This document shows positions 1-64,000 of a stretch of DNA of 64,000 nucleotides, piece after piece; positions within the stretch are counted from its first letter, which is position 1, and every line of letters starts with the position of its first letter. Below the pieces are notes generated by a model. The model was not told the origin of the DNA and made no database searches. It was given only the letters and a program-made list of their open reading frames with translations. This DNA comes from an uncultured Actinomycetota bacterium. Lineage in GTDB: Bacteria > Actinomycetota > Actinomycetes > Actinomycetales > Micrococcaceae. Position numbers and translations under genes: made by a program. The stretch covers positions 152,336 to 216,335 of the forward strand of contig CAVZJX010000001.1 of the NCBI GenBank assembly GCA_963775715.1, written 5' to 3'.

Positions 1-110
1 GGCCATGGTTGCCCCGTCGGGCGCTTTACGGTCCCGCCGGTTCCCCTCAATTCTAGCGGCGATTTCTACACGGCTGCGAACTCGCCGAGGCCCCGTCCGG
101 ACATGTTGTC

Positions 111-1595
111 CTAGACCGCAGGTGCCGTCCGTCCCTGCAGGGTTGCTTCGGTAGCGGCGGCGAGAGCCAGGAGGGCCCGTTCGCCGAAGGGCACAGCCAT
201 AAACTCGAGGCCGACGGGCAATCCTTCAGCTGTTTGTCCGGCCGGGATGGTGATTGCCGGGAAGAGGAGCTGGGATGCGATGACCGTGTTGGTCGGGTAG
301 GTCAAGCAGGTCCAGCGGTCAGCGAAGATGTCTTCGCGCGTGGGTGCCGGAAGCTTGGCGTCCGGGAAGGCGACGGCGTCGAGCCGGTTCTGCGCCATGA
401 TTCCGATCACCTGTCGCTGGAACGCGGTTTGGGCCAGGAGGCGTTCCACGTAGTGAGGGTCATCGGTGGGCTGTTCCGGACCGTCCACGATCGCCTCGAG
501 CAGGTCGAGCTTCTCGTGGTACTGCTTCGTCTCGATCAGAAACCGCATGGAGGGGATTCCGGCATCAGGGCGGGCCCCGACGAATTCGTTCATGTCCGAT
601 TGCGACCGAGTGGTGTAAAGCGAGGTGAAGCCGACCTGATCGTCGAGGTTGTCGATGGTGATGTCGATGAGCTCGGCGCCTGCCTCGCGCAGTGCGGTCA
701 GCGCCAGCTCGATGGCCTTGTTGACCTTGGCCCCGTCCGGGTCAGAGTCATCGCCGAACGCCTGGCGGAGGACCCCGATTCGCTTACCGGTCAGGGTGGC
801 GTCCTGAAGTGCGCTGGCGTAGGGCTCGACTTTGCCTGCAATGACGGCGGCCGCGGTGTAGTCGTCGGCTGGGTCGTAGCCGACCATCACATCAAGGAGC
901 CGGACGGCATCCCCCACGGTCCGGGTCATCGGCCCGGAGGTGTCCTGGGGCTTCACCAAAGCGGACATCCCTGCGCGGCTGATCAGCCCGGGAGTGACGC
1001 GGAGCCCGACGAGGCCGCAAAACGACGCTGGTAGGCGGATCGAGCCCCCGGTGTCCTCCCCGACTCCCACGAGTGAGAGGTTCGCCGCCACGGCAGCGGC
1101 GGTTCCGCTGGAGGATCCGCCGGGGTCACGTGAAAGGTCGTACGGGTTTTTGGTCACCCCGCTGCGCGAGGACGTCGAGAACCAAGACGTTGCGAAGTCG
1201 GGCAGCGTGGTCTTGCCGAGGATGATTGCGCCGGCGTCGCGGAGTCTTGCGATTGCGGTGGCATCCTGCTTGGGCTGATAGTCGCCGGATGCGATGCTGC
1301 CGAAAGTCGTGGGCAGGCCGGCGGTCTCTATCTGATCCTTGACGACGATCGGTACGCCGTGAAGCGGTCCTACGAGCCGGCCCGTTCGGGCGAGCTCCTG
1401 GTCAAGTTGTCGTGCTTCTTCCAGCGCGCTCTGCGAGACGGAGACCAACGAATTAAGCTCCGGTCCGGACCGGTCTATTCGTTGAATGCGGTCCAAGTAG
1501 GCGCTGACAAGGTCCTCGGCGGTGAATTCACCGCCGAGGAAGGCCTCGTGCGCCTGGGTGATGGTCAGCTCTTCGATGGGTCGTTCAATGGCCAT
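111..1595 (-). CDS. Amidase signature family protein
   Basis: VKD lysine motif, PGGSSSG and GEDTGGSIRLPAS amidase-signature motifs; 494 aa. Confidence 0.9.
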   Translation of the reverse strand: MAIERPIEELTITQAHEAFLGGEFTAEDLVSAYLDRIQRIDRSGPELNSLVSVSQSALEEARQLDQELARTGRLVGPLHGVPIVVKDQIETAGLPTTFGSIASGDYQPKQDATAIARLRDAGAIILGKTTLPDFATSWFSTSSRSGVTKNPYDLSRDPGGSSSGTAAAVAANLSLVGVGEDTGGSIRLPASFCGLVGLRVTPGLISRAGMSALVKPQDTSGPMTRTVGDAVRLLDVMVGYDPADDYTAAAVIAGKVEPYASALQDATLTGKRIGVLRQAFGDDSDPDGAKVNKAIELALTALREAGAELIDITIDNLDDQVGFTSLYTTRSQSDMNEFVGARPDAGIPSMRFLIETKQYHEKLDLLEAIVDGPEQPTDDPHYVERLLAQTAFQRQVIGIMAQNRLDAVAFPDAKLPAPTREDIFADRWTCLTYPTNTVIASQLLFPAITIPAGQTAEGLPVGLEFMAVPFGERALLALAAATEATLQGRTAPAV

Positions 1596-1688
1596 GGCTT
1601 CACTGTGCCTTAACCATGGCCCGCGAGGGAAGAGGCCCGGCTGAGCGCCGGAAGCGCCGCTCCCACCGGGGTGGGAGCGGCGCTTGGC

Positions 1689-4112
1689 CTAGTTGCTCGC
1701 GGCGCCTGCGGCGGCTGGGGCAGGGGTCCCGGAGGCGTCTGCCGCCCGGGCGAGCCGGATCCAGGTGTCCACCACGGTGTCCGGGTTCAGCGAGACGGAG
1801 TCGATGCCCTCCTCAACCAGCCACTGGGCGAAGTCCGGGTGGTCGCTCGGCCCCTGGCCGCAGATGCCCACGTACTTGCCGCGCGCCTTGCACGCCTTGA
1901 TGGCCATGCTCAGGAGCTTCTTGACGGCAGGGTTCCGTTCGTCGAAGCTGCCGGCGACGATGGCCGAATCCCGGTCCAGGCCCAGCGTCAGCTGGGTCAT
2001 GTCGTTGGAGCCGATGGAGAAGCCGTCGAAGTGGTCCAGGAACTCGTCCGCCAGCAGCGCGTTGGACGGAAGCTCGCACATCATGACGACCTCGAGGCCG
2101 TTTTCGCCGCGGCGCAGGCCGTTCTCGGCGAGCAGGTCGATGACGCCGCTGGCCTCGTCCAGGGTGCGCACGAACGGGATCATCAGCTTGACGTTGGTCA
2201 GGCCCATCTCGTTCCGGACAAAGGACAGCGCCTCGCATTCGAGGTCGAAGCAGTCCCGGAAGGACGGCTCCAGGTACCGGGAGGCGCCGCGGAAGCCGAT
2301 CATCGGGTTCTCTTCGTGCGGCTCGTAGGCCGGCCCGCCGAGCAGGTTGGCGTACTCGTTGGACTTGAAGTCGGACATCCGCACAATCACCGGCTCGGGC
2401 GCGAACGCGGCGGCGATGGTGGCCACCCCTTCGGCCAGGCGTTTGATGTAGTAGTCGCGCGGGCCGTCGTAGGCGGCGATGTGCTCCCTAATTTCCGCGA
2501 GCACGTCCGCGGGCTGCTCCTCCAGGTTCAGCAGCGCCTTCGGGTGGATGCCGATCTGCCGGTTGATGATGAATTCCAGCCGGGCCAGGCCCACGCCGTG
2601 GTTGGGGAGCTGGGCGAACGTGAACGCCTGTTCGGGGGTGCCGACGTTCATCATGACCTTTACCGGGGCCTCGGGCAGCTGGGTGATTTCGGTTTCCTCG
2701 ACGCTGAAGTCCAGGAGCCCTTCGTAGATCAGGCCGGTCTCGCCGTCGGCGCAGGAGACGGTCACCTCGACCCCGTCGGAGAGGGCCTCGGTGGCGTCCC
2801 CGGTGCCGACGACGGCGGGAATCCCCAGTTCCCGGGCGATGATGGCCGCGTGGCAGGTGCGTCCGCCGCGGTTGGTCACGATCGCGGAGGCGCGCTTCAT
2901 GATCGGTTCCCAGTCCGGGTCCGTCATGTCCGCGACCAGGACGTCGCCGGTCTTGAAGGCGGCCATCTGGTCGATCGCGGTGAGGATCCGGACGCTGCCG
3001 GCGCCGATCCGCTGGCCGATGGCGCGGCCCTCGACCAGGACCCTTCCGGATGCGTTCAGGCGGAAACGGCTCAGGCTGCCGGAGGTCCGGCGGGACTGCA
3101 CGGTTTCCGGGCGAGCCTGCAGGATGTACAGGCCGCCGTCGACCCCGTCCTTGCCCCATTCGATGTCCATCGGGCGTCCGTAGTGGTTTTCGATGGCGAC
3201 GGCGTGCCGGGCCAGCTGCTCGACGTCGTCGTCGTTAAGGCTGAAGCGGCTCCGCAGCGATGCCTCCACCGGCACGAAATCGATGGTGCGGCCGATCTCG
3301 CGGTTGTCCGTGTACGTCATCTGGAGCGCCTTTTCGCCCAGTCCGCGCTTGAGGATGGCCGGGCGCCCCGCCGCCAGGGCGGGCTTGTAGACGTAGAACT
3401 CGTCCGGGTTGACGGCACCCTGGACCACGGCCTCGCCGAGCCCGTAGGAGGAGGTGACGAAGACCGCGTCCTTGAACCCGGATTCGGTGTCCATCGTGAA
3501 CATAACGCCGGAAGCGCCGACGTCGGAACGGACCATCCGCTGGATACCCGCCGAAAGCGCCACCTCGGCGTGCTCGAACTTGTGGTGCACGCGGTAGGCG
3601 ATGGCCCGGTCGTTGTAGAGGGACGCGAAGACGTCCTTGATGGCGGCCAGGATGTTCTCGATGCCGCGGACGTTCAGGAAGGTTTCCTGCTGCCCGGCGA
3701 AGGACGCGTCGGGCAGATCCTCCGCCGTCGCGCTGGAACGGACGGCCCAGGACAGGTCCTCGGAGCCGCCGTGCTTGTCCACCAGCTTCTGGTACGCGTC
3801 GCGGATCTGCGCCTCGAAGTCGGACAGGAAGGGGGTCTCGCGCATCAGGGCGCGGATTTCCTGGCCCGCTGCCGCCAAAGCTGTCACGTCGTCGGTATCA
3901 AGGCCGACCAGCCGGTCCGCGATCTTCTGGTCCAGGCCGGAGTCGGCCAGGAAGCGGCGGTAGGCGTCCGCTGTCGTGGCGAAGCCGTCGGGCACCTGGA
4001 CGCCGGCGGAGGTCAGGTTCTGCACCATCTCGCCGAGGGAGGCGTTCTTGCCGCCCACCCGGTCCAGGTCCTTGAGGCCGAGTTCTGAGAACCACAGGAT
4101 GTCCGTCGTCAT
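1689..4112 (-). CDS. ppsA: Phosphoenolpyruvate synthase (pyruvate, water dikinase)
   Basis: [37 protein letters not shown] phospho-His and SIGSNDMTQ motifs; start placed at MTTDIL (4112), shorter than the ORF track. Confidence 0.96.
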
Positions 4113-4263
4113 GGTTACTGCTCCTTTGCAGATGGTGGCGTGCTCTGTCGCCGCCCGGCGTCGGGCGGCGTTAGCTTGATGGGCGCGGGTCCTGTCCAGA
4201 GTGGCAGGTCGGCACCGGTGTTTCCATACGATGTGGTCCACGCAACACGCGTGAAGCTCGGCC

Positions 4264-5082
4264 TCAGTGCTTGAGGTTCATCTTCTGAAGGATGGTGGCT
4301 GCCATCTCCTCCACGGAGACGCTGGCCGAATTGAGGTAGGGGATTCCGTGGGACTTGTACAGCTGCTCGGCGCTGCGCAGCTCAAAGCCGCACTGCCGCA
4401 GCGACGCGTAGGGCGAGCCGCGGCGGCGTTCGGTGCGGACCTGGCTCAGCCGCAATGGGTTGGTGGTGAGGCCGAAACACTTGGACACGAACGGCCGCAG
4501 CGGCCGGGGCAGGCCCTCGCGCTCAAAGTCCTCGTCCACCAGCGGGAAGTTTGCGGCGAAGATGCCGTGCTGCAGCGCCAGGTACATGGTGGTGGGCGTC
4601 TTGCCGCAGCGGGACGGGGCCACCAGGATCACCTGTGCCTTTTCGAGCGCGCGCAGGCTCTGCCCGTCGTCGTGCTCCATGGCGTATTCGACGGCCGCCA
4701 TCCGGGACTGGTACCGGGCGGCGTTGCCCAGCCCGTGGGCCCGGCCCGGTTCCCCGCTGGCTTCGGTTCCCAGGGCCCGTTCCAGTTGCCCGACGTGCGT
4801 TCCGATCAGGTCCACGAGGATGGCCTGGCAGGTGCCCAGCGTCTGGCGGATGTCGCTGCCGACGGCGGTGGAGAAGACGATCGGCTGCGGGCCCGTGGCG
4901 GCGAGGTTGTCGATGATTTTGACGACGGCACGTGCCTGGGCGACGGTGGTGATGAAGGGGACCGTGATGCGGTCGAAGTCGTTCTCGGGGAACTGCGTGA
5001 GCAGGGTGTTGCCGAGCGTTTCCGCGGTGATGCCCGTACTGTCCGACAGGAAGTAGACCGGGCGGGGAGCGTCATTGGTCAT
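4264..5082 (-). CDS. ppsR: PEP synthase regulatory kinase/pyrophosphorylase (DUF299)
   Basis: [10 protein letters not shown]-terminus, [16 protein letters not shown]-loop; directly upstream of ppsA. Confidence 0.92.
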
Positions 5083-5210
5083 GAACGCATTGTGCACCAA
5101 CGGAGGCCGCGCGGTCTTCCCTGACGCATGCGTTTAGCGCCCGGGGGCCGCCGGGGCGCCGGCCGGACTGCGGGGAGTAGGCTGTGACCCACATCGCCGA
5201 AGGAGGCCGC

Positions 5211-5414
5211 ATGAGCTACAAATATCGGACTGTCAGAGTCCGCGGTACGGACCTGGTGGGCACCATTGCGCGCAGGCACGGGGGTGCGCCCGAAATCTAC
5301 GAGACCTCGAAGGACCCGAGCACCTCTGTGGTTCCCGTGTTCTTTCCGGAAACCGGCGAGATCCGCTTCTTCGACCGGTCCGTGCTGCAGGACGTTATAA
5401 GCCCGGCCGGCTAG
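5211..5414 (+). CDS. Small hypothetical protein
   Basis: AGGAGG RBS before ATG 5211; GC3-biased codons; 67 aa. Confidence 0.65.
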   Translation: MSYKYRTVRVRGTDLVGTIARRHGGAPEIYETSKDPSTSVVPVFFPETGEIRFFDRSVLQDVISPAG

Positions 5415-5596
5415 GAGGCTCAGGCGCGTGGTCCGTCCGTCGGCCGGGCTGGTCGGCCTTGCAGACGCGGATACCAGAACGGGGCAGTGGCTACCAACCC
5501 AGCGCTCCGGCGTCGTCCGTCCAGGCGGCAACCACGCGGCTGAATCGACACGAACTATTGCCTTCGGACTCCGTTTGGCCCAGGCATACCTGTGCT

Positions 5597-5923
5597 TCAA
5601 ACCGCCGGGCCGGCACCGTTGGCGGCCCGGCCGCCGCGGGGTGACACGCTCATAGCTACCGTCACTGTGTCGCCGTCGCCGAACCGTTCCTTCGTGCGGA
5701 CGTCCTTTTTCACGGGCAGCACGTATTCACCGTTGCGGGGCAGCAGTGAGGTCTCCCATTCGGTGGCGCCGATTCGCACGCGCACCGGGATGGCGCCCCA
5801 TCCGTAGGTGGCCGCCGCTGCCTCGGCCCGGACGTAGTCGCATACGTCCGCAGGCAGGGCCAGCCAGTAGAACGGCGCCGGACCACGCCATTCGAACAGT
5901 TCCGCGCTGAAGTTCGAGTCCAC
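5597..5923 (-). CDS. DUF1905 family protein
   Basis: FSAELFEWRGPAPFYW...WGAIPVRVRIGATEWETSLLP...YVLPVKKDVR pattern. Confidence 0.85.
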   Translation of the reverse strand: MDSNFSAELFEWRGPAPFYWLALPADVCDYVRAEAAAATYGWGAIPVRVRIGATEWETSLLPRNGEYVLPVKKDVRTKERFGDGDTVTVAMSVSPRGGRAANGAGPAV

Positions 5924-6251
5924 GTCACGAAACGGTAATGGCGGGACCTCGCGGTATCAACCCTTTTGGGAGCCTTTGCCTCACGGAAGTCGCTGATTTT
6001 CGGGCCAACTCGGAACCCGGGAACGACCCACCACGCTGCGGAACCGGTCGTTGCCGGAAACTGGTCACCGGCCCCTCGGCGGCCACTGGCGTTGTTCCAC
6101 GTGGGGGTTTGTAGCGAGCCTTGGGAAACGATCTCGGGGCCTCAGCTGACTTCAAGGCTCGCCTCGGAGATCGTGGTGGCCTCCATGGTGGCCTTGCCTC
6201 GTTATCTGATGCTGTTACCCGGTGGCGAAGGAGGCGTGCCAGCAACAGTGA

Positions 6252-9200
6252 CTATATTTTGACGCTATCCCTGCCGTTTGGGGCGGTCCGTTCCCGTTCG
6301 GCAGCAACTTCCCTGAACATCTTTGCAACGGCGTGTCCTTCGCCGTGTCCGAGTCGTGAGATCTCTAAGACCCTTCCGGCCAGCGCGATTTTTAGGGTCT
6401 CGCCGGAACTTCGTTTGCCCAGCACGACTGACTCGATCAAATGCTGCGCTAGGTTGGTCACCCCTGTCGAGCCGTCTGTATCGTCCGGGGCGAATATGAG
6501 CCGCGTCGCTGTGAGGACAACGAAGCCGGGCTCGCCGTTGAGGTGCCCTTTCCCCACCGCGTGGACGACATCGTGTGGGTCCAAGAGGTCAACGATCCGT
6601 CGGGAGGCTTTCTTACCGCTGAGAACGAGTCCCGCCTTGGCCGCCGCTTCTGTGAGGCCGTGGTAATAAATGGCGTCCTCGGGGAGGCTCTCTTCGACAT
6701 CGAGCAGTAGACGGTTGAGTTCAGCTCCGGCGTCGTCCGACGTCCATTCGATTTCAATGTGCCGGCCTCTGGCCTTCACTGCGCCGGACAAGCAGGCAGG
6801 CCGCCGCCGACGGCGGAGAGAGCGGGGCACGTGGACGCGTAGCTCCGTGCCTTTCGGGGTTTCCATTCTGTAGCCTGCTTTTTCAGCGGCGCGGTGAATT
6901 AGCTGTCGCGCTTCGTTGGCGTCTGACATTAAGGTCCAGAGGACGCTTTCAGGAGCCTGGGCAGCCGGTTGTTCGGTGGTCAGTGATGGGCACGAACTTC
7001 CGAGTTGTTTTTCGAGCTCCGAGGCATCCATCGGCTTCCCAAGAAAGAACCCTTGGGCGCGGTCGCAGCCAACCTTCCTCAGGGCGGCGAGCTGTTCCGA
7101 TGCCTCTACCCCCTCCGCGACTACGAGCAGTCCAAGTCCGTGGGCCAGCCCGACGATTCCGGCGATGAAGGCATCGGATCCGTCTTCACCGAGCCGCGTG
7201 GTGAAGGATCTGTCGATTTTGACCTCCGTGACCGGCAGCCTGTGCAGCTGGGCGAGGGAGGAATAGCCGGTGCCGAAATCGTCAATGGAAATTCCCACTC
7301 CAAGGCCGCGGAGCTCGCGAAGGTTGCGGTCGTTCACGGTGGACTCGGTCATGGCCTGGGACTCGGTGACTTCGAGGGTGAGAGCGGCGGCGGGGAGCTT
7401 GGTTTGGGCCAGGACTTCCCGGACCAGCGCTGGGAAGCTGGCGTCGCTGAGCTGGACGGAGGACACGTTGACGGAGATTTCCATCGGGTGACCCGCTGCC
7501 TGCCAGCCGGCGCCCGCTCGGCAGGCTGCCGAGAGGACGTATTCGCCGACCTCGGCTATGAGGTTGCTATCTTCGGCCAGAGGAATGAACTCTCCCGGCG
7601 CCAATAGGCCAAGTTCTGGATGTTCCCACCGGACCAGCGCTTCGGCGGCGATTATTGTCTTCGTCGTCATGTCGAATTGGGGCTGGAATTGGACGCGCAG
7701 CTCTCCGCGGCCGGCGGCGCCGCGGAGGTCGGATTCGAGCCGCAGGTAGTCCGTGCTCCGGTTTCTTGGCAGGGATTGTCCCCTAGCCCCAGCCTTCGCC
7801 CGATACATCTCGCAATCCGCTTTCGCCACAAGGCGCCGGCCCGCTTCTGCATGCGAGACAGCCGTCTCGCTGAGGCTGGCTCCGCCGACCGTCGATCCGA
7901 TGGCAACGTCGAGGAACACCTTGCTGCCGTCGATCTCTACAGGTTCGGCCAGGCTCGAACGGATTCTGGCGGCCACGTGGTCGACCTCCGAAAGGGCGTC
8001 GAGGTCGGGCAGGAGGACCACAAACTCGTCACCGCTGTAGCGGGCGACAGTATCCACTTCCCGCACCGCCCCCTGCAACTGGGCAGCGACGTGGCAAAGT
8101 ACAGCGTCACCCGCATGGTGCCCGAGACTGTCGTTGATCCTCTTAAACCGGTTGACGTCGCAGAAGAGGAGACCGACTTGGCGCCCGGTACGGGCGGCCT
8201 GGGCGAGGGCGGTCTCCAGGCGGTCCTCCAGCAGCGCCCTGTTCGGCAGGCTGGTCAACGGGTCATGCAGTGCCTGTCTGCGGGCGTCCTCGAGGAGCCC
8301 GATTTTTTCCAACGCCACAGCAGCCAAGGAGCCCAGACCGCTGAGGCGGGCGGTGAGTGCGCCGTCGAGGCTGTCAGGGGCCGGCCCGGCCCAGTGGGCC
8401 AGTACGAGCCCGGTAAGCTGGTCGCCGTTTACGATCGGCACGGCAGCCAGCGCTGCAATGTCGAACTCGTTAAGCATGCCGCGGGCCCACTCCGACCCGC
8501 TCATGTCCACCAGCATCGGTGAACGGCTGGCAAGCAAGTGGGTAAGTTCGGGGCTTTCCTGAGCGTCGACGATGTAGGTAGCGAGCCGATCGGCGAGCTC
8601 ACCGTGCCAGCCGCTCATCCCCGCGATCTCGAGACGACCAGCCTCGGGATCCAAAAGGGCGATTGCGGACCTGTCGGCGCCGGAGAGGGCGGGGACGGCG
8701 TCGGCAATTGAGCCTGCAAGCGCCGGTACGGTGGTGTGTTCGGCCAGCGAATTCGAGACGTTGAGCAGCAGATGAGCCGTCTCTGCGTGTTCCCGGGCAT
8801 CAGCGACAACGCCGGCGATATCGAGGCTGACAGCGGCGTGCCGCGCATAGGCTGCCAGGGCGTCGGCGTCATCGGGAAAGAACTCCTGCCCCGTATGCGC
8901 CACGGCCGCTAGGACGCCGTAAAAGTGTTTCGCCGACTCGACCGGGACGCTGATGGCAGGCAGTCCGTCCAACGCGGCGGCATCCCGGTCGAGAGCAGTT
9001 CCGTCCTCATTCAGCGCCGCCGCCAAGATTTCCCCCAGACCGCGGGTCCGCACATGGCGGCCACCGGCGGGCGTCCGGACGGCGAGCAAGTGGCCGGGTG
9101 CGTGTACTGCGCTGTCCGTCCGGTCCAGGAGTCGGTCGAGGATCTCTTCCAGGGAGCCGTTGCTCGCCAGGTCCGCCGCGGCGCCCTCGAGGGTGTGCAG

Positions 9201-9872
9201 CCTGTGCTCGGCCGTCGAACGGCGATCGGTGAGCGCCTCTCTGTTTGGGGCGGGTTTGCACAGCAGAGCACGCAGCCGCTGAAGGGGGGACACGGTCCAC
9301 GTCACCTCGTAGCGGCACTCGGCGGCACCCGTGACCTGGCAAGCGGCCCCGTGCTCCACGCGCGCCCGGGGGAGCCCGAAGAGGGCCGGGACCTGGGAAA
9401 GGAACCCGATTTGGCTGTCGCAGTCGACCCGGTTGGGTACGTTGGGCGGCAGTACTTTCCAGCAGAGCGTGGCCGATCCGTCGTCTGCACGCTCACAAGT
9501 GAGCATGGTCGCGGAATCAAAATGCGTCGAGAAGGCGGAGACGCCGCGGAACGTCGCCGCCGGTGAGCCTAGTTCCCGGCTCAGTCGGCGCCATGGTTCC
9601 ATTGCGGCGTCCTGAAGCGACGCGGGCCCGAGTCGCAGCCCGAGCCGGGGGTCCCTGAGTTCAGCCGCGGCGGCATCGAAGAGTCGAAGCTTGTCCGGAT
9701 AGGAAATCCTCCGGTCCGCGCTCCGGAGCTCCTCCCGCCGGCCACTCAGCTGTGCCCGCTGCAGGACCCGCTCAACGCCGCCCGGGCCGGCTTGCTCGGC
9801 CACAACTTGCAGCAGGACGCGCGTAATCCCCGTTGACGTCCCGGGCACCGCATTGTTTTTCGTTGTCATCAA
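6252..9872 (-). CDS. Multi-domain diguanylate cyclase/phosphodiesterase: V4R-like sensor, 2 GAF, GGDEF (SGDEF), EAL, plus C-terminal module ending in a bacterial PH-like domain
   Basis: HDPLTSLPNR, DVNRFKRINDSLGH, RYSGDEF, AEALVRW and IDDFGTGYSSL motifs; Cys pattern CD..CQxxGAxEC near the N-terminus; 1206 aa. Confidence 0.88.
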   Translation of the reverse strand: MMTTKNNAVPGTSTGITRVLLQVVAEQAGPGGVERVLQRAQLSGRREELRSADRRISYPDKLRLFDAAAAELRDPRLGLRLGPASLQDAAMEPWRRLSRELGSPAATFRGVSAFSTHFDSATMLTCERADDGSATLCWKVLPPNVPNRVDCDSQIGFLSQVPALFGLPRARVEHGAACQVTGAAECRYEVTWTVSPLQRLRALLCKPAPNREALTDRRSTAEHRLHTLEGAAADLASNGSLEEILDRLLDRTDSAVHAPGHLLAVRTPAGGRHVRTRGLGEILAAALNEDGTALDRDAAALDGLPAISVPVESAKHFYGVLAAVAHTGQEFFPDDADALAAYARHAAVSLDIAGVVADAREHAETAHLLLNVSNSLAEHTTVPALAGSIADAVPALSGADRSAIALLDPEAGRLEIAGMSGWHGELADRLATYIVDAQESPELTHLLASRSPMLVDMSGSEWARGMLNEFDIAALAAVPIVNGDQLTGLVLAHWAGPAPDSLDGALTARLSGLGSLAAVALEKIGLLEDARRQALHDPLTSLPNRALLEDRLETALAQAARTGRQVGLLFCDVNRFKRINDSLGHHAGDAVLCHVAAQLQGAVREVDTVARYSGDEFVVLLPDLDALSEVDHVAARIRSSLAEPVEIDGSKVFLDVAIGSTVGGASLSETAVSHAEAGRRLVAKADCEMYRAKAGARGQSLPRNRSTDYLRLESDLRGAAGRGELRVQFQPQFDMTTKTIIAAEALVRWEHPELGLLAPGEFIPLAEDSNLIAEVGEYVLSAACRAGAGWQAAGHPMEISVNVSSVQLSDASFPALVREVLAQTKLPAAALTLEVTESQAMTESTVNDRNLRELRGLGVGISIDDFGTGYSSLAQLHRLPVTEVKIDRSFTTRLGEDGSDAFIAGIVGLAHGLGLLVVAEGVEASEQLAALRKVGCDRAQGFFLGKPMDASELEKQLGSSCPSLTTEQPAAQAPESVLWTLMSDANEARQLIHRAAEKAGYRMETPKGTELRVHVPRSLRRRRRPACLSGAVKARGRHIEIEWTSDDAGAELNRLLLDVEESLPEDAIYYHGLTEAAAKAGLVLSGKKASRRIVDLLDPHDVVHAVGKGHLNGEPGFVVLTATRLIFAPDDTDGSTGVTNLAQHLIESVVLGKRSSGETLKIALAGRVLEISRLGHGEGHAVAKMFREVAAERERTAPNGRDSVKI

Positions 9873-10250
9873 ATTTCCCCATTAGTGAACCTGGGCCAGC
9901 GGCCACAGAAAACTTGTCGTTCCGCACGTGGGCGGCATCGCGCGTTTACTGCGGGCGGGGATTCGAGGAGAGCGCTACGGCTGCATCACGCAGGGCTGGG
10001 CAGGGCACCAAAATGGGAGAGGGAGACATGCCGGAGACCTTTGCTGTTCGGTAGCCCGGCTGACCTCGTGGGCCCCGTGGCTTTGCGTCCCCGGCTCGCA
10101 CCGGGTTTGCCCTTATCGATGAGCGGATGCCCTATCGAGGGTCACGATAGCAAAAAACATCCAAATGTTTGCCGCCCTTGGGAACCCGGGAGCTAGGAGC
10201 GCAGCGAGAGTTTGTTGGTGCTGCGTTACCGCGGGACCTTCTCCAGCAAG

Positions 10251-10302
10251 AGCAAAGGCCCCTGCCTCCCTTGTAAACAAAGGGAAGCAGGGGCCTCGCT
10301 AT
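10251..10302 (-). terminator. Intrinsic terminator-like hairpin, left copy
   Basis: ggcccctgcctccctt..aagggaagcaggggcc stem followed by TTTGCT on the minus strand; one substitution versus the copy at 31939-31990. Confidence 0.75.
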
Positions 10303-10303
10303 C

Positions 10304-10330
10304 TGGCGGTGACGGTGGGATTTGAACCCA
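10304..10330 (-). repeat. att core (duplicated tRNA-Ser 3' end, tRNA-distal junction)
   Basis: tggcggtgacggtgggatttgaaccca, identical to 31993-32019 (27 bp). Confidence 0.93.
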
Positions 10331-10445
10331 TTTCATCATCCCCGCAGTTTCGCGGAAAATCCTCAAAAGCCTTGGTTTTCCAGCTAAACGGGGGACTTTT
10401 GGTCACACTCTGCAACAGGTGAAAACACCACGTCACAGTGATTCC

Positions 10446-10464
10446 TTTGCCAATTCTTTGCCAA
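10446..10464. repeat. Tandem TTTGCCAA repeat, probable integrase arm-type site (left)
   Basis: tttgccaattctttgccaa, exact copy at 31902-31920; both copies lie inside the element near the cores. Confidence 0.7.
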
Positions 10465-10559
10465 GGAACCGATCCCGTTGGGCTAGGTCCAGCCCGCTGG
10501 CTACGGTGTTCAGGCCCGCCCTTGAACAGACGTGGGAAGGGCGGAATCGGGCGACGCGT

Positions 10560-11213
10560 TCAGGACCGAGCTGGGCGGCCCCTCGTTCTCCCTTTTTGCC
10601 AGCCCGGGACCACGGCGTCAAGTTGGGCGGCCTTGTCGGGGGAGAGCGTGTCTTCCCTTAGCTTCTGCCTTTGACCGTGGATCCACACTCCGAGGGCGTG
10701 TTCCTGTTCGGTGTCGTATGCGCGGTGGCGGGGCCAGTCGTTGCCCTCGGCGCGGTACTGCTGGAGTTCTGCCAGCCGGGTGTGCCAGCGGGCTTCGTCG
10801 GCAGCTGTCCTGGCGTTGGTGTCCCAGCCGGCGATCCGGGCCAGCCCGGCCCGGTAGGAGGGATGAAGTGTCCCGGCGGCGGCCTCGCTGCGGCGCTGTC
10901 TGATCCACGCCTCCATGGAACGCTCTACCTGGCCAGCGGAGGGGCCGCGCGGCAACCGGCCTGCGTCAGCGACCCAGGCGATGGCTTCCTCCATCCGCGC
11001 CACAGCGGCCGGGGACAATGCCGCCTCGGCGGCTAGGTGCGCCGCTTCAAGGTCGGGGTCCTGGCGGCGCGCAACGCGCAGGTGGTAGCCCACGGTCGCC
11101 GGCGCGGCGCGCACTAACGCGGCTATGCGGTCCCGGCCCAGGCCGAGACGGTACATCAGCACCCATTCCGGGTGCGGGGCCTTTCGCAGCAGTCCAACCA
11201 TGATGGGCCTCAT
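10560..11213 (-). CDS. Helicase-associated (HA) repeat domain protein with N-terminal HTH-like segment
   Basis: WHTRLAELQQYRAEGNDWP...ALGVWIHGQRQ...LSPDKAAQLDAVVPGW HA repeat; start uncertain. Confidence 0.75.
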   Translation of the reverse strand: MRPIMVGLLRKAPHPEWVLMYRLGLGRDRIAALVRAAPATVGYHLRVARRQDPDLEAAHLAAEAALSPAAVARMEEAIAWVADAGRLPRGPSAGQVERSMEAWIRQRRSEAAAGTLHPSYRAGLARIAGWDTNARTAADEARWHTRLAELQQYRAEGNDWPRHRAYDTEQEHALGVWIHGQRQKLREDTLSPDKAAQLDAVVPGWQKGRTRGRPARS

Positions 11214-11415
11214 CCTGCCACGAGGTTCACCGTCGAAGAAGCGACCCGGGAATGTGCCGCCGACGTCGGGGAGGGAATCGTCTGACGCGTACGAGCGCAG
11301 CGCGCACGGAGTCCATTGCCGGAGCGCCCGGTGATCAGCGAGTGGGCTGATATTCTGCATCGGCCCACGTCAAACGGATGTGGGATGCGAGGGAATGCAC
11401 CATATTGGGGGAATT

Positions 11416-11901
11416 GTGTCCGAGACAGCCGTAACCACCGACCAAACATGGCCCGCCGGGAAGAAGAGAGCCCAACTTTTGCTGCTCGCGGCCGGCGTGC
11501 TAGCGACCTTTGTTTTGCCTATCGTCCTACTTGTTTTGGCATCAGATGCTCTCGCTGACAACCGGGGGCTTGCGGATCAGTACAGCGCGTGGTCTTACGG
11601 CCTGGTGGTACTTGGGCCTGGCTTCTTCGTAACCAGCCTTCTTGCTATGGGCAGCACTCTGCCGCGGCTAGCACGACGTGTGTCAGGGTTCGTTGCCGTA
11701 GTGCTCGCCGTCATCATCTACTTTCAGTTGGGGCATGTAGGGAAGGATTTTGTCATCCCGGTGCTTCTGGGTGGTGTGAGCGTCGTCTACTGCTGGTTAG
11801 CAGACATCTTCACGCCGGATAGCGCCGATGAGCCGAATGCCAACGAAGGCTCTCCGCAAAAGCCGGCTGCAGAGCCTGACAAGGTGGACCAGTCCGGATA
11901 G
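11416..11901 (+). CDS. Hypothetical membrane protein (about 4 TM segments)
   Basis: Four hydrophobic stretches; GTG start inferred. Confidence 0.6.
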   Translation: MSETAVTTDQTWPAGKKRAQLLLLAAGVLATFVLPIVLLVLASDALADNRGLADQYSAWSYGLVVLGPGFFVTSLLAMGSTLPRLARRVSGFVAVVLAVIIYFQLGHVGKDFVIPVLLGGVSVVYCWLADIFTPDSADEPNANEGSPQKPAAEPDKVDQSG

Positions 11902-12232
11902 CGATCTAAACGCCCGAAGTTGGAAAGTGAAAGATGGGCTTGTTGTGTCCCTCTTTCGCTGTCAATACCTAAGGCGCGTGTGCTTGCTCGCATCGCGGAA
12001 CCAGCCTTGCTGCGCCCTTCTTGGTTCTATATGCTCGGGCTCCCGATGCTCCAACCGGACAATTTTTAAAAGCTCCTCGATCAACCTGTCGCCGTGGCTA
12101 ACTAGTCAGGCCTCAAAGCCAACGCCCACACAGCACAAACACAGATAGAGTTCTCTGCGATTAGAGCCTGTAGCGAGGTGGTGAGAACCGCCAACTACGC
12201 AGCGGCGAAGGCCGGGCCCGTGTCGCAGTGGA

Positions 12233-13342
12233 TCAGTTGCCGTCGCGTCCCGCTGCCAAGAGTTGATCTTTTCGGGCCGTGTGAAGCGCGCCTGCCACTG
12301 TGTCCAGGTCGTCTTCAAACAGGTCGGCGTAGCGGTCCAGCGTCATAGCTGCAGAGGCATGCCCGAGCATCCGCTGCAGCACTTTAATGTTCGCTCCTGC
12401 GCTGATGGCAAGGGATGCTGCCGTGTGCCTCAGATCGTGGGGTGTCAGCGTGGGCAACGCTGGGTCGTTGGCTTGCGCACGCTTCCGGGCCGCCCCGAAC
12501 CAACCGCTGACGGCGTTTCCGGGGCGAAGATAGTTCACACCGTCGCCCCAAAGGAGGGAATGACTCTCCTTGCCGGCGCAGGCGGATTCAACGGCCGACG
12601 CCAGAAACGCTGGGTAGACAACGGAACGGCTCTCATGTGTCTTGGGTGTACCGATCACCATCTTGCCATTGACATTGACGGCGTTCTCTACGATCAGTGC
12701 CCGCCGCGCTGACTGGTCCACGTGGCCGACCCTCAGGCCGGTGGCCTCACCCCATCGGAGCCCGGTGTAAGCCAGGAACCGCACAAAATCGGGGTATTTA
12801 GATTCCAATGCGAGGGCTTCCACCTGGCTGTGCGTCAGGTACGCGCGGGGGCGGCTCGTCTTTCGGGCGATTTTCACGCCCTCTGCCGGGTTTGACGCAA
12901 TACGTTTGTCTTCTGCTGCGTCGTGGAGAATCCCTGAGAGTACGCCGAGGCAACGAGAAACCGTTGTTGGACTTCGAGATTCGGAAAGAGAGGCCACCCA
13001 TGCCTTGATTTCCGTTCGCCTCAAAGAGGAGACGGGGCGGTCCCCCCACATCGGACGTACGTGGTTTCTCCAAGCGCTTTCGTCGCTGTGGAACGTTGAA
13101 GGTTTGACCGTGTGTTTGTGGGCTGCCAGCCACTCGGCTCCGAGGGTTTCGATAGTGATGCGCCCGTCACTCGGTGCGATGAACTGGCCGCTCCGCTTGG
13201 AGACCTCCACGCCGTCCAGGAAGGCCTGAGCATCACGCTTGAGTTTGAACCCGCGCTTCTGGCCCTGGGTGTTATTCGGCTTTTTATAGAGCACGCGGTA
13301 CCACTTGCCGCTCTTATTTTCGTAGGCGTGGATACTCCCCAT
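12233..13342 (-). CDS. int: Tyrosine recombinase / phage-type integrase
   Basis: YTGLRWGE (R), HDLRH (HxxR), LGHASAAMTLDRY (H, Y); N-terminal arm-binding segment WYRVLYKKP...KRGFKLKRDA; start MGSIH at 13342. Confidence 0.95.
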   Translation of the reverse strand: MGSIHAYENKSGKWYRVLYKKPNNTQGQKRGFKLKRDAQAFLDGVEVSKRSGQFIAPSDGRITIETLGAEWLAAHKHTVKPSTFHSDESAWRNHVRPMWGDRPVSSLRRTEIKAWVASLSESRSPTTVSRCLGVLSGILHDAAEDKRIASNPAEGVKIARKTSRPRAYLTHSQVEALALESKYPDFVRFLAYTGLRWGEATGLRVGHVDQSARRALIVENAVNVNGKMVIGTPKTHESRSVVYPAFLASAVESACAGKESHSLLWGDGVNYLRPGNAVSGWFGAARKRAQANDPALPTLTPHDLRHTAASLAISAGANIKVLQRMLGHASAAMTLDRYADLFEDDLDTVAGALHTARKDQLLAAGRDGN

Positions 13343-14100
13343 GCTCTGCCTTCCCTGTAGATGCCGTGGTGCGGATGAAGTGTCAGTACATGTGAGTTTG
13401 TGCGTTCGGTCAAGCGCATGAAAGCCGTTACGAGCACCGGAATCTGTGACTACACGGGGCGTGTAGCGTTTTTCGTACCAGGAAATGGCACACGGGTTAG
13501 GAGCGATTTCTGCTGGCTTACCAGCTAATTCTGCTGTTTTTGGGTGTGTGCCGTGTGTACCGCCGATTACTGGCTTTGTCCCGACATTAAAAAGTTTAAA
13601 AAATGGCGTGCCCAACTGTGCTCGAAAGGCCCGCGGCAGGGGACGCCAGGGCCGAGACCCTTGCCATCACTGGGATGTACGCCCGCCCGCTTGCGTCGCA
13701 GTTTCTCTTGAGTGAGTCCAAAAGGAAGTGTGCCTCACTGTGCACGACCTCCCGGGAACGGACAGGTGATTCTGCGTCGATATCAGCGCCATCGTTGGCC
13801 TGGACGGGCTTATCGAGGCCAAGCGAACAGTTGCGATGAGTTCATAGCCCCGGACTGTGCTGATCTGTGCTCGCCCAAAATATTGGGGTTATGTAGAGAA
13901 ATGTAGAAATTCGTGGGACGACTCACTCATGTGTGTATACTGTGTGACACACGAGATCAATGCTCCGAAAACAGTCACAAGGAGTAGTGGAGAGTAATCT
14001 CCCCGAGTGGATACGCACCACAAGGTGCACGGCCGACATAGAGATCTGAAATGGCTCGTCGGGTGATCCTCTTGCCGCTGAAAAGCCGCAAGGGATACCT

Positions 14101-14397
14101 ATGTCTACAACCGTTTCAATCAGCCGACCCACCCTCAGTTCAATTGCCGAACGCCTCGCCGCCATCGAACGTGACGTCGCCAGTGCTCGCGTTCCGGTGC
14201 TGGATGACCTTCTCACTCCGCCGGCCCTCGCCGGACAACTGGATGTCACCGAGCGCACTCTCAGCGAGTGGCGCATCACGGGCCGTGGTCCCGCCTTCAT
14301 CAGACTGGGCAAAACGGTCCGCTACCGATCTGCGGCCGTCGAAGCCTGGCTGCTTTCCCAGGAGCACCACAGCACCTCCGAGGAGGTGCGTTACTAA
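14101..14397 (+). CDS. xis: Excisionase-like HTH DNA-binding protein
   Basis: LLTPPALAGQLDVTERTLSEWR..GRGPAFIRLGKTVRY, HTH_17/AlpA-type; divergent from int. Confidence 0.85.
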   Translation: MSTTVSISRPTLSSIAERLAAIERDVASARVPVLDDLLTPPALAGQLDVTERTLSEWRITGRGPAFIRLGKTVRYRSAAVEAWLLSQEHHSTSEEVRY

Positions 14398-15260
14398 TGC
14401 CGGCAGCAGAAAACCGTTCTGTCGCGAACGACACTTCGAGAGCGGTCCGTCCGCGCAACTCTGGACGACCTTCTGCCCGGTCCAAGTCCAAGAACAAGAA
14501 GTCTGCACCGCGTCGCTATCGCTCATTCAAGATCACGCAGTACCTGCGCCACCCGGAAACGGGCGAAGCTCTTATGACCCCGACGCAACTCCAGCGGGGC
14601 CTTGCCCACCGTTCGATCACCAAGTGGGCATGGACTGAGCACGACCAGGACCGTCGTAGCGACGGCAGCCTCGTTCCTCCCCACGTCCATATCGCACTGC
14701 AGTGCACGGATGCCCGTAGCCGTGAACAGATAGCCGAGTGGTTCGGTGTACCCCTGGAGTTAGTCCAGATCTTGGCTGGTCGAGGCGGTTTTGCGAGCTA
14801 CCTCCGCTACCTGACCCACGAAGATCCAACTCAGCAGGCTCTGGGTAAACACCGCTACCCCGAAACCGCTGTCGTCGCCAACTTTGATTGGCGCAGGGAA
14901 GTGGAAACCCATTTCGCAAGGCCCCTGAAGCTCCCGACACGCTTGGACGAGATCAAACTCGGAGTGCTGTCCGGGACCCTGTCGCTGTGGGAAGTCCGTG
15001 AGACCGACCCACTTGTGTACGCGAAACACTTCTCTACCCTGAAACGCTTGGCCGAGGAATGCAGGACGGCTCACGTTGAAGCAGGGACCATGACGCCCCA
15101 CCGCCAGGACATGAAACTCAGGGTGCGCACTGGAGTGACTCTGACAGAGAGCTTGAACTGGATCGCGGATCGGCTGGGCTTCGAGGGAGATAACTATGAC
15201 CGCATGCTGCGGGCCAGCAACGTCGTTACGGGCAACGACCGCACCGTAAACGCGGCGTAA
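14397..15260 (+). CDS. rep: Rolling-circle replication initiator (Rep_2-type HUH endonuclease)
   Basis: HDQD..PHVHIAL (HUH), YLRYLTHE (catalytic Tyr), GKHRY; AGGAGG RBS and TAATG coupling to xis. Confidence 0.85.
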   Translation: MPAAENRSVANDTSRAVRPRNSGRPSARSKSKNKKSAPRRYRSFKITQYLRHPETGEALMTPTQLQRGLAHRSITKWAWTEHDQDRRSDGSLVPPHVHIALQCTDARSREQIAEWFGVPLELVQILAGRGGFASYLRYLTHEDPTQQALGKHRYPETAVVANFDWRREVETHFARPLKLPTRLDEIKLGVLSGTLSLWEVRETDPLVYAKHFSTLKRLAEECRTAHVEAGTMTPHRQDMKLRVRTGVTLTESLNWIADRLGFEGDNYDRMLRASNVVTGNDRTVNAA

Positions 15261-15313
15261 CTCAGCAACTTCCAGCTCACCACCTGTGGCTGGAGAACCC
15301 ACGAAAGGAAACT

Positions 15314-15619
15314 ATGGCCATTGAAGATGAAGTTGCAGCCGTCAAAGCAGCGGCAGCGAAAAAGCTCCGGCTCCTGCGGGATCGTGAGCGCAAGCAGCAG
15401 CAGGCCGTGGACACGAGGATGCTCATGTTGATGCGCGACAAGCACCCTGGGCCGGCAGCTCAGCTCGAGGGTGAAGCGCGTGCGCAGCTTGCCGCCGAGT
15501 CGGCCCAGCGGTCCACACGGGCAAGGACATCGAGGGCGGTGCCGCCGCCGGCGGGCCAAGGCAACGGCGGGAATGCCGTTACTCCGCACGATGAGCGCAG
15601 CCCGGAGCACACGCCGTGA
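15314..15619 (+). CDS. Small helical hypothetical protein of the backbone
   Basis: GAAAGGAA RBS; co-oriented between rep and the putative oriT. Confidence 0.65.
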   Translation: MAIEDEVAAVKAAAAKKLRLLRDRERKQQQAVDTRMLMLMRDKHPGPAAQLEGEARAQLAAESAQRSTRARTSRAVPPPAGQGNGGNAVTPHDERSPEHTP

Positions 15620-15700
15620 TCGGCGGGCAGCTTGTCGTCGGCGGCCAGTACCTGGGTGCGCAAGCACCCGGGTGCGGTGTCGTGGTTCAGGTTTGGGGGT

Positions 15701-15735
15701 CGAGGGGGAAGGGCGGAGCCCAGCCCCTCGCAAGC
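15701..15735. promoter_or_regulatory. Putative oriT
   Basis: Hairpin cgagggg...cccctcg abutting GCAAGC (GCTTGC on the minus strand) in the intergenic region just upstream of mobC. Confidence 0.45.
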
Positions 15736-15836
15736 GGCGCACTGGACGACGAGCGAAGCGGTGTCGGACAGAGTGCCTGCTTGCGTTCGTTTTCCACCGC
15801 AGATTTCGTGCTTCGGGGCCGGATGGAGGCGGGTCT

Positions 15837-16247
15837 ATGAGCGGCACTTCGCAACAGCTTGCTCCTGAGTCGAGGAGCCGCCGGATCGACACGCGGTTCA
15901 GCGAAGCTGAACTCGCGTTGGTCGAGAAGGTGGCGACGTGGCGGGGGTTGCCGCCGTCGGCCTTCGTTCGAGGCGCGGCTCTAGCCGCGGCGAAGCAGGC
16001 CGAGGGGCGTGGCGCCGGCGGCGCCGGGCCGGCAGAGCCGCCTTTGGCTGCGCTCACCGACCGTCAGCTCGGGGTTCTGGAGGCTGCCCGGGTCGGCGTG
16101 AAGCGCGTCGGGGTGAATCTCAACCAGTTGAGTCGACTGGGGCATCGAGGCGTACTGGACCTCGGTGCCCTCGGCCCGGTGGTCGATGCGTTGGCGGAAC
16201 AGTATGAACATATGGTTTCAGTGCTCCGTGGGAAGGACTGCCCGTGA
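15837..16247 (+). CDS. mobC: MobC-like relaxosome accessory protein (ribbon-helix-helix)
   Basis: RRIDTRFSEAE...SAFVRGAAL and GVNLNQLSR motifs; GTGA overlap with the relaxase. Confidence 0.88.
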   Translation: MSGTSQQLAPESRSRRIDTRFSEAELALVEKVATWRGLPPSAFVRGAALAAAKQAEGRGAGGAGPAEPPLAALTDRQLGVLEAARVGVKRVGVNLNQLSRLGHRGVLDLGALGPVVDALAEQYEHMVSVLRGKDCP

Positions 16248-17545
16248 GTATCACGACGGTATCTCCGGTCTACGATTTGGGCACCCGGGCGGACTATCTG
16301 GAATTCGGCGTCGGGGCGAAGAAGAAGGGCCACAAAGCGGCAGGTACTGACCGGCTGGCTCCGGGGTTCTACTGCGATGCACCGAGCATCGACGGGTTCA
16401 TCAAGATGGGCAACCTGCTGGCCGAGCAGAGCGGCCGCCGGGTGAAGGCCCACTCCTACATCATTTCTTTCCATCCCGACGAGCTGGATGTCAACGATCC
16501 CCGCGACTTAAAGAGGGCTGGAGATCTGGGATTCCTGCTGGCGAAGACGATGCGGCCCAACAGCCCCGCGATGGTCGTGGTTCACGACGACGGCCAGGGC
16601 GGCTGCGCCCACGCCCACATCACGATCCTGAACCACGACACCGTTACCGGTAAGGCGCCCACATCCTTCCGTGTGCACTGGCAGGTGAAGCGCGCCAACG
16701 ACCGCCTGATGCAAGAAGAAGGGATGCAGGTCACCGCACCGGCACCGGCGTCCACGCCGGGTTCCTACTGGGCCAACAAGCGTGGTGACCTGGCGGCCTT
16801 CGACCAGCAGCTCGGCGACGCGATCGAGCAGGCGGGTATCGACCCCTCCGCGGTGGATCTGCCGACTTTCATAGCGGCGTGCAATGCCCGCGGCGTCGAG
16901 GTCCTCACAACGGAACACAAAGTTGTGAGCGACGGGTATCGCAGCAAGACCGCCGGAGAGACAGCCACCGGCATCACCTACAAGATGCGCGACGAATCCA
17001 CGCCCGGAAAGAGCCCCCGGATGCGGAGGCGCAAGGCCTCGGCGCTGTCACCGGAATTCACCGAGGACGGACTCGCCGACATATTCACGATGAAGCAGAA
17101 GGGCAAGGAGCAAAACCATGGGCATCAAGGACAAGTACGAAGAACAGCAGCACCAGCAATACAACGAGCAGCAACTGACTTCGGAGACATTGATCGCATT
17201 GCTCGACCGGCTCGACGGGATCGAGAAGAATCAGCGGGAGATCGTGACCTCATTCAACTCGGTGGCGCAGAGCTTCATCAGCACATGGCAGGGAGTGGAG
17301 CAGGCGCAGCGGTCGATGCAGCAGCTGAACAGCTCCGCCGCTTCCGCGAACGCCTTGCACGGGAAGACGCTGACGACGCTCGCGACGACGCAAAGCGAGA
17401 TTCTGGAACTGCTGGCCAGCTCCAAGGCCGTCGCGCTACCCGACGGGACGACGGTGCGGGCCGCGGACCTCTCCGCCCACGCCTTGATGCGGAAAGTGTC
17501 GGCGCAGATCTCGGCTTTGGAAACGACGAACTCGAGATTGGCTGA
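16244..17545 (+). CDS. Relaxase/mobilization nuclease (MOB_P-type)
   Basis: N-terminal DY tyrosine, AHSYIISF (motif II), VHDD..GCAHAHITILN (3H motif III). Confidence 0.88.
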   Translation: MSITTVSPVYDLGTRADYLEFGVGAKKKGHKAAGTDRLAPGFYCDAPSIDGFIKMGNLLAEQSGRRVKAHSYIISFHPDELDVNDPRDLKRAGDLGFLLAKTMRPNSPAMVVVHDDGQGGCAHAHITILNHDTVTGKAPTSFRVHWQVKRANDRLMQEEGMQVTAPAPASTPGSYWANKRGDLAAFDQQLGDAIEQAGIDPSAVDLPTFIAACNARGVEVLTTEHKVVSDGYRSKTAGETATGITYKMRDESTPGKSPRMRRRKASALSPEFTEDGLADIFTMKQKGKEQNHGHQGQVRRTAAPAIQRAATDFGDIDRIARPARRDREESAGDRDLIQLGGAELHQHMAGSGAGAAVDAAAEQLRRFRERLAREDADDARDDAKRDSGTAGQLQGRRATRRDDGAGRGPLRPRLDAESVGADLGFGNDELEIG

Positions 17546-18053
17546 TGCCGCACACGGCCAGCGTGGCGTGAACATCGACCACGAAAAACTGGCCAAGTAC
17601 CTGGTTCCCGGACTGGACGCGCAACTCTTGGCGCACGAGCAGGCCGTGCAGACCGCTTTCGCCGAGGCGAGCGCTCCGATGCTGGCCGAGCTAGAAAGAA
17701 GCCGTACAGCGCTGAGCGAGGCCGGGACGCAGGTCAGTGACCAGGTCCGACGGGCCGGCGAACAAGTCGCGCAGCTCCGAGGAACGGTGACCTGGCGCAC
17801 CGTCGGCCAGATCAGCGCTGCACTCCTGCCGCTTGCGATAGCCATCTGGGTGGTGTTCGGGACGGCACAGACTGTTTGGGCGGCATTCGGGCTCCAGCCC
17901 ATTCTTCAGACCCTGTGGGGGTGGTTCGTGAGTGCCCACGAGTGGTATTGGAAGCTCTCTATCGCCGGCACTGCCTTCGCTGTGCTGACGGGCTTCGGCT
18001 GGCTCATCCGGGCTTTCGGGAAGTGGTTGTACGCATGGTACCGACGCTATTGA
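17118..18053 (+). CDS. MobB-like coiled-coil protein with C-terminal membrane helices, overlapping the relaxase 3' end
   Basis: 311 aa helical ORF starting inside the relaxase in another frame; two hydrophobic C-terminal segments. Confidence 0.7.
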   Translation: MGIKDKYEEQQHQQYNEQQLTSETLIALLDRLDGIEKNQREIVTSFNSVAQSFISTWQGVEQAQRSMQQLNSSAASANALHGKTLTTLATTQSEILELLASSKAVALPDGTTVRAADLSAHALMRKVSAQISALETTNSRLADAAHGQRGVNIDHEKLAKYLVPGLDAQLLAHEQAVQTAFAEASAPMLAELERSRTALSEAGTQVSDQVRRAGEQVAQLRGTVTWRTVGQISAALLPLAIAIWVVFGTAQTVWAAFGLQPILQTLWGWFVSAHEWYWKLSIAGTAFAVLTGFGWLIRAFGKWLYAWYRRY

Positions 18054-18823
18054 CGCAGGGCAGGAAGAAGGCAAATGGACCTCCATATTCACAAGCAGGA
18101 GGTCGAGAGAGTCGGGCTGCCCGCAGAGTCGGTCCAAGACCAGTGCGGACCCTCACGAAACACGGTAGCTGGCAGTTACCTCGTCCGGCAGGCTGCTCGG
18201 CCAACCCGACCAACTCAAGTAACAAGCTCCCCACGAGCGGCCAGCTCCATCCCGGCGTCGGCCGCTCGACCTTGGGGAGTTGTCCGGATGCCTCTTTACC
18301 CGGCCACGCTGACAGGAAGCCAGGACGACACTGCCTGCTAAGAGGCCCTCATCTTGACGGCCCAACGAGCTCATGCAGATCCCGGACGGTTCTCGGCGTC
18401 GGATCGCCAAGGAAAAATGGACACATTCCTCCTGGCGAGACCGGGAGACCTCGAGGGTTTGTTGGTTGTGGGTGCATAATCCGCCGCACGTCCGCGATGC
18501 ACGTGGATCGGGCGGAGAAGTACTCCTCGGCGCCGCGCTGCTACAAGCATGCATGACCCACGGGCGCGAAGTACCGCCCATATAACATTTTGATCACATG
18601 TTGGTGGGTTCGGAAATGTCAGCTCGTGCTCGTTTCTGAGCACATTCTCGAAATCTCAGCGTAGCCGGGCAAAATCGGGACCATAAGTCCGCCGCTACCG
18701 TGATCTGGTGAACAAAAACCAGGACCTGGACGTGCTGCTCGCTCGCTTGCAGAGGACCATCGTGTCATACCAAGAGGGTCGGCTCTCGCAGAGGAGCCTT
18801 CTCCGCATCCTTAAAAGTGGGAG

Positions 18824-19564
18824 ATGGTGCTAGCGGAGCCCGACACAGTCTCGACCTTCCTCGCAGAGCTTCAAGACAATCCGAACTTGGATTCTGACGT
18901 CGTCGACGAAGTAACACGAACGTACACGGACAATGTCCAGCACTGGGTCTTCCCCGAGGAACCGGACCTCTCCAAAGCAGTCCCGGAAGCACTTGAGTGC
19001 ACGTTCCCGGAGTTGATTCGATTTTTCAAGAGTGCCAGGGGCGCACTGGGGGTTGTACTCGACGCGCTCGTAGGCGTCAACGTGCGCCTCAATCTGCGGG
19101 GCTCCTACGGCGCGGTGCAGGACGCTCGGCGCCTCCTGACGGACGAGATCGCCTTATTAGAGCGGGCCTGCGAACACGTGGGCTCAGGCACTCGCCTTGC
19201 GCCCGCGTTTCCTGATGAGGCAGACGAGGACCGCCCCTCATGGTACTCACCACACGGCGCACCACTGTCCCCAAAACAAATCACATGGCTGGCAGACCTT
19301 GGCAAGGAGAGTCCGGAGATATCCCTTACATACGCAGAGGGGATTACTGCCCATTCCCACCCTCCGCAGCTCGTCACAGAGCGCATCAAGGCTCGAGAGC
19401 GACAGCTGCTCCGGGCGAAGGAAATTAGAGCATTTGAAGAGCAGGAGCGAAGAGCTATGAAGGAGGCTTGTCCGCGCTGTAACAGTGCCCCAGGCGAACT
19501 TTGTCGAACCAGGGCAGGCAAAGAGACGGGCGTGCACAAGGGGCGGTACAGGATTGTATCCTGA
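18824..19564 (+). CDS. Hypothetical protein with C-terminal phage-type zinc finger
   Basis: CPRCNSAPGELC...VH motif; GGGAG RBS. Confidence 0.7.
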   Translation: MVLAEPDTVSTFLAELQDNPNLDSDVVDEVTRTYTDNVQHWVFPEEPDLSKAVPEALECTFPELIRFFKSARGALGVVLDALVGVNVRLNLRGSYGAVQDARRLLTDEIALLERACEHVGSGTRLAPAFPDEADEDRPSWYSPHGAPLSPKQITWLADLGKESPEISLTYAEGITAHSHPPQLVTERIKARERQLLRAKEIRAFEEQERRAMKEACPRCNSAPGELCRTRAGKETGVHKGRYRIVS

Positions 19565-19642
19565 CCAGCCAACCAGCCATCGGGCACGGAGAGTTGGCAT
19601 CTTTCCGCCGGTATCAAATAGCAATGACATGGAGCGGTATAC

Positions 19643-20074
19643 GTGGAAGATTTTGTACTAGGCACAGAGCACGGTCCTCGTTGGCGACGACCTGAGACGC
19701 TTGCCCGGAAAGTCGACCTGCTCTTGGACACCATCCCGGCTGAGAACGGAAAACCCTTCGACTATCCGGCAGTCCGCGACGCAGCCCAAGCGCACGGTTT
19801 CTACGTCTCCAAGGAGCAGTGGGACCTGCTGACAACCGGCAAGGAGCAGACCCTCACGGAGGAGCTCCTGCGGGCCTCGGCAGGGGTGTTCGGCGTTAGC
19901 CCTGAATACCTGTTGAACGAGGACGGCCCCGTCTCCGAGCGCGTCGAGGCGGAACTTATTCTGCTCCGCAGCATGCGCCGCGCAGGCGTGCGCAATTTTC
20001 GTGCCTGTCAGAGCGGTCAGATTGATGCAGCGACACTTCGGGAGATAGCCCGAATTCTGGATGAAATCGACTGA
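19643..20074 (+). CDS. EspR-like / XRE-type HTH DNA-binding protein
   Basis: LARKVDLLLDTI...FGVSPEYLL...ELILLRSMRRAGVRNF resembles the EspR architecture. Confidence 0.6.
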   Translation: MEDFVLGTEHGPRWRRPETLARKVDLLLDTIPAENGKPFDYPAVRDAAQAHGFYVSKEQWDLLTTGKEQTLTEELLRASAGVFGVSPEYLLNEDGPVSERVEAELILLRSMRRAGVRNFRACQSGQIDAATLREIARILDEID

Positions 20075-20112
20075 GCCTCCATCAATCTGCATTGACAAAG
20101 GATGCCCCTCGT

Positions 20113-20922
20113 ATGAATACAGAAACGATGCTGCGGGTACTCATAGCTGCTCCCCTCGAGTCCCCGATGCCGGAAGGCCTAGAGCAGTGGACGCAGATTT
20201 CAGCGCTCACGTCCATCGCCCTTTCGGCTGCCATCATTGGGGCCGCCGTTCTCATTTTGCTGAAACTGCGACGTCAGAAGAGGGCTCTCCTTGGCAGCGC
20301 CGTAACCCATACCGGCAGCCTGGGGCGGAGACGTGCGGCGGACGACCGGGCCGAATGGATTCGGCGCACCCAATGGGCCTTGGGAGCTGCTGCCTCCACC
20401 AACGACACGATGCACAGCTACGGCATCACTATCCTTGAGGCACTGGCCCGTAGTGATCTGACCGGCCCTGAGGACAAGTCGACCCTCGATTGTGTCTGGG
20501 CAGGGTCGCACACAAAAATGCGCGACGGCAATGTCCGGCACCTCATTGCGGAATACAAAGCCGTCATCGAGGGGGAGAAAGATGAATCGATCCCTGAGCT
20601 CGCTCTGAGACGGTCGTTGGATTGCCAAGACCGAAAAGAGAACCCGCCGGCACCCCAGGAGCACGAAGCAACGCGACCAGGTCGCGTTAGCAACCCCAAA
20701 AGATCCGAGCCGGCAAACAAAGTGGAGGTCTTCGCCACGCTGCGCCGCGAAATCCTCGCAGCACGCCTGAAAGTCACCCTTGACGGGCAGCTGGGCCGCG
20801 AGACCTCGGCGACGGTGAAGCGTCTGGCAGGGATGAGGCTGCCACCGATTGCGAGACCGCACCAGCGTGGCCATTCTCGGGCTGAACCCGCGGGGCCGTC
20901 CACTTCCTCTGAGCAGCCGTAG
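20113..20922 (+). CDS. Membrane-anchored hypothetical protein
   Basis: One TM segment (ALTSIALSAAIIGAAVLILL) followed by WIRRTQWAL. Confidence 0.6.
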   Translation: MNTETMLRVLIAAPLESPMPEGLEQWTQISALTSIALSAAIIGAAVLILLKLRRQKRALLGSAVTHTGSLGRRRAADDRAEWIRRTQWALGAAASTNDTMHSYGITILEALARSDLTGPEDKSTLDCVWAGSHTKMRDGNVRHLIAEYKAVIEGEKDESIPELALRRSLDCQDRKENPPAPQEHEATRPGRVSNPKRSEPANKVEVFATLRREILAARLKVTLDGQLGRETSATVKRLAGMRLPPIARPHQRGHSRAEPAGPSTSSEQP

Positions 20923-21042
20923 GCCTCCTTGGGTGAGGCCGCCCCATCCGTGCGCGGCACCGCGGGGTAATGCCAGCAGCGCCCGTGTTGGCCGTCTGCA
21001 GGGGCGCGCAGCCCAGTCTGCGCAGCGAGTCCGGGGGTAGTT

Positions 21043-21282
21043 CTAGGGCTTCTGTTGGCCGGCATCAAACTGGCGGACGGAGTCCAGAGCGGCCCCGAGG
21101 CGGCGTGCATTCGCGGGGGAGCGGAGCAAATAGCTTGTTTCCACTAATGCGTCGTACTCACCTTTCGACATCAAAACCGCCGATCCACGCTTGGACACGA
21201 TCTCAACCTCGGTCCGGTCGAGGTTGACCCGCTCGATCAAACGGACAAGGTCCCGACGGGCTTCGCTCGCGGTTATGGCCAT
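21043..21282 (-). CDS. yefM: Phd/YefM family antitoxin (orphan)
   Basis: ITASEARRDLVRLIERV...AVLMSKGEYDALVETSYLLRSPANARRL; GGAGG RBS; no toxin gene downstream. Confidence 0.88.
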   Translation of the reverse strand: MAITASEARRDLVRLIERVNLDRTEVEIVSKRGSAVLMSKGEYDALVETSYLLRSPANARRLGAALDSVRQFDAGQQKP

Positions 21283-21636
21283 AGCTGCCTCCTGGTTGCA
21301 TGAGACATGCTAGTACAGCCGAAGCCGGCGGACTCCGTGGGAACGGAATCACAATCGCTGCGGCAGTGGCCGTGGAAGCGCCGGCCCTTCCACGGCCTGC
21401 CGATGTAGCCAGCTCAATGGAAGAAATAGTAGGCAAGTAAGGTCGCCGCAATTATCTGCGCAGAAGGCGGTGGTCACTATTCGGGTGTCCCGCGGCTTCT
21501 GCGTCTAGCCGACCCTCATCCAGGAAGTCAGCACGTTGGCGAAAAGCGCGGGAAAGAGCGGCGCTCTTGAACGCTGCGGCCTACAGCGCTAGTCCTCCAC
21601 AAGCAGCGGGGGGCACTGGCTGTTCCCTCATAGTTG

Positions 21637-22425
21637 TTAGAGGACTCTTACGTCCCAAAGTTCTCCGCCGACTTTTTCTAGGACAAATTTGGTTTCGCAG
21701 CCGTCGCAGACCTGCTCATGCTCCCAAAAGAAGCACGTCTGAGTGTCACAATTTTGGCATTCAACCGCAGGGACGCCGCAAGCGTCGCAATATCCAGCCC
21801 GCAGTAGGCCGTCTGAGTGGGGAAAAGTCTCCCACTCGATGTTTCCCGTGATGCAGTTAGGGTTGGGGCAATCTCCGAGACTGAACGCGTGAACAGATCC
21901 CGCTGAGTCAATGGAGATTCTTAGATCCGGCATAAGCGAGAACTCGAGTAGTGGCTCTATTACGACTTCAGGGGAGGAAATCGCGAGAATGTGGTCCCGT
22001 AACTTCTTCGTGATTTCAGGGTCGTCCCGGTGCATCTCGATGGTCGCGAAGACCTTGCTCATGTCCGAAGACAATAGCTTCTTGTATGATTCAGTCCTTT
22101 TTTCGACCTCAGCGGTGCGGTCCTTCGCAGCCTGAAGGATCGCCGCGTGTAAGGGGGTGACCGGGAGTGGCTTGTTGCTCTTGCTGCGGTTGCAACGAGC
22201 ATGGATAGGTACGAGGTTGTACGTCTCATTGACGTCGAAGTCAGCCCTGAGTGCAAACTCCCTGACCAGGTCCTGAAGCGTGGCGTCATCGATGGTCTTG
22301 TAGATGAGATGGTCGATTTGCATGTCAAAGTAAACAACCGGTTCATTGCACCAGACGCACTTCTTGCCTGCAGTCTCGTGTAAGGCGAGGCGGAAGGCGG
22401 CATCTGTGAGTGGGTAGGCGGTCAT
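21637..22425 (-). CDS. HNH endonuclease with C-terminal Cys-rich zinc ribbons
   Basis: CVWC..IDHL..NLVPIHARCNRSKS; C-terminal CPNPNC, CDAC, CQNC and CDGC. Confidence 0.82.
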   Translation of the reverse strand: MTAYPLTDAAFRLALHETAGKKCVWCNEPVVYFDMQIDHLIYKTIDDATLQDLVREFALRADFDVNETYNLVPIHARCNRSKSNKPLPVTPLHAAILQAAKDRTAEVEKRTESYKKLLSSDMSKVFATIEMHRDDPEITKKLRDHILAISSPEVVIEPLLEFSLMPDLRISIDSAGSVHAFSLGDCPNPNCITGNIEWETFPHSDGLLRAGYCDACGVPAVECQNCDTQTCFFWEHEQVCDGCETKFVLEKVGGELWDVRVL

Positions 22426-23410
22426 GACCTCGACTATAGGGCACAATCTCTCCCCTCCAGTGCCTCCTTAGACGACGAGCCTGCTTCGGGTCTTGGAGGG
22501 AAGCGATGCCGGGAACGCGTGATGGTTGTGGCCGTCGTAGGCGCATCTCTTGAAGGGGCCTTAGCTGTCCATGAAGGGCACGCGACGCTCGTGTGGGTCG
22601 GCCTGCTTCAGCCAGCAAGTGCTGAGTAGGGCTGGTTCCATTCGGACGTGTTGCCGGTCCCAACAGATGGTTTCTATGCGGATCAGGGAAAGTGATGTGT
22701 CTGGCGCTTACTGGGCGCAGGTCAAGGCACCGTCGTACGGGAAAAATTGATACTTCTCGTAAGTGACTATGTTTGCTGCCGCTTCTGGAATTTCTGCGGC
22801 GAGGGACATGTATTGTTTGAGGGCTTCCCGGGGGGCAGGAAGTATTGCCGCCACCTCTCCTGGTGCGTCGAAATACTTGCTGAGAAGGGTTGTGCGAGTG
22901 GTATTTAACCTGTCCTCGGCCAACAGCTTCGCCAGGCCGTCTCGCACGCAGCCTGGCTCTGCCCCGCCCTGCTCAAGCTGGGTGACAATAACTTCGTAGT
23001 GGTTCGGCAGGCTCCCAGAACGTGCGCCTGGACCCGCGCGGCCCGCACTACAAATGTGACATGCAAAAGCACCGGGACCCAGAACATCTGGAGCCAAACC
23101 GTGCACCGGCAGGGTGATTCCCCGATGTACGGCTCCAGGGCTAGTTGAGATACGAATGGGAGCGGCCCAATTGGACCGCCCCCGTCTTTGAGGTGTCAAA
23201 AAACTTGAATTCAGGCTCTATCTTGACGCTTTCTGAGGACCGTCCTGACGTCCGGTTAGGGTGTACACCAACTGGGCATCCTGACTAGGGGTGGGTGCGA
23301 TCCCATCATCACTTGTGGAGACAAGGAATCTGAATCTCGGGCCGCGTGATGAAACCCTCGAAGAGGGTGATAATTCATGCGCTCCGCCGTCCAAGAATCA
23401 GGCGCTGGCC

Positions 23411-23815
23411 TCAGTAAACAGGCGTGGACCATGTCTTCTCACCTTTGCCAGGCAAGAGCCCGCCCATGTTGAATGTGTGATTGTGCTTTTCACCGATGCG
23501 TGTCCGGCGGAAGTTAATCGTGAGATGCGTACCCACCACTGATGGTTGGATGCGCAAAACCTCCCGAGCGCCGCGACGGAATATTTGGGCGGGAAATCCG
23601 GCGTCGTTGATGAAGTCCACTCCGGTGCCATGGAAATTGAATGCCGTGGTGATTACTGCCCGACGACGGTGAACGCGCTCAAGAAGCCAGTAATCTTCGT
23701 GCAGCTTCGTTAGCCGCCAAGGTTCCTCCCTGGATATCTGCTGCCAGTCCAGCAACGCAACCATCAACGCCAGCATCGAAACAACGAGGGCTCCCAGGGC
23801 CAGTGCATCACTCAT
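23411..23815 (-). CDS. Hypothetical protein with N-terminal TM helix
   Basis: ALALGALVVSMLALMVALL followed by a soluble beta-rich segment; 134 aa. Confidence 0.65.
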   Translation of the reverse strand: MSDALALGALVVSMLALMVALLDWQQISREEPWRLTKLHEDYWLLERVHRRRAVITTAFNFHGTGVDFINDAGFPAQIFRRGAREVLRIQPSVVGTHLTINFRRTRIGEKHNHTFNMGGLLPGKGEKTWSTPVY

Positions 23816-23959
23816 TCAGCAAAGGATGCCACATTCTGGGCAACTGACGGGATTAGACTCTCCGTTACTTCGAGCGGGCTATGATGCACCGCTCGTGGCT
23901 ACCAACCGACTGCCAACCACGCCTGGTTCGCCATCTGATCAAGCTTCATGCGCCACGCG

Positions 23960-25150
23960 TCAGATCGGATCGTACGGTCTTTGCCTCCCGAACAGTTGCT
24001 CGTAGACGTCGACCATGTTGCCAAGAAGTCGTACATCCCGCGATGACTCCGGAAACTTGTGGGCTATCTGCTGGACTAGGGCCAGGTTATATTCCGCGGC
24101 CAGATGCGCACCTTGGGGTGTGACGACGGAGAAGTCCAACTTATGGGCGACAGCATTACGAAGCCGCCTAGAGCTTGCGGTCCACGCATCGATAAAGGTT
24201 CCGGTGCTAAGTCCGAGGACGGGCGCCAGACTGCTAAGCAACGTTTTCGCCCTCGGGTTCGTGCTGTATACGCTAGTGAGCCTCACAAGCTTGTCGTCAG
24301 GCAGATCGGGATGTCTAAGGTAACAAAGCCTCAAGGCCAGCTCCATGAACCTGTCTGAGTTGAGTACGGCCGATTCGAACTGCCCAAGACACAAATCATC
24401 GATTGCCGTTACGGCTAGGTTCACTAGATAGCGTACCTCAGGGCTGAATACAAGGCCCTCGCAGTAGTCTAAGAACTCCTTGTACTCAGCAGGGAGGAAT
24501 GCACGCTTAGCCCAAACGTCCATTTTGTCGTTGTAGTGGATTGTCACCGCCTCCGGAGCTGAAATTTCCGGCTGTTCTGCAAACGTAATCGGATAGCAGT
24601 CAAATACACCCGGCAGCTGTCTGGCAGAAATAGGCTGGACGCCGTGATCGTGGCGAACGATCCGATAGGACGTGAGTACGTCATTCAGATAGCGCAACGC
24701 GCTATCCAATGAAATGCGTTGGTCGAGCAAGTCCTTTCCGAGAACCCCAAAGATGAGAATCGATCCTCCTGCGCGGCTTTCGCTAGCCCCCAAGGACAAT
24801 TTGACTGGAAAGCTTCCCGAGACAGCGAAAATGACCTCACCTGCGGACTTGGAGTATCGGCTTGCTGTGTAGCCAGGAGGGAGCGCGATGACAGACGTGG
24901 TGGCGGCTACAAACGCATAGCCGTGGCCTGCGGAGAACTCGGGTATGCGGCCCAAGACCCCCCTCAGCGCATTGCCGAGAAGCTCTTCCACATTGATTTC
25001 AGCTCGAAGGGCATACACCGCTTCAGTGAAACTTCCCAAGACTAAGTTTCCGTCATCATGCAAGTACGGCATGTACTCAGATGTGAAGTTCTCGTCTGCC
25101 ATCAAACCAAGAATGGTCTCCATCGGGCTATTCAGCGGACCATCTTTCAA
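23960..25150 (-). CDS. HEPN-domain protein (ApeA-like layout: N-terminal alpha/beta domain plus C-terminal HEPN)
   Basis: GQFESAVLNSDRFMELAL helix with conserved E; RNAVAH (RxxxxH, 24143-24160). Confidence 0.72.
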   Translation of the reverse strand: MKDGPLNSPMETILGLMADENFTSEYMPYLHDDGNLVLGSFTEAVYALRAEINVEELLGNALRGVLGRIPEFSAGHGYAFVAATTSVIALPPGYTASRYSKSAGEVIFAVSGSFPVKLSLGASESRAGGSILIFGVLGKDLLDQRISLDSALRYLNDVLTSYRIVRHDHGVQPISARQLPGVFDCYPITFAEQPEISAPEAVTIHYNDKMDVWAKRAFLPAEYKEFLDYCEGLVFSPEVRYLVNLAVTAIDDLCLGQFESAVLNSDRFMELALRLCYLRHPDLPDDKLVRLTSVYSTNPRAKTLLSSLAPVLGLSTGTFIDAWTASSRRLRNAVAHKLDFSVVTPQGAHLAAEYNLALVQQIAHKFPESSRDVRLLGNMVDVYEQLFGRQRPYDPI

Positions 25151-25347
25151 GGAAATCCCCCAGTGTAGGAATCGATCAGGAGTAGCATACGGTCACGGTG
25201 TGGTGAGTCAATACGGCCTTCCCCAGGGTGCCAGACTCCCCGTGCAGGCCCGCCTCCAGTGTCTGACCGACGGCAGCCATCGACGCAGCCCGAGAAGCGC
25301 AGGACCACGCTAATACAAGCGCCTGCTCTTCTGGGCTGGCAGCGATA

Positions 25348-26145
25348 TCAGCGAGGCTGCTGCAAGAGCACGCTCCTAGACTGCCTAACTCGTTCCGTAG
25401 TGTTGATGAATGTTGACAACGGCAAACGGTCTGCCAGGACGGAGGCGAGGATGGACACTGCAGCGTTGGCAAGAGAATTGGTCACACTCGCCTCCTGGGG
25501 TGCGTCAAAACGCCATGCGGCTTTGACCCAAGGCAGGTTTGCTCGTGAACTGCCCTTAGGTATGACTCCGCTTCGGGACTCCGGCCCGTGCAGAACAAGT
25601 TTCGGGACTTGGTAGTCGTAGCTCGTCTCGGTCGACCAGTCCAGAACTGGAAATTGCTGTGGATGATTTAGGAGAGCTCGGAAGAGCCGTGCTTGCTCTA
25701 GGAAGAAGAAGGTGTTGTCCCGTCCGGTTCCCTCGTATGGCAGTCCAACAATTTCCTTCATCCATCGCACAAACTTTGCATTGTCGCTGAAGGCCTTGCC
25801 GCCGAAGATTTTGGAGAATCGTGAGACGACGGAGGAGAGGTGAGACAGCGCGCCATAGTAAGTGTCAAAGTAGTTTTTCGTCCTGTTGTAGATGAGTCGC
25901 CGCTGCTTCTCCGTGGGAGCAGGCCAACCTGTCAGCGGGCTTCTGTCGCACTGGTTCCGGACGTCTTCCAAGCCATACAGCGCGTCTAGGAGATTCTCCA
26001 TCTCTTCTAAGAAACCGCGAAGGGCTTGAGCCTCAAATTCGTTGAAAGACAAGGGTTCGAAGGCCTTCTGCCAATGTTCGACGACAACGGCCGATACGTT
26101 GGACGCCGTCAATTTATCCGGGGAGTGGGTCTTCGCTACGTCCAT
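25348..26145 (-). CDS. All-helical protein with HEPN-like RxxxxH motif (Cthe_2314-like)
   Basis: YFDTYYGALSHL helix; RALLNH (25663-25680); 265 aa. Confidence 0.5.
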   Translation of the reverse strand: MDVAKTHSPDKLTASNVSAVVVEHWQKAFEPLSFNEFEAQALRGFLEEMENLLDALYGLEDVRNQCDRSPLTGWPAPTEKQRRLIYNRTKNYFDTYYGALSHLSSVVSRFSKIFGGKAFSDNAKFVRWMKEIVGLPYEGTGRDNTFFFLEQARLFRALLNHPQQFPVLDWSTETSYDYQVPKLVLHGPESRSGVIPKGSSRANLPWVKAAWRFDAPQEASVTNSLANAAVSILASVLADRLPLSTFINTTERVRQSRSVLLQQPR

Positions 26146-26577
26146 TCCTCCATCCTAAGTAGGAACGTCGAACTGCTGGTGCTCCCAATCGATTTTGTCA
26201 GCCTGCCTGACATAGATAGTTCGGGGTGTCTGAAACGCCAGTAACTCGCCGATGCCGCACCCCTGCCGCCGGCTCAGAAGTCACGGGCGAGGAGTGACGA
26301 GCTGCATCCGGGGGTCCAAACCGATGTTTCGAAACACGCGTTGAGAAGGTCTTCGATTCCAACCTGACGTTTTCTGCATACCGGAGCGTGTCTGCCAGTC
26401 AGTTCGGAATCGTCGACACCCATCGTTTGCATCAGATAGAGGTGGTCCTTTCGGTGTGTCTCGATTGGGGGAGCGCGCGACAAACCATGTGGAGACTTCG
26501 ATCAAAAGTGTTTTCTCCCTGTAGCGTGACCTTGTCCCGCTTACAGGTGACTCCAATAGCGAAGGGCAACGACCGTA

Positions 26578-27282
26578 GTGAGCTACAGCGAGCAAACGCG
26601 AATGGATATGCAATGGCGCCCGACCTACATGGAACTGCCGAACAAAACGGTGGGCGTTGATGCAAGTGCAAGGTCGGTAAGGGCCAACCCATTCGCCCGG
26701 CCGGATGAAGATGCCATATCGGACCACGTCCAAGAGTTTTTGCGACGTGCCGGGATCGCCTGCCAGAAGGCGGTTCCACTGGGACTGGGCGCGGCCGCCG
26801 GCGGCCCCGGGATGGGCACGGTGGAGGCGCTCTCCTGGTTCATGAAGCCAATCGGCATCGCTATTCAGGTAGTGAAGTTTCTACTGGGTTGGCGCGATCG
26901 GCTTGCAGCGCTTGAGCGCCGCAAACTCTTACCTCAGATGGTCGTCACCCTACTGGCGGATCACATCGAGCCATGCAGGACGGGCCCCAGTGAGTGGCAG
27001 GACATGGCTCGTCTTCTGTTACTCATCCTCCCGGACCTTCAGAAGAATTTAGAGTCGGAGTTTCCCGGTTGTAATTTCCGATACAAGTTCTATGCTCGGG
27101 GCCGGAAGATCCCGTACGTCCTGCTCCGCGCGGGCAATGGCTTGTCCGTGACTGATAGCCACGTCCTGCAGATGCTTAAGCACCTCGATCGAGATGCAGT
27201 GACTCTCACCTTGTTCCATTGTGAGGGTTGGTTTGCTTTTCCTAAGGTCGTCGCGTCAGCTTCGAAGTTTGAGCCGGTGTAA
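26578..27282 (+). CDS. Hypothetical protein
   Basis: 234 aa ORF with protein-like composition in the AT-richer cargo; no motif recognised. Confidence 0.55.
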   Translation: MSYSEQTRMDMQWRPTYMELPNKTVGVDASARSVRANPFARPDEDAISDHVQEFLRRAGIACQKAVPLGLGAAAGGPGMGTVEALSWFMKPIGIAIQVVKFLLGWRDRLAALERRKLLPQMVVTLLADHIEPCRTGPSEWQDMARLLLLILPDLQKNLESEFPGCNFRYKFYARGRKIPYVLLRAGNGLSVTDSHVLQMLKHLDRDAVTLTLFHCEGWFAFPKVVASASKFEPV

Positions 27283-27684
27283 GACAGCCGTTTGTTCCTG
27301 AGGGAGCATGCTACTGCGTTCCGGAGCGCGTCCTTAGATCTGGGAACCACCCGGCTGGTGCTTTCTTTGGTTCGACGGGTTCGGGGTCGCGGTATTCTTT
27401 CATGTCCTAGTTGTTGAACAGTCCTGGGGTCGAGGAGGACTCTCATATGGTGGTCTCCGGTCCCGCCACCAGACGCTCATCCCGGTGGCAGGCTCGAGGC
27501 GCAGGTGCCTCAGGAACGTCAGAGGGCAGCTACGCGTGAGACGGCCGGCGCGTTGGCTGCTGCTAAGAGCCCGTCAGGCGTTTCCGATATCCCGGAATGT
27601 ACGGCGTCGGGATGTCCCTGACGGCCGGTATTGTGCTGATCGTAGGAAAGGGGATTACGGTCTCCGAGCCAGTATGGGACCTCA

Positions 27685-28833
27685 TCACCAGTCCATGTTT
27701 GCAGACCGCTCCCATAGGTAATTGTGGTGGTTGATCATGTCCCCTAGTTTGCCCGCAGCGCGTGCCGCACGAAGCTCGTCACGGAATTTCTGGTCGTAGC
27801 GCATGTCGAGCCCTTCGCAAATCCACAGCATAGCGTCCGCTAGGGGCCCAGATTGCAGCCAAGCGTCCATCACGTCGAGGGTCTTAATCGCTTCCTCAAA
27901 GTCAGTTTCCCGTGCTGGTATGAACTGAAAGTGCGGGCTATCGCGGATGTCGGAGAAGGCAGCCGGTATGGCTCCAACCCCGGGCACATGGAAATGGATG
28001 GTTGCGTCTTGCTTGTCGAAGCCACCGTGCGAGTATGTGTTGCGCCAAGTTTCCACTAGCCGTACCAGCTCGTGGCAACGTTGGTTGGCTACACGGTCTT
28101 GCCGACCGAAAACACGCTTGTATTTGTCTCCCCAGCGACTGGAAATGAAGTCCGACAGGCTTTCTGTTTCTGGGTTGAAATCAATGAACGGAAGTGCTAG
28201 CACTAGCGTGTGTTCAAGCAGGCTCAAGTACGCGTTTAGAGCGGCAACGAGGTTGTAGAATCCCTCGGGAGGGTCGGTTGTGAGGCTGATACCACCGAAA
28301 GATAGGTTCTTGGCGTTGCCTTTGTCGCTGGCAAAAGCAAGGCGTGCGCCCTCTCGGAAGTATTCGTACGAGTTCCGTAGTGTCCCGTATTGGTTGACTA
28401 TAGTGACGTTGCCTGCGCTAACCTGCTCTTTGCTGAATGGTGTAAGGATTTTCGACTCAATGATCCGCACCGCGGATTCCAGTTTGTCGATGATTTCGCG
28501 ATGAGCTCTTTCGGCTGCAGGCCCGTCAGCCTCATCGTGAGGATCGTGTTGCACGTAGAGTCGCATTCCAAATTTCTGGAGAGCGACGGCAGCCCAGCGA
28601 CCGCGGTACCGGAAAGAGATGTAAAAGGCTGTCTTCTCCGCCGACCCCAGGTCTTCAAGTCCAATAAGCAGCAAGGCATACCGGATGAGATACGGCACTG
28701 GCCATACGTCTCGGGACACCATAAATCTCAGGGTTTCTCCGTCGTTGGTACCCGGGGAAGAAAAGTCCCTGAGGCAGGTGGTTGATAGTTTTGCGGCCGC
28801 GTCGCTGGCGCCCGGAAGAGGATCAGGAATCAC
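27685..28833 (-). CDS. HEPN-like domain protein
   Basis: AYLSLLEHTLVL (E motif) and WRNTYSHGG (RxxxxH, 28027-28044); 382 aa. Confidence 0.65.
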   Translation of the reverse strand: MIPDPLPGASDAAAKLSTTCLRDFSSPGTNDGETLRFMVSRDVWPVPYLIRYALLLIGLEDLGSAEKTAFYISFRYRGRWAAVALQKFGMRLYVQHDPHDEADGPAAERAHREIIDKLESAVRIIESKILTPFSKEQVSAGNVTIVNQYGTLRNSYEYFREGARLAFASDKGNAKNLSFGGISLTTDPPEGFYNLVAALNAYLSLLEHTLVLALPFIDFNPETESLSDFISSRWGDKYKRVFGRQDRVANQRCHELVRLVETWRNTYSHGGFDKQDATIHFHVPGVGAIPAAFSDIRDSPHFQFIPARETDFEEAIKTLDVMDAWLQSGPLADAMLWICEGLDMRYDQKFRDELRAARAAGKLGDMINHHNYLWERSANMDW

Positions 28834-29119
28834 ACTTGGAGGTTAGCGCAGTTTCGGTGGCGCTACAGCGTGACCTCGTTTGACCGATGTTCGTATTCGA
28901 TCCGCTGTCCGGTCCCACGGTAGGACGCTCGATGTTGGTTGGAATTCCTGGCATCTAGCCATGTGGAGCTTGCCCGTAATATCTTCATCTCCGACCGTTC
29001 GACCGCATGATCGGCCTTGGCCCTCATCAACGACTTGGGCAAAGCCTAATGTGCGTATAGATGCCCTCATACATCAGTATCGATTCGTGAGCGCGACCAA
29101 TGAGAGCACTGGCTATGTG

Positions 29120-29347
29120 ATGCACCCCGGCTTTACATACGTGATTCTGCAACAGCAGGAATCCGAGTTCGTGAAAATAGGCATCACCCATCAGTCCATG
29201 ACAGAAAGAATGGACAGCCTAGACAACACCTCAGTACCAGTTCCACCCACTGCGCTCTGGTACGAATACGTTTCGGACCCCGAAGCTGTGGAGAAGGAAC
29301 GGATCGTCGCCGGTGAAGTACCCGACGAAGATGCGGGGATCGCGTGA
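29120..29347 (+). pseudogene. Truncated GIY-YIG (T5orf172-type) nuclease
   Basis: GFTYVI...FVKIGIT...ERMDSL..TSVP...VEK, then the LH segment expected for the family is missing. Confidence 0.55.
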
Positions 29348-29599
29348 ACGAGTGGAGCGTTGCATTGGTCCATACTCATAACTGATGCTGAAACGCGACA
29401 CAACATCCCGGCACTTCTGGCCTAGGGGGCACTGCCCCCGTCGACGGGGCCGAGGACGAAGCGTGTTCTTCAGGCGTTCCGCGTGCGAGGTAGGGAATCG
29501 ATCTGGCGACCACGTTAGTATCTGGCCGACAATGTCAGCGGTACGTGTTTTGATGACGACATCAATCAGAGTGGCCTCGGTCTAGGGAGGGGAAGGAAC

Positions 29600-29791
29600 A
29601 TGCGAACCACTTTTGTTCGAGTACGTCACGCTTCGGCACCCATGCCGAGCAGTTGCCGGTGGTGCGGTCGCGAGCAAGGCGTTCATGGCTTGTTCTTCAC
29701 CCGGGCGGTCGGCAACCACTACTTCGTTGACCCGACCCCTCAGCAGCGTCTCGCACGCATGCGGGCGCGACGACTCACTTCGCCAGGCTGA
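29600..29791 (+). CDS. Small phage-like Cys/His protein
   Basis: GGGAGG/AGGAA RBS; CRWC..H..GNH..PTPQQRLARMRARR; 63 aa. Confidence 0.6.
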   Translation: MRTTFVRVRHASAPMPSSCRWCGREQGVHGLFFTRAVGNHYFVDPTPQQRLARMRARRLTSPG

Positions 29792-31583
29792 CGAGCACGT
29801 CGAATTTTTCGCGGAGATCACGAGGGACGTCATCCGCGTCCTCCAGACTCAGGGCTAGCGCCACAAGCATGTCGGGTTTGCCGGTCGGTGCGGTTGCTGC
29901 AGCAGTCCGAATCATTTCGAGCACGTCCTTGCTGAACTTCCCCTCTCGGTGTTCCTTGAAGTCAGCTATGGACCACAGACGAGTTTCAGCGTCGACACGT
30001 GGCCAGGACCGATTGGCTGCTGCAGCCCACTGTTCGTCGCTGAAGACGTCCTCAATCTCATTGGGATCTCCGACGTACAAGCACTGACGGTCGGGGTCGA
30101 GTCCCGCGGCGCGAAGCTTATCCGGGCTAAAGACGTGTCTTGAGTTTGCCTTTGAATCCTCGTCGACGAGGAATACGACGTTGCGTCCGTGCGCATGCAG
30201 GAATCCTGCGAAATGTCTGGCGCCCTCGTTATTGCCGCAGGGCCATATCGCGATACCACAGGACTCCAGGTGACGGCCTGTGGCGAGCTTAAACAACACG
30301 GGGAGGGCACGCGCCTCAGACTCGCCCTCGACCCCGACGAACAGTCGCTCGTGAAGGAGGACCGTGTTTCGAAGGCCAACGCTTGCAGCGATAGCGCCGA
30401 GGTGTGAGCCAACTTCAGAGTCGTCCGCAAGACGTTCGATAACGGTGCGGTGTTGTTCATGCTTGACGTGGACTACGTCGCTGATATCGGTACCGTCGAT
30501 GAGGTTCATAGAGTGTGATGCGATGACGACGGTTACCTTGGGATTTTTCGTCTGTTCATGGATGAGTGTCATCAGCTCGCGCTGGTGTCCATAGTCGAGG
30601 TGGGTGTCGGGCTCGTCGTAAAGCAGCACGATGTCTTCGCCTGAGTGCGCTAGGAGAGTGGCGTTGTACTCCCAAATGGCCAGCGCAACGCGTCGTGCGC
30701 GTCCCGCGCCCGAGAGCTGGAGGTTGATGTTTTCGCCAGCCTCATTCGTGACGGTGATGTCCGTCGATTTCAGCCCGTTGGCGCTAGTAAAGCTGACCGA
30801 AGGCTTAATTTGTACGTCTCCGATGTCGCGCACTTTGTCCATGATGTACTGCCGGATTTCGTCCGCGTCCTTAACAAGCCGCGTCTCGAGGTCCTCCTCG
30901 ATCTTGCGGACACTGCCGTGAAGAGCCTCGGAATCAAGGTGAGACCTGTAGGCGGTGGTGAGGGTGTCTTTGATTGCCACCTCAGCGTCAACGGCGCTGG
31001 TCGCGTCGAAGCGGCGTCCGGCAGGAAGAGCTTTCCCCAGCGCGGCATCAGCGCTGACCCATTCAATCGTGTGCGCGGCGGCGGCGGCTGCGGTTTTCAA
31101 GCGCTCGAGGTAGTCCGCTTTTCTGCCCTTCGTTTGATCAAGCCCAAGCGTCTTCAACCGGTCCTCCAGTTGCGGGACTGTAAGGGTTTCGAGCTCTCTA
31201 AGGCGAGCGTCCTCAGGGACGGAATGAAGTACCTCTAAGACTGGCTTTGACCCCATGCGTGCGATCCGGCGGACATGCAGCGGCGACGGGCCAAACTCGC
31301 TCTTCTCTACTTCATTGAGGACGAATGTTCCGGTGACATACGTTTCCTGGACGCGCTCGATCTTGCCGTCCAAGGAGGGAGATACGGTGCCATCAGCACG
31401 GCTTATGTATGTGCGGTCTGACTCGGTGAGCGAGTAGCCCTCTAGGAGGAAGAGGATCGCATGAATAATGGCAGACTTGCCGGCATCGTTATGACCTGCG
31501 AGAACTGTCGGAGACCCTAGGTCGAGCGATGGAAGATCTTGGATCGATCGAAAACCCTTAATAGAAACGCTCTGCAACCGCAC
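29775..31583 (-). CDS. OLD-family ATP-dependent nuclease (ABC ATPase plus TOPRIM) with SAP-like insertion
   Basis: IKGFRSI, GHNDAGKS (Walker A), LLYDEPDTHL (Walker B), ASHS, VGVEGESE and LVDED TOPRIM motifs. Confidence 0.9.
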   Translation of the reverse strand: MRLQSVSIKGFRSIQDLPSLDLGSPTVLAGHNDAGKSAIIHAILFLLEGYSLTESDRTYISRADGTVSPSLDGKIERVQETYVTGTFVLNEVEKSEFGPSPLHVRRIARMGSKPVLEVLHSVPEDARLRELETLTVPQLEDRLKTLGLDQTKGRKADYLERLKTAAAAAAHTIEWVSADAALGKALPAGRRFDATSAVDAEVAIKDTLTTAYRSHLDSEALHGSVRKIEEDLETRLVKDADEIRQYIMDKVRDIGDVQIKPSVSFTSANGLKSTDITVTNEAGENINLQLSGAGRARRVALAIWEYNATLLAHSGEDIVLLYDEPDTHLDYGHQRELMTLIHEQTKNPKVTVVIASHSMNLIDGTDISDVVHVKHEQHRTVIERLADDSEVGSHLGAIAASVGLRNTVLLHERLFVGVEGESEARALPVLFKLATGRHLESCGIAIWPCGNNEGARHFAGFLHAHGRNVVFLVDEDSKANSRHVFSPDKLRAAGLDPDRQCLYVGDPNEIEDVFSDEQWAAAANRSWPRVDAETRLWSIADFKEHREGKFSKDVLEMIRTAAATAPTGKPDMLVALALSLEDADDVPRDLREKFDVLVSLAK

Positions 31584-31901
31584 GGTGTGCTCCCCAATCA
31601 GACGATGATGACACTGAGTCTACGAGAAACTTGCCTGGTGCAGATTCCACTAATTTTCGGCGCCCACCGGTCGTTTTCCGGCTGGTTGCATGAGTGAGAT
31701 CGAGAGGTGGAGGGTGGCAGGTACGGCGTATGGCGCGTCGATGACAGCAAGGCTCGCCAGAGTGCTGTCGGAGGCTGAGTAGAAAGCCATGCTTAACAAT
31801 CCGACAGTGGGTGGCGACTCACGGCGCATGTTGCACACAGGTTGCCTACTTATGGCGAGTCTTCGTGCAGCGATTGTGAGCAGCGCGCGTCGGAATCAAG
31901 T

Positions 31902-31920
31902 TTTGCCAATTCTTTGCCAA
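31902..31920. repeat. Tandem TTTGCCAA repeat, probable integrase arm-type site (right)
   Basis: Exact copy of 10446-10464. Confidence 0.7.
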
Positions 31921-31938
31921 TGAGGCGGGCTAGGGCAA

Positions 31939-31990
31939 AGCAAAGGCCCCTGCTTCCCTTGTAAACAAAGGGAAGCAGGGGCCTCGCTAT
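31939..31990 (-). terminator. Intrinsic terminator-like hairpin downstream of tRNA-Ser(CGA)
   Basis: Perfect 16 bp stem ggcccctgcttccctt/aagggaagcaggggcc, then TTTGCT on the minus strand. Confidence 0.8.
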
Positions 31991-31992
31991 CG

Positions 31993-32082
31993 TGGCGGTG
32001 ACGGTGGGATTTGAACCCACGTTGGCTTTTACACCAAACAACATTTCGAGTGTTGCACCTTCGGCCGCTCGGACACGTCACC
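31993..32082 (-). tRNA. tRNA-Ser(CGA)
   Basis: GGTGACGTGTCCGAGCGGCCGAAG...CT-CGA-AA anticodon loop, long variable arm, GTTCAAATCC T-loop, encoded CCA. Confidence 0.97.
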
Positions 32083-32218
32083 AACCTGAATAGGGTACCG
32101 GAGCAAGGCGCCCAACCCCAAAACGGCGCCCAAGCGGCCGCCAAAAGACGCCTCGCCGCGCCCCGCGCAGCGCCGAAGCTTTTCCCCGCCCGGCTCCGGC
32201 ATTAGATTCGTAAGCAAG

Positions 32219-33247
32219 ATGAGTAACCCGAACAAGACAGCCCCCGCCCCGACCACCGCAACCGGCTATTGGACCGTCGGCCCCGAGCAGGGCGAACTCC
32301 GCCGCGAGGAACTCCCGGCGCCCGGCCCCGACGAAGCTTTGGTGCGTGCCCTGTACTCCGGCATCAGCAAGGGCACCGAGATGGTGGTGCACAACGCCCG
32401 CGTGCCGGAGTGCATTGCCGCGGAGATGGCCGCGCCCCATCAGGAGGGCAGCTTCCCGTCACCGGTGAAGTTCGGTTACCTCTCCGTCGGCGTCGTCGAG
32501 CAGGGCCCGGCGGACTGGCAGGGCAAGACGGTCTTCTGCCTCTACCCGCACCAGGACCGCTTCATCGTCCCGGTCGCGTCGCTCACCCAAGTCCCCGACG
32601 GCGTTCCCGCCCGCCGGGCCGTGCTTACCGGGACCGTGGAAACCGCCGTCAACGCTCTCTGGGAGGCCGGCCCCCGTCTCGGCGACCGAGTGGCCGTAAT
32701 CGGCGCCGGACTGGTCGGCGGCATGGTCGCCAAGCTCCTCGGAGCCTTCCCGCTGGGCCGGCTGCAGCTCATCGACATCGACCCCGCCAAGCGCGCCTTC
32801 GCCGAGGCCCTGGGCGTCGACTTCTGCCACCCCGACGACGCGCTGGGGGACTGCGACATCGTGATCCACTGCTCCGCCTCCCAGGCCGGCCTCCAGCGCG
32901 CCCTTCAGCTGGTGGGCGACGAGGGCGAGATCATCGAGATGTCCTGGTACGCGGACCGGCAGATCACCCTGCCGCTGGGCGAAGATTTCCACGCCCGCAG
33001 GCTCTCCATCCGCGCCAGCCAGGTGGGCGTCGTCGCCCGCGCCCGCCGCCACCGCCGCAGCAACGCCGACCGGCTCGACCTGGCCGTCTCGCTGCTTGCT
33101 GACCCGGTCTTCGACACCTTCCTCACCGGCACGTCCGGCTTCAGCGAGCTGCCCAATGTTGTGCAGCGCCTCTCCGACGGCAGCCTCGACGCGCTCTGCC
33201 ACGTCATCGAATACCCCGAAGTCCCCGCAACCGAAAGCACGAGGTAA
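32219..33247 (+). CDS. Zinc-binding (MDR) alcohol dehydrogenase-like protein
   Basis: YSGISKGTE; Rossmann VAVIGAGLVG. Confidence 0.85.
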   Translation: MSNPNKTAPAPTTATGYWTVGPEQGELRREELPAPGPDEALVRALYSGISKGTEMVVHNARVPECIAAEMAAPHQEGSFPSPVKFGYLSVGVVEQGPADWQGKTVFCLYPHQDRFIVPVASLTQVPDGVPARRAVLTGTVETAVNALWEAGPRLGDRVAVIGAGLVGGMVAKLLGAFPLGRLQLIDIDPAKRAFAEALGVDFCHPDDALGDCDIVIHCSASQAGLQRALQLVGDEGEIIEMSWYADRQITLPLGEDFHARRLSIRASQVGVVARARRHRRSNADRLDLAVSLLADPVFDTFLTGTSGFSELPNVVQRLSDGSLDALCHVIEYPEVPATESTR

Positions 33248-33250
33248 TCC

Positions 33251-33649
33251 GTGTTCAGCCTGACCGTCCGCCGTAATTTCATGATCGCCCACAGCCTGCC
33301 CCGCCCCGCCTTCGGCCCCGCGCAGGGCCTGCACGGCGCCACCTTCGTCACGGAGGTGACCTTCCGCCGCCCGGCCCTGAACGAGGATGCGATCGTGCTG
33401 GACATCGGTGAGGCCGGGGACGTGCTGGATGCCATCCTGGCGGACCTGAACTACAAGAACCTCGACGAGCACCCGGACTTCGCCGGCAAACTCAGCACCA
33501 CCGAAGCCCTCGCGCAGTACATCGCAGACGCCGTCGCCGGCCGGATCCGCGCTGGGCAGGACGGGAAGGCCCTCGCCGGCATCGACGTCACGCTGCGTGA
33601 AACCCCGGACGCCTGGGCCAGCTACTCGCTCGAGTTCGACGCCCGCTAG
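33251..33649 (+). CDS. 6-pyruvoyltetrahydropterin synthase-like T-fold protein (COG0720, divergent subtype)
   Basis: FMIAHSL..FGPAQGLHGATF..LNYKNLD...TTEALAQYI; lacks the catalytic Cys and third His of QueD/PTPS. Confidence 0.85.
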   Translation: MFSLTVRRNFMIAHSLPRPAFGPAQGLHGATFVTEVTFRRPALNEDAIVLDIGEAGDVLDAILADLNYKNLDEHPDFAGKLSTTEALAQYIADAVAGRIRAGQDGKALAGIDVTLRETPDAWASYSLEFDAR

Positions 33650-33655
33650 CAGCCC

Positions 33656-34780
33656 GTGGCAGCGCCCCGCCTCCGCCTCCTGGTGCCCGGCAACGTGCGC
33701 CACAACTCCGGCGGCAACGCCTACAACGCCGCCCTGCTCCGCGCCCTCCGCACCCTCGGGGTGGCCGCCGTGTCCTGCGAGGTCGACGGCGACTGGCCGG
33801 TCGGCAGTGCGGCTGACCGGCAGCAGCTGCGCCGCCTGCTGACCGGGTCCGACGCCGGCCAACCCACCCTTGTGGACGGCCTGGTGGCCTGCGGGGCGCC
33901 GGACGCGCTGGAAGCGGCGGCCGCTGCCGGGGCGCAGGCCTGGATCCTGCTGCACATGCCCTTGGACGCGCACCCGGACCTCGAACGCCGCGCACTGCAG
34001 GCCGCCGCGGGTGTTATCTGCACCAGCAACTCTGCGGCGGCAACCCTCCGGGAACGGCACGGGATGGATGCCGCCGGCAGCGTCCGCGTCGCGCTGCCCG
34101 GCACCGAACCCGCGCTGGCCGCCGCCGGCTCCGAGCCGCGGCACCTGCTGGCGGTGGCCGCGCTGTTGCCCAACAAGGACCAGCTGCTCTTGTTGCGTGC
34201 CCTGGCCGGCCTTACGGACCTGGACTGGACGGCCACGCTCGCCGGCTCGGACACCGCGGACCGCGCCTACGCCGCGCTGCTCCGGAGCGAATCGGATCGT
34301 CTTGGCCTCAGCGGACGGGTCCGCCTCCCGGGTGAACTTCGCGGAGCCGCACTGGATGCCGAGTGGGCCGCCGCGGACCTCAGCCTGCTGATCTCCCAGG
34401 CCGAAACCTACGGCCTGGTGGTGACGGAATCACTGGCCCGCGGTGTGCCGGTGATCGTCCGGCAGGGCACGGGCGCCGTGGAGGCGCTCGCCGCCGGCAG
34501 CCCCGCAAGCAAGGGAGCTGCCTCCGCTGCGGGCATCCCCGCGGCACAGCCAGCGGCACGGCCGAAAGCAACCGCGCTGCCGGGCGCCGCCGTCGAACTC
34601 GGCGACGACCCGGCCCCGCTGGCAGCGCTGCTCCGCCGCTGGCTCACCGACGCCATGCTTCGTGCCGACTGGCGGGTCGCCGCACGGTCCGCCAGTCGGC
34701 ACCTGCCCGGCTGGGACGCCACGGCGCGGTCCGTCCTGGAGCTCCTCGGCGGGCCCGCCCACCCAACTAACTCGCAGTAG
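33656..34780 (+). CDS. GT4 family glycosyltransferase
   Basis: SGGNAYN; PNKDQ; ETYGLVVTESLARGVPVI (Ex7E). Confidence 0.88.
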   Translation: MAAPRLRLLVPGNVRHNSGGNAYNAALLRALRTLGVAAVSCEVDGDWPVGSAADRQQLRRLLTGSDAGQPTLVDGLVACGAPDALEAAAAAGAQAWILLHMPLDAHPDLERRALQAAAGVICTSNSAAATLRERHGMDAAGSVRVALPGTEPALAAAGSEPRHLLAVAALLPNKDQLLLLRALAGLTDLDWTATLAGSDTADRAYAALLRSESDRLGLSGRVRLPGELRGAALDAEWAAADLSLLISQAETYGLVVTESLARGVPVIVRQGTGAVEALAAGSPASKGAASAAGIPAAQPAARPKATALPGAAVELGDDPAPLAALLRRWLTDAMLRADWRVAARSASRHLPGWDATARSVLELLGGPAHPTNSQ

Positions 34781-34823
34781 TTGTCGTTTTGAGGGCCCAT
34801 AACGACAACTATTGCGAGCTAGT
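34766..34823. repeat. REP-like intergenic palindrome
   Basis: actaactcgcagtagttgtcgtt ... aacgacaactattgcgagctagt (23 bp arms, 2 mismatches). Confidence 0.7.
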
Positions 34824-34850
34824 CGGGGGCCGGAGGTGCAGAATGGCCCC

Positions 34851-36092
34851 ATGACTACCGAGCCCAGCACCGTGCAGCTGCCGCCCGCGGAGAGCCTCAC
34901 CGCCGAGCGGCTCCGCGCCTGGTCCTGGCACCGGCAGGGCCTGGACGGTTCGCTGGCCGGCTGCACCGCGGAACAGGTCTTCGCTCGGGCCGGCTGGGCG
35001 CGGTCCGTGGGCGGAGCCAACCCATACCTCACGCTCTTAGCCCGGGCGGGCATCCGGCGCGCACAGGTGGACGCCGACGTCCTGGCGCACCGCATCCTGG
35101 AACTACCCACGGCCCGCGGCTGCACCTACGTGTTGGGCGCCGAAGACTTCGCCTGGGCGCTGCGGCTGGGACGGGAACCCGCCGAGGCCGGCTTCAAGGT
35201 GGTGGGCCGGCTGGGGGTGGACCGCGGAGAAATCGCGCTGCTCGAGGAACAGGTGCTGCACACCCTCACCGAAGCCGGCGTCCCGCTCGACCCGCGCCAA
35301 CTCAAGGACGAGCTCGGCGATTCGGTGCGCAACCTCGGCGAGGAGGGCAAGAAGAAGGGCGCCGCCACCACGCTCCCCACCGCACTGGGCATCCTGCAGG
35401 CGGACGGCCGGATCCGCCGCGTCCCCGCCAACGGCCGCCTCGACCAGCAGCGCTACGCCTACGAGCCGTGGGGACTGCGGCCGAGCACGCTCAGCGACGA
35501 GGACATCCGCGCGGAGCTGATCCGCCGCTACCTGGGCTGGACCGGAGGTGCCAGCTTCAAACAGTCCCAGTGGTTCACCGGCTTCACTGTCGCGCAGAGC
35601 AAGGCCGCGTTCGCCGCCGTCGGCGCCGTCGAGGTTCCCACCGCCGCCGGGGGAGACCCGCTCTGGATGCTGCCCGACGACGTCGAACGCCTCGCCGCCT
35701 ACGAGGAACCGGCCGAAGAACAAATCCAGCTTCTCGCCGGAACGGACTCGCTGGTGCTGCTGCGCCGGAACGCGGGGGAGCTGCTGGCCGCGGAGGACCA
35801 GGACAAAAGGGCGCTGGGCTCGCTCGCGCTGCAGGCGGACCTGCCGGACCATCCGATTCTTGACCGCGGCCGGATCATCGGGCTCTGGCAGTACGACCCG
35901 GGCCGGGAGAAGATCGCCGCCTGGGTGTTCGGCACGCCGACGACGGCGGTGACCCGGCGGATCGCCGAGGTGGAGGCATGGATCAGGGAGGACCTGGGCG
36001 ACTTCCGTGCCTTCAGCCTGGACTCGCCGGCGTCCCGGCAGAAGCGGATCGACGCGTTGCGGGCCTCCACCACGGCCACCGCCGAGCGGTAG
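34851..36092 (+). CDS. Winged-helix / AlkZ-like DNA glycosylase family (HTH_42) protein
   Basis: RAWSWHRQGL, ARGCTYV, RRYLGWTG, ILDRGRIIGLW pattern. Confidence 0.75.
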   Translation: MTTEPSTVQLPPAESLTAERLRAWSWHRQGLDGSLAGCTAEQVFARAGWARSVGGANPYLTLLARAGIRRAQVDADVLAHRILELPTARGCTYVLGAEDFAWALRLGREPAEAGFKVVGRLGVDRGEIALLEEQVLHTLTEAGVPLDPRQLKDELGDSVRNLGEEGKKKGAATTLPTALGILQADGRIRRVPANGRLDQQRYAYEPWGLRPSTLSDEDIRAELIRRYLGWTGGASFKQSQWFTGFTVAQSKAAFAAVGAVEVPTAAGGDPLWMLPDDVERLAAYEEPAEEQIQLLAGTDSLVLLRRNAGELLAAEDQDKRALGSLALQADLPDHPILDRGRIIGLWQYDPGREKIAAWVFGTPTTAVTRRIAEVEAWIREDLGDFRAFSLDSPASRQKRIDALRASTTATAER

Positions 36093-36157
36093 CCGTGGTG
36101 CGCCGTCGGACGGATTGCCGGCCCCGGTAGCCGGCGAGGCGCCGACCGAAGGGAACG

Positions 36158-36661
36158 TCAGGCGCCGCGGTGCCCCGCGAAGAAATCCCGCAGCAGCGCA
36201 CCGCACTCCTGCTCCCGAACCCCGGCGTAGACCTCCACCCAATGGTTGAGCCGGCGCTCGCGGAGAACATCGAACACGGACCCGGCGGCCCCCGCTTTCT
36301 CGTCCCAGGCGCCAAAGACCACCCGCGGAATCCGGGCCAGCACCACGGCGCCGGCGCACATCGCGCACGGTTCCAGCGTCACGACGAGGGTGCAGTCCGC
36401 CAGCCGCCAGCCGTCGCTGGCCAGCCCGTCGAGTTCGCGGCGCGAGCGCAGCCGGGCGGCGGCTTCCCGGATCGCCACCATCTCGGCGTGCGCCGTCGGG
36501 TCCCCGAACGCCTCCCGCTCGTTGCGGCCGGCGCCGAGCACCGAACCGTCCGGACCGATCACGACGGCGCCGATCGGAACGTCCGCGGTGCCCAGCGCCC
36601 GGCGCGCCTCGGCAAGGGCCAGGCCCATCCATTCCGCATGGCGCGGCTCGGGGGTAGTCAT
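36158..36661 (-). CDS. tadA: tRNA adenosine(34) deaminase
   Basis: DVPIGAV, DPTAHAE, TLEPCAMC, RLNH. Confidence 0.9.
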   Translation of the reverse strand: MTTPEPRHAEWMGLALAEARRALGTADVPIGAVVIGPDGSVLGAGRNEREAFGDPTAHAEMVAIREAAARLRSRRELDGLASDGWRLADCTLVVTLEPCAMCAGAVVLARIPRVVFGAWDEKAGAAGSVFDVLRERRLNHWVEVYAGVREQECGALLRDFFAGHRGA

Positions 36662-36731
36662 AGCTCAATGATAGTTTCGACACTAAGCAAGCTGTGCACC
36701 TATCCGGTGCACCGGGACCTCGGGAGACGCA

Positions 36732-37586
36732 GTGGGCACCAAGACGGAAAGCTGGCTGATGCGGCGCTGGGGCAAGTGGGTGGTGCCTTACGCCGCGCTG
36801 TGGATCACCATGCTGATCGGGGGCATCGTGGTGGTCGCTTTGGCGCTCACCAGCGCGGAGGTCTATGACAATGTCGTCGACGATGCCGGCCTGGCGAACC
36901 TCGACAAGCCGACGCTGGGGCTCATGAAGCAGTTGCGCACCCCGGGCCTGGACGCCTTTGTCACCGGGTTCACCAACATCGGCGGCGGCATCGGCATGCC
37001 GATTCTGGCCAGCATCCTGACGGGGTTGCTGATCTGGGTCTCCCGGACCTGGCGGCCGCTGGTCCTGATCGGCGGCGCCGCCGCCGTATCAATCACTGCC
37101 ACGACGGTGGGCAAAAAACTGATCGGCCGGACCCGCCCCGACTTCGCGGACGCGGTGCCGCCCTACGAGTCGTCGCCGTCGTTCCCCAGCGGCCATACGC
37201 TGAACTCCACCGTGGTGATCGGGCTGGTGGTCTACCTTGCCTGCCTGCAGGTGAAACGCACCATGGCCCGCGTCGCTTTTATCACCGCGGGTGTGATCTT
37301 CGTCTTCGCCATGGGCATGAGCCGGGTGTTCCTCGGCCACCACTGGATGACCGACGTGATCTTCGGCTGGGCGCTCGGACTGGGCTGGGTGGGGATCGTG
37401 ATCCTGGCCCACAGACTCTTCCATGTGCTGCGGCACCGGGAACACACGGGCCCTGCCCCGACCTTCGACAACAAGGCGCACCTGCGCGACCGCGACCCGG
37501 ACGGCGGCCCCGGCACCGGCCCCGGCGCCGTGGCCTCCGACGCCGATACCCCCGGGCCCGCGGGACGGTCCTCGGCGTCCGGGTGA
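36732..37586 (+). CDS. PAP2 family phosphatase
   Basis: KKLIGRTRP, SFPSGH, SRVFLGHHWMTDV. Confidence 0.9.
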   Translation: MGTKTESWLMRRWGKWVVPYAALWITMLIGGIVVVALALTSAEVYDNVVDDAGLANLDKPTLGLMKQLRTPGLDAFVTGFTNIGGGIGMPILASILTGLLIWVSRTWRPLVLIGGAAAVSITATTVGKKLIGRTRPDFADAVPPYESSPSFPSGHTLNSTVVIGLVVYLACLQVKRTMARVAFITAGVIFVFAMGMSRVFLGHHWMTDVIFGWALGLGWVGIVILAHRLFHVLRHREHTGPAPTFDNKAHLRDRDPDGGPGTGPGAVASDADTPGPAGRSSASG

Positions 37587-37598
37587 TAGTTTTGACCC

Positions 37599-38234
37599 AT
37601 GCGCACTCTCGTTGTGGACCACCCGCTGGTCGCCCATAAACTCACCGTTCTGCGGGACAAGAACACCCCCTCCCCGGTCTTCCGCCAGCTCACCGAGGAG
37701 CTCGTCACGCTCCTGGCCTACGAGGCGACCCGGGATGTGCGCACCGAGCCGGTGACCATCGAAACGCCGGTCAGCACCACCATCGGCACCGCCTTCACCA
37801 AACCAACCCCGCTGGTCGTCCCCATCCTGCGCGCCGGACTCGGCATGCTTGAAGGCATGACCAAGCTGGTCCCCACCGCCGAGGTCGGCTTCCTGGGCAT
37901 GGCCCGCGACGAAGAGACCCTGGACATCATCACGTACGCCGAGCGCCTGCCCGAGGATCTGACCGACCGGCAGATCTTCGTCCTCGACCCGATGCTGGCC
38001 ACCGGCGGGACGCTGCGCGAGGCGATTAAGTTCCTCTTCAAGCGCGGCGCCTCGGACGTCACCTGCATCTGCCTGCTGGCCGCCCCGGAGGGCCTGGCCA
38101 AGCTGGAGGAAGAGCTCTCGGATGCGAACGTAACGATCGTGCTGGCCTCGATCGACGAGAAGCTGAACGAGAAGTCCTACATTGTTCCCGGCCTGGGCGA
38201 CGCCGGAGACCGGCTGTACGGGATCGCCGTCTAA
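37599..38234 (+). CDS. upp: Uracil phosphoribosyltransferase
   Basis: [35 protein letters not shown]. Confidence 0.97.
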
Positions 38235-38269
38235 GTTCAAGTGCTTGCCGCCGGCTTGCGGCAGACACA

Positions 38270-38304
38270 ACAAGGCCCCGGATCCAGCGGATCCGGGGCC
38301 TTGT
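38270..38304. terminator. Hairpin between convergent upp and transglycosylase genes
   Basis: acaaggccccggatcc-agc-ggatccggggccttgt. Confidence 0.7.
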
Positions 38305-38339
38305 CTGCCAATGTGCCCTAAAAGCTGGACGCCGGTTGT

Positions 38340-39119
38340 CTAGTACCAGTTGTTGGCATAGTGGAAGTTCAGCGCGCCGCACGGCGAACCATAGCGGTCC
38401 TGGACGTACTGCAGCCCCCAGTTGATCTGGGTCCGGTAGTTGGTCCGGTAGTCGGCGCCGGCGCTGGCCATCTTCTCGGCCGGCAGGGACTGGACCACAC
38501 CGTAGGCTCCGCTGCTCGGGTTCGTGGCGGTGGTTTTCCAGTCGGATTCCCGGGTCCACAGCTTCATCAGGCACTGCATTTCGCTGGCGGCCCAGCCATG
38601 GGCAGGCAGTTGCGCCGCGGCATAGGCCTGCGCGCCGGCCGGGTCGTCCACGGCGACCGGCTTCGCCGGGGCCGGAGCCTTGACGGGCTTGGCCTTAACG
38701 GGCTTGGCCTTCGCCGCGGGGGCCTTGGCTGCAGGGGCTTTCGCCGCTGGCGCCTTCGCCTCCGGGGCCTTCGCCTTGACCGGCGTGACCTCGGAAGCCT
38801 GGGCCTCCACGCTGACGGGGCTAAGCGAAGCGGGAGTGTTGCTGCCGACGCGCTCGAATTCCAGCGGCTGCAGCGACACGGCCGTGTCCTTGGCCGCATC
38901 GGCGGTGTGGGCGGCGGTGCCGGACGCCTGCCCGGCCGCGCCCGCGCCCAGCAGGACAGCGAAAGCGGTCACGACGACGGCGGCCCGCTTGCCTTTCGTG
39001 CCGGTCCGGGTCCGGGGCGGGGTGCCACGCTTGGCAGGCTCGGCGCGGTGGCGCGCGCTCTCGGCGTCGGACGTGCGTTTAGCGCCCTTTGGGCGTGCGG
39101 ATACCTTGAGTTCAGTCAT
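38340..39119 (-). CDS. Secreted lytic transglycosylase (SLT-like) with Ala/Lys/Pro-rich linker
   Basis: CLMKLWTRESDW..NPSSGAYGVVQSLP..QINWGLQYVQDRYGSPC; N-terminal TM segment. Confidence 0.85.
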   Translation of the reverse strand: MTELKVSARPKGAKRTSDAESARHRAEPAKRGTPPRTRTGTKGKRAAVVVTAFAVLLGAGAAGQASGTAAHTADAAKDTAVSLQPLEFERVGSNTPASLSPVSVEAQASEVTPVKAKAPEAKAPAAKAPAAKAPAAKAKPVKAKPVKAPAPAKPVAVDDPAGAQAYAAAQLPAHGWAASEMQCLMKLWTRESDWKTTATNPSSGAYGVVQSLPAEKMASAGADYRTNYRTQINWGLQYVQDRYGSPCGALNFHYANNWY

Positions 39120-39127
39120 GTTCGCCT

Positions 39128-39300
39128 CTCAACGCCTACGGAGTTAGCTGTCGGGTTCGGATGCGAAATCCGGCCGCGCGGAATCTCGACGTGCGGCTTA
39201 ACCCCAAGGGTGCATGGATGCAGAATGCCCGGGAACACTGGGTTCCCCGCCTCTGCCTGGTCCATCGGAATCCGGAAGCGGCAGAGTGTGGCGCCAATCC
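39128..39300 (-). ncRNA. c-di-AMP (ydaO/yuaA) riboswitch
   Basis: Minus strand GGGGAACC...GGGGTTAAGCC...CCGAACCCGACAGCTAACTCCGTAGGC, upstream of a cell-wall hydrolase; 5' boundary approximate. Confidence 0.85.
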
Positions 39301-39569
39301 GGATATGCGGCCAGTTCGATGGCCGCACCCTAAAACGGTACCGGACTTTGACGGAGAAGTCACATTTCGGTAACGGTGCGACTGCGTGGCGGGGTGGCGA
39401 CTTGCTCTTCTCACCTGCGCCAGGTGCGCCGTTTCGACGGTTCCGTGCGCATTCGACGCGGGCACGCATCGAGTCGGCAGGGAACCGTCGAAACGGGCGC
39501 ACCGCCCGGCGGTGACATCGGCCTTGACCCGCTACTGGGTGAGCAGAACGTCCCAGCGCCAGGCCCCGG

Positions 39570-41150
39570 CTAGGTTGCCGGAAGCCGGACGGCGAACTGG
39601 GTCCGGCCGGGCCGGGACGTGACCTCAACCGTTCCGCCGTGGGCCTCTACGATGGACTGCACGATGGACAGTCCCAGCCCGCTGGTTCCTTCGGCAGTGG
39701 CTCCGGACGGGGCACCCGCCGTCGCGGCCGCCGTCGCCCCTTCCCGCGCTCCTGCCCCCGCCCGCGCGGGTGCGCGGCGCCCGGCGGGAAGAGTCGTCGG
39801 ATTGGCGCGCGCCGCATCGGCGCGTGCGAAGCGGGCAAAGATACGCCCGACAAATTCGGGGGCGATCCCGTTGCCGTTGTCCGTAACGGTGACCACCGCG
39901 CTGCCGTCAGCGGAACGCGCGACACCGGTGACCACCGTCGTCCCCGGCACGGTGTGCTTGCGGGCATTGGACAACAGGTTCGCGAGGACCTGATGCAGCT
40001 GGGTCGCGTCCCCGCGCACCACCACGGGTTCGTCCGGGAGCTCCAGCTGCCAGATCCGGTCAGGCGCCATGACTTTCTCGTCGCTGACCGTCTCGACGGC
40101 GAGCTGGGTGAGGTCGACGTCGGCCAGTTTGAGCGGCTGCCCTTCGTCCAGCCGCGCGAGCAGCAGCAGGTCCTCCACCAGGGTAGTCATTCGCTCCGAC
40201 TGGCTTTGCACCCGCGCCAGCGACTTCTCGCCGTCGGGCGTGAAATGCTCGGTCATCCGCATTAGCTCCGTGTAGCCGCGGATGGCCGTGAGGGGCGTCC
40301 TGAGCTCGTGCGAGGCGTCCGCAACGAACTGCCGCACCTTCATTTCACTTTCGTGCCGCGCCTCGAGGGCGTTGGAGACGTTGTTCAGCATCTGGTTCAG
40401 CGCGTAACCCACGCTGCCCACCTCGGTACCCGGATGGGCGGCCGACGCCGGGACGCGCACCCCCAGTGCCACCTCACCGGCGTCCAGCGGGAGGCGGCTG
40501 ACTTTGGTAGCCACCTCGGAGAGCTGTTCCAGCGGCTTCATGGTCCGCCGGATAACGGCGGTGCCGGCGAGGCCGATCAGGACCAGCCCGCCCGCGGACA
40601 CCACGCCCAGCGTTCCCACGAGCGAGGCCAATGTGCTCTGCTTTTCCGCCAGAGGGAGGCCGGTAATAATGATGTCGCCGTAGGGCGCCCGGACCGCCGT
40701 CAGCCGATAGGCGCCGGCCGAGAGGGTGCGGTCCACGGGGTCGCCGTTCGGGGTGAGTGCCAGGAGGACGGCGTTGTCCGCGGAGGAAAGGCTTTCGCGG
40801 GTAGTGTCCCCGGCCAGGAATCCGGCGCTCGCCACTGTCCCGTCCAGGATCCGCGCATTGAGCGTTCCGATGCCCTGCCCCCGGGCCTCCAGCGGGTCCG
40901 GGCGCCGGCCCGAATCATCGGACGAGGGCCGGCCGAACTCGCTGGAACGGTGTGCGGCGCCGGCGAGCTGCTCATCGAGCTGGCGAGTGAGGAAAACGTC
41001 CATCGAGATGTAACTGAACACGCCCACCGCGCCGCAAATGGCCACCAGCAACGCCATGGCGACGAGGACCAGCCGGGTGCGCAGATGCCAGGTCGACGGA
41101 TTGCGCCAGTCGCGTCCCGTCACGGGGGTTACACCGGAGAGGGTGGGCAC
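39570..41150 (-). CDS. Sensor histidine kinase (HAMP, HisKA, HATPase)
   Basis: ADASHELRTPL, NLLSNARKH, DNGNGI, GLGLSIV. Confidence 0.93.
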   Translation of the reverse strand: MPTLSGVTPVTGRDWRNPSTWHLRTRLVLVAMALLVAICGAVGVFSYISMDVFLTRQLDEQLAGAAHRSSEFGRPSSDDSGRRPDPLEARGQGIGTLNARILDGTVASAGFLAGDTTRESLSSADNAVLLALTPNGDPVDRTLSAGAYRLTAVRAPYGDIIITGLPLAEKQSTLASLVGTLGVVSAGGLVLIGLAGTAVIRRTMKPLEQLSEVATKVSRLPLDAGEVALGVRVPASAAHPGTEVGSVGYALNQMLNNVSNALEARHESEMKVRQFVADASHELRTPLTAIRGYTELMRMTEHFTPDGEKSLARVQSQSERMTTLVEDLLLLARLDEGQPLKLADVDLTQLAVETVSDEKVMAPDRIWQLELPDEPVVVRGDATQLHQVLANLLSNARKHTVPGTTVVTGVARSADGSAVVTVTDNGNGIAPEFVGRIFARFARADAARANPTTLPAGRRAPARAGAGAREGATAAATAGAPSGATAEGTSGLGLSIVQSIVEAHGGTVEVTSRPGRTQFAVRLPAT

Positions 41151-41153
41151 GGA

Positions 41154-41894
41154 TCAGTCCGCCGGCTTCAGCACATAACCGGCGCCGCGCACGGTGTGGA
41201 TCATGGGCGCGTGCTTGGCATCGACCTTCTTGCGGAGGTAGGAAATGTAGAGTTCCACGATGTTCGCCTGTCCGCCGAAGTCGTAGTCCCAGACCCGGTC
41301 CAGGATCTGGGCCTTGCTGATGACGCGCTTGGGGTTCTCCATGAGGTAGCGCAGCAGCTCGAACTGCGTGGCGGTCAGATGCAGCTCTTCGCCGGCCCGG
41401 GTCACGTCGCGGGTGTCGACGTTGAGCACCAGGTCACCGACCACGAGTTCGGCGGTGTCCATGGCCGCCACACCGGACCGCTGGACGAGCCGGTGCAGGC
41501 GCAGCAGGACCTCTTCCATGCTGAACGGCTTGGTGACGTAGTCGTCCCCGCCGGCGGCCAGCCCGGTGATGCGGTCCTGGACCGCGTCCTTGGCGGTCAG
41601 GAACAGGGCCGGAACTTCCGGCGCGAAGGCGCGGATGCGGCTGAGCAGCTCGACGCCGTCGAATCCGGGGAGCATGACATCCAGCACCAGCACGTCCGGA
41701 CGGAACTCCTTGGCGAGCTTGACCGCTGCGGGGCCGTCCGCGGCCACGGCCACCGACCAGCCGGCCATCCTCAGCCCCATGCTCATGAGCTCGGACAAGG
41801 AGGGCTCATCGTCCACCACCAGCGCGCGGATGGGGGACCCGTCCGGGTGGGTGAGCTGGGGCAGGTTGTTGGTCGTTGAGTGCGAAGTGGCCAT
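41154..41894 (-). CDS. OmpR-family response regulator
   Basis: LVVDDE, LDVMLP, FLTAKD, DDYVTKPFS, HTVRGAGY. Confidence 0.95.
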   Translation of the reverse strand: MATSHSTTNNLPQLTHPDGSPIRALVVDDEPSLSELMSMGLRMAGWSVAVAADGPAAVKLAKEFRPDVLVLDVMLPGFDGVELLSRIRAFAPEVPALFLTAKDAVQDRITGLAAGGDDYVTKPFSMEEVLLRLHRLVQRSGVAAMDTAELVVGDLVLNVDTRDVTRAGEELHLTATQFELLRYLMENPKRVISKAQILDRVWDYDFGGQANIVELYISYLRKKVDAKHAPMIHTVRGAGYVLKPAD

Positions 41895-42512
41895 GGGACG
41901 ACTCTCCGATCTGCCTTTGAGGCGCGGCTTTGGGGACCCTGTGCGGCACCTGTGAATCCCAGCCTACCGAGCTGGACGCCGCCAGCGGCAGCGTGCCGGC
42001 GGTGGCGCCGCGGCTCCGGCGGCCGTGACGACTTGGCAGCCGGCGGCCTGGGCGGCAGGGCGGGCGAACTGTCCTTCGCCGTGCACGCCGAATACGTCGT
42101 CTTGAACGGAAGCGACTACGCCACCATGGCCGAGCAACTGGGGACCGTCAGCGAGGTCAGTGCATCCTCCCTCGTTGCCGGCGGGAGCGTGTGGGTGGTC
42201 ACCGCCCGGCGGAGCCCGCCGTGGTCATGCTGCGGGCGGTGCAGCCTGCCGCATGACCACTCCGTGGACGCTAGGCGGCGCCGGAGGGCTCAGAGCGGGA
42301 TTCCGCCAACGGGCCCCGCAGTGAACAGATGTCAGCCACATGCAGGCAGACTCGAATAATATTCGATCAAGTGGCACTGGGGGCTTTGGCGTAAATGAAT
42401 TGACCGCCAATTATCCCTGCGGGCTGAATTGTGATTTGCGCGACAATCGGCTTTTTCGTCTCACGATGCGGACTTGGCGGTCCATTGTTACTTGCTAGTT
42501 CGCATTGTTACG

Positions 42513-42620
42513 ATGCACACTTCAATTGTGAACAAGAACTCAACAGCACCTGCAGCCGCAGCTTCCTGGATCAGCGCACCAGCTGGTACTGAGATGCCCT
42601 GTTGTCGAATGCACGCCTAA
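42513..42620 (+). CDS. Putative leader peptide (uORF) ending MPCCRMHA
   Basis: 35 codons, MHTSIVNKNSTAPAAAASWISAPAGTEMPCCRMHA; not in the ORF track; followed by a C-rich tract. Confidence 0.45.
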   Translation: MHTSIVNKNSTAPAAAASWISAPAGTEMPCCRMHA

Positions 42621-42749
42621 CTTCTACACCCCAGAACGTTTCTAGGCATTCGCCCCCAGCCCAGAGTCGGGCGCCCCTCCCCAGTTTCATTGCGGGGAAT
42701 CAGCATTCGAGCCGCGATGACGGCCATTCACATTGAGGTAAAGCATTCC

Positions 42750-43619
42750 ATGTCAGTTGCATCCGGATACGTCCATATCTCCGTCCGTAACGCCAACAAG
42801 GCCGGCCAGGCCGGGCTCCGCCAAGGCTTCGGCGCGCGCCCCACGTTCGGTCCCGCCGGATCCGGCACCAGCTTCCCCGCCCCCGGTTACTCGGCCCAGG
42901 GGTACAACCCGACCTCCTACGGCCAGCTTCGCGCCGTCCCCGCCGCTGAGCCGGCCCCGGCCACCGCGCCCACGCCGGTGATCGCCCCGGGCGCCGGCAG
43001 CCCGGTCCGCCCCGTCGCCGGCGACAACGTGGCCCGCGGCTTTGTGCTCTACATGGGCATCGACGAGGAGACCGCGGCCGCTGCCGGCACCTCGATCGCC
43101 AAGCTGGCCCAGGAGATCCGCGCCTACGCCCAGTCCCTGGTGGCCGGCGCCGAAAGCTACGCCGCCGTCGCCGTTGCCCCGGCCTCCGCGCCCGGTTCCG
43201 CGCTCGACGTCGTCCGGTCCACCTTCGGCGACCCGACCGCCGGCGCCCGCCAGCGTGCCGAGAGCGCGCGCCTGCAGCAGTCGCAGGACCCGCGCCCGTC
43301 CGGCGTGCTGATCGACCTGGCCCGCCGTGAAGTGGCGCTCGACGGCGAATCGCTGAACCTCACCTTCAAGGAGTTCGAACTCCTCAACTACCTCGTGGAG
43401 AACGGCACCCGCACCGTGGGCCGCGACGAACTCCTTGAGGGCCTGTGGCGCAATGCCGAAGAGGTTCCCAACGAGCGCACCATCGACGTGCACATCCGCC
43501 GGCTGCGCTCCAAGCTCGGCCGCCTGGCCAACACCGTGCGGACGGTGCGCGGCCAGGGCTACCGTTTCTACGAACACCCGGAAGTCGTTGTCTGGGCCGC
43601 CCCGGAATACTCCATCTAG
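42750..43619 (+). CDS. Orphan OmpR-type winged-helix regulator without a recognisable receiver domain
   Basis: C-terminal LTFKEFELL..LW..ERTIDVHIRRLRSKL..TVRGQGY; N-terminus low-complexity plus RGFVLYMG domain. Confidence 0.85.
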   Translation: MSVASGYVHISVRNANKAGQAGLRQGFGARPTFGPAGSGTSFPAPGYSAQGYNPTSYGQLRAVPAAEPAPATAPTPVIAPGAGSPVRPVAGDNVARGFVLYMGIDEETAAAAGTSIAKLAQEIRAYAQSLVAGAESYAAVAVAPASAPGSALDVVRSTFGDPTAGARQRAESARLQQSQDPRPSGVLIDLARREVALDGESLNLTFKEFELLNYLVENGTRTVGRDELLEGLWRNAEEVPNERTIDVHIRRLRSKLGRLANTVRTVRGQGYRFYEHPEVVVWAAPEYSI

Positions 43620-43634
43620 CTTCGAACCCCGCGC

Positions 43635-43668
43635 AAAGCGTCCGTCCCGTTTTCGGGGCGGGCGCTTT
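43635..43668 (+). terminator. Intrinsic terminator-like hairpin
   Basis: aaagcgtccgtcccg-tttt-cggggcgggcgcttt. Confidence 0.6.
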
Positions 43669-43776
43669 CGCCTTCGGGGCACCGGTCCCTCCGCAGCCGA
43701 CGGCGGCTTTGGGCCCTGTTGTGTTCCGTGGCGTCGGCGTAGTCTCGGTCCCGTCGATCCGACTACTGGAGGAATC

Positions 43777-43980
43777 ATGTCTGTTGCACGTATTACTACC
43801 CTGAGCTCGAACTCCACGACCTCGTTCGAAGACGCCATCAAAGAAGGCGTCGACCGGGCCAACAGGACGCTCCGGAATGTCACCGGCGCCTGGGTCAAGG
43901 AGCAGAAGGTCGAAATCAGCGACGGCGCGGTCGTGGCCTGGCACGTGGTGCTGGAAGTGACATTCGTCCTGGAGGACTGA
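43777..43980 (+). CDS. Dodecin family protein
   Basis: MSVARITTLSSNSTTSFEDAIKEGV..A..TLRNV..AWVKEQ; GGAGG RBS. Confidence 0.88.
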   Translation: MSVARITTLSSNSTTSFEDAIKEGVDRANRTLRNVTGAWVKEQKVEISDGAVVAWHVVLEVTFVLED

Positions 43981-44037
43981 CCGGGGCTCTGCTGCCCAGC
44001 GCGCCCGTGGCGAAGCGGCCCGCACTAGGATTGAGCC

Positions 44038-44565
44038 ATGAGCGCCCATCACATCAAACGTCTGGTGCTCATGCGGCACGCCAAGGCGGACTGGCCGGGC
44101 GGCGTCGCCGACCACGAGCGGCCGCTGGAAGAGCGCGGGCACCGGGAAGCGCCGCTGGCCGGCAAATGGCTCCTCAAGCATGGGGTGATTCCCGACTTCA
44201 TCCTCTGTTCCAGTGCCCTTCGGACGCGGCAGACCTGTACGTGGGTGTGCAGCGAGCTGGGGGACAAGGCGCCGACGCCCAAACTCGAGGACGGCCTCTA
44301 CGGCGCTTCGGCCCTGCGCATGCTGGCGGTGATTAACCATGTTCCGGACTCCGTGACCACGCTGATGGTGATCTCGCACATGCCCGGCGTGCAGGACCTG
44401 GCCATGCACCTGGCGTCGCGGGATTCCAGCCACGACGCCTACATGGACGCGGCCACCCGGTACCCCACCAGCGGCCTGACCGTTTTCGAAACGGAGAAGT
44501 CCTGGGCGGAGCTCGACGGGCAGGACGCGCGACTGACCCACTTCAAGGTGCCCCGGGCGAAGTAG
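44038..44565 (+). CDS. SixA-like histidine phosphatase
   Basis: LMRHAKA, RPLEERG, SSALRTRQT, SHMPG. Confidence 0.88.
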   Translation: MSAHHIKRLVLMRHAKADWPGGVADHERPLEERGHREAPLAGKWLLKHGVIPDFILCSSALRTRQTCTWVCSELGDKAPTPKLEDGLYGASALRMLAVINHVPDSVTTLMVISHMPGVQDLAMHLASRDSSHDAYMDAATRYPTSGLTVFETEKSWAELDGQDARLTHFKVPRAK

Positions 44566-44675
44566 CCGCACCCCGACGGATCGATGGTCAGCACGCTGAT
44601 TGTGATGTTTACTGATGCTGTCAATGCTTTTACTGCCGGTGTTTTCTTAGCGACTAAGGGAAAAGGTGGATCAAC

Positions 44676-45218
44676 GTGGATTCAGGACAGCTCGTAGGGA
44701 TCATCGTCGGCATCGTGGTGGTGCTCGCGATCATCGCAGCGGCAATCTACTTCAGCCGCAGGCGCAAAACTGACGCGGACCGCAGCCGCGCCGCCGAGAT
44801 GCGTGAGAAGGCAGAGGCCGACCAGCTGGCCGCCCGGGAGCACGAGGCCAAGGCAGCAAGGGCTGAAGCCGACGCGAAGGCGGCCGAAATCGAAGCCGAA
44901 CGGCTCCGCCGGCAGGCGAGGGGCACCCAGCAGGAGGCGGAGAGCGTCCGTTCCGGCGCGGAGGAACAGCTGCGCCGCGCCGACGACGTCGATCCGGACG
45001 TCGTAACGTCCGAACGCGGCGATGCCCAGGCCCGGGAGATCCACACACACGATGCCCAGCCGCCCGAGGAACTCCGCCGGGACGAGGAACTTCGCCGGGA
45101 CCGGGGTGACCGCGAGAGTGCCGCCGGTTCGGGCGGGACCGAAGGGCTGCACGAGGACGCAGCGGCGGAGCGCCGCGACACCGGGGATCCGCATGGCGAA
45201 CGGCCGCGCAATCTCTGA
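44676..45218 (+). CDS. Membrane-anchored coiled-coil hypothetical protein
   Basis: N-terminal TM segment followed by a charged helical tail. Confidence 0.7.
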   Translation: MDSGQLVGIIVGIVVVLAIIAAAIYFSRRRKTDADRSRAAEMREKAEADQLAAREHEAKAARAEADAKAAEIEAERLRRQARGTQQEAESVRSGAEEQLRRADDVDPDVVTSERGDAQAREIHTHDAQPPEELRRDEELRRDRGDRESAAGSGGTEGLHEDAAAERRDTGDPHGERPRNL

Positions 45219-45288
45219 GGAGTCGGCCTAGGCCTGTCCCCGGCCGGCCGGAGGCTCTGGCGCCGAGCGGAGTCAGAGCCCGCCGGGG

Positions 45289-45753
45289 TTACGGTGACGA
45301 GGACGCGCCCGGCAGGTAGGGCCGGTAGGGCTCCAGGGTACCGTCCAGGACCGGGACCTGAAGCGTGGTGCTATCGGCGCCGGACCTGACCGTAACCGGG
45401 ACCCGCGACCCGGGTATGTCGCTGATGGCGTGGAAAAGCGCGGGATTCTCGTCGAAGCGGTGCTCCGCGCCCTTGGGGACTGTGACCTTGACGCGATCGT
45501 CGCCGTTCGAGAGGGTGATCTCCACCGGGGCCTGGGTTTGGTTGAAAAGGGTGCCCAGCAGGCGTCCGGGCTTGCCCTTCGCCTCCGAAACGATCAGGAG
45601 GCTTCGTACCTCGACCCCGCCGACGGTGGCGTTGACCCCGTTCGCGACGGCGAACGTGGTTGCGTTTGGTGAACTGTTGTAGCACCCGCCCAGCGTGGCG
45701 ACCAGTGCCGCCATTAGAATCACGCGAAGGGTGCCCAGCGGAAAGTGCCTCAT
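45289..45753 (-). CDS. Putative lipoprotein
   Basis: Signal-like segment ending LGGC; DGTLEPY C-terminus; start uncertain. Confidence 0.65.
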   Translation of the reverse strand: MRHFPLGTLRVILMAALVATLGGCYNSSPNATTFAVANGVNATVGGVEVRSLLIVSEAKGKPGRLLGTLFNQTQAPVEITLSNGDDRVKVTVPKGAEHRFDENPALFHAISDIPGSRVPVTVRSGADSTTLQVPVLDGTLEPYRPYLPGASSSP

Positions 45754-45920
45754 CTTGTGTCCCACGTCTGCTCCCAACTTATGGATGATGGTGGAAGGCA
45801 TTTGCCTGTGGCGGTGGCGTACCCTTCAACACTCGCAGCCGATGGCCGGTACTTCAAGGGCCTATCCCGAATCACCGTACGGCGCTCCCGCTCCCGCTCC
45901 CGCGCCCGCTCCCGAAGCGG

Positions 45921-46568
45921 TCAGCGGCGGGCCCGGGGCTTGGCAGCCGGGCGGCCCGGGGCCTTGCCGGCCGGTTTGGCCGATGCCTTGGCGGCGGGCT
46001 TGGCCGAGGACGGACGCTTGGCCGGCGTTGCCGTGCGGGGAACTGCGGCGCGTGGCGATGCCGGACGCGGAGCCGCGGCGCGGGGAGCCGCGGGACGGGG
46101 AGGGGAAGCGGGCCGCGGCGATGCTGGCCGGGACACGGGGACCCTGACCGCGGAGCCGGGACGCCTGGAGGGATACCCCGGCGCCGCACGGCGGCCGGGT
46201 AGCACCGTACCCGCGATCAGCAGCAGCAGGGTAGCCGCGCCGGCTGCGGCCGCAAGGTAGAAGTAGAGGTCCGGGTGTTCGGTATCGACGTTGGTGGACA
46301 GGGCGTCGGGATCCGGGTTGAAGGCCAGCCCCCACTGGCGCAGGAACGCGATGCCGAAGGCGATGAAGAGAATGCTGCCGATCCCGCTGGCCAGCAGCGT
46401 TCTGTACCGCCGCCGGACCAACACCTCCGCCACGCAGGCGACATACGCGACGGCGGCGGCGGCGAGGAACCAGAGCCCCACTGTTTCGTGCAGCGTCGCG
46501 CCGGTGAGCGCCAGCAAGGCCAGGGCGGCCAGGGAGGCCCAGATGGCGGTCTTGCCGCTTTTACCCAT
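45921..46568 (-). CDS. Membrane protein with Pro/Ala/Arg-rich tail
   Basis: Four hydrophobic segments then a low-complexity tail. Confidence 0.7.
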   Translation of the reverse strand: MGKSGKTAIWASLAALALLALTGATLHETVGLWFLAAAAVAYVACVAEVLVRRRYRTLLASGIGSILFIAFGIAFLRQWGLAFNPDPDALSTNVDTEHPDLYFYLAAAAGAATLLLLIAGTVLPGRRAAPGYPSRRPGSAVRVPVSRPASPRPASPPRPAAPRAAAPRPASPRAAVPRTATPAKRPSSAKPAAKASAKPAGKAPGRPAAKPRARR

Positions 46569-46602
46569 GTGGCGCATGTGACTAATCATCCCCGAAAGGA
46601 GG

Positions 46603-47244
46603 CTACTTCACGACGTAGCCACGCATGATCGCCATGATTGCGGCGACGCTCTGGGCCCTGCTCCGTTCGGGGTTGTAGGTCTGCCGGTCCAGTCCCACCA
46701 CAAAGCACGCCCCGAAGATTGCGGTCTCGAGGCTGCCGCGGGACACTGCGGGATCCACCGGGTACCTGGCGGCCACGGCCGCGATCGCTGCGCCGATGAC
46801 CCCGAGCAGGCGGCCGCGGAGTTCGGCGAACGTGTCCTGCCACTCGCTGGGGGTGCGCCAGTTTTCGCTGACCCAGAGGCGGGCGAAGGAGGGATATTCG
46901 GCCATAAAGTCCATGGCCTGGCCGATCATTTCGTCCATCGCCTCCAGTGGATCCGCCGATGCGTCCTTGGCACTCAGCAGCCGGCCCATCAGGATGTCCA
47001 CGCCGTGCCGCAGCAGCTGCGCGATCAGATCCGACTTGCTGCCGAAGTTGTAATACACCGTGCCCTTGGACACGCCCGCGGCGGCCGCGATCTCATCGAC
47101 CGTAACGCCGGCGGCACCGCGTTCGCCGATCAGCTCCATCGAGGCTTCGAACAACTTCTGCCTGGTCGCATTGGTGCGCCCGGGCCGCAGCTTCTTCCCG
47201 GCCCCGGTTTCGGGCGCCGCGGCCGTTCCGGGCGTGGTGCTCAT
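46603..47244 (-). CDS. TetR/AcrR family regulator
   Basis: VTVDEIAAAAGVSKGTVYYNFGSK; start MSTTPG overlapping the yhgE stop. Confidence 0.92.
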   Translation of the reverse strand: MSTTPGTAAAPETGAGKKLRPGRTNATRQKLFEASMELIGERGAAGVTVDEIAAAAGVSKGTVYYNFGSKSDLIAQLLRHGVDILMGRLLSAKDASADPLEAMDEMIGQAMDFMAEYPSFARLWVSENWRTPSEWQDTFAELRGRLLGVIGAAIAAVAARYPVDPAVSRGSLETAIFGACFVVGLDRQTYNPERSRAQSVAAIMAIMRGYVVK

Positions 47245-49286
47245 ACGGCGATCTCCGGTTTCAGGGTCTTCAGCGTCCAGAACTTGTTCTTCCGAACGGC
47301 GACGGCGGACATTGCCAGTCCCAGGAAAGTGTAGCCAACCAGGCCCAGCATGGTGGGCAGGATGCTGGACAGCTCGGCGCCGTAGATCAGGTGCCGCATG
47401 CCGGTGACCACATAGCCCATCGGCAGGACCTGGTGCACCACGTGCAGCGGCTGCGGTGTGGTCTGCCAGGGGAAGGTGCCGCCGGAAGAAACCAGCTGCA
47501 GGACCAGCAGGATCAGCACCACCAGCTTGCCGGGCGAACCCAGCAGCGCCACGACGCCCTGGATGATCGCGCTGAACGCCATCGCGGCGGCCAGCATCAG
47601 GACCCACATCAGCACCGGGTGGGCCGGGTTCAGGCCCAGCCCGACGTCCACCACAAGCGTCAGCAGGCTGGCCTGGAGTGCGGCGACCGTCAGGAACGGC
47701 AGCCAGCCGCCGACGGCGATTTTCCATGCCGGCGCGTTCGAGGCCAGGGCGCGCTGGGTGACGGGGCGCATGGCCTGGACCAGCATAAAGATACCGATCC
47801 ACAGGGCCAGGGTGAGGAAGAACGGCGCCAGTCCGGCCCCGTAGGAACCGGCCTTGGCCTGGGAGACGTTGCTGACGGCGACAGGATCGGCCATCACCTT
47901 GGCGAGGCTGTTCTTTTGCGCGCCGTCCGGGTTGGGGACTTTCCCGGCGCCCTTGGCCAGTTCACCGGCCAGGGTCCCCGCACCGTCGGAGGCCTTCGCG
48001 GTGCCGCCCTCAAGCTGCGCCGCGCCGTCGTCGAGCTGCTGGGCGCCGCCGGCGAGCTTTTCCGCGCCGGCCAGGGCGCCCTGCTGCCCTGCGGCCAGCT
48101 GGGCGGAACCGCCGGCCAGCTGGTCCGCGCCGGCGGATGCCTTCCCGACGGCGTCGCTCAGCGCCGGGGCCGCCCCGGCGATTTTCGCGGCACCCGAGCT
48201 GACTGCGGCGGATCCGTCGGCCAGTTGCTGCACCGAGGCCGCCGCGCCCTTGAGGGCGGCTGCCGCGCCGGAGGGGGCCGGTGCGGCGTTGGCGTCGTAA
48301 TCGGCCAGGAGGGCGTCGGCCTGGGCCTGGGTGATGACCCCGGAGGCCACCAGCCGGCCGGCGGAGGCGGCGACCCGGGCGCGCTGCGCCTGGCCGGCTG
48401 CCTGCTCGGCGGAGGCCAGCTGGCCGGCCATTCCCTGCAGTTTGGTGTTCAGCGCGGCGTTTCCGGCGGCCACCTGGGCGGCGCCGTCGGCCAGCCGCTG
48501 TGAATCCGCGGGCAGCGTACCGGTCTTGTCCCTGAGCTGGCCCAGACCGGCGGAGAGCTGCCCGGCCCCGGCGTTCAGGGTGTTTGCGCCGTCGAGGAGC
48601 TTGCGCTGCCCGGCCACCAGCTCCCCGGCACCGTTGCGGAGCGAGGAGGTGCCCTGGTGCAGGCTGACGGCGCCGTCGTGCAGGGATGACACCCCGCCGG
48701 CAAGGTCATGGGCGCCGTCGGACGCCTTCAGCATCTGGGTGTGGATGGTGCCGAAGCCGGTGAGGAGCTGGTTCGCGGTCTCCTCGCCCACCTCCTTCGC
48801 TACCGTGCCGTGGACCGCGGTGGTGAGCTTGTCCACGATGGTGCCGAGCAAGTAGTTGTTGGCGTCGTTGGTGGTGACGTTCAGCATGGCCTGATTGGCG
48901 GCGTCGAAGCTGCCCGGCGAGGCCAGGTTGGCGGAGAAGTCCTTCGGGATCTTCAGCGCGAACGCGTACTCGCCGCTGCTCACGCCCTGGTCGGCGGCTT
49001 CTGCACTGGTGACGGTTTGCCAGTTGAAGACGTGGCCTTCAACGAGGTTGTCGGCGACCTTGCGGCCGGCCTCCAGCCGGGTGCCGTCGGAGGCGTTGGC
49101 GCCGGTGTCCTCCACCACGAGCGCGGCGTCGATCTGGTCGAGCTTGCCGTAGGGGTCCCAGTTGGCGTAGAGGTACACGGCCCCGTAGAGCAGCGGTACC
49201 AGGGTCAGCGCCAGGATGGTCAGCTTCGGCAGCAGACCGCCGGTCATGCGCTTGAGTTCGGAACGGGCCAGGCGCAGCACGGTCAT
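47241..49286 (-). CDS. YhgE/Pip family membrane protein
   Basis: LYGAVYLYANWDPY, repeated L.DGA..L..G helical repeats, C-terminal SSGGTFPWQTTP; GAGGA RBS before MTVLR. Confidence 0.9.
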   Translation of the reverse strand: MTVLRLARSELKRMTGGLLPKLTILALTLVPLLYGAVYLYANWDPYGKLDQIDAALVVEDTGANASDGTRLEAGRKVADNLVEGHVFNWQTVTSAEAADQGVSSGEYAFALKIPKDFSANLASPGSFDAANQAMLNVTTNDANNYLLGTIVDKLTTAVHGTVAKEVGEETANQLLTGFGTIHTQMLKASDGAHDLAGGVSSLHDGAVSLHQGTSSLRNGAGELVAGQRKLLDGANTLNAGAGQLSAGLGQLRDKTGTLPADSQRLADGAAQVAAGNAALNTKLQGMAGQLASAEQAAGQAQRARVAASAGRLVASGVITQAQADALLADYDANAAPAPSGAAAALKGAAASVQQLADGSAAVSSGAAKIAGAAPALSDAVGKASAGADQLAGGSAQLAAGQQGALAGAEKLAGGAQQLDDGAAQLEGGTAKASDGAGTLAGELAKGAGKVPNPDGAQKNSLAKVMADPVAVSNVSQAKAGSYGAGLAPFFLTLALWIGIFMLVQAMRPVTQRALASNAPAWKIAVGGWLPFLTVAALQASLLTLVVDVGLGLNPAHPVLMWVLMLAAAMAFSAIIQGVVALLGSPGKLVVLILLVLQLVSSGGTFPWQTTPQPLHVVHQVLPMGYVVTGMRHLIYGAELSSILPTMLGLVGYTFLGLAMSAVAVRKNKFWTLKTLKPEIAV

Positions 49287-49979
49287 CGGGCATCCTCGGG
49301 TTCGGGTTCGGGCTTCGGGCTCGGGTTCGGGTTGGGCTTCCGCCGGCTCCGGGGCCGGGACGGCGTTGCCGATCGCCGCAACCGGGCCGGTCCACCCGGA
49401 CGGGAGGCTGCCGACGGCGGCGACGACGGCGAGCGGCCGCCCGGCGTCGTACGCCAGCTCCTGAAGCCGCGGCAGCCAGTCCGCAGGGTCGCCGCTGTGC
49501 CGGTCCGGGGAGTCAACCACCAACAGGTCGGTGTGCGGGTTGGCCAGGGCCAGGGCTGTCAGGAGTTCGAGCCGGCGGTCCGCCGGCAGCTCGTCGGCCC
49601 AGCTACCGGCGATGTCCTCGAAGCGGTTGACCTTCAGCCAGGGCCCGCTGAGCAGCGCCCCGCGGTAGCGGCGGGGGACCAGCGCAAGATCCTCGGTGAC
49701 CAGGTCACGGACACTTAGGTGCTGTTCGGGTTCGTTCACGCCGGGGGAGTCGACGACGGCGGCCGCCTGCCGCAGCTGCTTGATCCTCGGGGACCTGTCC
49801 CACTCCAGGGTGCCGGACGAGGGTTTCATCCGGCCGCTCAGGGCCAGGGCCAGGGCGGTCCGCTGGTCCTGGCGCTTGCCGGTGACGAGCAGGAGCTCGC
49901 CCCGGACCGCCTGGAGCGAGGTGGGCGGCAGCAGGTGGTCCCGACGGCCCTTCACGAGGAGCTGTTGAACGCAGAGCAA
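49287..49979 (-). CDS. Degenerate ABC-ATPase-like protein, in frame with (fused to) YhgE in this sequence
   Basis: LLLVTG...LALALSGRMKPSSG, LLVVDSPD; no stop codon before the YhgE start. Confidence 0.7.
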
Positions 49980-50049
49980 GGGAAGCCTTTCGCAGAAATG
50001 ATCTACATCAAGGCTAACTAAACTGACCGGTCAGTTCAAATAGATGTGA

Positions 50050-50140
50050 GCGAACGGACACTTGCGGCCCCGGGGAGTGCGCGAACGGACACTTGCGGCC
50101 CCGGAAATCACCGCTTCCGGGGCCGCAAGTGTCCGTTCGC
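50050..50140. repeat. REP-like unit: two direct copies and one inverted copy of a 24-mer
   Basis: gcgaacggacacttgcggccccgg at 50050 and 50081; inverted at 50117-50140. Confidence 0.85.
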
Positions 50141-50142
50141 GC

Positions 50143-51600
50143 TTAGAGGCCGTAATCCTCCAGCAGCCGCAGCCACACCTCGCTGATCGTGGGGTAGGAG
50201 GGGACGGCGTGCCAGAGTCGGTGCAGTGGCACTTCGCCGACGACGGCGATCGTTGCCGCGTGCAGGAGCTCGGCGACATCCGGGCCGGCGAAGGTCGCAC
50301 CCAGCAGCACCTTGCGATCCTCGTCAACCACCAGCTGGGCCCAGCCCTCATAGTGCTCGGAATGCAGGGACGAACCCGCCACCTGGATGGGGAGCTGGAC
50401 GGAGCTGGCCCGGTACCCGTCCTTTTCCGCCTGGTCCAGGCTCCGGCCGACGCTGGCCAGTTCGGGATCGGTGAAGACAACGCTTGGGACGGCGTGCTCG
50501 TCTGCCGTATGGGCGTAGCCGCTCCAGGGCTCCGGATCGCCGGTGAGGGTGCCGTTGGCGCGGGCGGCAATCGCGTCACCGGTAACCCGCGCCTCGTACT
50601 TGCCCTGGTGGGTCAGCAAAACCTTGCCCGCGGCGTCGCCGACGGCGTAGAGCCAGGGGCTGTCGCCGTTGCCGTCCGCCCGCGGAACGAGTCCGCTCTG
50701 GTCGGGTTCCAGCCGCAGGGACTTCCCCTCCTCGGCCGCCAGCCCGACACTCTCCAGCCCGAGCCCCTCCAGCGCCGGGTGCCTGCCGGTGGCGACCAGG
50801 AGCTTGTCCACGGAGATACTGTGTCCGCCGTCGAGGCTGACGGTGAGCGAGCCGTCGTCGTTCTGCCGCACGCTTCGGGTCCCGGTGCGGAGGTGCAGTT
50901 CAACGCCGTCGGCACGGAGTCCCGCCTGGACCAGTTCGGACGCCGGCGCCGGGAAAGTGCCCAGAAGGCCGCCCCGGGCCACCAGGGTTACGGAAGACCC
51001 GAGCCGGGCAAACGCCTGCGCGAGTTCGGTTCCGGCCACGCCGCCGCCGAGCACGCCGAGCCGCGGCGGGATCTCGTGGGCCGATGTGGCCTCACGGGTG
51101 GTCCAGAAGTCGACGTCATTGAGGCCCTCGATGGGCGGGATGCTGGGGCGCGACCCCGTTGCCAGCACGACGGCGTGCCGTGCCGTGAGCGTGTAGCTGT
51201 TGCCGTCCAGCCCGGCTACCTCCGCGCGGCGGGGCCCGGTGATCCAGCCGTGGCCGCGGATCAGTTCGATCCCGGTGTCTTCGACCCACTTGACCTGGCT
51301 GTCGTCCTGCCAGTTGGAGGTGAAGTAGTCACGCCGCTTCAGTACGGCGGCGGCGTCGAGCACCCGGGTGACGGCCTCCTCGGCGCCGGGCACGCTCTGG
51401 GCGCCGTGCAGTGCGGTGCCGGGCCGCAGCAGGGCCTTCGAAGGCATGCATGCCCAGTACGAACACTCGCCGCCCACCAGTTCCGCCTCGACCAGGACGG
51501 CGGTCAATCCGCCCCGGACCACGCGCTCGGCGACGTTCTCGCCCACCGCCCCGGCTCCGATCACAATGACATCGAATTCACGCTCAACCTGTGCCGTCAT
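50143..51600 (-). CDS. Class I pyridine nucleotide-disulfide oxidoreductase (dihydrolipoamide dehydrogenase-like)
   Basis: VIGAGAVG, GGECSYWACMPSK, GGGVAG, AVGD, HAVPSYPT. Confidence 0.88.
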   Translation of the reverse strand: MTAQVEREFDVIVIGAGAVGENVAERVVRGGLTAVLVEAELVGGECSYWACMPSKALLRPGTALHGAQSVPGAEEAVTRVLDAAAVLKRRDYFTSNWQDDSQVKWVEDTGIELIRGHGWITGPRRAEVAGLDGNSYTLTARHAVVLATGSRPSIPPIEGLNDVDFWTTREATSAHEIPPRLGVLGGGVAGTELAQAFARLGSSVTLVARGGLLGTFPAPASELVQAGLRADGVELHLRTGTRSVRQNDDGSLTVSLDGGHSISVDKLLVATGRHPALEGLGLESVGLAAEEGKSLRLEPDQSGLVPRADGNGDSPWLYAVGDAAGKVLLTHQGKYEARVTGDAIAARANGTLTGDPEPWSGYAHTADEHAVPSVVFTDPELASVGRSLDQAEKDGYRASSVQLPIQVAGSSLHSEHYEGWAQLVVDEDRKVLLGATFAGPDVAELLHAATIAVVGEVPLHRLWHAVPSYPTISEVWLRLLEDYGL

Positions 51601-51727
51601 GGCAACAGCCTAGCCCCGCCGGCAGTTTCGCAATGGGTCCGCGCCGGCTGCCGCCGCCCGGAGCGGCTGCGTCCCCAGGCGGCGGGGTCTCCGGCCGCGG
51701 CTGTCTCGGGATGCGCGGCCGGAAAAC

Positions 51728-51763
51728 AAAAAAGATCCGCACCGGCGAACCGGTGCGGATCTT
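51728..51763 (-). terminator. Terminator downstream of tRNA-Arg
   Basis: aagatccgcaccgg-cgaa-ccggtgcggatctt with a T-run on the minus strand. Confidence 0.8.
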
Positions 51764-51770
51764 CACTTTG

Positions 51771-51844
<74 letters not shown>

Positions 51845-52123
51845 ATTCTCGGATCTTCGGGAACTTCCTGCTCCCTCGAACCTCGAATTACTTTACGCGA
51901 GATCGGCCCGTAGTTCCAAATCAGAGACCCTGTAATCTGCCCGACTAGACCGGTCTATGTGACCTTACTCACAAAATGGGAATGCTTTCGGGATGTCGAT
52001 CCTTGATTTTCCGCGGTTTTTGTCTTCCGGGGACGCCGTCAAGCCGTATTTGGTCCCGGTTCCGGACCGTTCGGGAGACCTAGCATTTAGGACACACCAC
52101 TGAACCCGAGGAAGGGAACCGTA

Positions 52124-53956
52124 ATGGGCGATCTGGCGCGACTGCCGCTGCTTGAGAAAGCACCCACCACACACGCTGGACTGCTGGCGTGGGTTGAAGA
52201 GGTAGCTGAACTGACCCAACCGGACCGGATCCACTGGGTAGATGGTTCGGAACAGGAGAACACCCGGCTCACGGACGAGCTCGTGGCCGCCGGCACTCTG
52301 ACCCGGCTGAACGAGAAGCTGTTCCCGAATTCCTTCGCTGCGTTCTCGGACCCCGCCGATGTGGCCCGCGTCGAAGAGCAGACCTTTATCTGCTCCGAGA
52401 ACGAGCGCGACGCCGGCTTCACGAACAACTGGATGGCTCCGGCGGAGATGAAGGAGAAGCTGCGCGGACTGTTCAGCGGCTCCATGCGCGGCCGCACCAT
52501 GTACGTCATCCCCTTCGTTATGGGCCACCTCGACGCCGAGGACCCGAAGTTCGGCGTGGAGATCACGGACAGCGCCTACGTGGTGGCCTCGATGCGCATC
52601 ATGGCCACGATCGGCACCGAGGTGCTGGATAAGATCACTGCCACGGACGCCTTCTTCGTCCCGGCCCTGCACTCCCTCGGCGCGCCGTTGGCAGCCGGCC
52701 AGGCCGACGTCGCCTGGCCGTGCAACCCGGACAAGTGGATCGTGCACTTCCCCGAGGAGCGTTCCATCTGGTCCTTCGGTTCCGGCTACGGCGGCAACGC
52801 CCTGCTCGGCAAGAAGTGCTACGCGCTGCGCATCGCCTCGGTCATGGCCCGGGACGAAGGCTGGCTGGCGGAGCACATGCTCATCCTGAAGCTGACCTCG
52901 CCGGAGAAGAAGAATTACTACGTCTCCGCGGCCTTCCCATCAGCCTGCGGCAAGACCAACCTTGCCCTGCTGGACCCGACCATCGAGGGCTGGAAAGTCG
53001 AGACGCTCGGCGATGACATCACCTGGATGCGGATCGGCAAGGAAGGCGAACTGCGCGCCACCAACCCGGAAGCCGGCCTGTTCGGCGTCGCCCCCGGCAC
53101 CGGCTGGGGCACCAACCCCAACGCCATGCGCGCCATTGCCAAGGGCCACAGCATCTTCACCAACGTCGCCCTCACGGACGACGGCGGTGTCTGGTGGGAG
53201 GGGATGACCGACGAGGTTCCGGCGCACCTGATCGACTGGCAGGGCAACGACTGGACGCCGGCGTCGGACAAGCCTGCTGCGCACCCCAACTCCCGGTTCT
53301 GCACCCCGATCGCCCAGGTCGACATGCTCGCCGAGGAATACTACAACCCCGACGGCGTGGAGATTTCCGCGATCCTCTTCGGCGGCCGGCGCAAGACCAC
53401 GGTTCCGCTGGTGACCCAGGCCCGCAGCTGGTCCAACGGGATCTTTATGGGTTCCACGCTGTCCTCGGAAACCACGGCCGCCGCGGCCGGGCAGGTCGGT
53501 GTGGTGCGCCGCGACCCGATGGCCATGCTCCCGTTCATCGGCTACGACGCCGGCGATTACCTGAAGCACTGGATCAGCGTCTCGGGCAAGGCCAATCCGG
53601 AGCGGCTGCCGCACATCTTCCTGGTCAACTGGTTCCGCCGCACGGCCGACGGCGGCTTCGCCTGGCCCGGGTTCGGCGATAACGCCCGTGTCCTCAAGTG
53701 GGCCATCGAACGCATCGAGGGCAAGGCCGACGCGGTCGAGACGCCGATCGGCTTCGTTCCGACCGGCCAGGCGCTGGACCTGACCGGCCTGGACCTGACC
53801 CACGCCCACGTTGAAGACGCCGTCCGCGTCGACCGCGAAGAGTGGGACGCCGAGCTGGCTTCCATCGAGGAGTGGTACGCCAAGTTCGGCGACTCGCTGC
53901 CGGCGGCGCTGCGCTCGGAGCTCGATTCCCTTAAGGAGCGGATGTCCGCGCACTAG
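52124..53956 (+). CDS. pckG: Phosphoenolpyruvate carboxykinase (GTP)
   Basis: [28 protein letters not shown]-like LGDDI, HPNSRF. Confidence 0.96.
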
Positions 53957-53970
53957 CAGGCAGCTGACCC

Positions 53971-54018
53971 GACGACGGCGGCCCCGCACCTTCTCAAAGG
54001 TGCGGGGCCGCCGTCGTC
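53971..54018. terminator. Hairpin between convergent pckG and hmp
   Basis: gacgacggcggccccgcacc..ggtgcggggccgccgtcgtc. Confidence 0.75.
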
Positions 54019-54032
54019 AGTCGATGGGGGGC

Positions 54033-55193
54033 CTAGTTGGCGAGCCAGATGTCCGGGCCGAAGACCTCGTAGTGGATTTTGGTGGCGGGGATGCCGGCGT
54101 TGATGGCCTCGTTGCGGATGTTCTTCATGAACGGCAGCGGGCCGCACAGGTACAGCGAGGCGTTGGCCGGCAGGTCCACGTCGCGCAGCGACATAAAGCC
54201 CGCTTTGGCCCCCGCTTCGGGCCGCTCGAGCCAGAGCTGCAGTTCGGCCCCGTCGAGGCGCTCGACGTCGTCCGTCATCTGGGAGCGCAGCGCCCAGCTG
54301 TCCAGGCTGCTCTCGGCGTGCAGGACCAGCACCTGGCGGCCCGAGCCGGTCTCGGCGAGCGAGCGCAGGATCGAGGCGGACGGCGTGCAGCCGATGCCGG
54401 CGGAAGCCAGGACCACGGGGCCGTCGCTCTCCTTGAGTGTGATTTCGCCGTACGGGTTGGAGATCTCGAGGATATCGCCGACCTCGACGTCGCGGTGCAG
54501 CACGGGTGAGACCTCGCCGCCGTCGTCGAGCTTGGTGGTGAAGCTGCGGCTGGTGCCCGCGTCGCCGGAGAGCGAGTACTGGCGGACTTGGCGCAGCCCG
54601 TCCGGAAGGGCGACCTTGACGCTGACGTACTGGCCCGGGAGGGCGGGGGTGATGGGGGTGTCGTCGGCGGGTTCCAGGGTGAAGGTCATGGAACCGGTGC
54701 CGGCAGCAGTCTTGGCCGCGACCTTCCACGGGGTCCACATCTTGCCGTTGGCCTGGCTGGCGTAAAGGCCTTTCTCGAGCTTGATCAGCGCATCGGCCAT
54801 CAGCCAGTAGACCTCGGTCCAGGCTTCGGCGATTTCCGGGGTGATGACCTCGGCCAGGTCCTCGGCGATGGCGGCGAACAGGTGCTCGTAGACCACCTGG
54901 TACTGGGGCTCGGTGATGCCGAGCGAGGCGTGGCGGTGCGCGATGCGCGACAGCACGGTCTCCGGCAGGGTGCCCGGGTTGCTCACCAGGTGGCTGGCGA
55001 AAGCCGCGATGCTTCCGGCCAGGGCCTGCTGCTGGTTGCCCGAGCGCTGGTTGGAGCGGCTGAACAACCCGTCCAGCAGTTCGGGGTGCGCGCCGAAAAG
55101 CCGGGCGTAGAACTTGGGGGTGATCTCACCGATCCGGGAACCGACCAGCGGCAGGGTGGCCTCGATGACGGGGAAGGACTTGTCCGAGAGCAT
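54033..55193 (-). CDS. hmp: Flavohemoglobin (globin plus FAD/NAD reductase), NO dioxygenase-like
   Basis: Globin N-terminus (FYARLF..HPEL..LF; IAHRHASLGI), RQYSLS, SAGIGCTP, LCGPLPFM, EVFGP. Confidence 0.88.
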   Translation of the reverse strand: MLSDKSFPVIEATLPLVGSRIGEITPKFYARLFGAHPELLDGLFSRSNQRSGNQQQALAGSIAAFASHLVSNPGTLPETVLSRIAHRHASLGITEPQYQVVYEHLFAAIAEDLAEVITPEIAEAWTEVYWLMADALIKLEKGLYASQANGKMWTPWKVAAKTAAGTGSMTFTLEPADDTPITPALPGQYVSVKVALPDGLRQVRQYSLSGDAGTSRSFTTKLDDGGEVSPVLHRDVEVGDILEISNPYGEITLKESDGPVVLASAGIGCTPSASILRSLAETGSGRQVLVLHAESSLDSWALRSQMTDDVERLDGAELQLWLERPEAGAKAGFMSLRDVDLPANASLYLCGPLPFMKNIRNEAINAGIPATKIHYEVFGPDIWLAN

Positions 55194-55243
55194 TGCTGAC
55201 TCCTGAGATAGTGGCCCGGAGTCTTCCACCGGACCGTTTCCGA

Positions 55244-55270
55244 AATACCTGCATTTCAAATACAAGTATT
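55244..55270. promoter_or_regulatory. NsrR-type operator
   Basis: aatacctgcatt-tca-aatacaagtatt imperfect palindrome; core TGCATTTnAAATACA matches known NsrR boxes; about 50 bp upstream of hmp. Confidence 0.75.
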
Positions 55271-55357
55271 TATGCCTCAGTTCTACACGGCGTAGAAATA
55301 GCTTTGCAAATCGGCGGCGCCGGGCGGTTCTCCGGCCGGCCGGCGGGAAGGCGCGGA

Positions 55358-55807
55358 CTAGAGCCCGGGGCGCAGCCCGATCGCCTGAAAGACGGGGTTC
55401 ATCTGCCGCGGGGTGGGCAGTGACGCCACAACAATGTCGTCAAGCTCACGGTAGAAGGCTTCGCGGGCACGGCCCAGGGCGCCGCGGAGCCGGCATTCGT
55501 TGATCAGGGGACAGCTGCCTGCGGCGGCCACGCAGTCGGCCGGGTCGGTGCGGGTGTCCAGGGCGCGCAGCAACTGCCCGACGGTGGCCGCGCGGCCCGC
55601 TGCGCTGAGCCGGGAGCCGCCGTTCCGGCCCCGTTCAACGTCGATCAGGCCCAGTTCGCGCAGCTTCGCCATCGCCTTGCTGACGTGGTTGTAGGGCGTG
55701 CCGACGGCGTCCGCGATGCTCTGCGTGGTGAGCAGGTCACCGTTGCCGGCGGCCGCAAGCACCATCATGGCGCGCAGGCTTACGTCCGCGAAGGCGTTGA
55801 TCTTCAT
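55358..55807 (-). CDS. nsrR: Rrf2 family regulator, NsrR-like
   Basis: MKINAFADVSLR, GRNGGSRL, three Cys (CV..SCPL..C); directly upstream of hmp. Confidence 0.8.
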   Translation of the reverse strand: MKINAFADVSLRAMMVLAAAGNGDLLTTQSIADAVGTPYNHVSKAMAKLRELGLIDVERGRNGGSRLSAAGRAATVGQLLRALDTRTDPADCVAAAGSCPLINECRLRGALGRAREAFYRELDDIVVASLPTPRQMNPVFQAIGLRPGL

Positions 55808-55820
55808 TGCACCGCCTGGT

Positions 55821-56330
55821 CTAGTCCACCCAGACGGCGGGTTCGTTGGTGTCCGCGGCGAGCTCGCCGAACTCCAGCTCGCTGGAGTCCGGGCGGGCGG
55901 CATAGGGCAGCACCGCGGCGAACACGGAGCCGTCCTGGTGCTCGGCCGCGACGTGGATGGCGTCCGAGTCCTCTTCCAGCAGGGTGATGTCACAGACGAT
56001 TGCGGCGGCGCGGAACTCGTCCCGGTGCTGCCGCAGCAGCTCGGTGAGGTCGTTGATCATGCCGTCGGCGTCGAAATCCGCGTCACTGTCCCCGGCCGCA
56101 TCCGCGGGCGTGACCGCGACGAGGCGCACCTCGCCGTCGTTTTCCACCACGAGGGCGAACGGGAGGAATCCGCCGTTGCGCTCCAGCTGTTCCTGGGCCG
56201 CGCCCACCCCGGTCCCGAGCAGGTTCTCCAGGTCGGTGGCGCTGGCATCCGGCACCGAGCCGCGCCAGGAATCCTCGGCGGGGTCCGTCGGTTGCAGGGC
56301 CTCGACCGGGTTTTCGGCGGAGCCGGTCAC
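55821..56330 (-). CDS. Conserved hypothetical acidic protein
   Basis: GC3-biased ORF co-oriented between PMM and the Rrf2 gene. Confidence 0.7.
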   Translation of the reverse strand: MTGSAENPVEALQPTDPAEDSWRGSVPDASATDLENLLGTGVGAAQEQLERNGGFLPFALVVENDGEVRLVAVTPADAAGDSDADFDADGMINDLTELLRQHRDEFRAAAIVCDITLLEEDSDAIHVAAEHQDGSVFAAVLPYAARPDSSELEFGELAADTNEPAVWVD

Positions 56331-56335
56331 GGCCT

Positions 56336-57754
56336 TCAGCCCCTGACCAGGGCCAGGACGCGGTCCCGGACGCGTTCCATGGTCTCCTGGTCCGTGGCTT
56401 CGACGTTCAGGCGGAGGAAAGGCTCGGTGTTGGACGGGCGCAGGTTGAACCAGTAGCTGCCGTCGGCCGCGAGGAAGGTGCTGCCGTCCAGGTAGTCCAC
56501 CTCGACGTCTTCGTTGTGGAAGTCCAGGCGGACCCGTTCGACCGCGGCGGCCTTGTCCTCGATTTCGGAGTTGATCTCGCCGGAGGACCGGTACGGTTCG
56601 TATTCGCGGCCGAGTTCGGACAACGGGCCGTCCTGCTCGCCGAGGGCCGCCAGGACGTGCATGGCGGCCAGCATGCCGGTGTCCGCGTTCCAGAAGTCGC
56701 GGAAGTAGAAGTGCGCGGAGTGCTCACCGCCGAAGATCGCGCCTTCCGCCGCCATGACGGCCTTGATGAACGAGTGTCCCACCCGGGTGCGGAAGGCGCG
56801 GCCGCCGTCGTTGGCCACCAGCTCGGGCACTGCCCGGGAGGTCAAGAGGTTGTGGATGATCGTCGGTGTTTCCTCGCCGTTGGCCTTGGCGCGGGCGATC
56901 TCGCGGCGGGCGACCATGCCGGTCACGGCTGACGGCGAGACCGGCTCACCCTTTTCGTCGATCACGAAGCAGCGGTCCGCGTCGCCGTCGAACGCCAACC
57001 CGATATCGGCGCCGTGCTCCACGACGGCGGCCTGCAGGTCGCGGAGGTTCTCCGGCTCCAGCGGGTTGGCGGGGTGGTTCGGGAAGGAACCGTCGAGCTC
57101 GAAGTAGAGCGGAATGATCTCAAGCGGCAGCTTGGGCAGCAGCGTGTCGCCCAGCACCGCCGGCGTCGTCATGCCGGCCATGCCGTTGCCGGCGTCCACC
57201 ACGACCTTGAGCGGGCGCGACCCGCGCAGGTCAACGAGGCTGCGCAGGTACTCGGAGTAGTCCTGGAGGACATCCCGCACGCTGATCAGGCCGCGGCTGC
57301 CGTCCGCGGGGATGGACCCGGCGTTGAGGTACTCCTCGGCGAGGGCCTGGATCTCCTTGAGCCCGGTTTCGGAAGAGATCGGCACGGCGCCGGCCTTGGC
57401 CATCTTGATGCCGTTGTATTCGGCCGGGTTGTGGCTTGCGGTGAACGTGGCGCCGGCCGCGTTCAGGGCGCCGCAGGCGTAGTACAGCTCGTCGGTGGAA
57501 ATCAGGTCCAGCAGCTGGACGTTCGCGCCGCGGGTTGCCGCACCGTTGGCGAAGGCCCGGCTGAATTCGGGGGAGGAGGGGCGCATGTCGCCGCCGACCA
57601 GCACTGTCTGTCCGGCCAGGCCGAGGACATCCACGAAGGCGGCCCCGACGGCTTCGACGATTTCGGCGGTGATGGAATCGCCCACAATTCCGCGCACGTC
57701 GTAGGCCTTGAAGGAAGCCGAGAGGTCAAAAGTCTTCGTCTGGTCGCTAGTCAC
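56336..57754 (-). CDS. Phosphomannomutase/phosphoglucomutase
   Basis: FKAYDVRG, TASHNP, DGDADR, GEHSAH, RPSNTEP. Confidence 0.93.
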   Translation of the reverse strand: MTSDQTKTFDLSASFKAYDVRGIVGDSITAEIVEAVGAAFVDVLGLAGQTVLVGGDMRPSSPEFSRAFANGAATRGANVQLLDLISTDELYYACGALNAAGATFTASHNPAEYNGIKMAKAGAVPISSETGLKEIQALAEEYLNAGSIPADGSRGLISVRDVLQDYSEYLRSLVDLRGSRPLKVVVDAGNGMAGMTTPAVLGDTLLPKLPLEIIPLYFELDGSFPNHPANPLEPENLRDLQAAVVEHGADIGLAFDGDADRCFVIDEKGEPVSPSAVTGMVARREIARAKANGEETPTIIHNLLTSRAVPELVANDGGRAFRTRVGHSFIKAVMAAEGAIFGGEHSAHFYFRDFWNADTGMLAAMHVLAALGEQDGPLSELGREYEPYRSSGEINSEIEDKAAAVERVRLDFHNEDVEVDYLDGSTFLAADGSYWFNLRPSNTEPFLRLNVEATDQETMERVRDRVLALVRG

Positions 57755-57877
57755 GGCTCCTATCTTACGGGGAAGCCTCCCGCGGCAGCCCGGGACGGGC
57801 CCGGTATGTGGATAAGCCGTGTCCACATACCGCCGGCCGGCTTCGCGGCTGTCGGAGGGGGCTGGGATACTGAATCA

Positions 57878-60067
57878 ATGGCCGATATTCAGAACGCTGC
57901 AGTCCTTTCCGCTCCCGAGTCCCGCCCCGCCGGGGGCCCCGGGACGCGCGAACAGGCCCAGGCGGTGCTTCGGGAGCTGGTGGGCCGCCCCGGCGCGGAG
58001 TTCCACGACGGGCAGTTCGAGGCCATCGAGGCGCTCGTCGACGGCGGCCGCCGCGCCCTCGTCGTGCAGCGTACCGGCTGGGGGAAATCGGCCGTCTACT
58101 TCGTCGCGTCCCTGCTGCTTCGCCGCCGCGGCGCCGGGCCCACGCTGATTGTGTCCCCGCTGCTGGCGCTGATGCGCGACCAGGTCGCCGCCGCCGCACG
58201 CGCCGGCGTCCGTGCCGTGGCCATCAACTCGGCCAACCAGCTCGAGTGGGACAGCGTCCGCGAACAGCTCGCCGCCGACGAGGTGGATGTGCTGCTCGTA
58301 TCCCCGGAGCGGCTTACCAACCCCTCGTTCCGGGAGAACCAGCTGCCGGAACTGGTCCGCCGGACCGGGCTGCTGGTCATCGATGAGGCGCACTGCATCT
58401 CGGACTGGGGCCACGACTTCCGGCCCGACTACCGCCGGATCGCGGACCTGATCACCCAGCTTCCGGACAGCGTTCCGGTCCTGGCCACGACCGCCACCGC
58501 CAACTCCCGGGTGGTCCACGACATCGAGGAACAGCTCGGCGCGGGCGTCCTGACGATCCGTGGCGCCCTGGGCCGTGAGTCGCTGCGGCTGGGCGTGCTG
58601 CGGCTGCCCGACTCCCGCGAACGGCTCGGCTGGCTGCTCACCCATCTGGGGGACCTTCCCGGCAGCGGCATCATTTACACCCTCACGGTGTCCGCGGCGG
58701 AAGACACCGCCCGGCTCCTGGCGGAGGCCGGCCACGAAGTGCTCGCCTACACCGGCCGGACGGATCCCGCGGACCGCGAACGCGCCGAGCAGCTGCTCAA
58801 GGACAACCAGGTGAAGGCCCTGGTGGCCACGTCCGCCCTTGGCATGGGCTTCGACAAGCCGGACCTCGGCTTCGTGGTGCACCTTGGCGCACCGTCGTCG
58901 CCGGTGGCTTACTACCAGCAGGTCGGACGCGCCGGCCGCGGCGCCGCCAACGCGGACGTGCTGCTGCTTCCCGGCTCCGAAGACCGCGACATCTGGCAGT
59001 ACTTCGCCACCGCGTCGATGCCCTCCGAGGAAAAGGCTTCGGCCGTCCTGACCGCCCTGGCCGAGGCGGGCGCGGCGGTGTCCACCGTCGCGCTTGAGGC
59101 GCGGGTGGACCTGCGCCGGACGCCACTGGAGCTGCTGCTGAAGGTGCTGGCAGTGGACGGGGCGGTCGAGCGCGTGGGCGGCGGCTGGCGCTCCACCGGA
59201 CAGCCCTGGACCTACGACGCCGAACGGTACAGCCGGATCGCCGAGGCCCGCGTCGACGAGCAGGATTCCATGGTGATCTACCAGGACACGGCGGGCTGCC
59301 GGATGGAATACATCACTTCCGTCCTCGACGACGAGACGGCGACGGCGTGCGGCCGCTGCGACAACTGCGCCGGCCGGTGGTTCCCGGCCGATATCGCCGC
59401 CGACGCCACCGAAGCGGCGGGGGCGACCCTGAGCCGTGCCGGAATGGTGCTGGAACCCCGGCTGCAGTGGCCCAGCGGCATGGACCGGCTGGGAGTGAAC
59501 GTGAAGGGCAAAATCAAGCCGGAGGAAAGCCTGGCCAACGGCCGTGTGCTGGCCCGGCTGACGGACCTCGGCTGGGGCGGCGCGCTGCGCGAGACTTTCG
59601 CCGCGGGCGCGCCCGACCGGACCGTGGATCCCGGCATGCTGCGGGCCTGCGTGCAGGTCCTGCGCGAGTGGGGCACCGGCGATTCCCGCAATCCCGGCTG
59701 GAGCGGAGCCGGCCGGCCGGCCGCGATCGTCAGCGTCCCGTCCCGCGGCAAGCCCGAGCTGGTGGAGTCGCTGGCCCGAGGCATCTCCGAGATCGGCCGG
59801 ATCCCCTACCTGGGCCAGCTGCAGCTGGCGCACGGCGGGCCCACGGGCGGCCGCGGCGGCAACAGCGCCTACCGGCTCGCCGGAGTCTGGGACCGCCTCG
59901 TTGTGGGACCTGAGCTGGCTGCTGCCCTGGATGGCATGCAGGGCCAAAGCGTCATGCTGGTGGACGACCTGGTGGATAGCCGCTGGACCGTGACGGTGGC
60001 CGGGCGGGCCCTCCGGCTCGCCGGGGCGGGGGCGGTGCTGCCGCTCGTACTCGGCCAGGCCGGCTAG
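57878..60067 (+). CDS. RecQ family ATP-dependent DNA helicase (with C-terminal PRT-like domain)
   Basis: QRTGWGKS, IDEAHCISDWGHDFRPDY, QQVGRAGR, CGRCDNC; true start MADIQ at 57878. Confidence 0.93.
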   Translation: MADIQNAAVLSAPESRPAGGPGTREQAQAVLRELVGRPGAEFHDGQFEAIEALVDGGRRALVVQRTGWGKSAVYFVASLLLRRRGAGPTLIVSPLLALMRDQVAAAARAGVRAVAINSANQLEWDSVREQLAADEVDVLLVSPERLTNPSFRENQLPELVRRTGLLVIDEAHCISDWGHDFRPDYRRIADLITQLPDSVPVLATTATANSRVVHDIEEQLGAGVLTIRGALGRESLRLGVLRLPDSRERLGWLLTHLGDLPGSGIIYTLTVSAAEDTARLLAEAGHEVLAYTGRTDPADRERAEQLLKDNQVKALVATSALGMGFDKPDLGFVVHLGAPSSPVAYYQQVGRAGRGAANADVLLLPGSEDRDIWQYFATASMPSEEKASAVLTALAEAGAAVSTVALEARVDLRRTPLELLLKVLAVDGAVERVGGGWRSTGQPWTYDAERYSRIAEARVDEQDSMVIYQDTAGCRMEYITSVLDDETATACGRCDNCAGRWFPADIAADATEAAGATLSRAGMVLEPRLQWPSGMDRLGVNVKGKIKPEESLANGRVLARLTDLGWGGALRETFAAGAPDRTVDPGMLRACVQVLREWGTGDSRNPGWSGAGRPAAIVSVPSRGKPELVESLARGISEIGRIPYLGQLQLAHGGPTGGRGGNSAYRLAGVWDRLVVGPELAAALDGMQGQSVMLVDDLVDSRWTVTVAGRALRLAGAGAVLPLVLGQAG

Positions 60068-60069
60068 GT

Positions 60070-61761
60070 TCAGCCGCGGCGCGGTTGCTCCGCCTCCAGC
60101 ACCGCCATGGCGGCGTTGTGGCCAGCGATCGCGCTGACCGCCCCGCCGCGGCGCGCGCCGGACCCGCAGAGCAGGAGCTGCGGATCGTCCGTGGCCACAC
60201 CCCAGCGCTGCGCCGGCGTGTCCAGGGGCGTGTCATCGTCCACAAACGGCCAGTCGAGGCCGCCGTGGAAGATATTGCCGCGCGGCATACCGACGGCCCG
60301 TTCGATGTCCAGCGTCGTCTTGGTCTCAATGCACGGCCGGCCGTCGGGACCGGTGAGGATCAGCGCCTCGACCGGTTCGGCCAGGACGCTGTTGAGCGAC
60401 CGCAGCACGGCCGCCTGCAATTCGGCCCGCCGGTCCTCGTTGTTCGCCGCCGTAACCAGCCGGTCCGGGACGTGCAGGCCGAAGACCGTGAGCGTCTGCG
60501 CCCCCGCGGCCCGCAACTCCGGGGACAGGATCGAAGGGTCGGTCAACGAATGGCAGTAGATCTCGCACGGCAGGGGCTCCGGCACGGTCCCGGCGGCCGC
60601 GCTGAGGTAGGCCGCGTCCAGCTGGGACCACGTCTCGTTGATGTGGAAGGTGCCGCCGAAGGCCGCCTCCGGACTGACGGAGTCGTCCAGCAGCCGTGGC
60701 AACCGCCGGAGCAGCAGATTTACCTTGACCTGGGCGCCCTCGCGCAGGTGGTTCGGGTTCCGCACTGCGTGCCCCGCGCCGCCGGCCACCCGCGCCCCGC
60801 GGTCCCCTGCGCCGGCCCCGCTAGCACCGGCACCGGCGCCGGCGCCGGCACCATCGGCCCCGGCGCTGCGCAACCGGTCCAGGACCACGGGCGCCACATT
60901 GGAGAGCACCCAGGGCGCGGACGCGGTGTGGTCTTCGCCCCCGTGCCGGTACCCGACAACGCCGCCGGGGCGGACCGAGGTGACCTCCGCCGACGTCAGG
61001 ATGGTCGTCCCGGACTCCCGCGCGGCGCGTTCCAGCTCCCCGGAAACCGCGCCCATCCCGCCGACGGGCACGTCCCAGTCGCCGGTACCGCCGCCGATCA
61101 GGTGGTACAGGAAGCAGATGTTCTGCTGCAGATCGGCGTCGTCGGCCCGGGCAAAGGTACCGATCAGGGCGTCGGTGAGCACGACGCCGCGGACCAGGTC
61201 GTTCCGGAGCGCCCCGGCGATGGCGTGCCCCACCGGACGCTCGATCATGGCATCCCACGCCTCCGCTGCTCCGGCCCCGACGGCGAGCGACTTCGCCGCG
61301 GTCCGGGTCGGCAGCGGGGCGGTCAGGGTGGGCCAGAGCGCCCGGGTGAGCCTCCCGCAGCTGTCATAAAACTCATTGAAGCCACGGAAGTCCTCCTCGG
61401 GCGCGCCGATCGAGGCGAAGGACGCCGCCGTGGCGGCGGCGTCTTCGTTGTCGACCAGCAGCGCCCGGCCGGGATTGGCCGGGTCCGGGGTGTAGGAGGA
61501 ATATCGCCGCCGGGCGAGCGTGATGCGCAGGCCCAGATCGTCGATGACCTGCTGCGGAAGCAGGCTTACAAGGTAGGAATAGCGTGAGAGCCTGGCCCCG
61601 ACGCCGTCGAACGCCTGCGCGGACACCGCCGCGCCGCCCGGTTGGTCGAGTCTTTCCAGGAGCAGGACCTCCCGGCCCGCCCGGGACAGGTACGCTGCCG
61701 CGGCCAGGCCGTTGTGGCCGCCGCCTACGATGATCGCGTCATACGCGTGGTTGATCGACAT
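60070..61761 (-). CDS. Phytoene desaturase-family FAD-dependent oxidoreductase
   Basis: IVGGGHNGLAAAAYL, LLERLDQPGGA, GNIFHG, LCGSGARRGG. Confidence 0.85.
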   Translation of the reverse strand: MSINHAYDAIIVGGGHNGLAAAAYLSRAGREVLLLERLDQPGGAAVSAQAFDGVGARLSRYSYLVSLLPQQVIDDLGLRITLARRRYSSYTPDPANPGRALLVDNEDAAATAASFASIGAPEEDFRGFNEFYDSCGRLTRALWPTLTAPLPTRTAAKSLAVGAGAAEAWDAMIERPVGHAIAGALRNDLVRGVVLTDALIGTFARADDADLQQNICFLYHLIGGGTGDWDVPVGGMGAVSGELERAARESGTTILTSAEVTSVRPGGVVGYRHGGEDHTASAPWVLSNVAPVVLDRLRSAGADGAGAGAGAGASGAGAGDRGARVAGGAGHAVRNPNHLREGAQVKVNLLLRRLPRLLDDSVSPEAAFGGTFHINETWSQLDAAYLSAAAGTVPEPLPCEIYCHSLTDPSILSPELRAAGAQTLTVFGLHVPDRLVTAANNEDRRAELQAAVLRSLNSVLAEPVEALILTGPDGRPCIETKTTLDIERAVGMPRGNIFHGGLDWPFVDDDTPLDTPAQRWGVATDDPQLLLCGSGARRGGAVSAIAGHNAAMAVLEAEQPRRG

Positions 61762-61815
61762 GCGCCCATCCTGCCACCCGGACGCTCGCGCCGGCCGCAT
61801 CCGGCCCGGGAACGC

Positions 61816-61842
61816 AAAAGGCCCCGGTCGAGGACCGGGGCC
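61816..61842 (-). terminator. Terminator downstream of tRNA-Ser(GCT)
   Basis: ggccccggtc-gag-gaccggggcc plus TTTT on the minus strand. Confidence 0.78.
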
Positions 61843-61847
61843 AAACG

Positions 61848-61935
61848 CGGAGACGGGGGGATTTGAACCCCCGGTGGAGTTGTGCCCCACACTTCATTAG
61901 CAGTGAAGCCCATTCGGCCGCTCTGGCACGTCTCC
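61848..61935 (-). tRNA. tRNA-Ser(GCT)
   Basis: GGAGACGTGCCAGAGCGGCCGAATGG..CT-GCT-AA, long variable arm, GGTTCAAATCC. Confidence 0.96.
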
Positions 61936-61993
61936 AATCGCTATTACTAGCCAACCAAGGATACGCAGAACGGGCCATGCAGTGCAAAACGGT

Positions 61994-62057
61994 CAACGCG
62001 GGGTCACTTACGGCCCGTCCCGGTCGCCGGGGACGGGCCGTAAGTGACCCCGCGTTG
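61994..62057. repeat. Long intergenic palindrome (REP-like or terminator)
   Basis: caacgcggggtcacttacggcccgtccc..gggacgggccgtaagtgaccccgcgttg. Confidence 0.75.
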
Positions 62058-62069
62058 CCGTGGGCGGGC

Positions 62070-64000
62070 CTACGCCGGCCGGCCCGCCAGGGCACGCCAG
62101 AGGAAATGCTGGCTGCGGCTTTGCAGGGCCGCGGCCTGCCGGTTGTCCGAGGCGCCCGCGTGGCCGCCCTCAAGGGCTTCGTGGAACCAGACGTTGGGGA
62201 TGCCCATCGCCTGCATCCGGGCGGCCATCTTCCGGGCCTGGACCGGGCCCACCCGGTCATCCGAGGTGGCGGTCCAGATAAACGTTTCCGGATACTCCAC
62301 CCCGTCGCGCAGCAGGTGGTAGGGCGAGAAGGTCCGGATGAACTCCCAGTGTTCGGGCACGTCCGGGTCGCCGTATTCGGCAATCCAGGAGTACCCGGCG
62401 GACAGCTTGCTGTACCGGCGCATGTCCAGCAGCGGCACCCCGCAGGAGACGGCGCCGAACAGTTCCGGGTACTGGGTGAGCATGTTCCCCACCAGCAGGC
62501 CGCCGTTGGAGCCGCCCACGCAGCCGAGCCGCTGGCGCGAGGTCACGCCGCGCGCGATCAGGTCCTGTGCGACGGCGGCGAAGTCCTCGTAGGCGCGGTG
62601 CCGCTTGGCCTGCAGCGCGGCGCGGTGCCAGGACGGACCGTACTCGCCGCCGCCGCGGATGTTCGCCACCACGTAGACCCCGCCGCGGCTGTGCGGGGCC
62701 TCGCCGTCGGCGCCCGCCGATTCCTCCGTGCGCCGCTCCAGCCAGGCCCGGCCGACCGCGCCGCTGTAGGCCGGGGTGCGGGAAATCTCGAAGCCGCCGT
62801 AGCCGGAGAGCTGCGTGGGGTTCTGCCCGTCCAGGACCAGGTCCTTGGCAGCGATCTGGAAGTAGGGGACCCGGGTCCCGTCCTTGGATACCGCGAAGTG
62901 CTGCTGGACCTCGTAGGCGTCCTCGTTGAAGAACGACGGCGCGGTCCGGACCACCTCGTGCGTGCTGACGACCCCGTCGGTGCCCTGGCGGGTCAGGGTT
63001 CCGCGGGTCAGGGTGCTCGGCGTGGCGAATCCGGTGGCCACCAACCAGAAGTCGTTCCCGGCAGCGTCGCCGCCGTCCCCGCCGCCGTCCCCGGCTCCGT
63101 CCTCGTCGTCGACGGCGTAGGCGTTGACGTCATGCAGCGGCGGGCAGGCGTCCAGCACGCTGGCGGCCCAGGCGACGTCGGTGCCCGGCCGCTGCGGGTC
63201 CAGCACCCGGATCTCGGAGGACACGTCGCGGAGCAGGTTCAACAGCAGGAAGTCCCGGGTCCAGCTCCAGGACTGCAGGGACGTGTGCTCATCCGGGGTG
63301 AACAGCACGGACAGCTCCCGGCTGCCGGCCAGGAAGTCCTCGAAGTTCGCCGCCAGCAGGGACCCGGCCGGGTAGCTGGTTCCGTCCACGTCCCATGCGC
63401 CCTGGGGACGGAAGAGCAGCCATTCGCGGTGCGAGCTGAGGTTGACGTCGGCGGGCACATCGAATTCGACCCAGACGCCGTCACGCAGCACCGAGGTGCG
63501 CTTTTCGAAGAAGCTGATCCAGTCGACGGCGAAGGTCCGTTCGAAGCCGGGGGTGGAATCGTGCGCCAGCAGCGCCATCATGTGGTCTTCGGGGATTTCG
63601 AAAAGCCGTTCGGCCGAGGCCAGGGATTCGCCGCGCCGCAGCACCACCCCGGTCCGGGCGTACGAGGAACTGGTCCGCGGAAGTCCTGCCGCGGTGCTCG
63701 CCACGAGCAGGGTGTCCGCGTCCAGCCACGCCGCGTTCCCTTTCGCGGTGGGAAGGTCAAAGCCGCCCTCCGCCGGGTCCACGAAGCTGCGGGTCTCGAC
63801 GTCGAACTCCCGGTAGCGGTTGGCGTCGCCGCCGTCGGGGGAGAGCGCCAGCAGGGCCAGACGGTGCGGCTGCCCGGCGGCGGGACGGAGGAAGCTGGCG
63901 CCGTGGAAGACCCACTCCTCGCCCTCGGCCGCGGCCAGTGCATCCAGGTCGAGGAGGACATCCCACTGCGGGGTGCCCGCCCGGTAGCTCGCCCAGTCGG
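62070..64000 (-). CDS. Prolyl oligopeptidase (S9A), 5' end outside the window
   Basis: GGSNGGLL (catalytic Ser), DDRV (Asp), GGHAG (His), YGGFEIS, NIRGGGEYG. Confidence 0.92.
   Translation of the reverse strand, partial: DWASYRAGTPQWDVLLDLDALAAAEGEEWVFHGASFLRPAAGQPHRLALLALSPDGGDANRYREFDVETRSFVDPAEGGFDLPTAKGNAAWLDADTLLVASTAAGLPRTSSSYARTGVVLRRGESLASAERLFEIPEDHMMALLAHDSTPGFERTFAVDWISFFEKRTSVLRDGVWVEFDVPADVNLSSHREWLLFRPQGAWDVDGTSYPAGSLLAANFEDFLAGSRELSVLFTPDEHTSLQSWSWTRDFLLLNLLRDVSSEIRVLDPQRPGTDVAWAASVLDACPPLHDVNAYAVDDEDGAGDGGGDGGDAAGNDFWLVATGFATPSTLTRGTLTRQGTDGVVSTHEVVRTAPSFFNEDAYEVQQHFAVSKDGTRVPYFQIAAKDLVLDGQNPTQLSGYGGFEISRTPAYSGAVGRAWLERRTEESAGADGEAPHSRGGVYVVANIRGGGEYGPSWHRAALQAKRHRAYEDFAAVAQDLIARGVTSRQRLGCVGGSNGGLLVGNMLTQYPELFGAVSCGVPLLDMRRYSKLSAGYSWIAEYGDPDVPEHWEFIRTFSPYHLLRDGVEYPETFIWTATSDDRVGPVQARKMAARMQAMGIPNVWFHEALEGGHAGASDNRQAAALQSRSQHFLWRALAGRPA

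What the first reader, a model, noticed from the sequence alone, without database searches (positions are those of the whole stretch)
29775..31583. Stand-alone OLD nuclease with an apparent SAP DNA-binding domain inserted in the ATPase
Seen: between Walker A and Walker B, 31095-31184 encodes LTVPQLEDRLKTLGLDQTKGRKADYLERL, which fits the SAP/HeH consensus (L.v.eL...L...gL...G.K..l..RL) with one extra residue. There is no UvrD (Gabija), RT (retron) or AriB-type partner nearby. Established: SAP domains bind DNA and are mostly eukaryotic, and single-gene OLD proteins such as P2 Old restrict phage. Inference: a possibly new OLD subclass whose SAP insert provides DNA or end sensing.
Basis: partly seen in the sequence, partly recalled or inferred. 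Interest (0 to 1): 0.7.

Follow-up and report, generated by a model that had tools for sequence, protein, structure and literature searches.

The report
SAP-bearing OLD nuclease with hidden partner
The OLD-type ATPase-nuclease carries a real SAP DNA-binding domain shared by its whole subfamily, but it is not a lone gene: a small, mostly unannotated zinc-finger-like gene overlaps its 3' end tail-to-tail, and that gene has relatives in actinobacterial phages.

Summary
Window 29775-31583 (-) encodes a 602-aa OLD-family protein: an ABC ATPase followed by a Toprim nuclease. A SAP/HeH domain (about residues 126-170) sits between Walker A and Walker B.

- **SAP evidence.** The window copy is weak on Pfam SAP (E 0.007, below cut-off). 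Orthologous segments reach E 5e-12. A family profile of the insert hits solved SAP domains first (Ku70 2e-10, Tho1, FAN1, SIZ1). AlphaFold2 gives helix-loop-helix at pLDDT about 90.
- **Insert position.** It lies between two β-strands of the ATPase, not in the helical dimerisation insert. It is kept in 103 of 104 family members. P2 Old lacks it, and the insert profile matched no OLD, GajA, AriA or PtuA chain in the PDB.
- **"Stand-alone" is wrong.** A 63-aa ORF (29600-29791, +; CxxC-H-H motif plus a basic helix, good RBS) overlaps the OLD 3' end by 17 nt.
- **The partner is conserved.** The same gene sits tail-to-tail in 58 loci, all in one well-supported OLD clade. It is under purifying selection and co-varies with OLD.
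- **Phage link.** Its relatives (phrog_20506, no Pfam family) occur in 49 viral contigs, none with an OLD nearby.

The module is cargo of a 21.7-kb integrative element at tRNA-Ser. I read it as a new context-defined OLD variant. Function is untested.

The parts
29775..31583 (-). SAP-OLD gene, 602 aa: ABC ATPase, SAP insert, helical insert, Toprim nuclease and a C-terminal helical region
   Evidence: ORF and translation. Pfam AAA_15, AAA_21, SMC_N and OLD-like_TOPRIM. Best PADLOC match is Old, 1.9e-25. Best Foldseek match is T. scotoductus OLD 6p74, then GajA. AlphaFold2 mean pLDDT 83.6.
31473..31496 (-). Walker A / P-loop, GHNDAGKS (residues 30-37)
   Evidence: G30, N32 and G35 are invariant and K36 is kept in at least 90% of 100 representatives. 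Coordinates.
31074..31208 (-). SAP/HeH domain insert (residues about 126-170; the Pfam match covers 131-164, window 31092-31193)
   Evidence: It sits between predicted strands 115-123 and 171-177. P2 Old has no matching segment.
30834..30986 (-). Two long helices (residues 200-250), probably the equivalent of the OLD dimerisation insert
   Evidence: Predicted helices 200-216 and 225-250. The equivalence is by analogy with the T. scotoductus OLD dimerisation domain described in PMC7049728. It is an inference and was not superposed.
30606..30629 (-). Walker B, VLLYDEPD (residues 319-326), with D323 and E324
   Evidence: D323, E324 and P325 are invariant. The signature-like LSGAGRARR is at 290-298 and the H-loop histidine is H357.
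30024..30344 (-). Toprim nuclease core (residues about 414-520): E419-G420, D474-x-D476, E511
   Evidence: Pfam OLD-like_TOPRIM covers 418-476. G420, D474 and E511 are invariant; E419 and D476 are kept in at least 90%.
29600..29791 (+). Small partner gene, 63 aa: C19-x2-C22-x6-H29-x10-H40, then the basic helix QRLARMRARR. It is convergent with OLD and overlaps its 3' end by 17 nt (29775-29791).
   Evidence: Translation. Found at the same position in 58 loci. Median dN/dS 0.28. phrog_20506 E down to 3e-17, with no Pfam or PADLOC match. AlphaFold2 pLDDT 88.
29585..29597 (+). Shine-Dalgarno-like GGGAGGGGAAGGA just upstream of the small gene's ATG
   Evidence: Read directly from the sequence.
31939..32019 (.). 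Right-hand attachment repeat of the integrative element. It covers the 3' end of tRNA-Ser(CGA) (31993-32082, -) plus a hairpin.
   Evidence: Direct repeats 10251-10303/31939-31991 (98%) and 10304-10330/31993-32019 (100%). tRNA.
10251..10330 (.). Left-hand attachment repeat. The element between the repeats is about 21.7 kb and has lower G+C.
   Evidence: G+C is 0.55-0.63 inside against 0.68-0.73 outside. Integrase at 12233-13615, Rep at 14268-15260, relaxase at 16244-17545.

Best explanation
This is a two-gene module carried as cargo on an integrative mobilisable element.

**Gene 1** is an OLD-family enzyme. It has an ABC ATPase with a helical (dimerisation-type) insert and a C-terminal Toprim nuclease with the full metal-binding set. 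In addition, a SAP/HeH domain projects from between two β-strands of the first ATPase lobe.

**Gene 2** is a 63-aa protein with a Cys2-His2-type motif and a basic C-terminal helix. It is encoded on the opposite strand, and its 3' end overlaps the OLD 3' end.

**Shown:**
- the domain make-up and the intact motifs;
- the identity of the SAP domain and its conservation across the family;
- the conserved tail-to-tail pairing, confined to one clade of the OLD tree;
- purifying selection on the small gene and its co-variation with OLD;
- phage-borne homologues of the small gene;
- the mobile, patchy distribution.

**Inferred:**
1. The module acts in defence against phages or plasmids, as other OLD systems do. 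ATP binding and hydrolysis would control a nuclease that nicks or degrades DNA.
2. The SAP domain gives the ATPase head an extra DNA contact that helps the enzyme find or hold its DNA substrate, as SAP does in Ku70 and FAN1.
3. The small protein is a negative regulator of OLD. I favour a direct, antitoxin-like inhibitor (about 0.35). Next comes a controller of expression, helped by the unavoidable antisense overlap of the two transcripts (about 0.25). Last is an adaptor or sensor (about 0.2).
4. The phage homologues would then either neutralise OLD or be what it senses.
For: **OLD identity**
- Pfam and PADLOC matches.
- Foldseek ranks T. scotoductus OLD and then GajA first.
- Walker A/B, the H-loop and the Toprim E, DxD and E residues are invariant or nearly so in 100 representatives down to 24% identity.

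**SAP domain**
- Pfam SAP up to E 1.7e-11 and 4.7e-12 in orthologous segments.
- The family profile hits Ku70, Tho1, MKL1, Rho, FAN1 and SIZ1 SAP domains in the PDB, and no OLD, GajA, AriA or PtuA chain.
- Predicted helix-loop-helix at pLDDT about 90.
- The insert is kept in 103 of 104 OLDs of the family. P2 Old lacks it.

**Partner gene**
- A model of the small protein finds it directly downstream on the opposite strand in 28 non-redundant genome loci (window included), in 30 of 71 metagenome loci with room, and in an independently drawn genome.
- On the OLD tree it maps to one clade (SH-aLRT 99): 58 with it, 2 without, 3 with no downstream sequence. None of the 41 rows outside the clade have it.
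- The 3' ends overlap in 53 of 58 loci (median 17 nt). The other 5 have gaps of at most 14 nt.
- Median dN/dS is 0.28. A GGAGG-type ribosome-binding site precedes the ATG. AlphaFold2 pLDDT is 88.
- Pairwise identities of OLD and of the small protein correlate (r 0.71; 0 of 2000 permutations as high).
- NCBI locus tags C5C39_09720 and C5C39_09725 in Rathayibacter are adjacent.

**Phage link**
- phrog_20506 and Streptomyces phage ZL12.
- 49 IMG/VR contigs carry a homologue, none with an OLD within 3 kb.
- Prophage-like gene arrays in L040 and L041.

**Mobility and rarity**
- Attachment repeats, integrase, Rep and relaxase, and a drop in G+C.
- Neighbouring genes vary between loci.
- Only 1 of 400 other genomes of the phylum has the gene.
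Against: - There is no experimental or expression evidence for either gene.
- The window's own SAP segment falls below Pfam's cut-off.
- DNA binding by the SAP domain is assumed from other SAP proteins.
- I had no model coordinates, so I could not see where the SAP domain points relative to the ATP-engaged dimer or the nuclease site.
- Functional partners are usually co-directional. A convergent pair could be kept together for other reasons.
- Two clade members (L024, L118) lack the small gene, and the deeper SAP-OLD clades never had it. So OLD can exist without it.
- The small protein's fold matches nothing in the PDB or BFVD. Its resemblance to C2H2 fingers is weak and is driven by repeated domains. 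Zinc binding is therefore a guess.
- An archaeal OLD (Cran1) works in the cell cycle, not in defence (PMC12796447).
Confidence: 0.55

Rival explanations
1. This is an ordinary single-gene (Class 1-type) OLD nuclease. The small convergent ORF is an independent passenger, for example a phage-derived DNA-binding protein with its own role, that stays next to OLD only because the pair moves together.
For: The small protein family is common without OLD: 49 viral contigs, none with an OLD, and the prophage-like arrays L040 and L041. Deeper SAP-OLD clades and two clade members lack it. Convergent orientation is unusual for partners in one pathway.
Against: The position is fixed to within a few bases in 58 loci, across OLDs as low as about 37% identical to the window's, while every other neighbour varies. 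The gene maps to one OLD clade with a single inferred gain. OLD and the small protein co-vary. Linkage alone would not keep a 3'-end overlap over that depth.
Confidence: 0.15
2. The SAP-like insert is not a DNA-binding module. It would be a structural or protein-contact element, such as a docking site for another protein or a brace for the ATPase lobe.
For: Some SAP-like folds are not known as DNA binders; the MANF and CDNF C-terminal domains appear among the hits. Many distant family members score better on Rho_N or HeH models, or on none.
Against: The best matches are DNA- or RNA-binding SAP domains: Ku70, Tho1, FAN1, SIZ1. The lysine at the start of helix 2 (K155) and the hydrophobic L139 and L162 are kept in at least 90% of close homologues. 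The host enzyme acts on DNA.
Confidence: 0.2
3. The module has nothing to do with defence. It could serve the mobile element itself (maintenance, addiction or processing of element DNA) or a housekeeping role in DNA repair or the cell cycle, like the archaeal OLD Cran1.
For: It sits on an integrative mobilisable element. A nuclease paired with a small regulator resembles an addiction module. Cran1 shows that OLD proteins can have non-defence roles.
Against: It is present in only 1 of 400 other genomes of the phylum. Its surroundings vary and are often not on an element. In the window it lies among other nuclease-like cargo genes. Its best defence-library match is Old. A housekeeping gene would be widespread and inherited vertically.
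Confidence: 0.1

Closest known systems
Class 1 OLD nucleases (phage P2 Old, Thermus scotoductus OLD PDB 6P74, Vibrio cholerae Vc OLD, E. coli YbjD/OldB)
   Same: [quoted passage not shown] T. scotoductus OLD is the best structural match, and PADLOC Old is the best defence-library match. There is no helicase, retron or AriB partner.
   Different: - P2 Old aligns only over the first 56 residues and the Walker B-to-Toprim stretch, and has no SAP domain.
- The insert profile matches no solved OLD chain.
- Class 1 is defined by having no conserved neighbour. Here a conserved convergent small gene is present.
- The region after the Toprim core has about six predicted helices, against the three described for T. 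scotoductus OLD.
Class 2 OLD / Gabija GajA-GajB
   Same: ATPase-Toprim architecture. GajA models and structures are the next-best matches. It works as a multi-gene system in which a partner modulates the nuclease.
   Different: No UvrD/PcrA-like GajB gene lies downstream in any locus examined. The partner here is a 63-aa convergent gene, not a co-directional helicase.
Eukaryotic and bacterial SAP/HeH domains (Ku70 C-terminus, Tho1, PIAS/SIZ1, FAN1 nuclease, Rho N-terminal domain)
   Same: A helix, extended loop and helix of about 35 residues with the L..L...G.K..L..RL pattern. Profile matches reach E 2e-10. FAN1 is a precedent for a nuclease that uses a SAP domain to hold DNA.
   Different: Here the domain is inserted inside an ABC ATPase fold, between two β-strands, rather than at a terminus. 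Loop length varies by one to four residues across the family.
PHROG phrog_20506 (phage proteins of unknown function; for example the ZL12 protein YP_003257449 (gp085))
   Same: The same CRWCG...H...G.H.W..PT..QR..RM..RR core as the small partner.
   Different: The phage copies sit in arrays of early or replication-type genes, sometimes as tandem paralogues, and never next to an OLD. No function is known.

Membership tests
OLD family (ATPase-Toprim nucleases) | N-terminal ABC-type ATPase with Walker A, Walker B plus catalytic Glu, and an H-loop | tested here: met
   GHNDAGKS at 30-37, LLYDEPD with D323 and E324, and H357 are invariant or nearly so. Pfam AAA_15, AAA_21 and SMC_N.
OLD family (ATPase-Toprim nucleases) | C-terminal Toprim domain with a conserved Glu and a DxD acidic motif | tested here: met
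   PF20469 OLD-like_TOPRIM covers 418-476 at E 2.2e-8, above its cut-off. E419, G420, D474, D476 and E511 are conserved.
OLD family (ATPase-Toprim nucleases) | Overall fold like solved OLD proteins, with a helical insert in the ATPase | tested here: met
   Foldseek ranks 6p74 first (9e-15), then GajA. Helices 200-250 lie between ATPase strands. The TM-scores are low (0.35-0.40) because the domains are oriented differently.
OLD family (ATPase-Toprim nucleases) | ATP-dependent nuclease activity | not testable with these tools
   This needs purified protein.
Class 1 OLD | Single gene with no conserved neighbouring gene | tested here: not met
   A conserved convergent 63-aa gene is present in 58 of the 60 loci of this clade that have downstream sequence. 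The deeper SAP-OLD clades without it would meet this feature.
Class 2 OLD (Gabija) | [quoted passage not shown] | tested here: not met
   No such gene in the window or among conserved neighbours in 31 loci.
Class 3 OLD (retron-associated) | Adjacent reverse transcriptase and retron non-coding RNA | tested here: not met
   No reverse-transcriptase domain in the neighbours. The Rfam scan of 27500-32300 finds only the tRNA.
Class 4 OLD (PARIS AriA/AriB) | ATPase and Toprim on separate polypeptides | tested here: not met
   Both domains are in one 602-aa ORF.
SAP domain (Pfam PF02037; SAP/HeH/LEM-type fold) | A helix-extended loop-helix of about 35 residues matching the SAP profile | tested here: met
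   The window copy is E 1.2e-4 and 22.1 bits on the segment, just under the 23.9-bit cut-off. Orthologues reach 4.7e-12. The family profile hits solved SAP domains. Predicted secondary structure agrees.
SAP domain (Pfam PF02037; SAP/HeH/LEM-type fold) | Binds DNA or RNA | not testable with these tools
   Inferred from Ku70, Tho1 and FAN1.
Zinc-finger protein (small partner) | Four metal ligands in a conserved spacing | tested here: inconclusive
   C19, C22 and H40 are invariant and H29 is kept in at least 90%. There is no Pfam family and no fold match. Matches to C2H2 fingers are weak and not significant for any single domain. Metal content was not measured.

The most novel reading that the evidence does not exclude
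SAP-OLD plus its overlapping convergent small gene would be a new, context-defined class of OLD defence system. The small Cys2-His2 protein would be an antitoxin-like inhibitor or gatekeeper of the nuclease. The widespread actinophage homologues (phrog_20506) would be the matching counter-defence, as inhibitor mimics, or the trigger. The SAP domain would be the DNA sensor that licenses cutting.
Probability: 0.25. Interest if true: 0.8.

Novelty: new variant of a known kind. Interest (0 to 1): 0.62.

Why it matters
OLD nucleases are sorted into classes by their gene neighbourhood. How the single-gene ones recognise targets and avoid self-damage is an open question that the 2023 review raises (PMC10568477).

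This subfamily offers two concrete handles.
- **A built-in DNA-binding domain.** It sits on the ATPase head and can be deleted or mutated.
- **A conserved small partner.** Gene callers usually miss it, and it has phage homologues. That immediately suggests regulator, inhibitor and counter-defence experiments in actinobacteria, including Mycobacterium, Streptomyces and Arthrobacter hosts, whose phages are well collected.

It is also a reminder that "stand-alone" defence genes may have unannotated small partners on the other strand.

Tried and rejected
- **Literature.** Searches for SAP together with OLD found nothing relevant. The main OLD papers never mention SAP. The 2020 ABC-ATPase classification paper could not be opened, so I cannot exclude that it notes the insert.
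- **NCBIfam.** It gave only generic ABC matches far below their cut-offs.
- **Folding the SAP segment alone.** Not done. The second structure job went to the small protein, because sequence evidence for the SAP domain was already strong.
- **Fold searches for the small protein.** PDB and BFVD gave no significant match. The profile search gave only weak C2H2-finger hits.
- **A third conserved gene.** Looked for and not found.
- **A replacement partner in SAP-OLD clades that lack the small gene.** None found.
- **Conserved neighbours of the phage copies.** None are consistent. A RecA/Sak4-like ATPase follows in 4 loci.
- **Operator-like inverted repeats upstream of either gene.** None found. The promoter scan was no better than chance.
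- **Tree of small proteins.** At 58 columns it is too poorly resolved to say whether the OLD-linked copies arose once from phage copies.
- **Model coordinates.** They were not available in the script box, so the spatial position of the SAP domain was not measured.
Full report
**1. The observation**

The minus-strand ORF at 29775-31583 is real: a GTG start, 602 aa, and a GGGAG ribosome-binding site 6 nt upstream. Pfam finds ABC-type ATPase families (AAA_15, AAA_21, SMC_N) and OLD-like_TOPRIM at residues 418-476. The best defence-library model is PADLOC "Old" (1.9e-25), followed by many GajA models.

It lies between Walker A (30-37) and Walker B (319-326). On the whole protein, Pfam SAP matches residues 131-164 only weakly (E 0.0074, 16.3 bits, cut-off 23.9).

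**2. Is the insert really a SAP domain?**

Four independent lines say yes.

- **Homologues.** The protein has hundreds of homologues (395 at E<1e-5 in the word-indexed search; 186 clusters at 50% identity with E<=1e-30). Many carry precomputed PF02037 hits, and a few are already named "SAP domain-containing protein" by NCBI. Rescanning gives SAP in 29 of 61 close homologues (best 1.7e-11).
- **Distant representatives.** On the excised segment from 100 representatives (down to 24% identity), SAP matches in 18 (best 4.7e-12). Related helix-extension-helix models match others: Rho_N 7, SAP_new25 3, HeH 2, FANC_SAP 1, Fan1_SAP 1.
- **Solved structures.** A profile of that segment, searched against every PDB sequence, ranks solved SAP domains first: Ku70 1jjr 2.2e-10, Tho1 3e-6, MKL1, Rho, E1B-AP5, FAN1, SIZ1. 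The same search matches no OLD, GajA, AriA, PtuA or retron ATPase chain, although those are in the PDB.
- **Predicted structure.** AlphaFold2 with a 61-sequence alignment (mean pLDDT 83.6) predicts helix 136-145, a loop, then helix 155-168 at pLDDT about 90-93.

The alignments show the L..L...G.K..L..(R)L pattern throughout, with a loop that varies by one to four residues. The window's single extra residue is shared with its nearest relatives.

**3. Where the insert sits**

In the model the SAP element lies between strands 115-123 and 171-177 of the first ATPase lobe. The two long helices at 200-250 come after it. They are the likely counterpart of the dimerisation domain described for T. scotoductus OLD. 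So the SAP domain is a separate insertion and not part of the coiled-coil-like insert.

P2 Old (fetched) has no SAP match at E<=1. It aligns to the window protein only over the first 56 residues and from the signature motif to the Toprim DxD.

A family-specific model of the insert finds it in 103 of 104 family OLDs collected from genomes and metagenomes. The insert is therefore an old, defining feature of this subfamily.

**4. The catalytic apparatus is intact**

Across 100 representatives these positions are invariant: G30, N32, G35, G294, D323, E324, P325, H357, G420, D474 and E511. K36, E419 and D476 are kept in at least 90%. The best structural match is the Class 1 OLD of T. scotoductus (6p74, 9e-15), then GajA, PtuA, RecN, SMC and Rad50 heads.

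**5. The gene is not alone**

Comparing the surroundings of homologues showed no conserved helicase, reverse transcriptase or AriB-like gene. Rfam finds only the tRNA.

One thing recurred: a short ORF on the opposite strand, right at the OLD stop codon. In the window it is 29600-29791 (+), 63 aa:

MRTTFVRVRHASAPMPSSCRWCGREQGVHGLFFTRAVGNHYFVDPTPQQRLARMRARRLTSPG

It is preceded by GGGAGGGGAAGGA and overlaps the OLD 3' end by 17 nt.

Evidence that this is a real and linked gene:

- **Occurrence.** A model of it finds the gene at that position in 28 non-redundant genome loci (window included), in 30 of 71 metagenome loci with downstream sequence, in two further loci reached from the small protein itself (L039, L042), and in the one other genome of 400 sampled from the phylum that has a SAP-OLD.
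- **Phylogeny.** On a maximum-likelihood tree of 104 OLDs the small gene maps to one clade (SH-aLRT 99). That clade has 58 rows with it, 3 with no downstream sequence and 2 without (L024, L118). All 41 rows outside the clade lack it.
- **Geometry.** The two 3' ends overlap in 53 of 58 loci (median 17 nt) and are at most 14 nt apart in the rest. There is no room for a terminator between them.
- **Selection and structure.** The ORF is under purifying selection (median dN/dS 0.28 over 129 pairs). C19, C22, H40, P45, Q49, R53 and R57 are invariant. It folds confidently: pLDDT 88, a knuckle-like N-terminal part, a β-hairpin and a basic helix.
- **Co-variation.** Pairwise identities of OLD and of the small protein are correlated (r 0.71; 0 of 2000 permutations as high).

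Gene callers usually miss it. Of the places listed, only one (L002) shows a call there. Where NCBI did annotate it, the locus tags are adjacent to OLD's (C5C39_09720 and C5C39_09725).

**6. What the small protein is**

It has no Pfam, NCBIfam-type or PADLOC family. All 411 database clusters are "hypothetical". It matches phrog_20506, of unknown function, at E down to 3e-17.

Homologues occur in Streptomyces phage ZL12 and in prophage-like arrays of small genes (L040, L041). They also occur in 49 IMG/VR viral contigs, sometimes as tandem paralogues, and none of those has an OLD within 3 kb.

No fold relative was found in the PDB or BFVD. The resemblance to C2H2 fingers is weak. A tree of OLD-linked and phage copies is too short to resolve their history.

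**7. Setting**

The module is the last cargo gene of a roughly 21.7-kb element. The element is bounded by an 81-nt direct repeat that includes the 3' end of tRNA-Ser(CGA) (10251-10330 and 31939-32019). Its G+C is 0.55-0.63, against about 0.70 outside. It carries a tyrosine integrase, a Rep protein, a NikA-like protein and a relaxase.

Elsewhere the module sits in unrelated neighbourhoods, and it is rare: 1 of 400 other genomes of the phylum. This patchy, mobile pattern is typical of defence genes. No function has been shown.

**8. How it probably works**

- **Shown:** the architecture, the intact motifs, the SAP identity, the conserved overlapping partner, and the phage homologues.
- **Inferred:** OLD acts as an ATP-controlled dimeric nuclease on DNA. 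The SAP domain adds a DNA contact on the ATPase head, as in Ku70 or the nuclease FAN1. The small protein keeps OLD in check, either by binding it or by controlling its expression. The forced overlap of the convergent transcripts could add antisense control. The phage homologues could mimic the inhibitor or be the trigger.

Because SAP is present in clades that never had the partner, the two features are separable.

**9. Relation to what is known**

The published scheme has Classes 1-4, defined largely by gene neighbourhood, plus an archaeal Class 5 and ten uncharacterised clades (PMC10568477, PMC12796447). None of the papers searched mentions a SAP domain or this partner. I could not open the 2020 ABC-ATPase classification paper.

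The protein is a member of the OLD family. It fails the Class 1 criterion of having no conserved neighbour, and it fails the criteria of Classes 2-4. I therefore rate it a new variant of a known kind. The domain call is partly anticipated by database annotation. The partner gene, as far as I could see, is undescribed.

Noticed in passing
window 10251-32019: A roughly 21.7-kb integrative mobilisable element at tRNA-Ser(CGA). It has 81-nt attachment repeats, a tyrosine integrase (12233-13615, -), a Rep_OBD protein (14268-15260), a NikA-like protein (15471-16247) and a MobA/VirD2-type relaxase (16244-17545). Its G+C is lower than the flanks.
   Followed up: partly
window 28880-29347 (+): An ORF whose C-terminal half matches only the first 61 positions of T5orf172 (E 3.8e-4) and of PADLOC PDC-S57 (5.6e-10), then stops. 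It is probably a truncated remnant of a GIY-YIG-like candidate defence gene, just upstream of the small partner gene on the same strand.
   Followed up: partly
window 23960-25150 (-), 25348-26145 (-), 27685-28833 (-): Three cargo ORFs of 396, 265 and 382 aa have no Pfam, NCBIfam or PADLOC match. Each contains an R-x4-H motif by eye (RNAVAH, RALLNH, RNTYSH), which could indicate HEPN-type RNases.
   Followed up: no
L006 / L014 (WNZI01000034.1, labelled Vibrio cholerae strain 35D): This contig carries the SAP-OLD module together with two Lsr2-type genes, which are typical of actinobacteria. The contig is probably contamination or mislabelled rather than a Vibrio sequence.
   Followed up: no
L034 6085-7783: In a Pseudonocardiaceae metagenome-assembled genome the SAP-OLD gene is split into two overlapping frames. 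It is probably a frameshifted pseudogene, and no small partner is detectable.
   Followed up: no
L138, L139, L145, L152 (IMG/VR contigs): Some viral contigs carry two paralogues of the small CRWCG protein, a few hundred bases apart or less. In four other contigs a RecA/Sak4-like ATPase gene follows it.
   Followed up: partly
L008 (MT835746.1, unverified 'Bacteriophage sp.' from human faeces) 8001-10044: A 19-kb record filed as a phage carries the whole module, with an OLD 66% identical to the window's plus the convergent small gene. Whether the record really is a phage is unknown.
   Followed up: no
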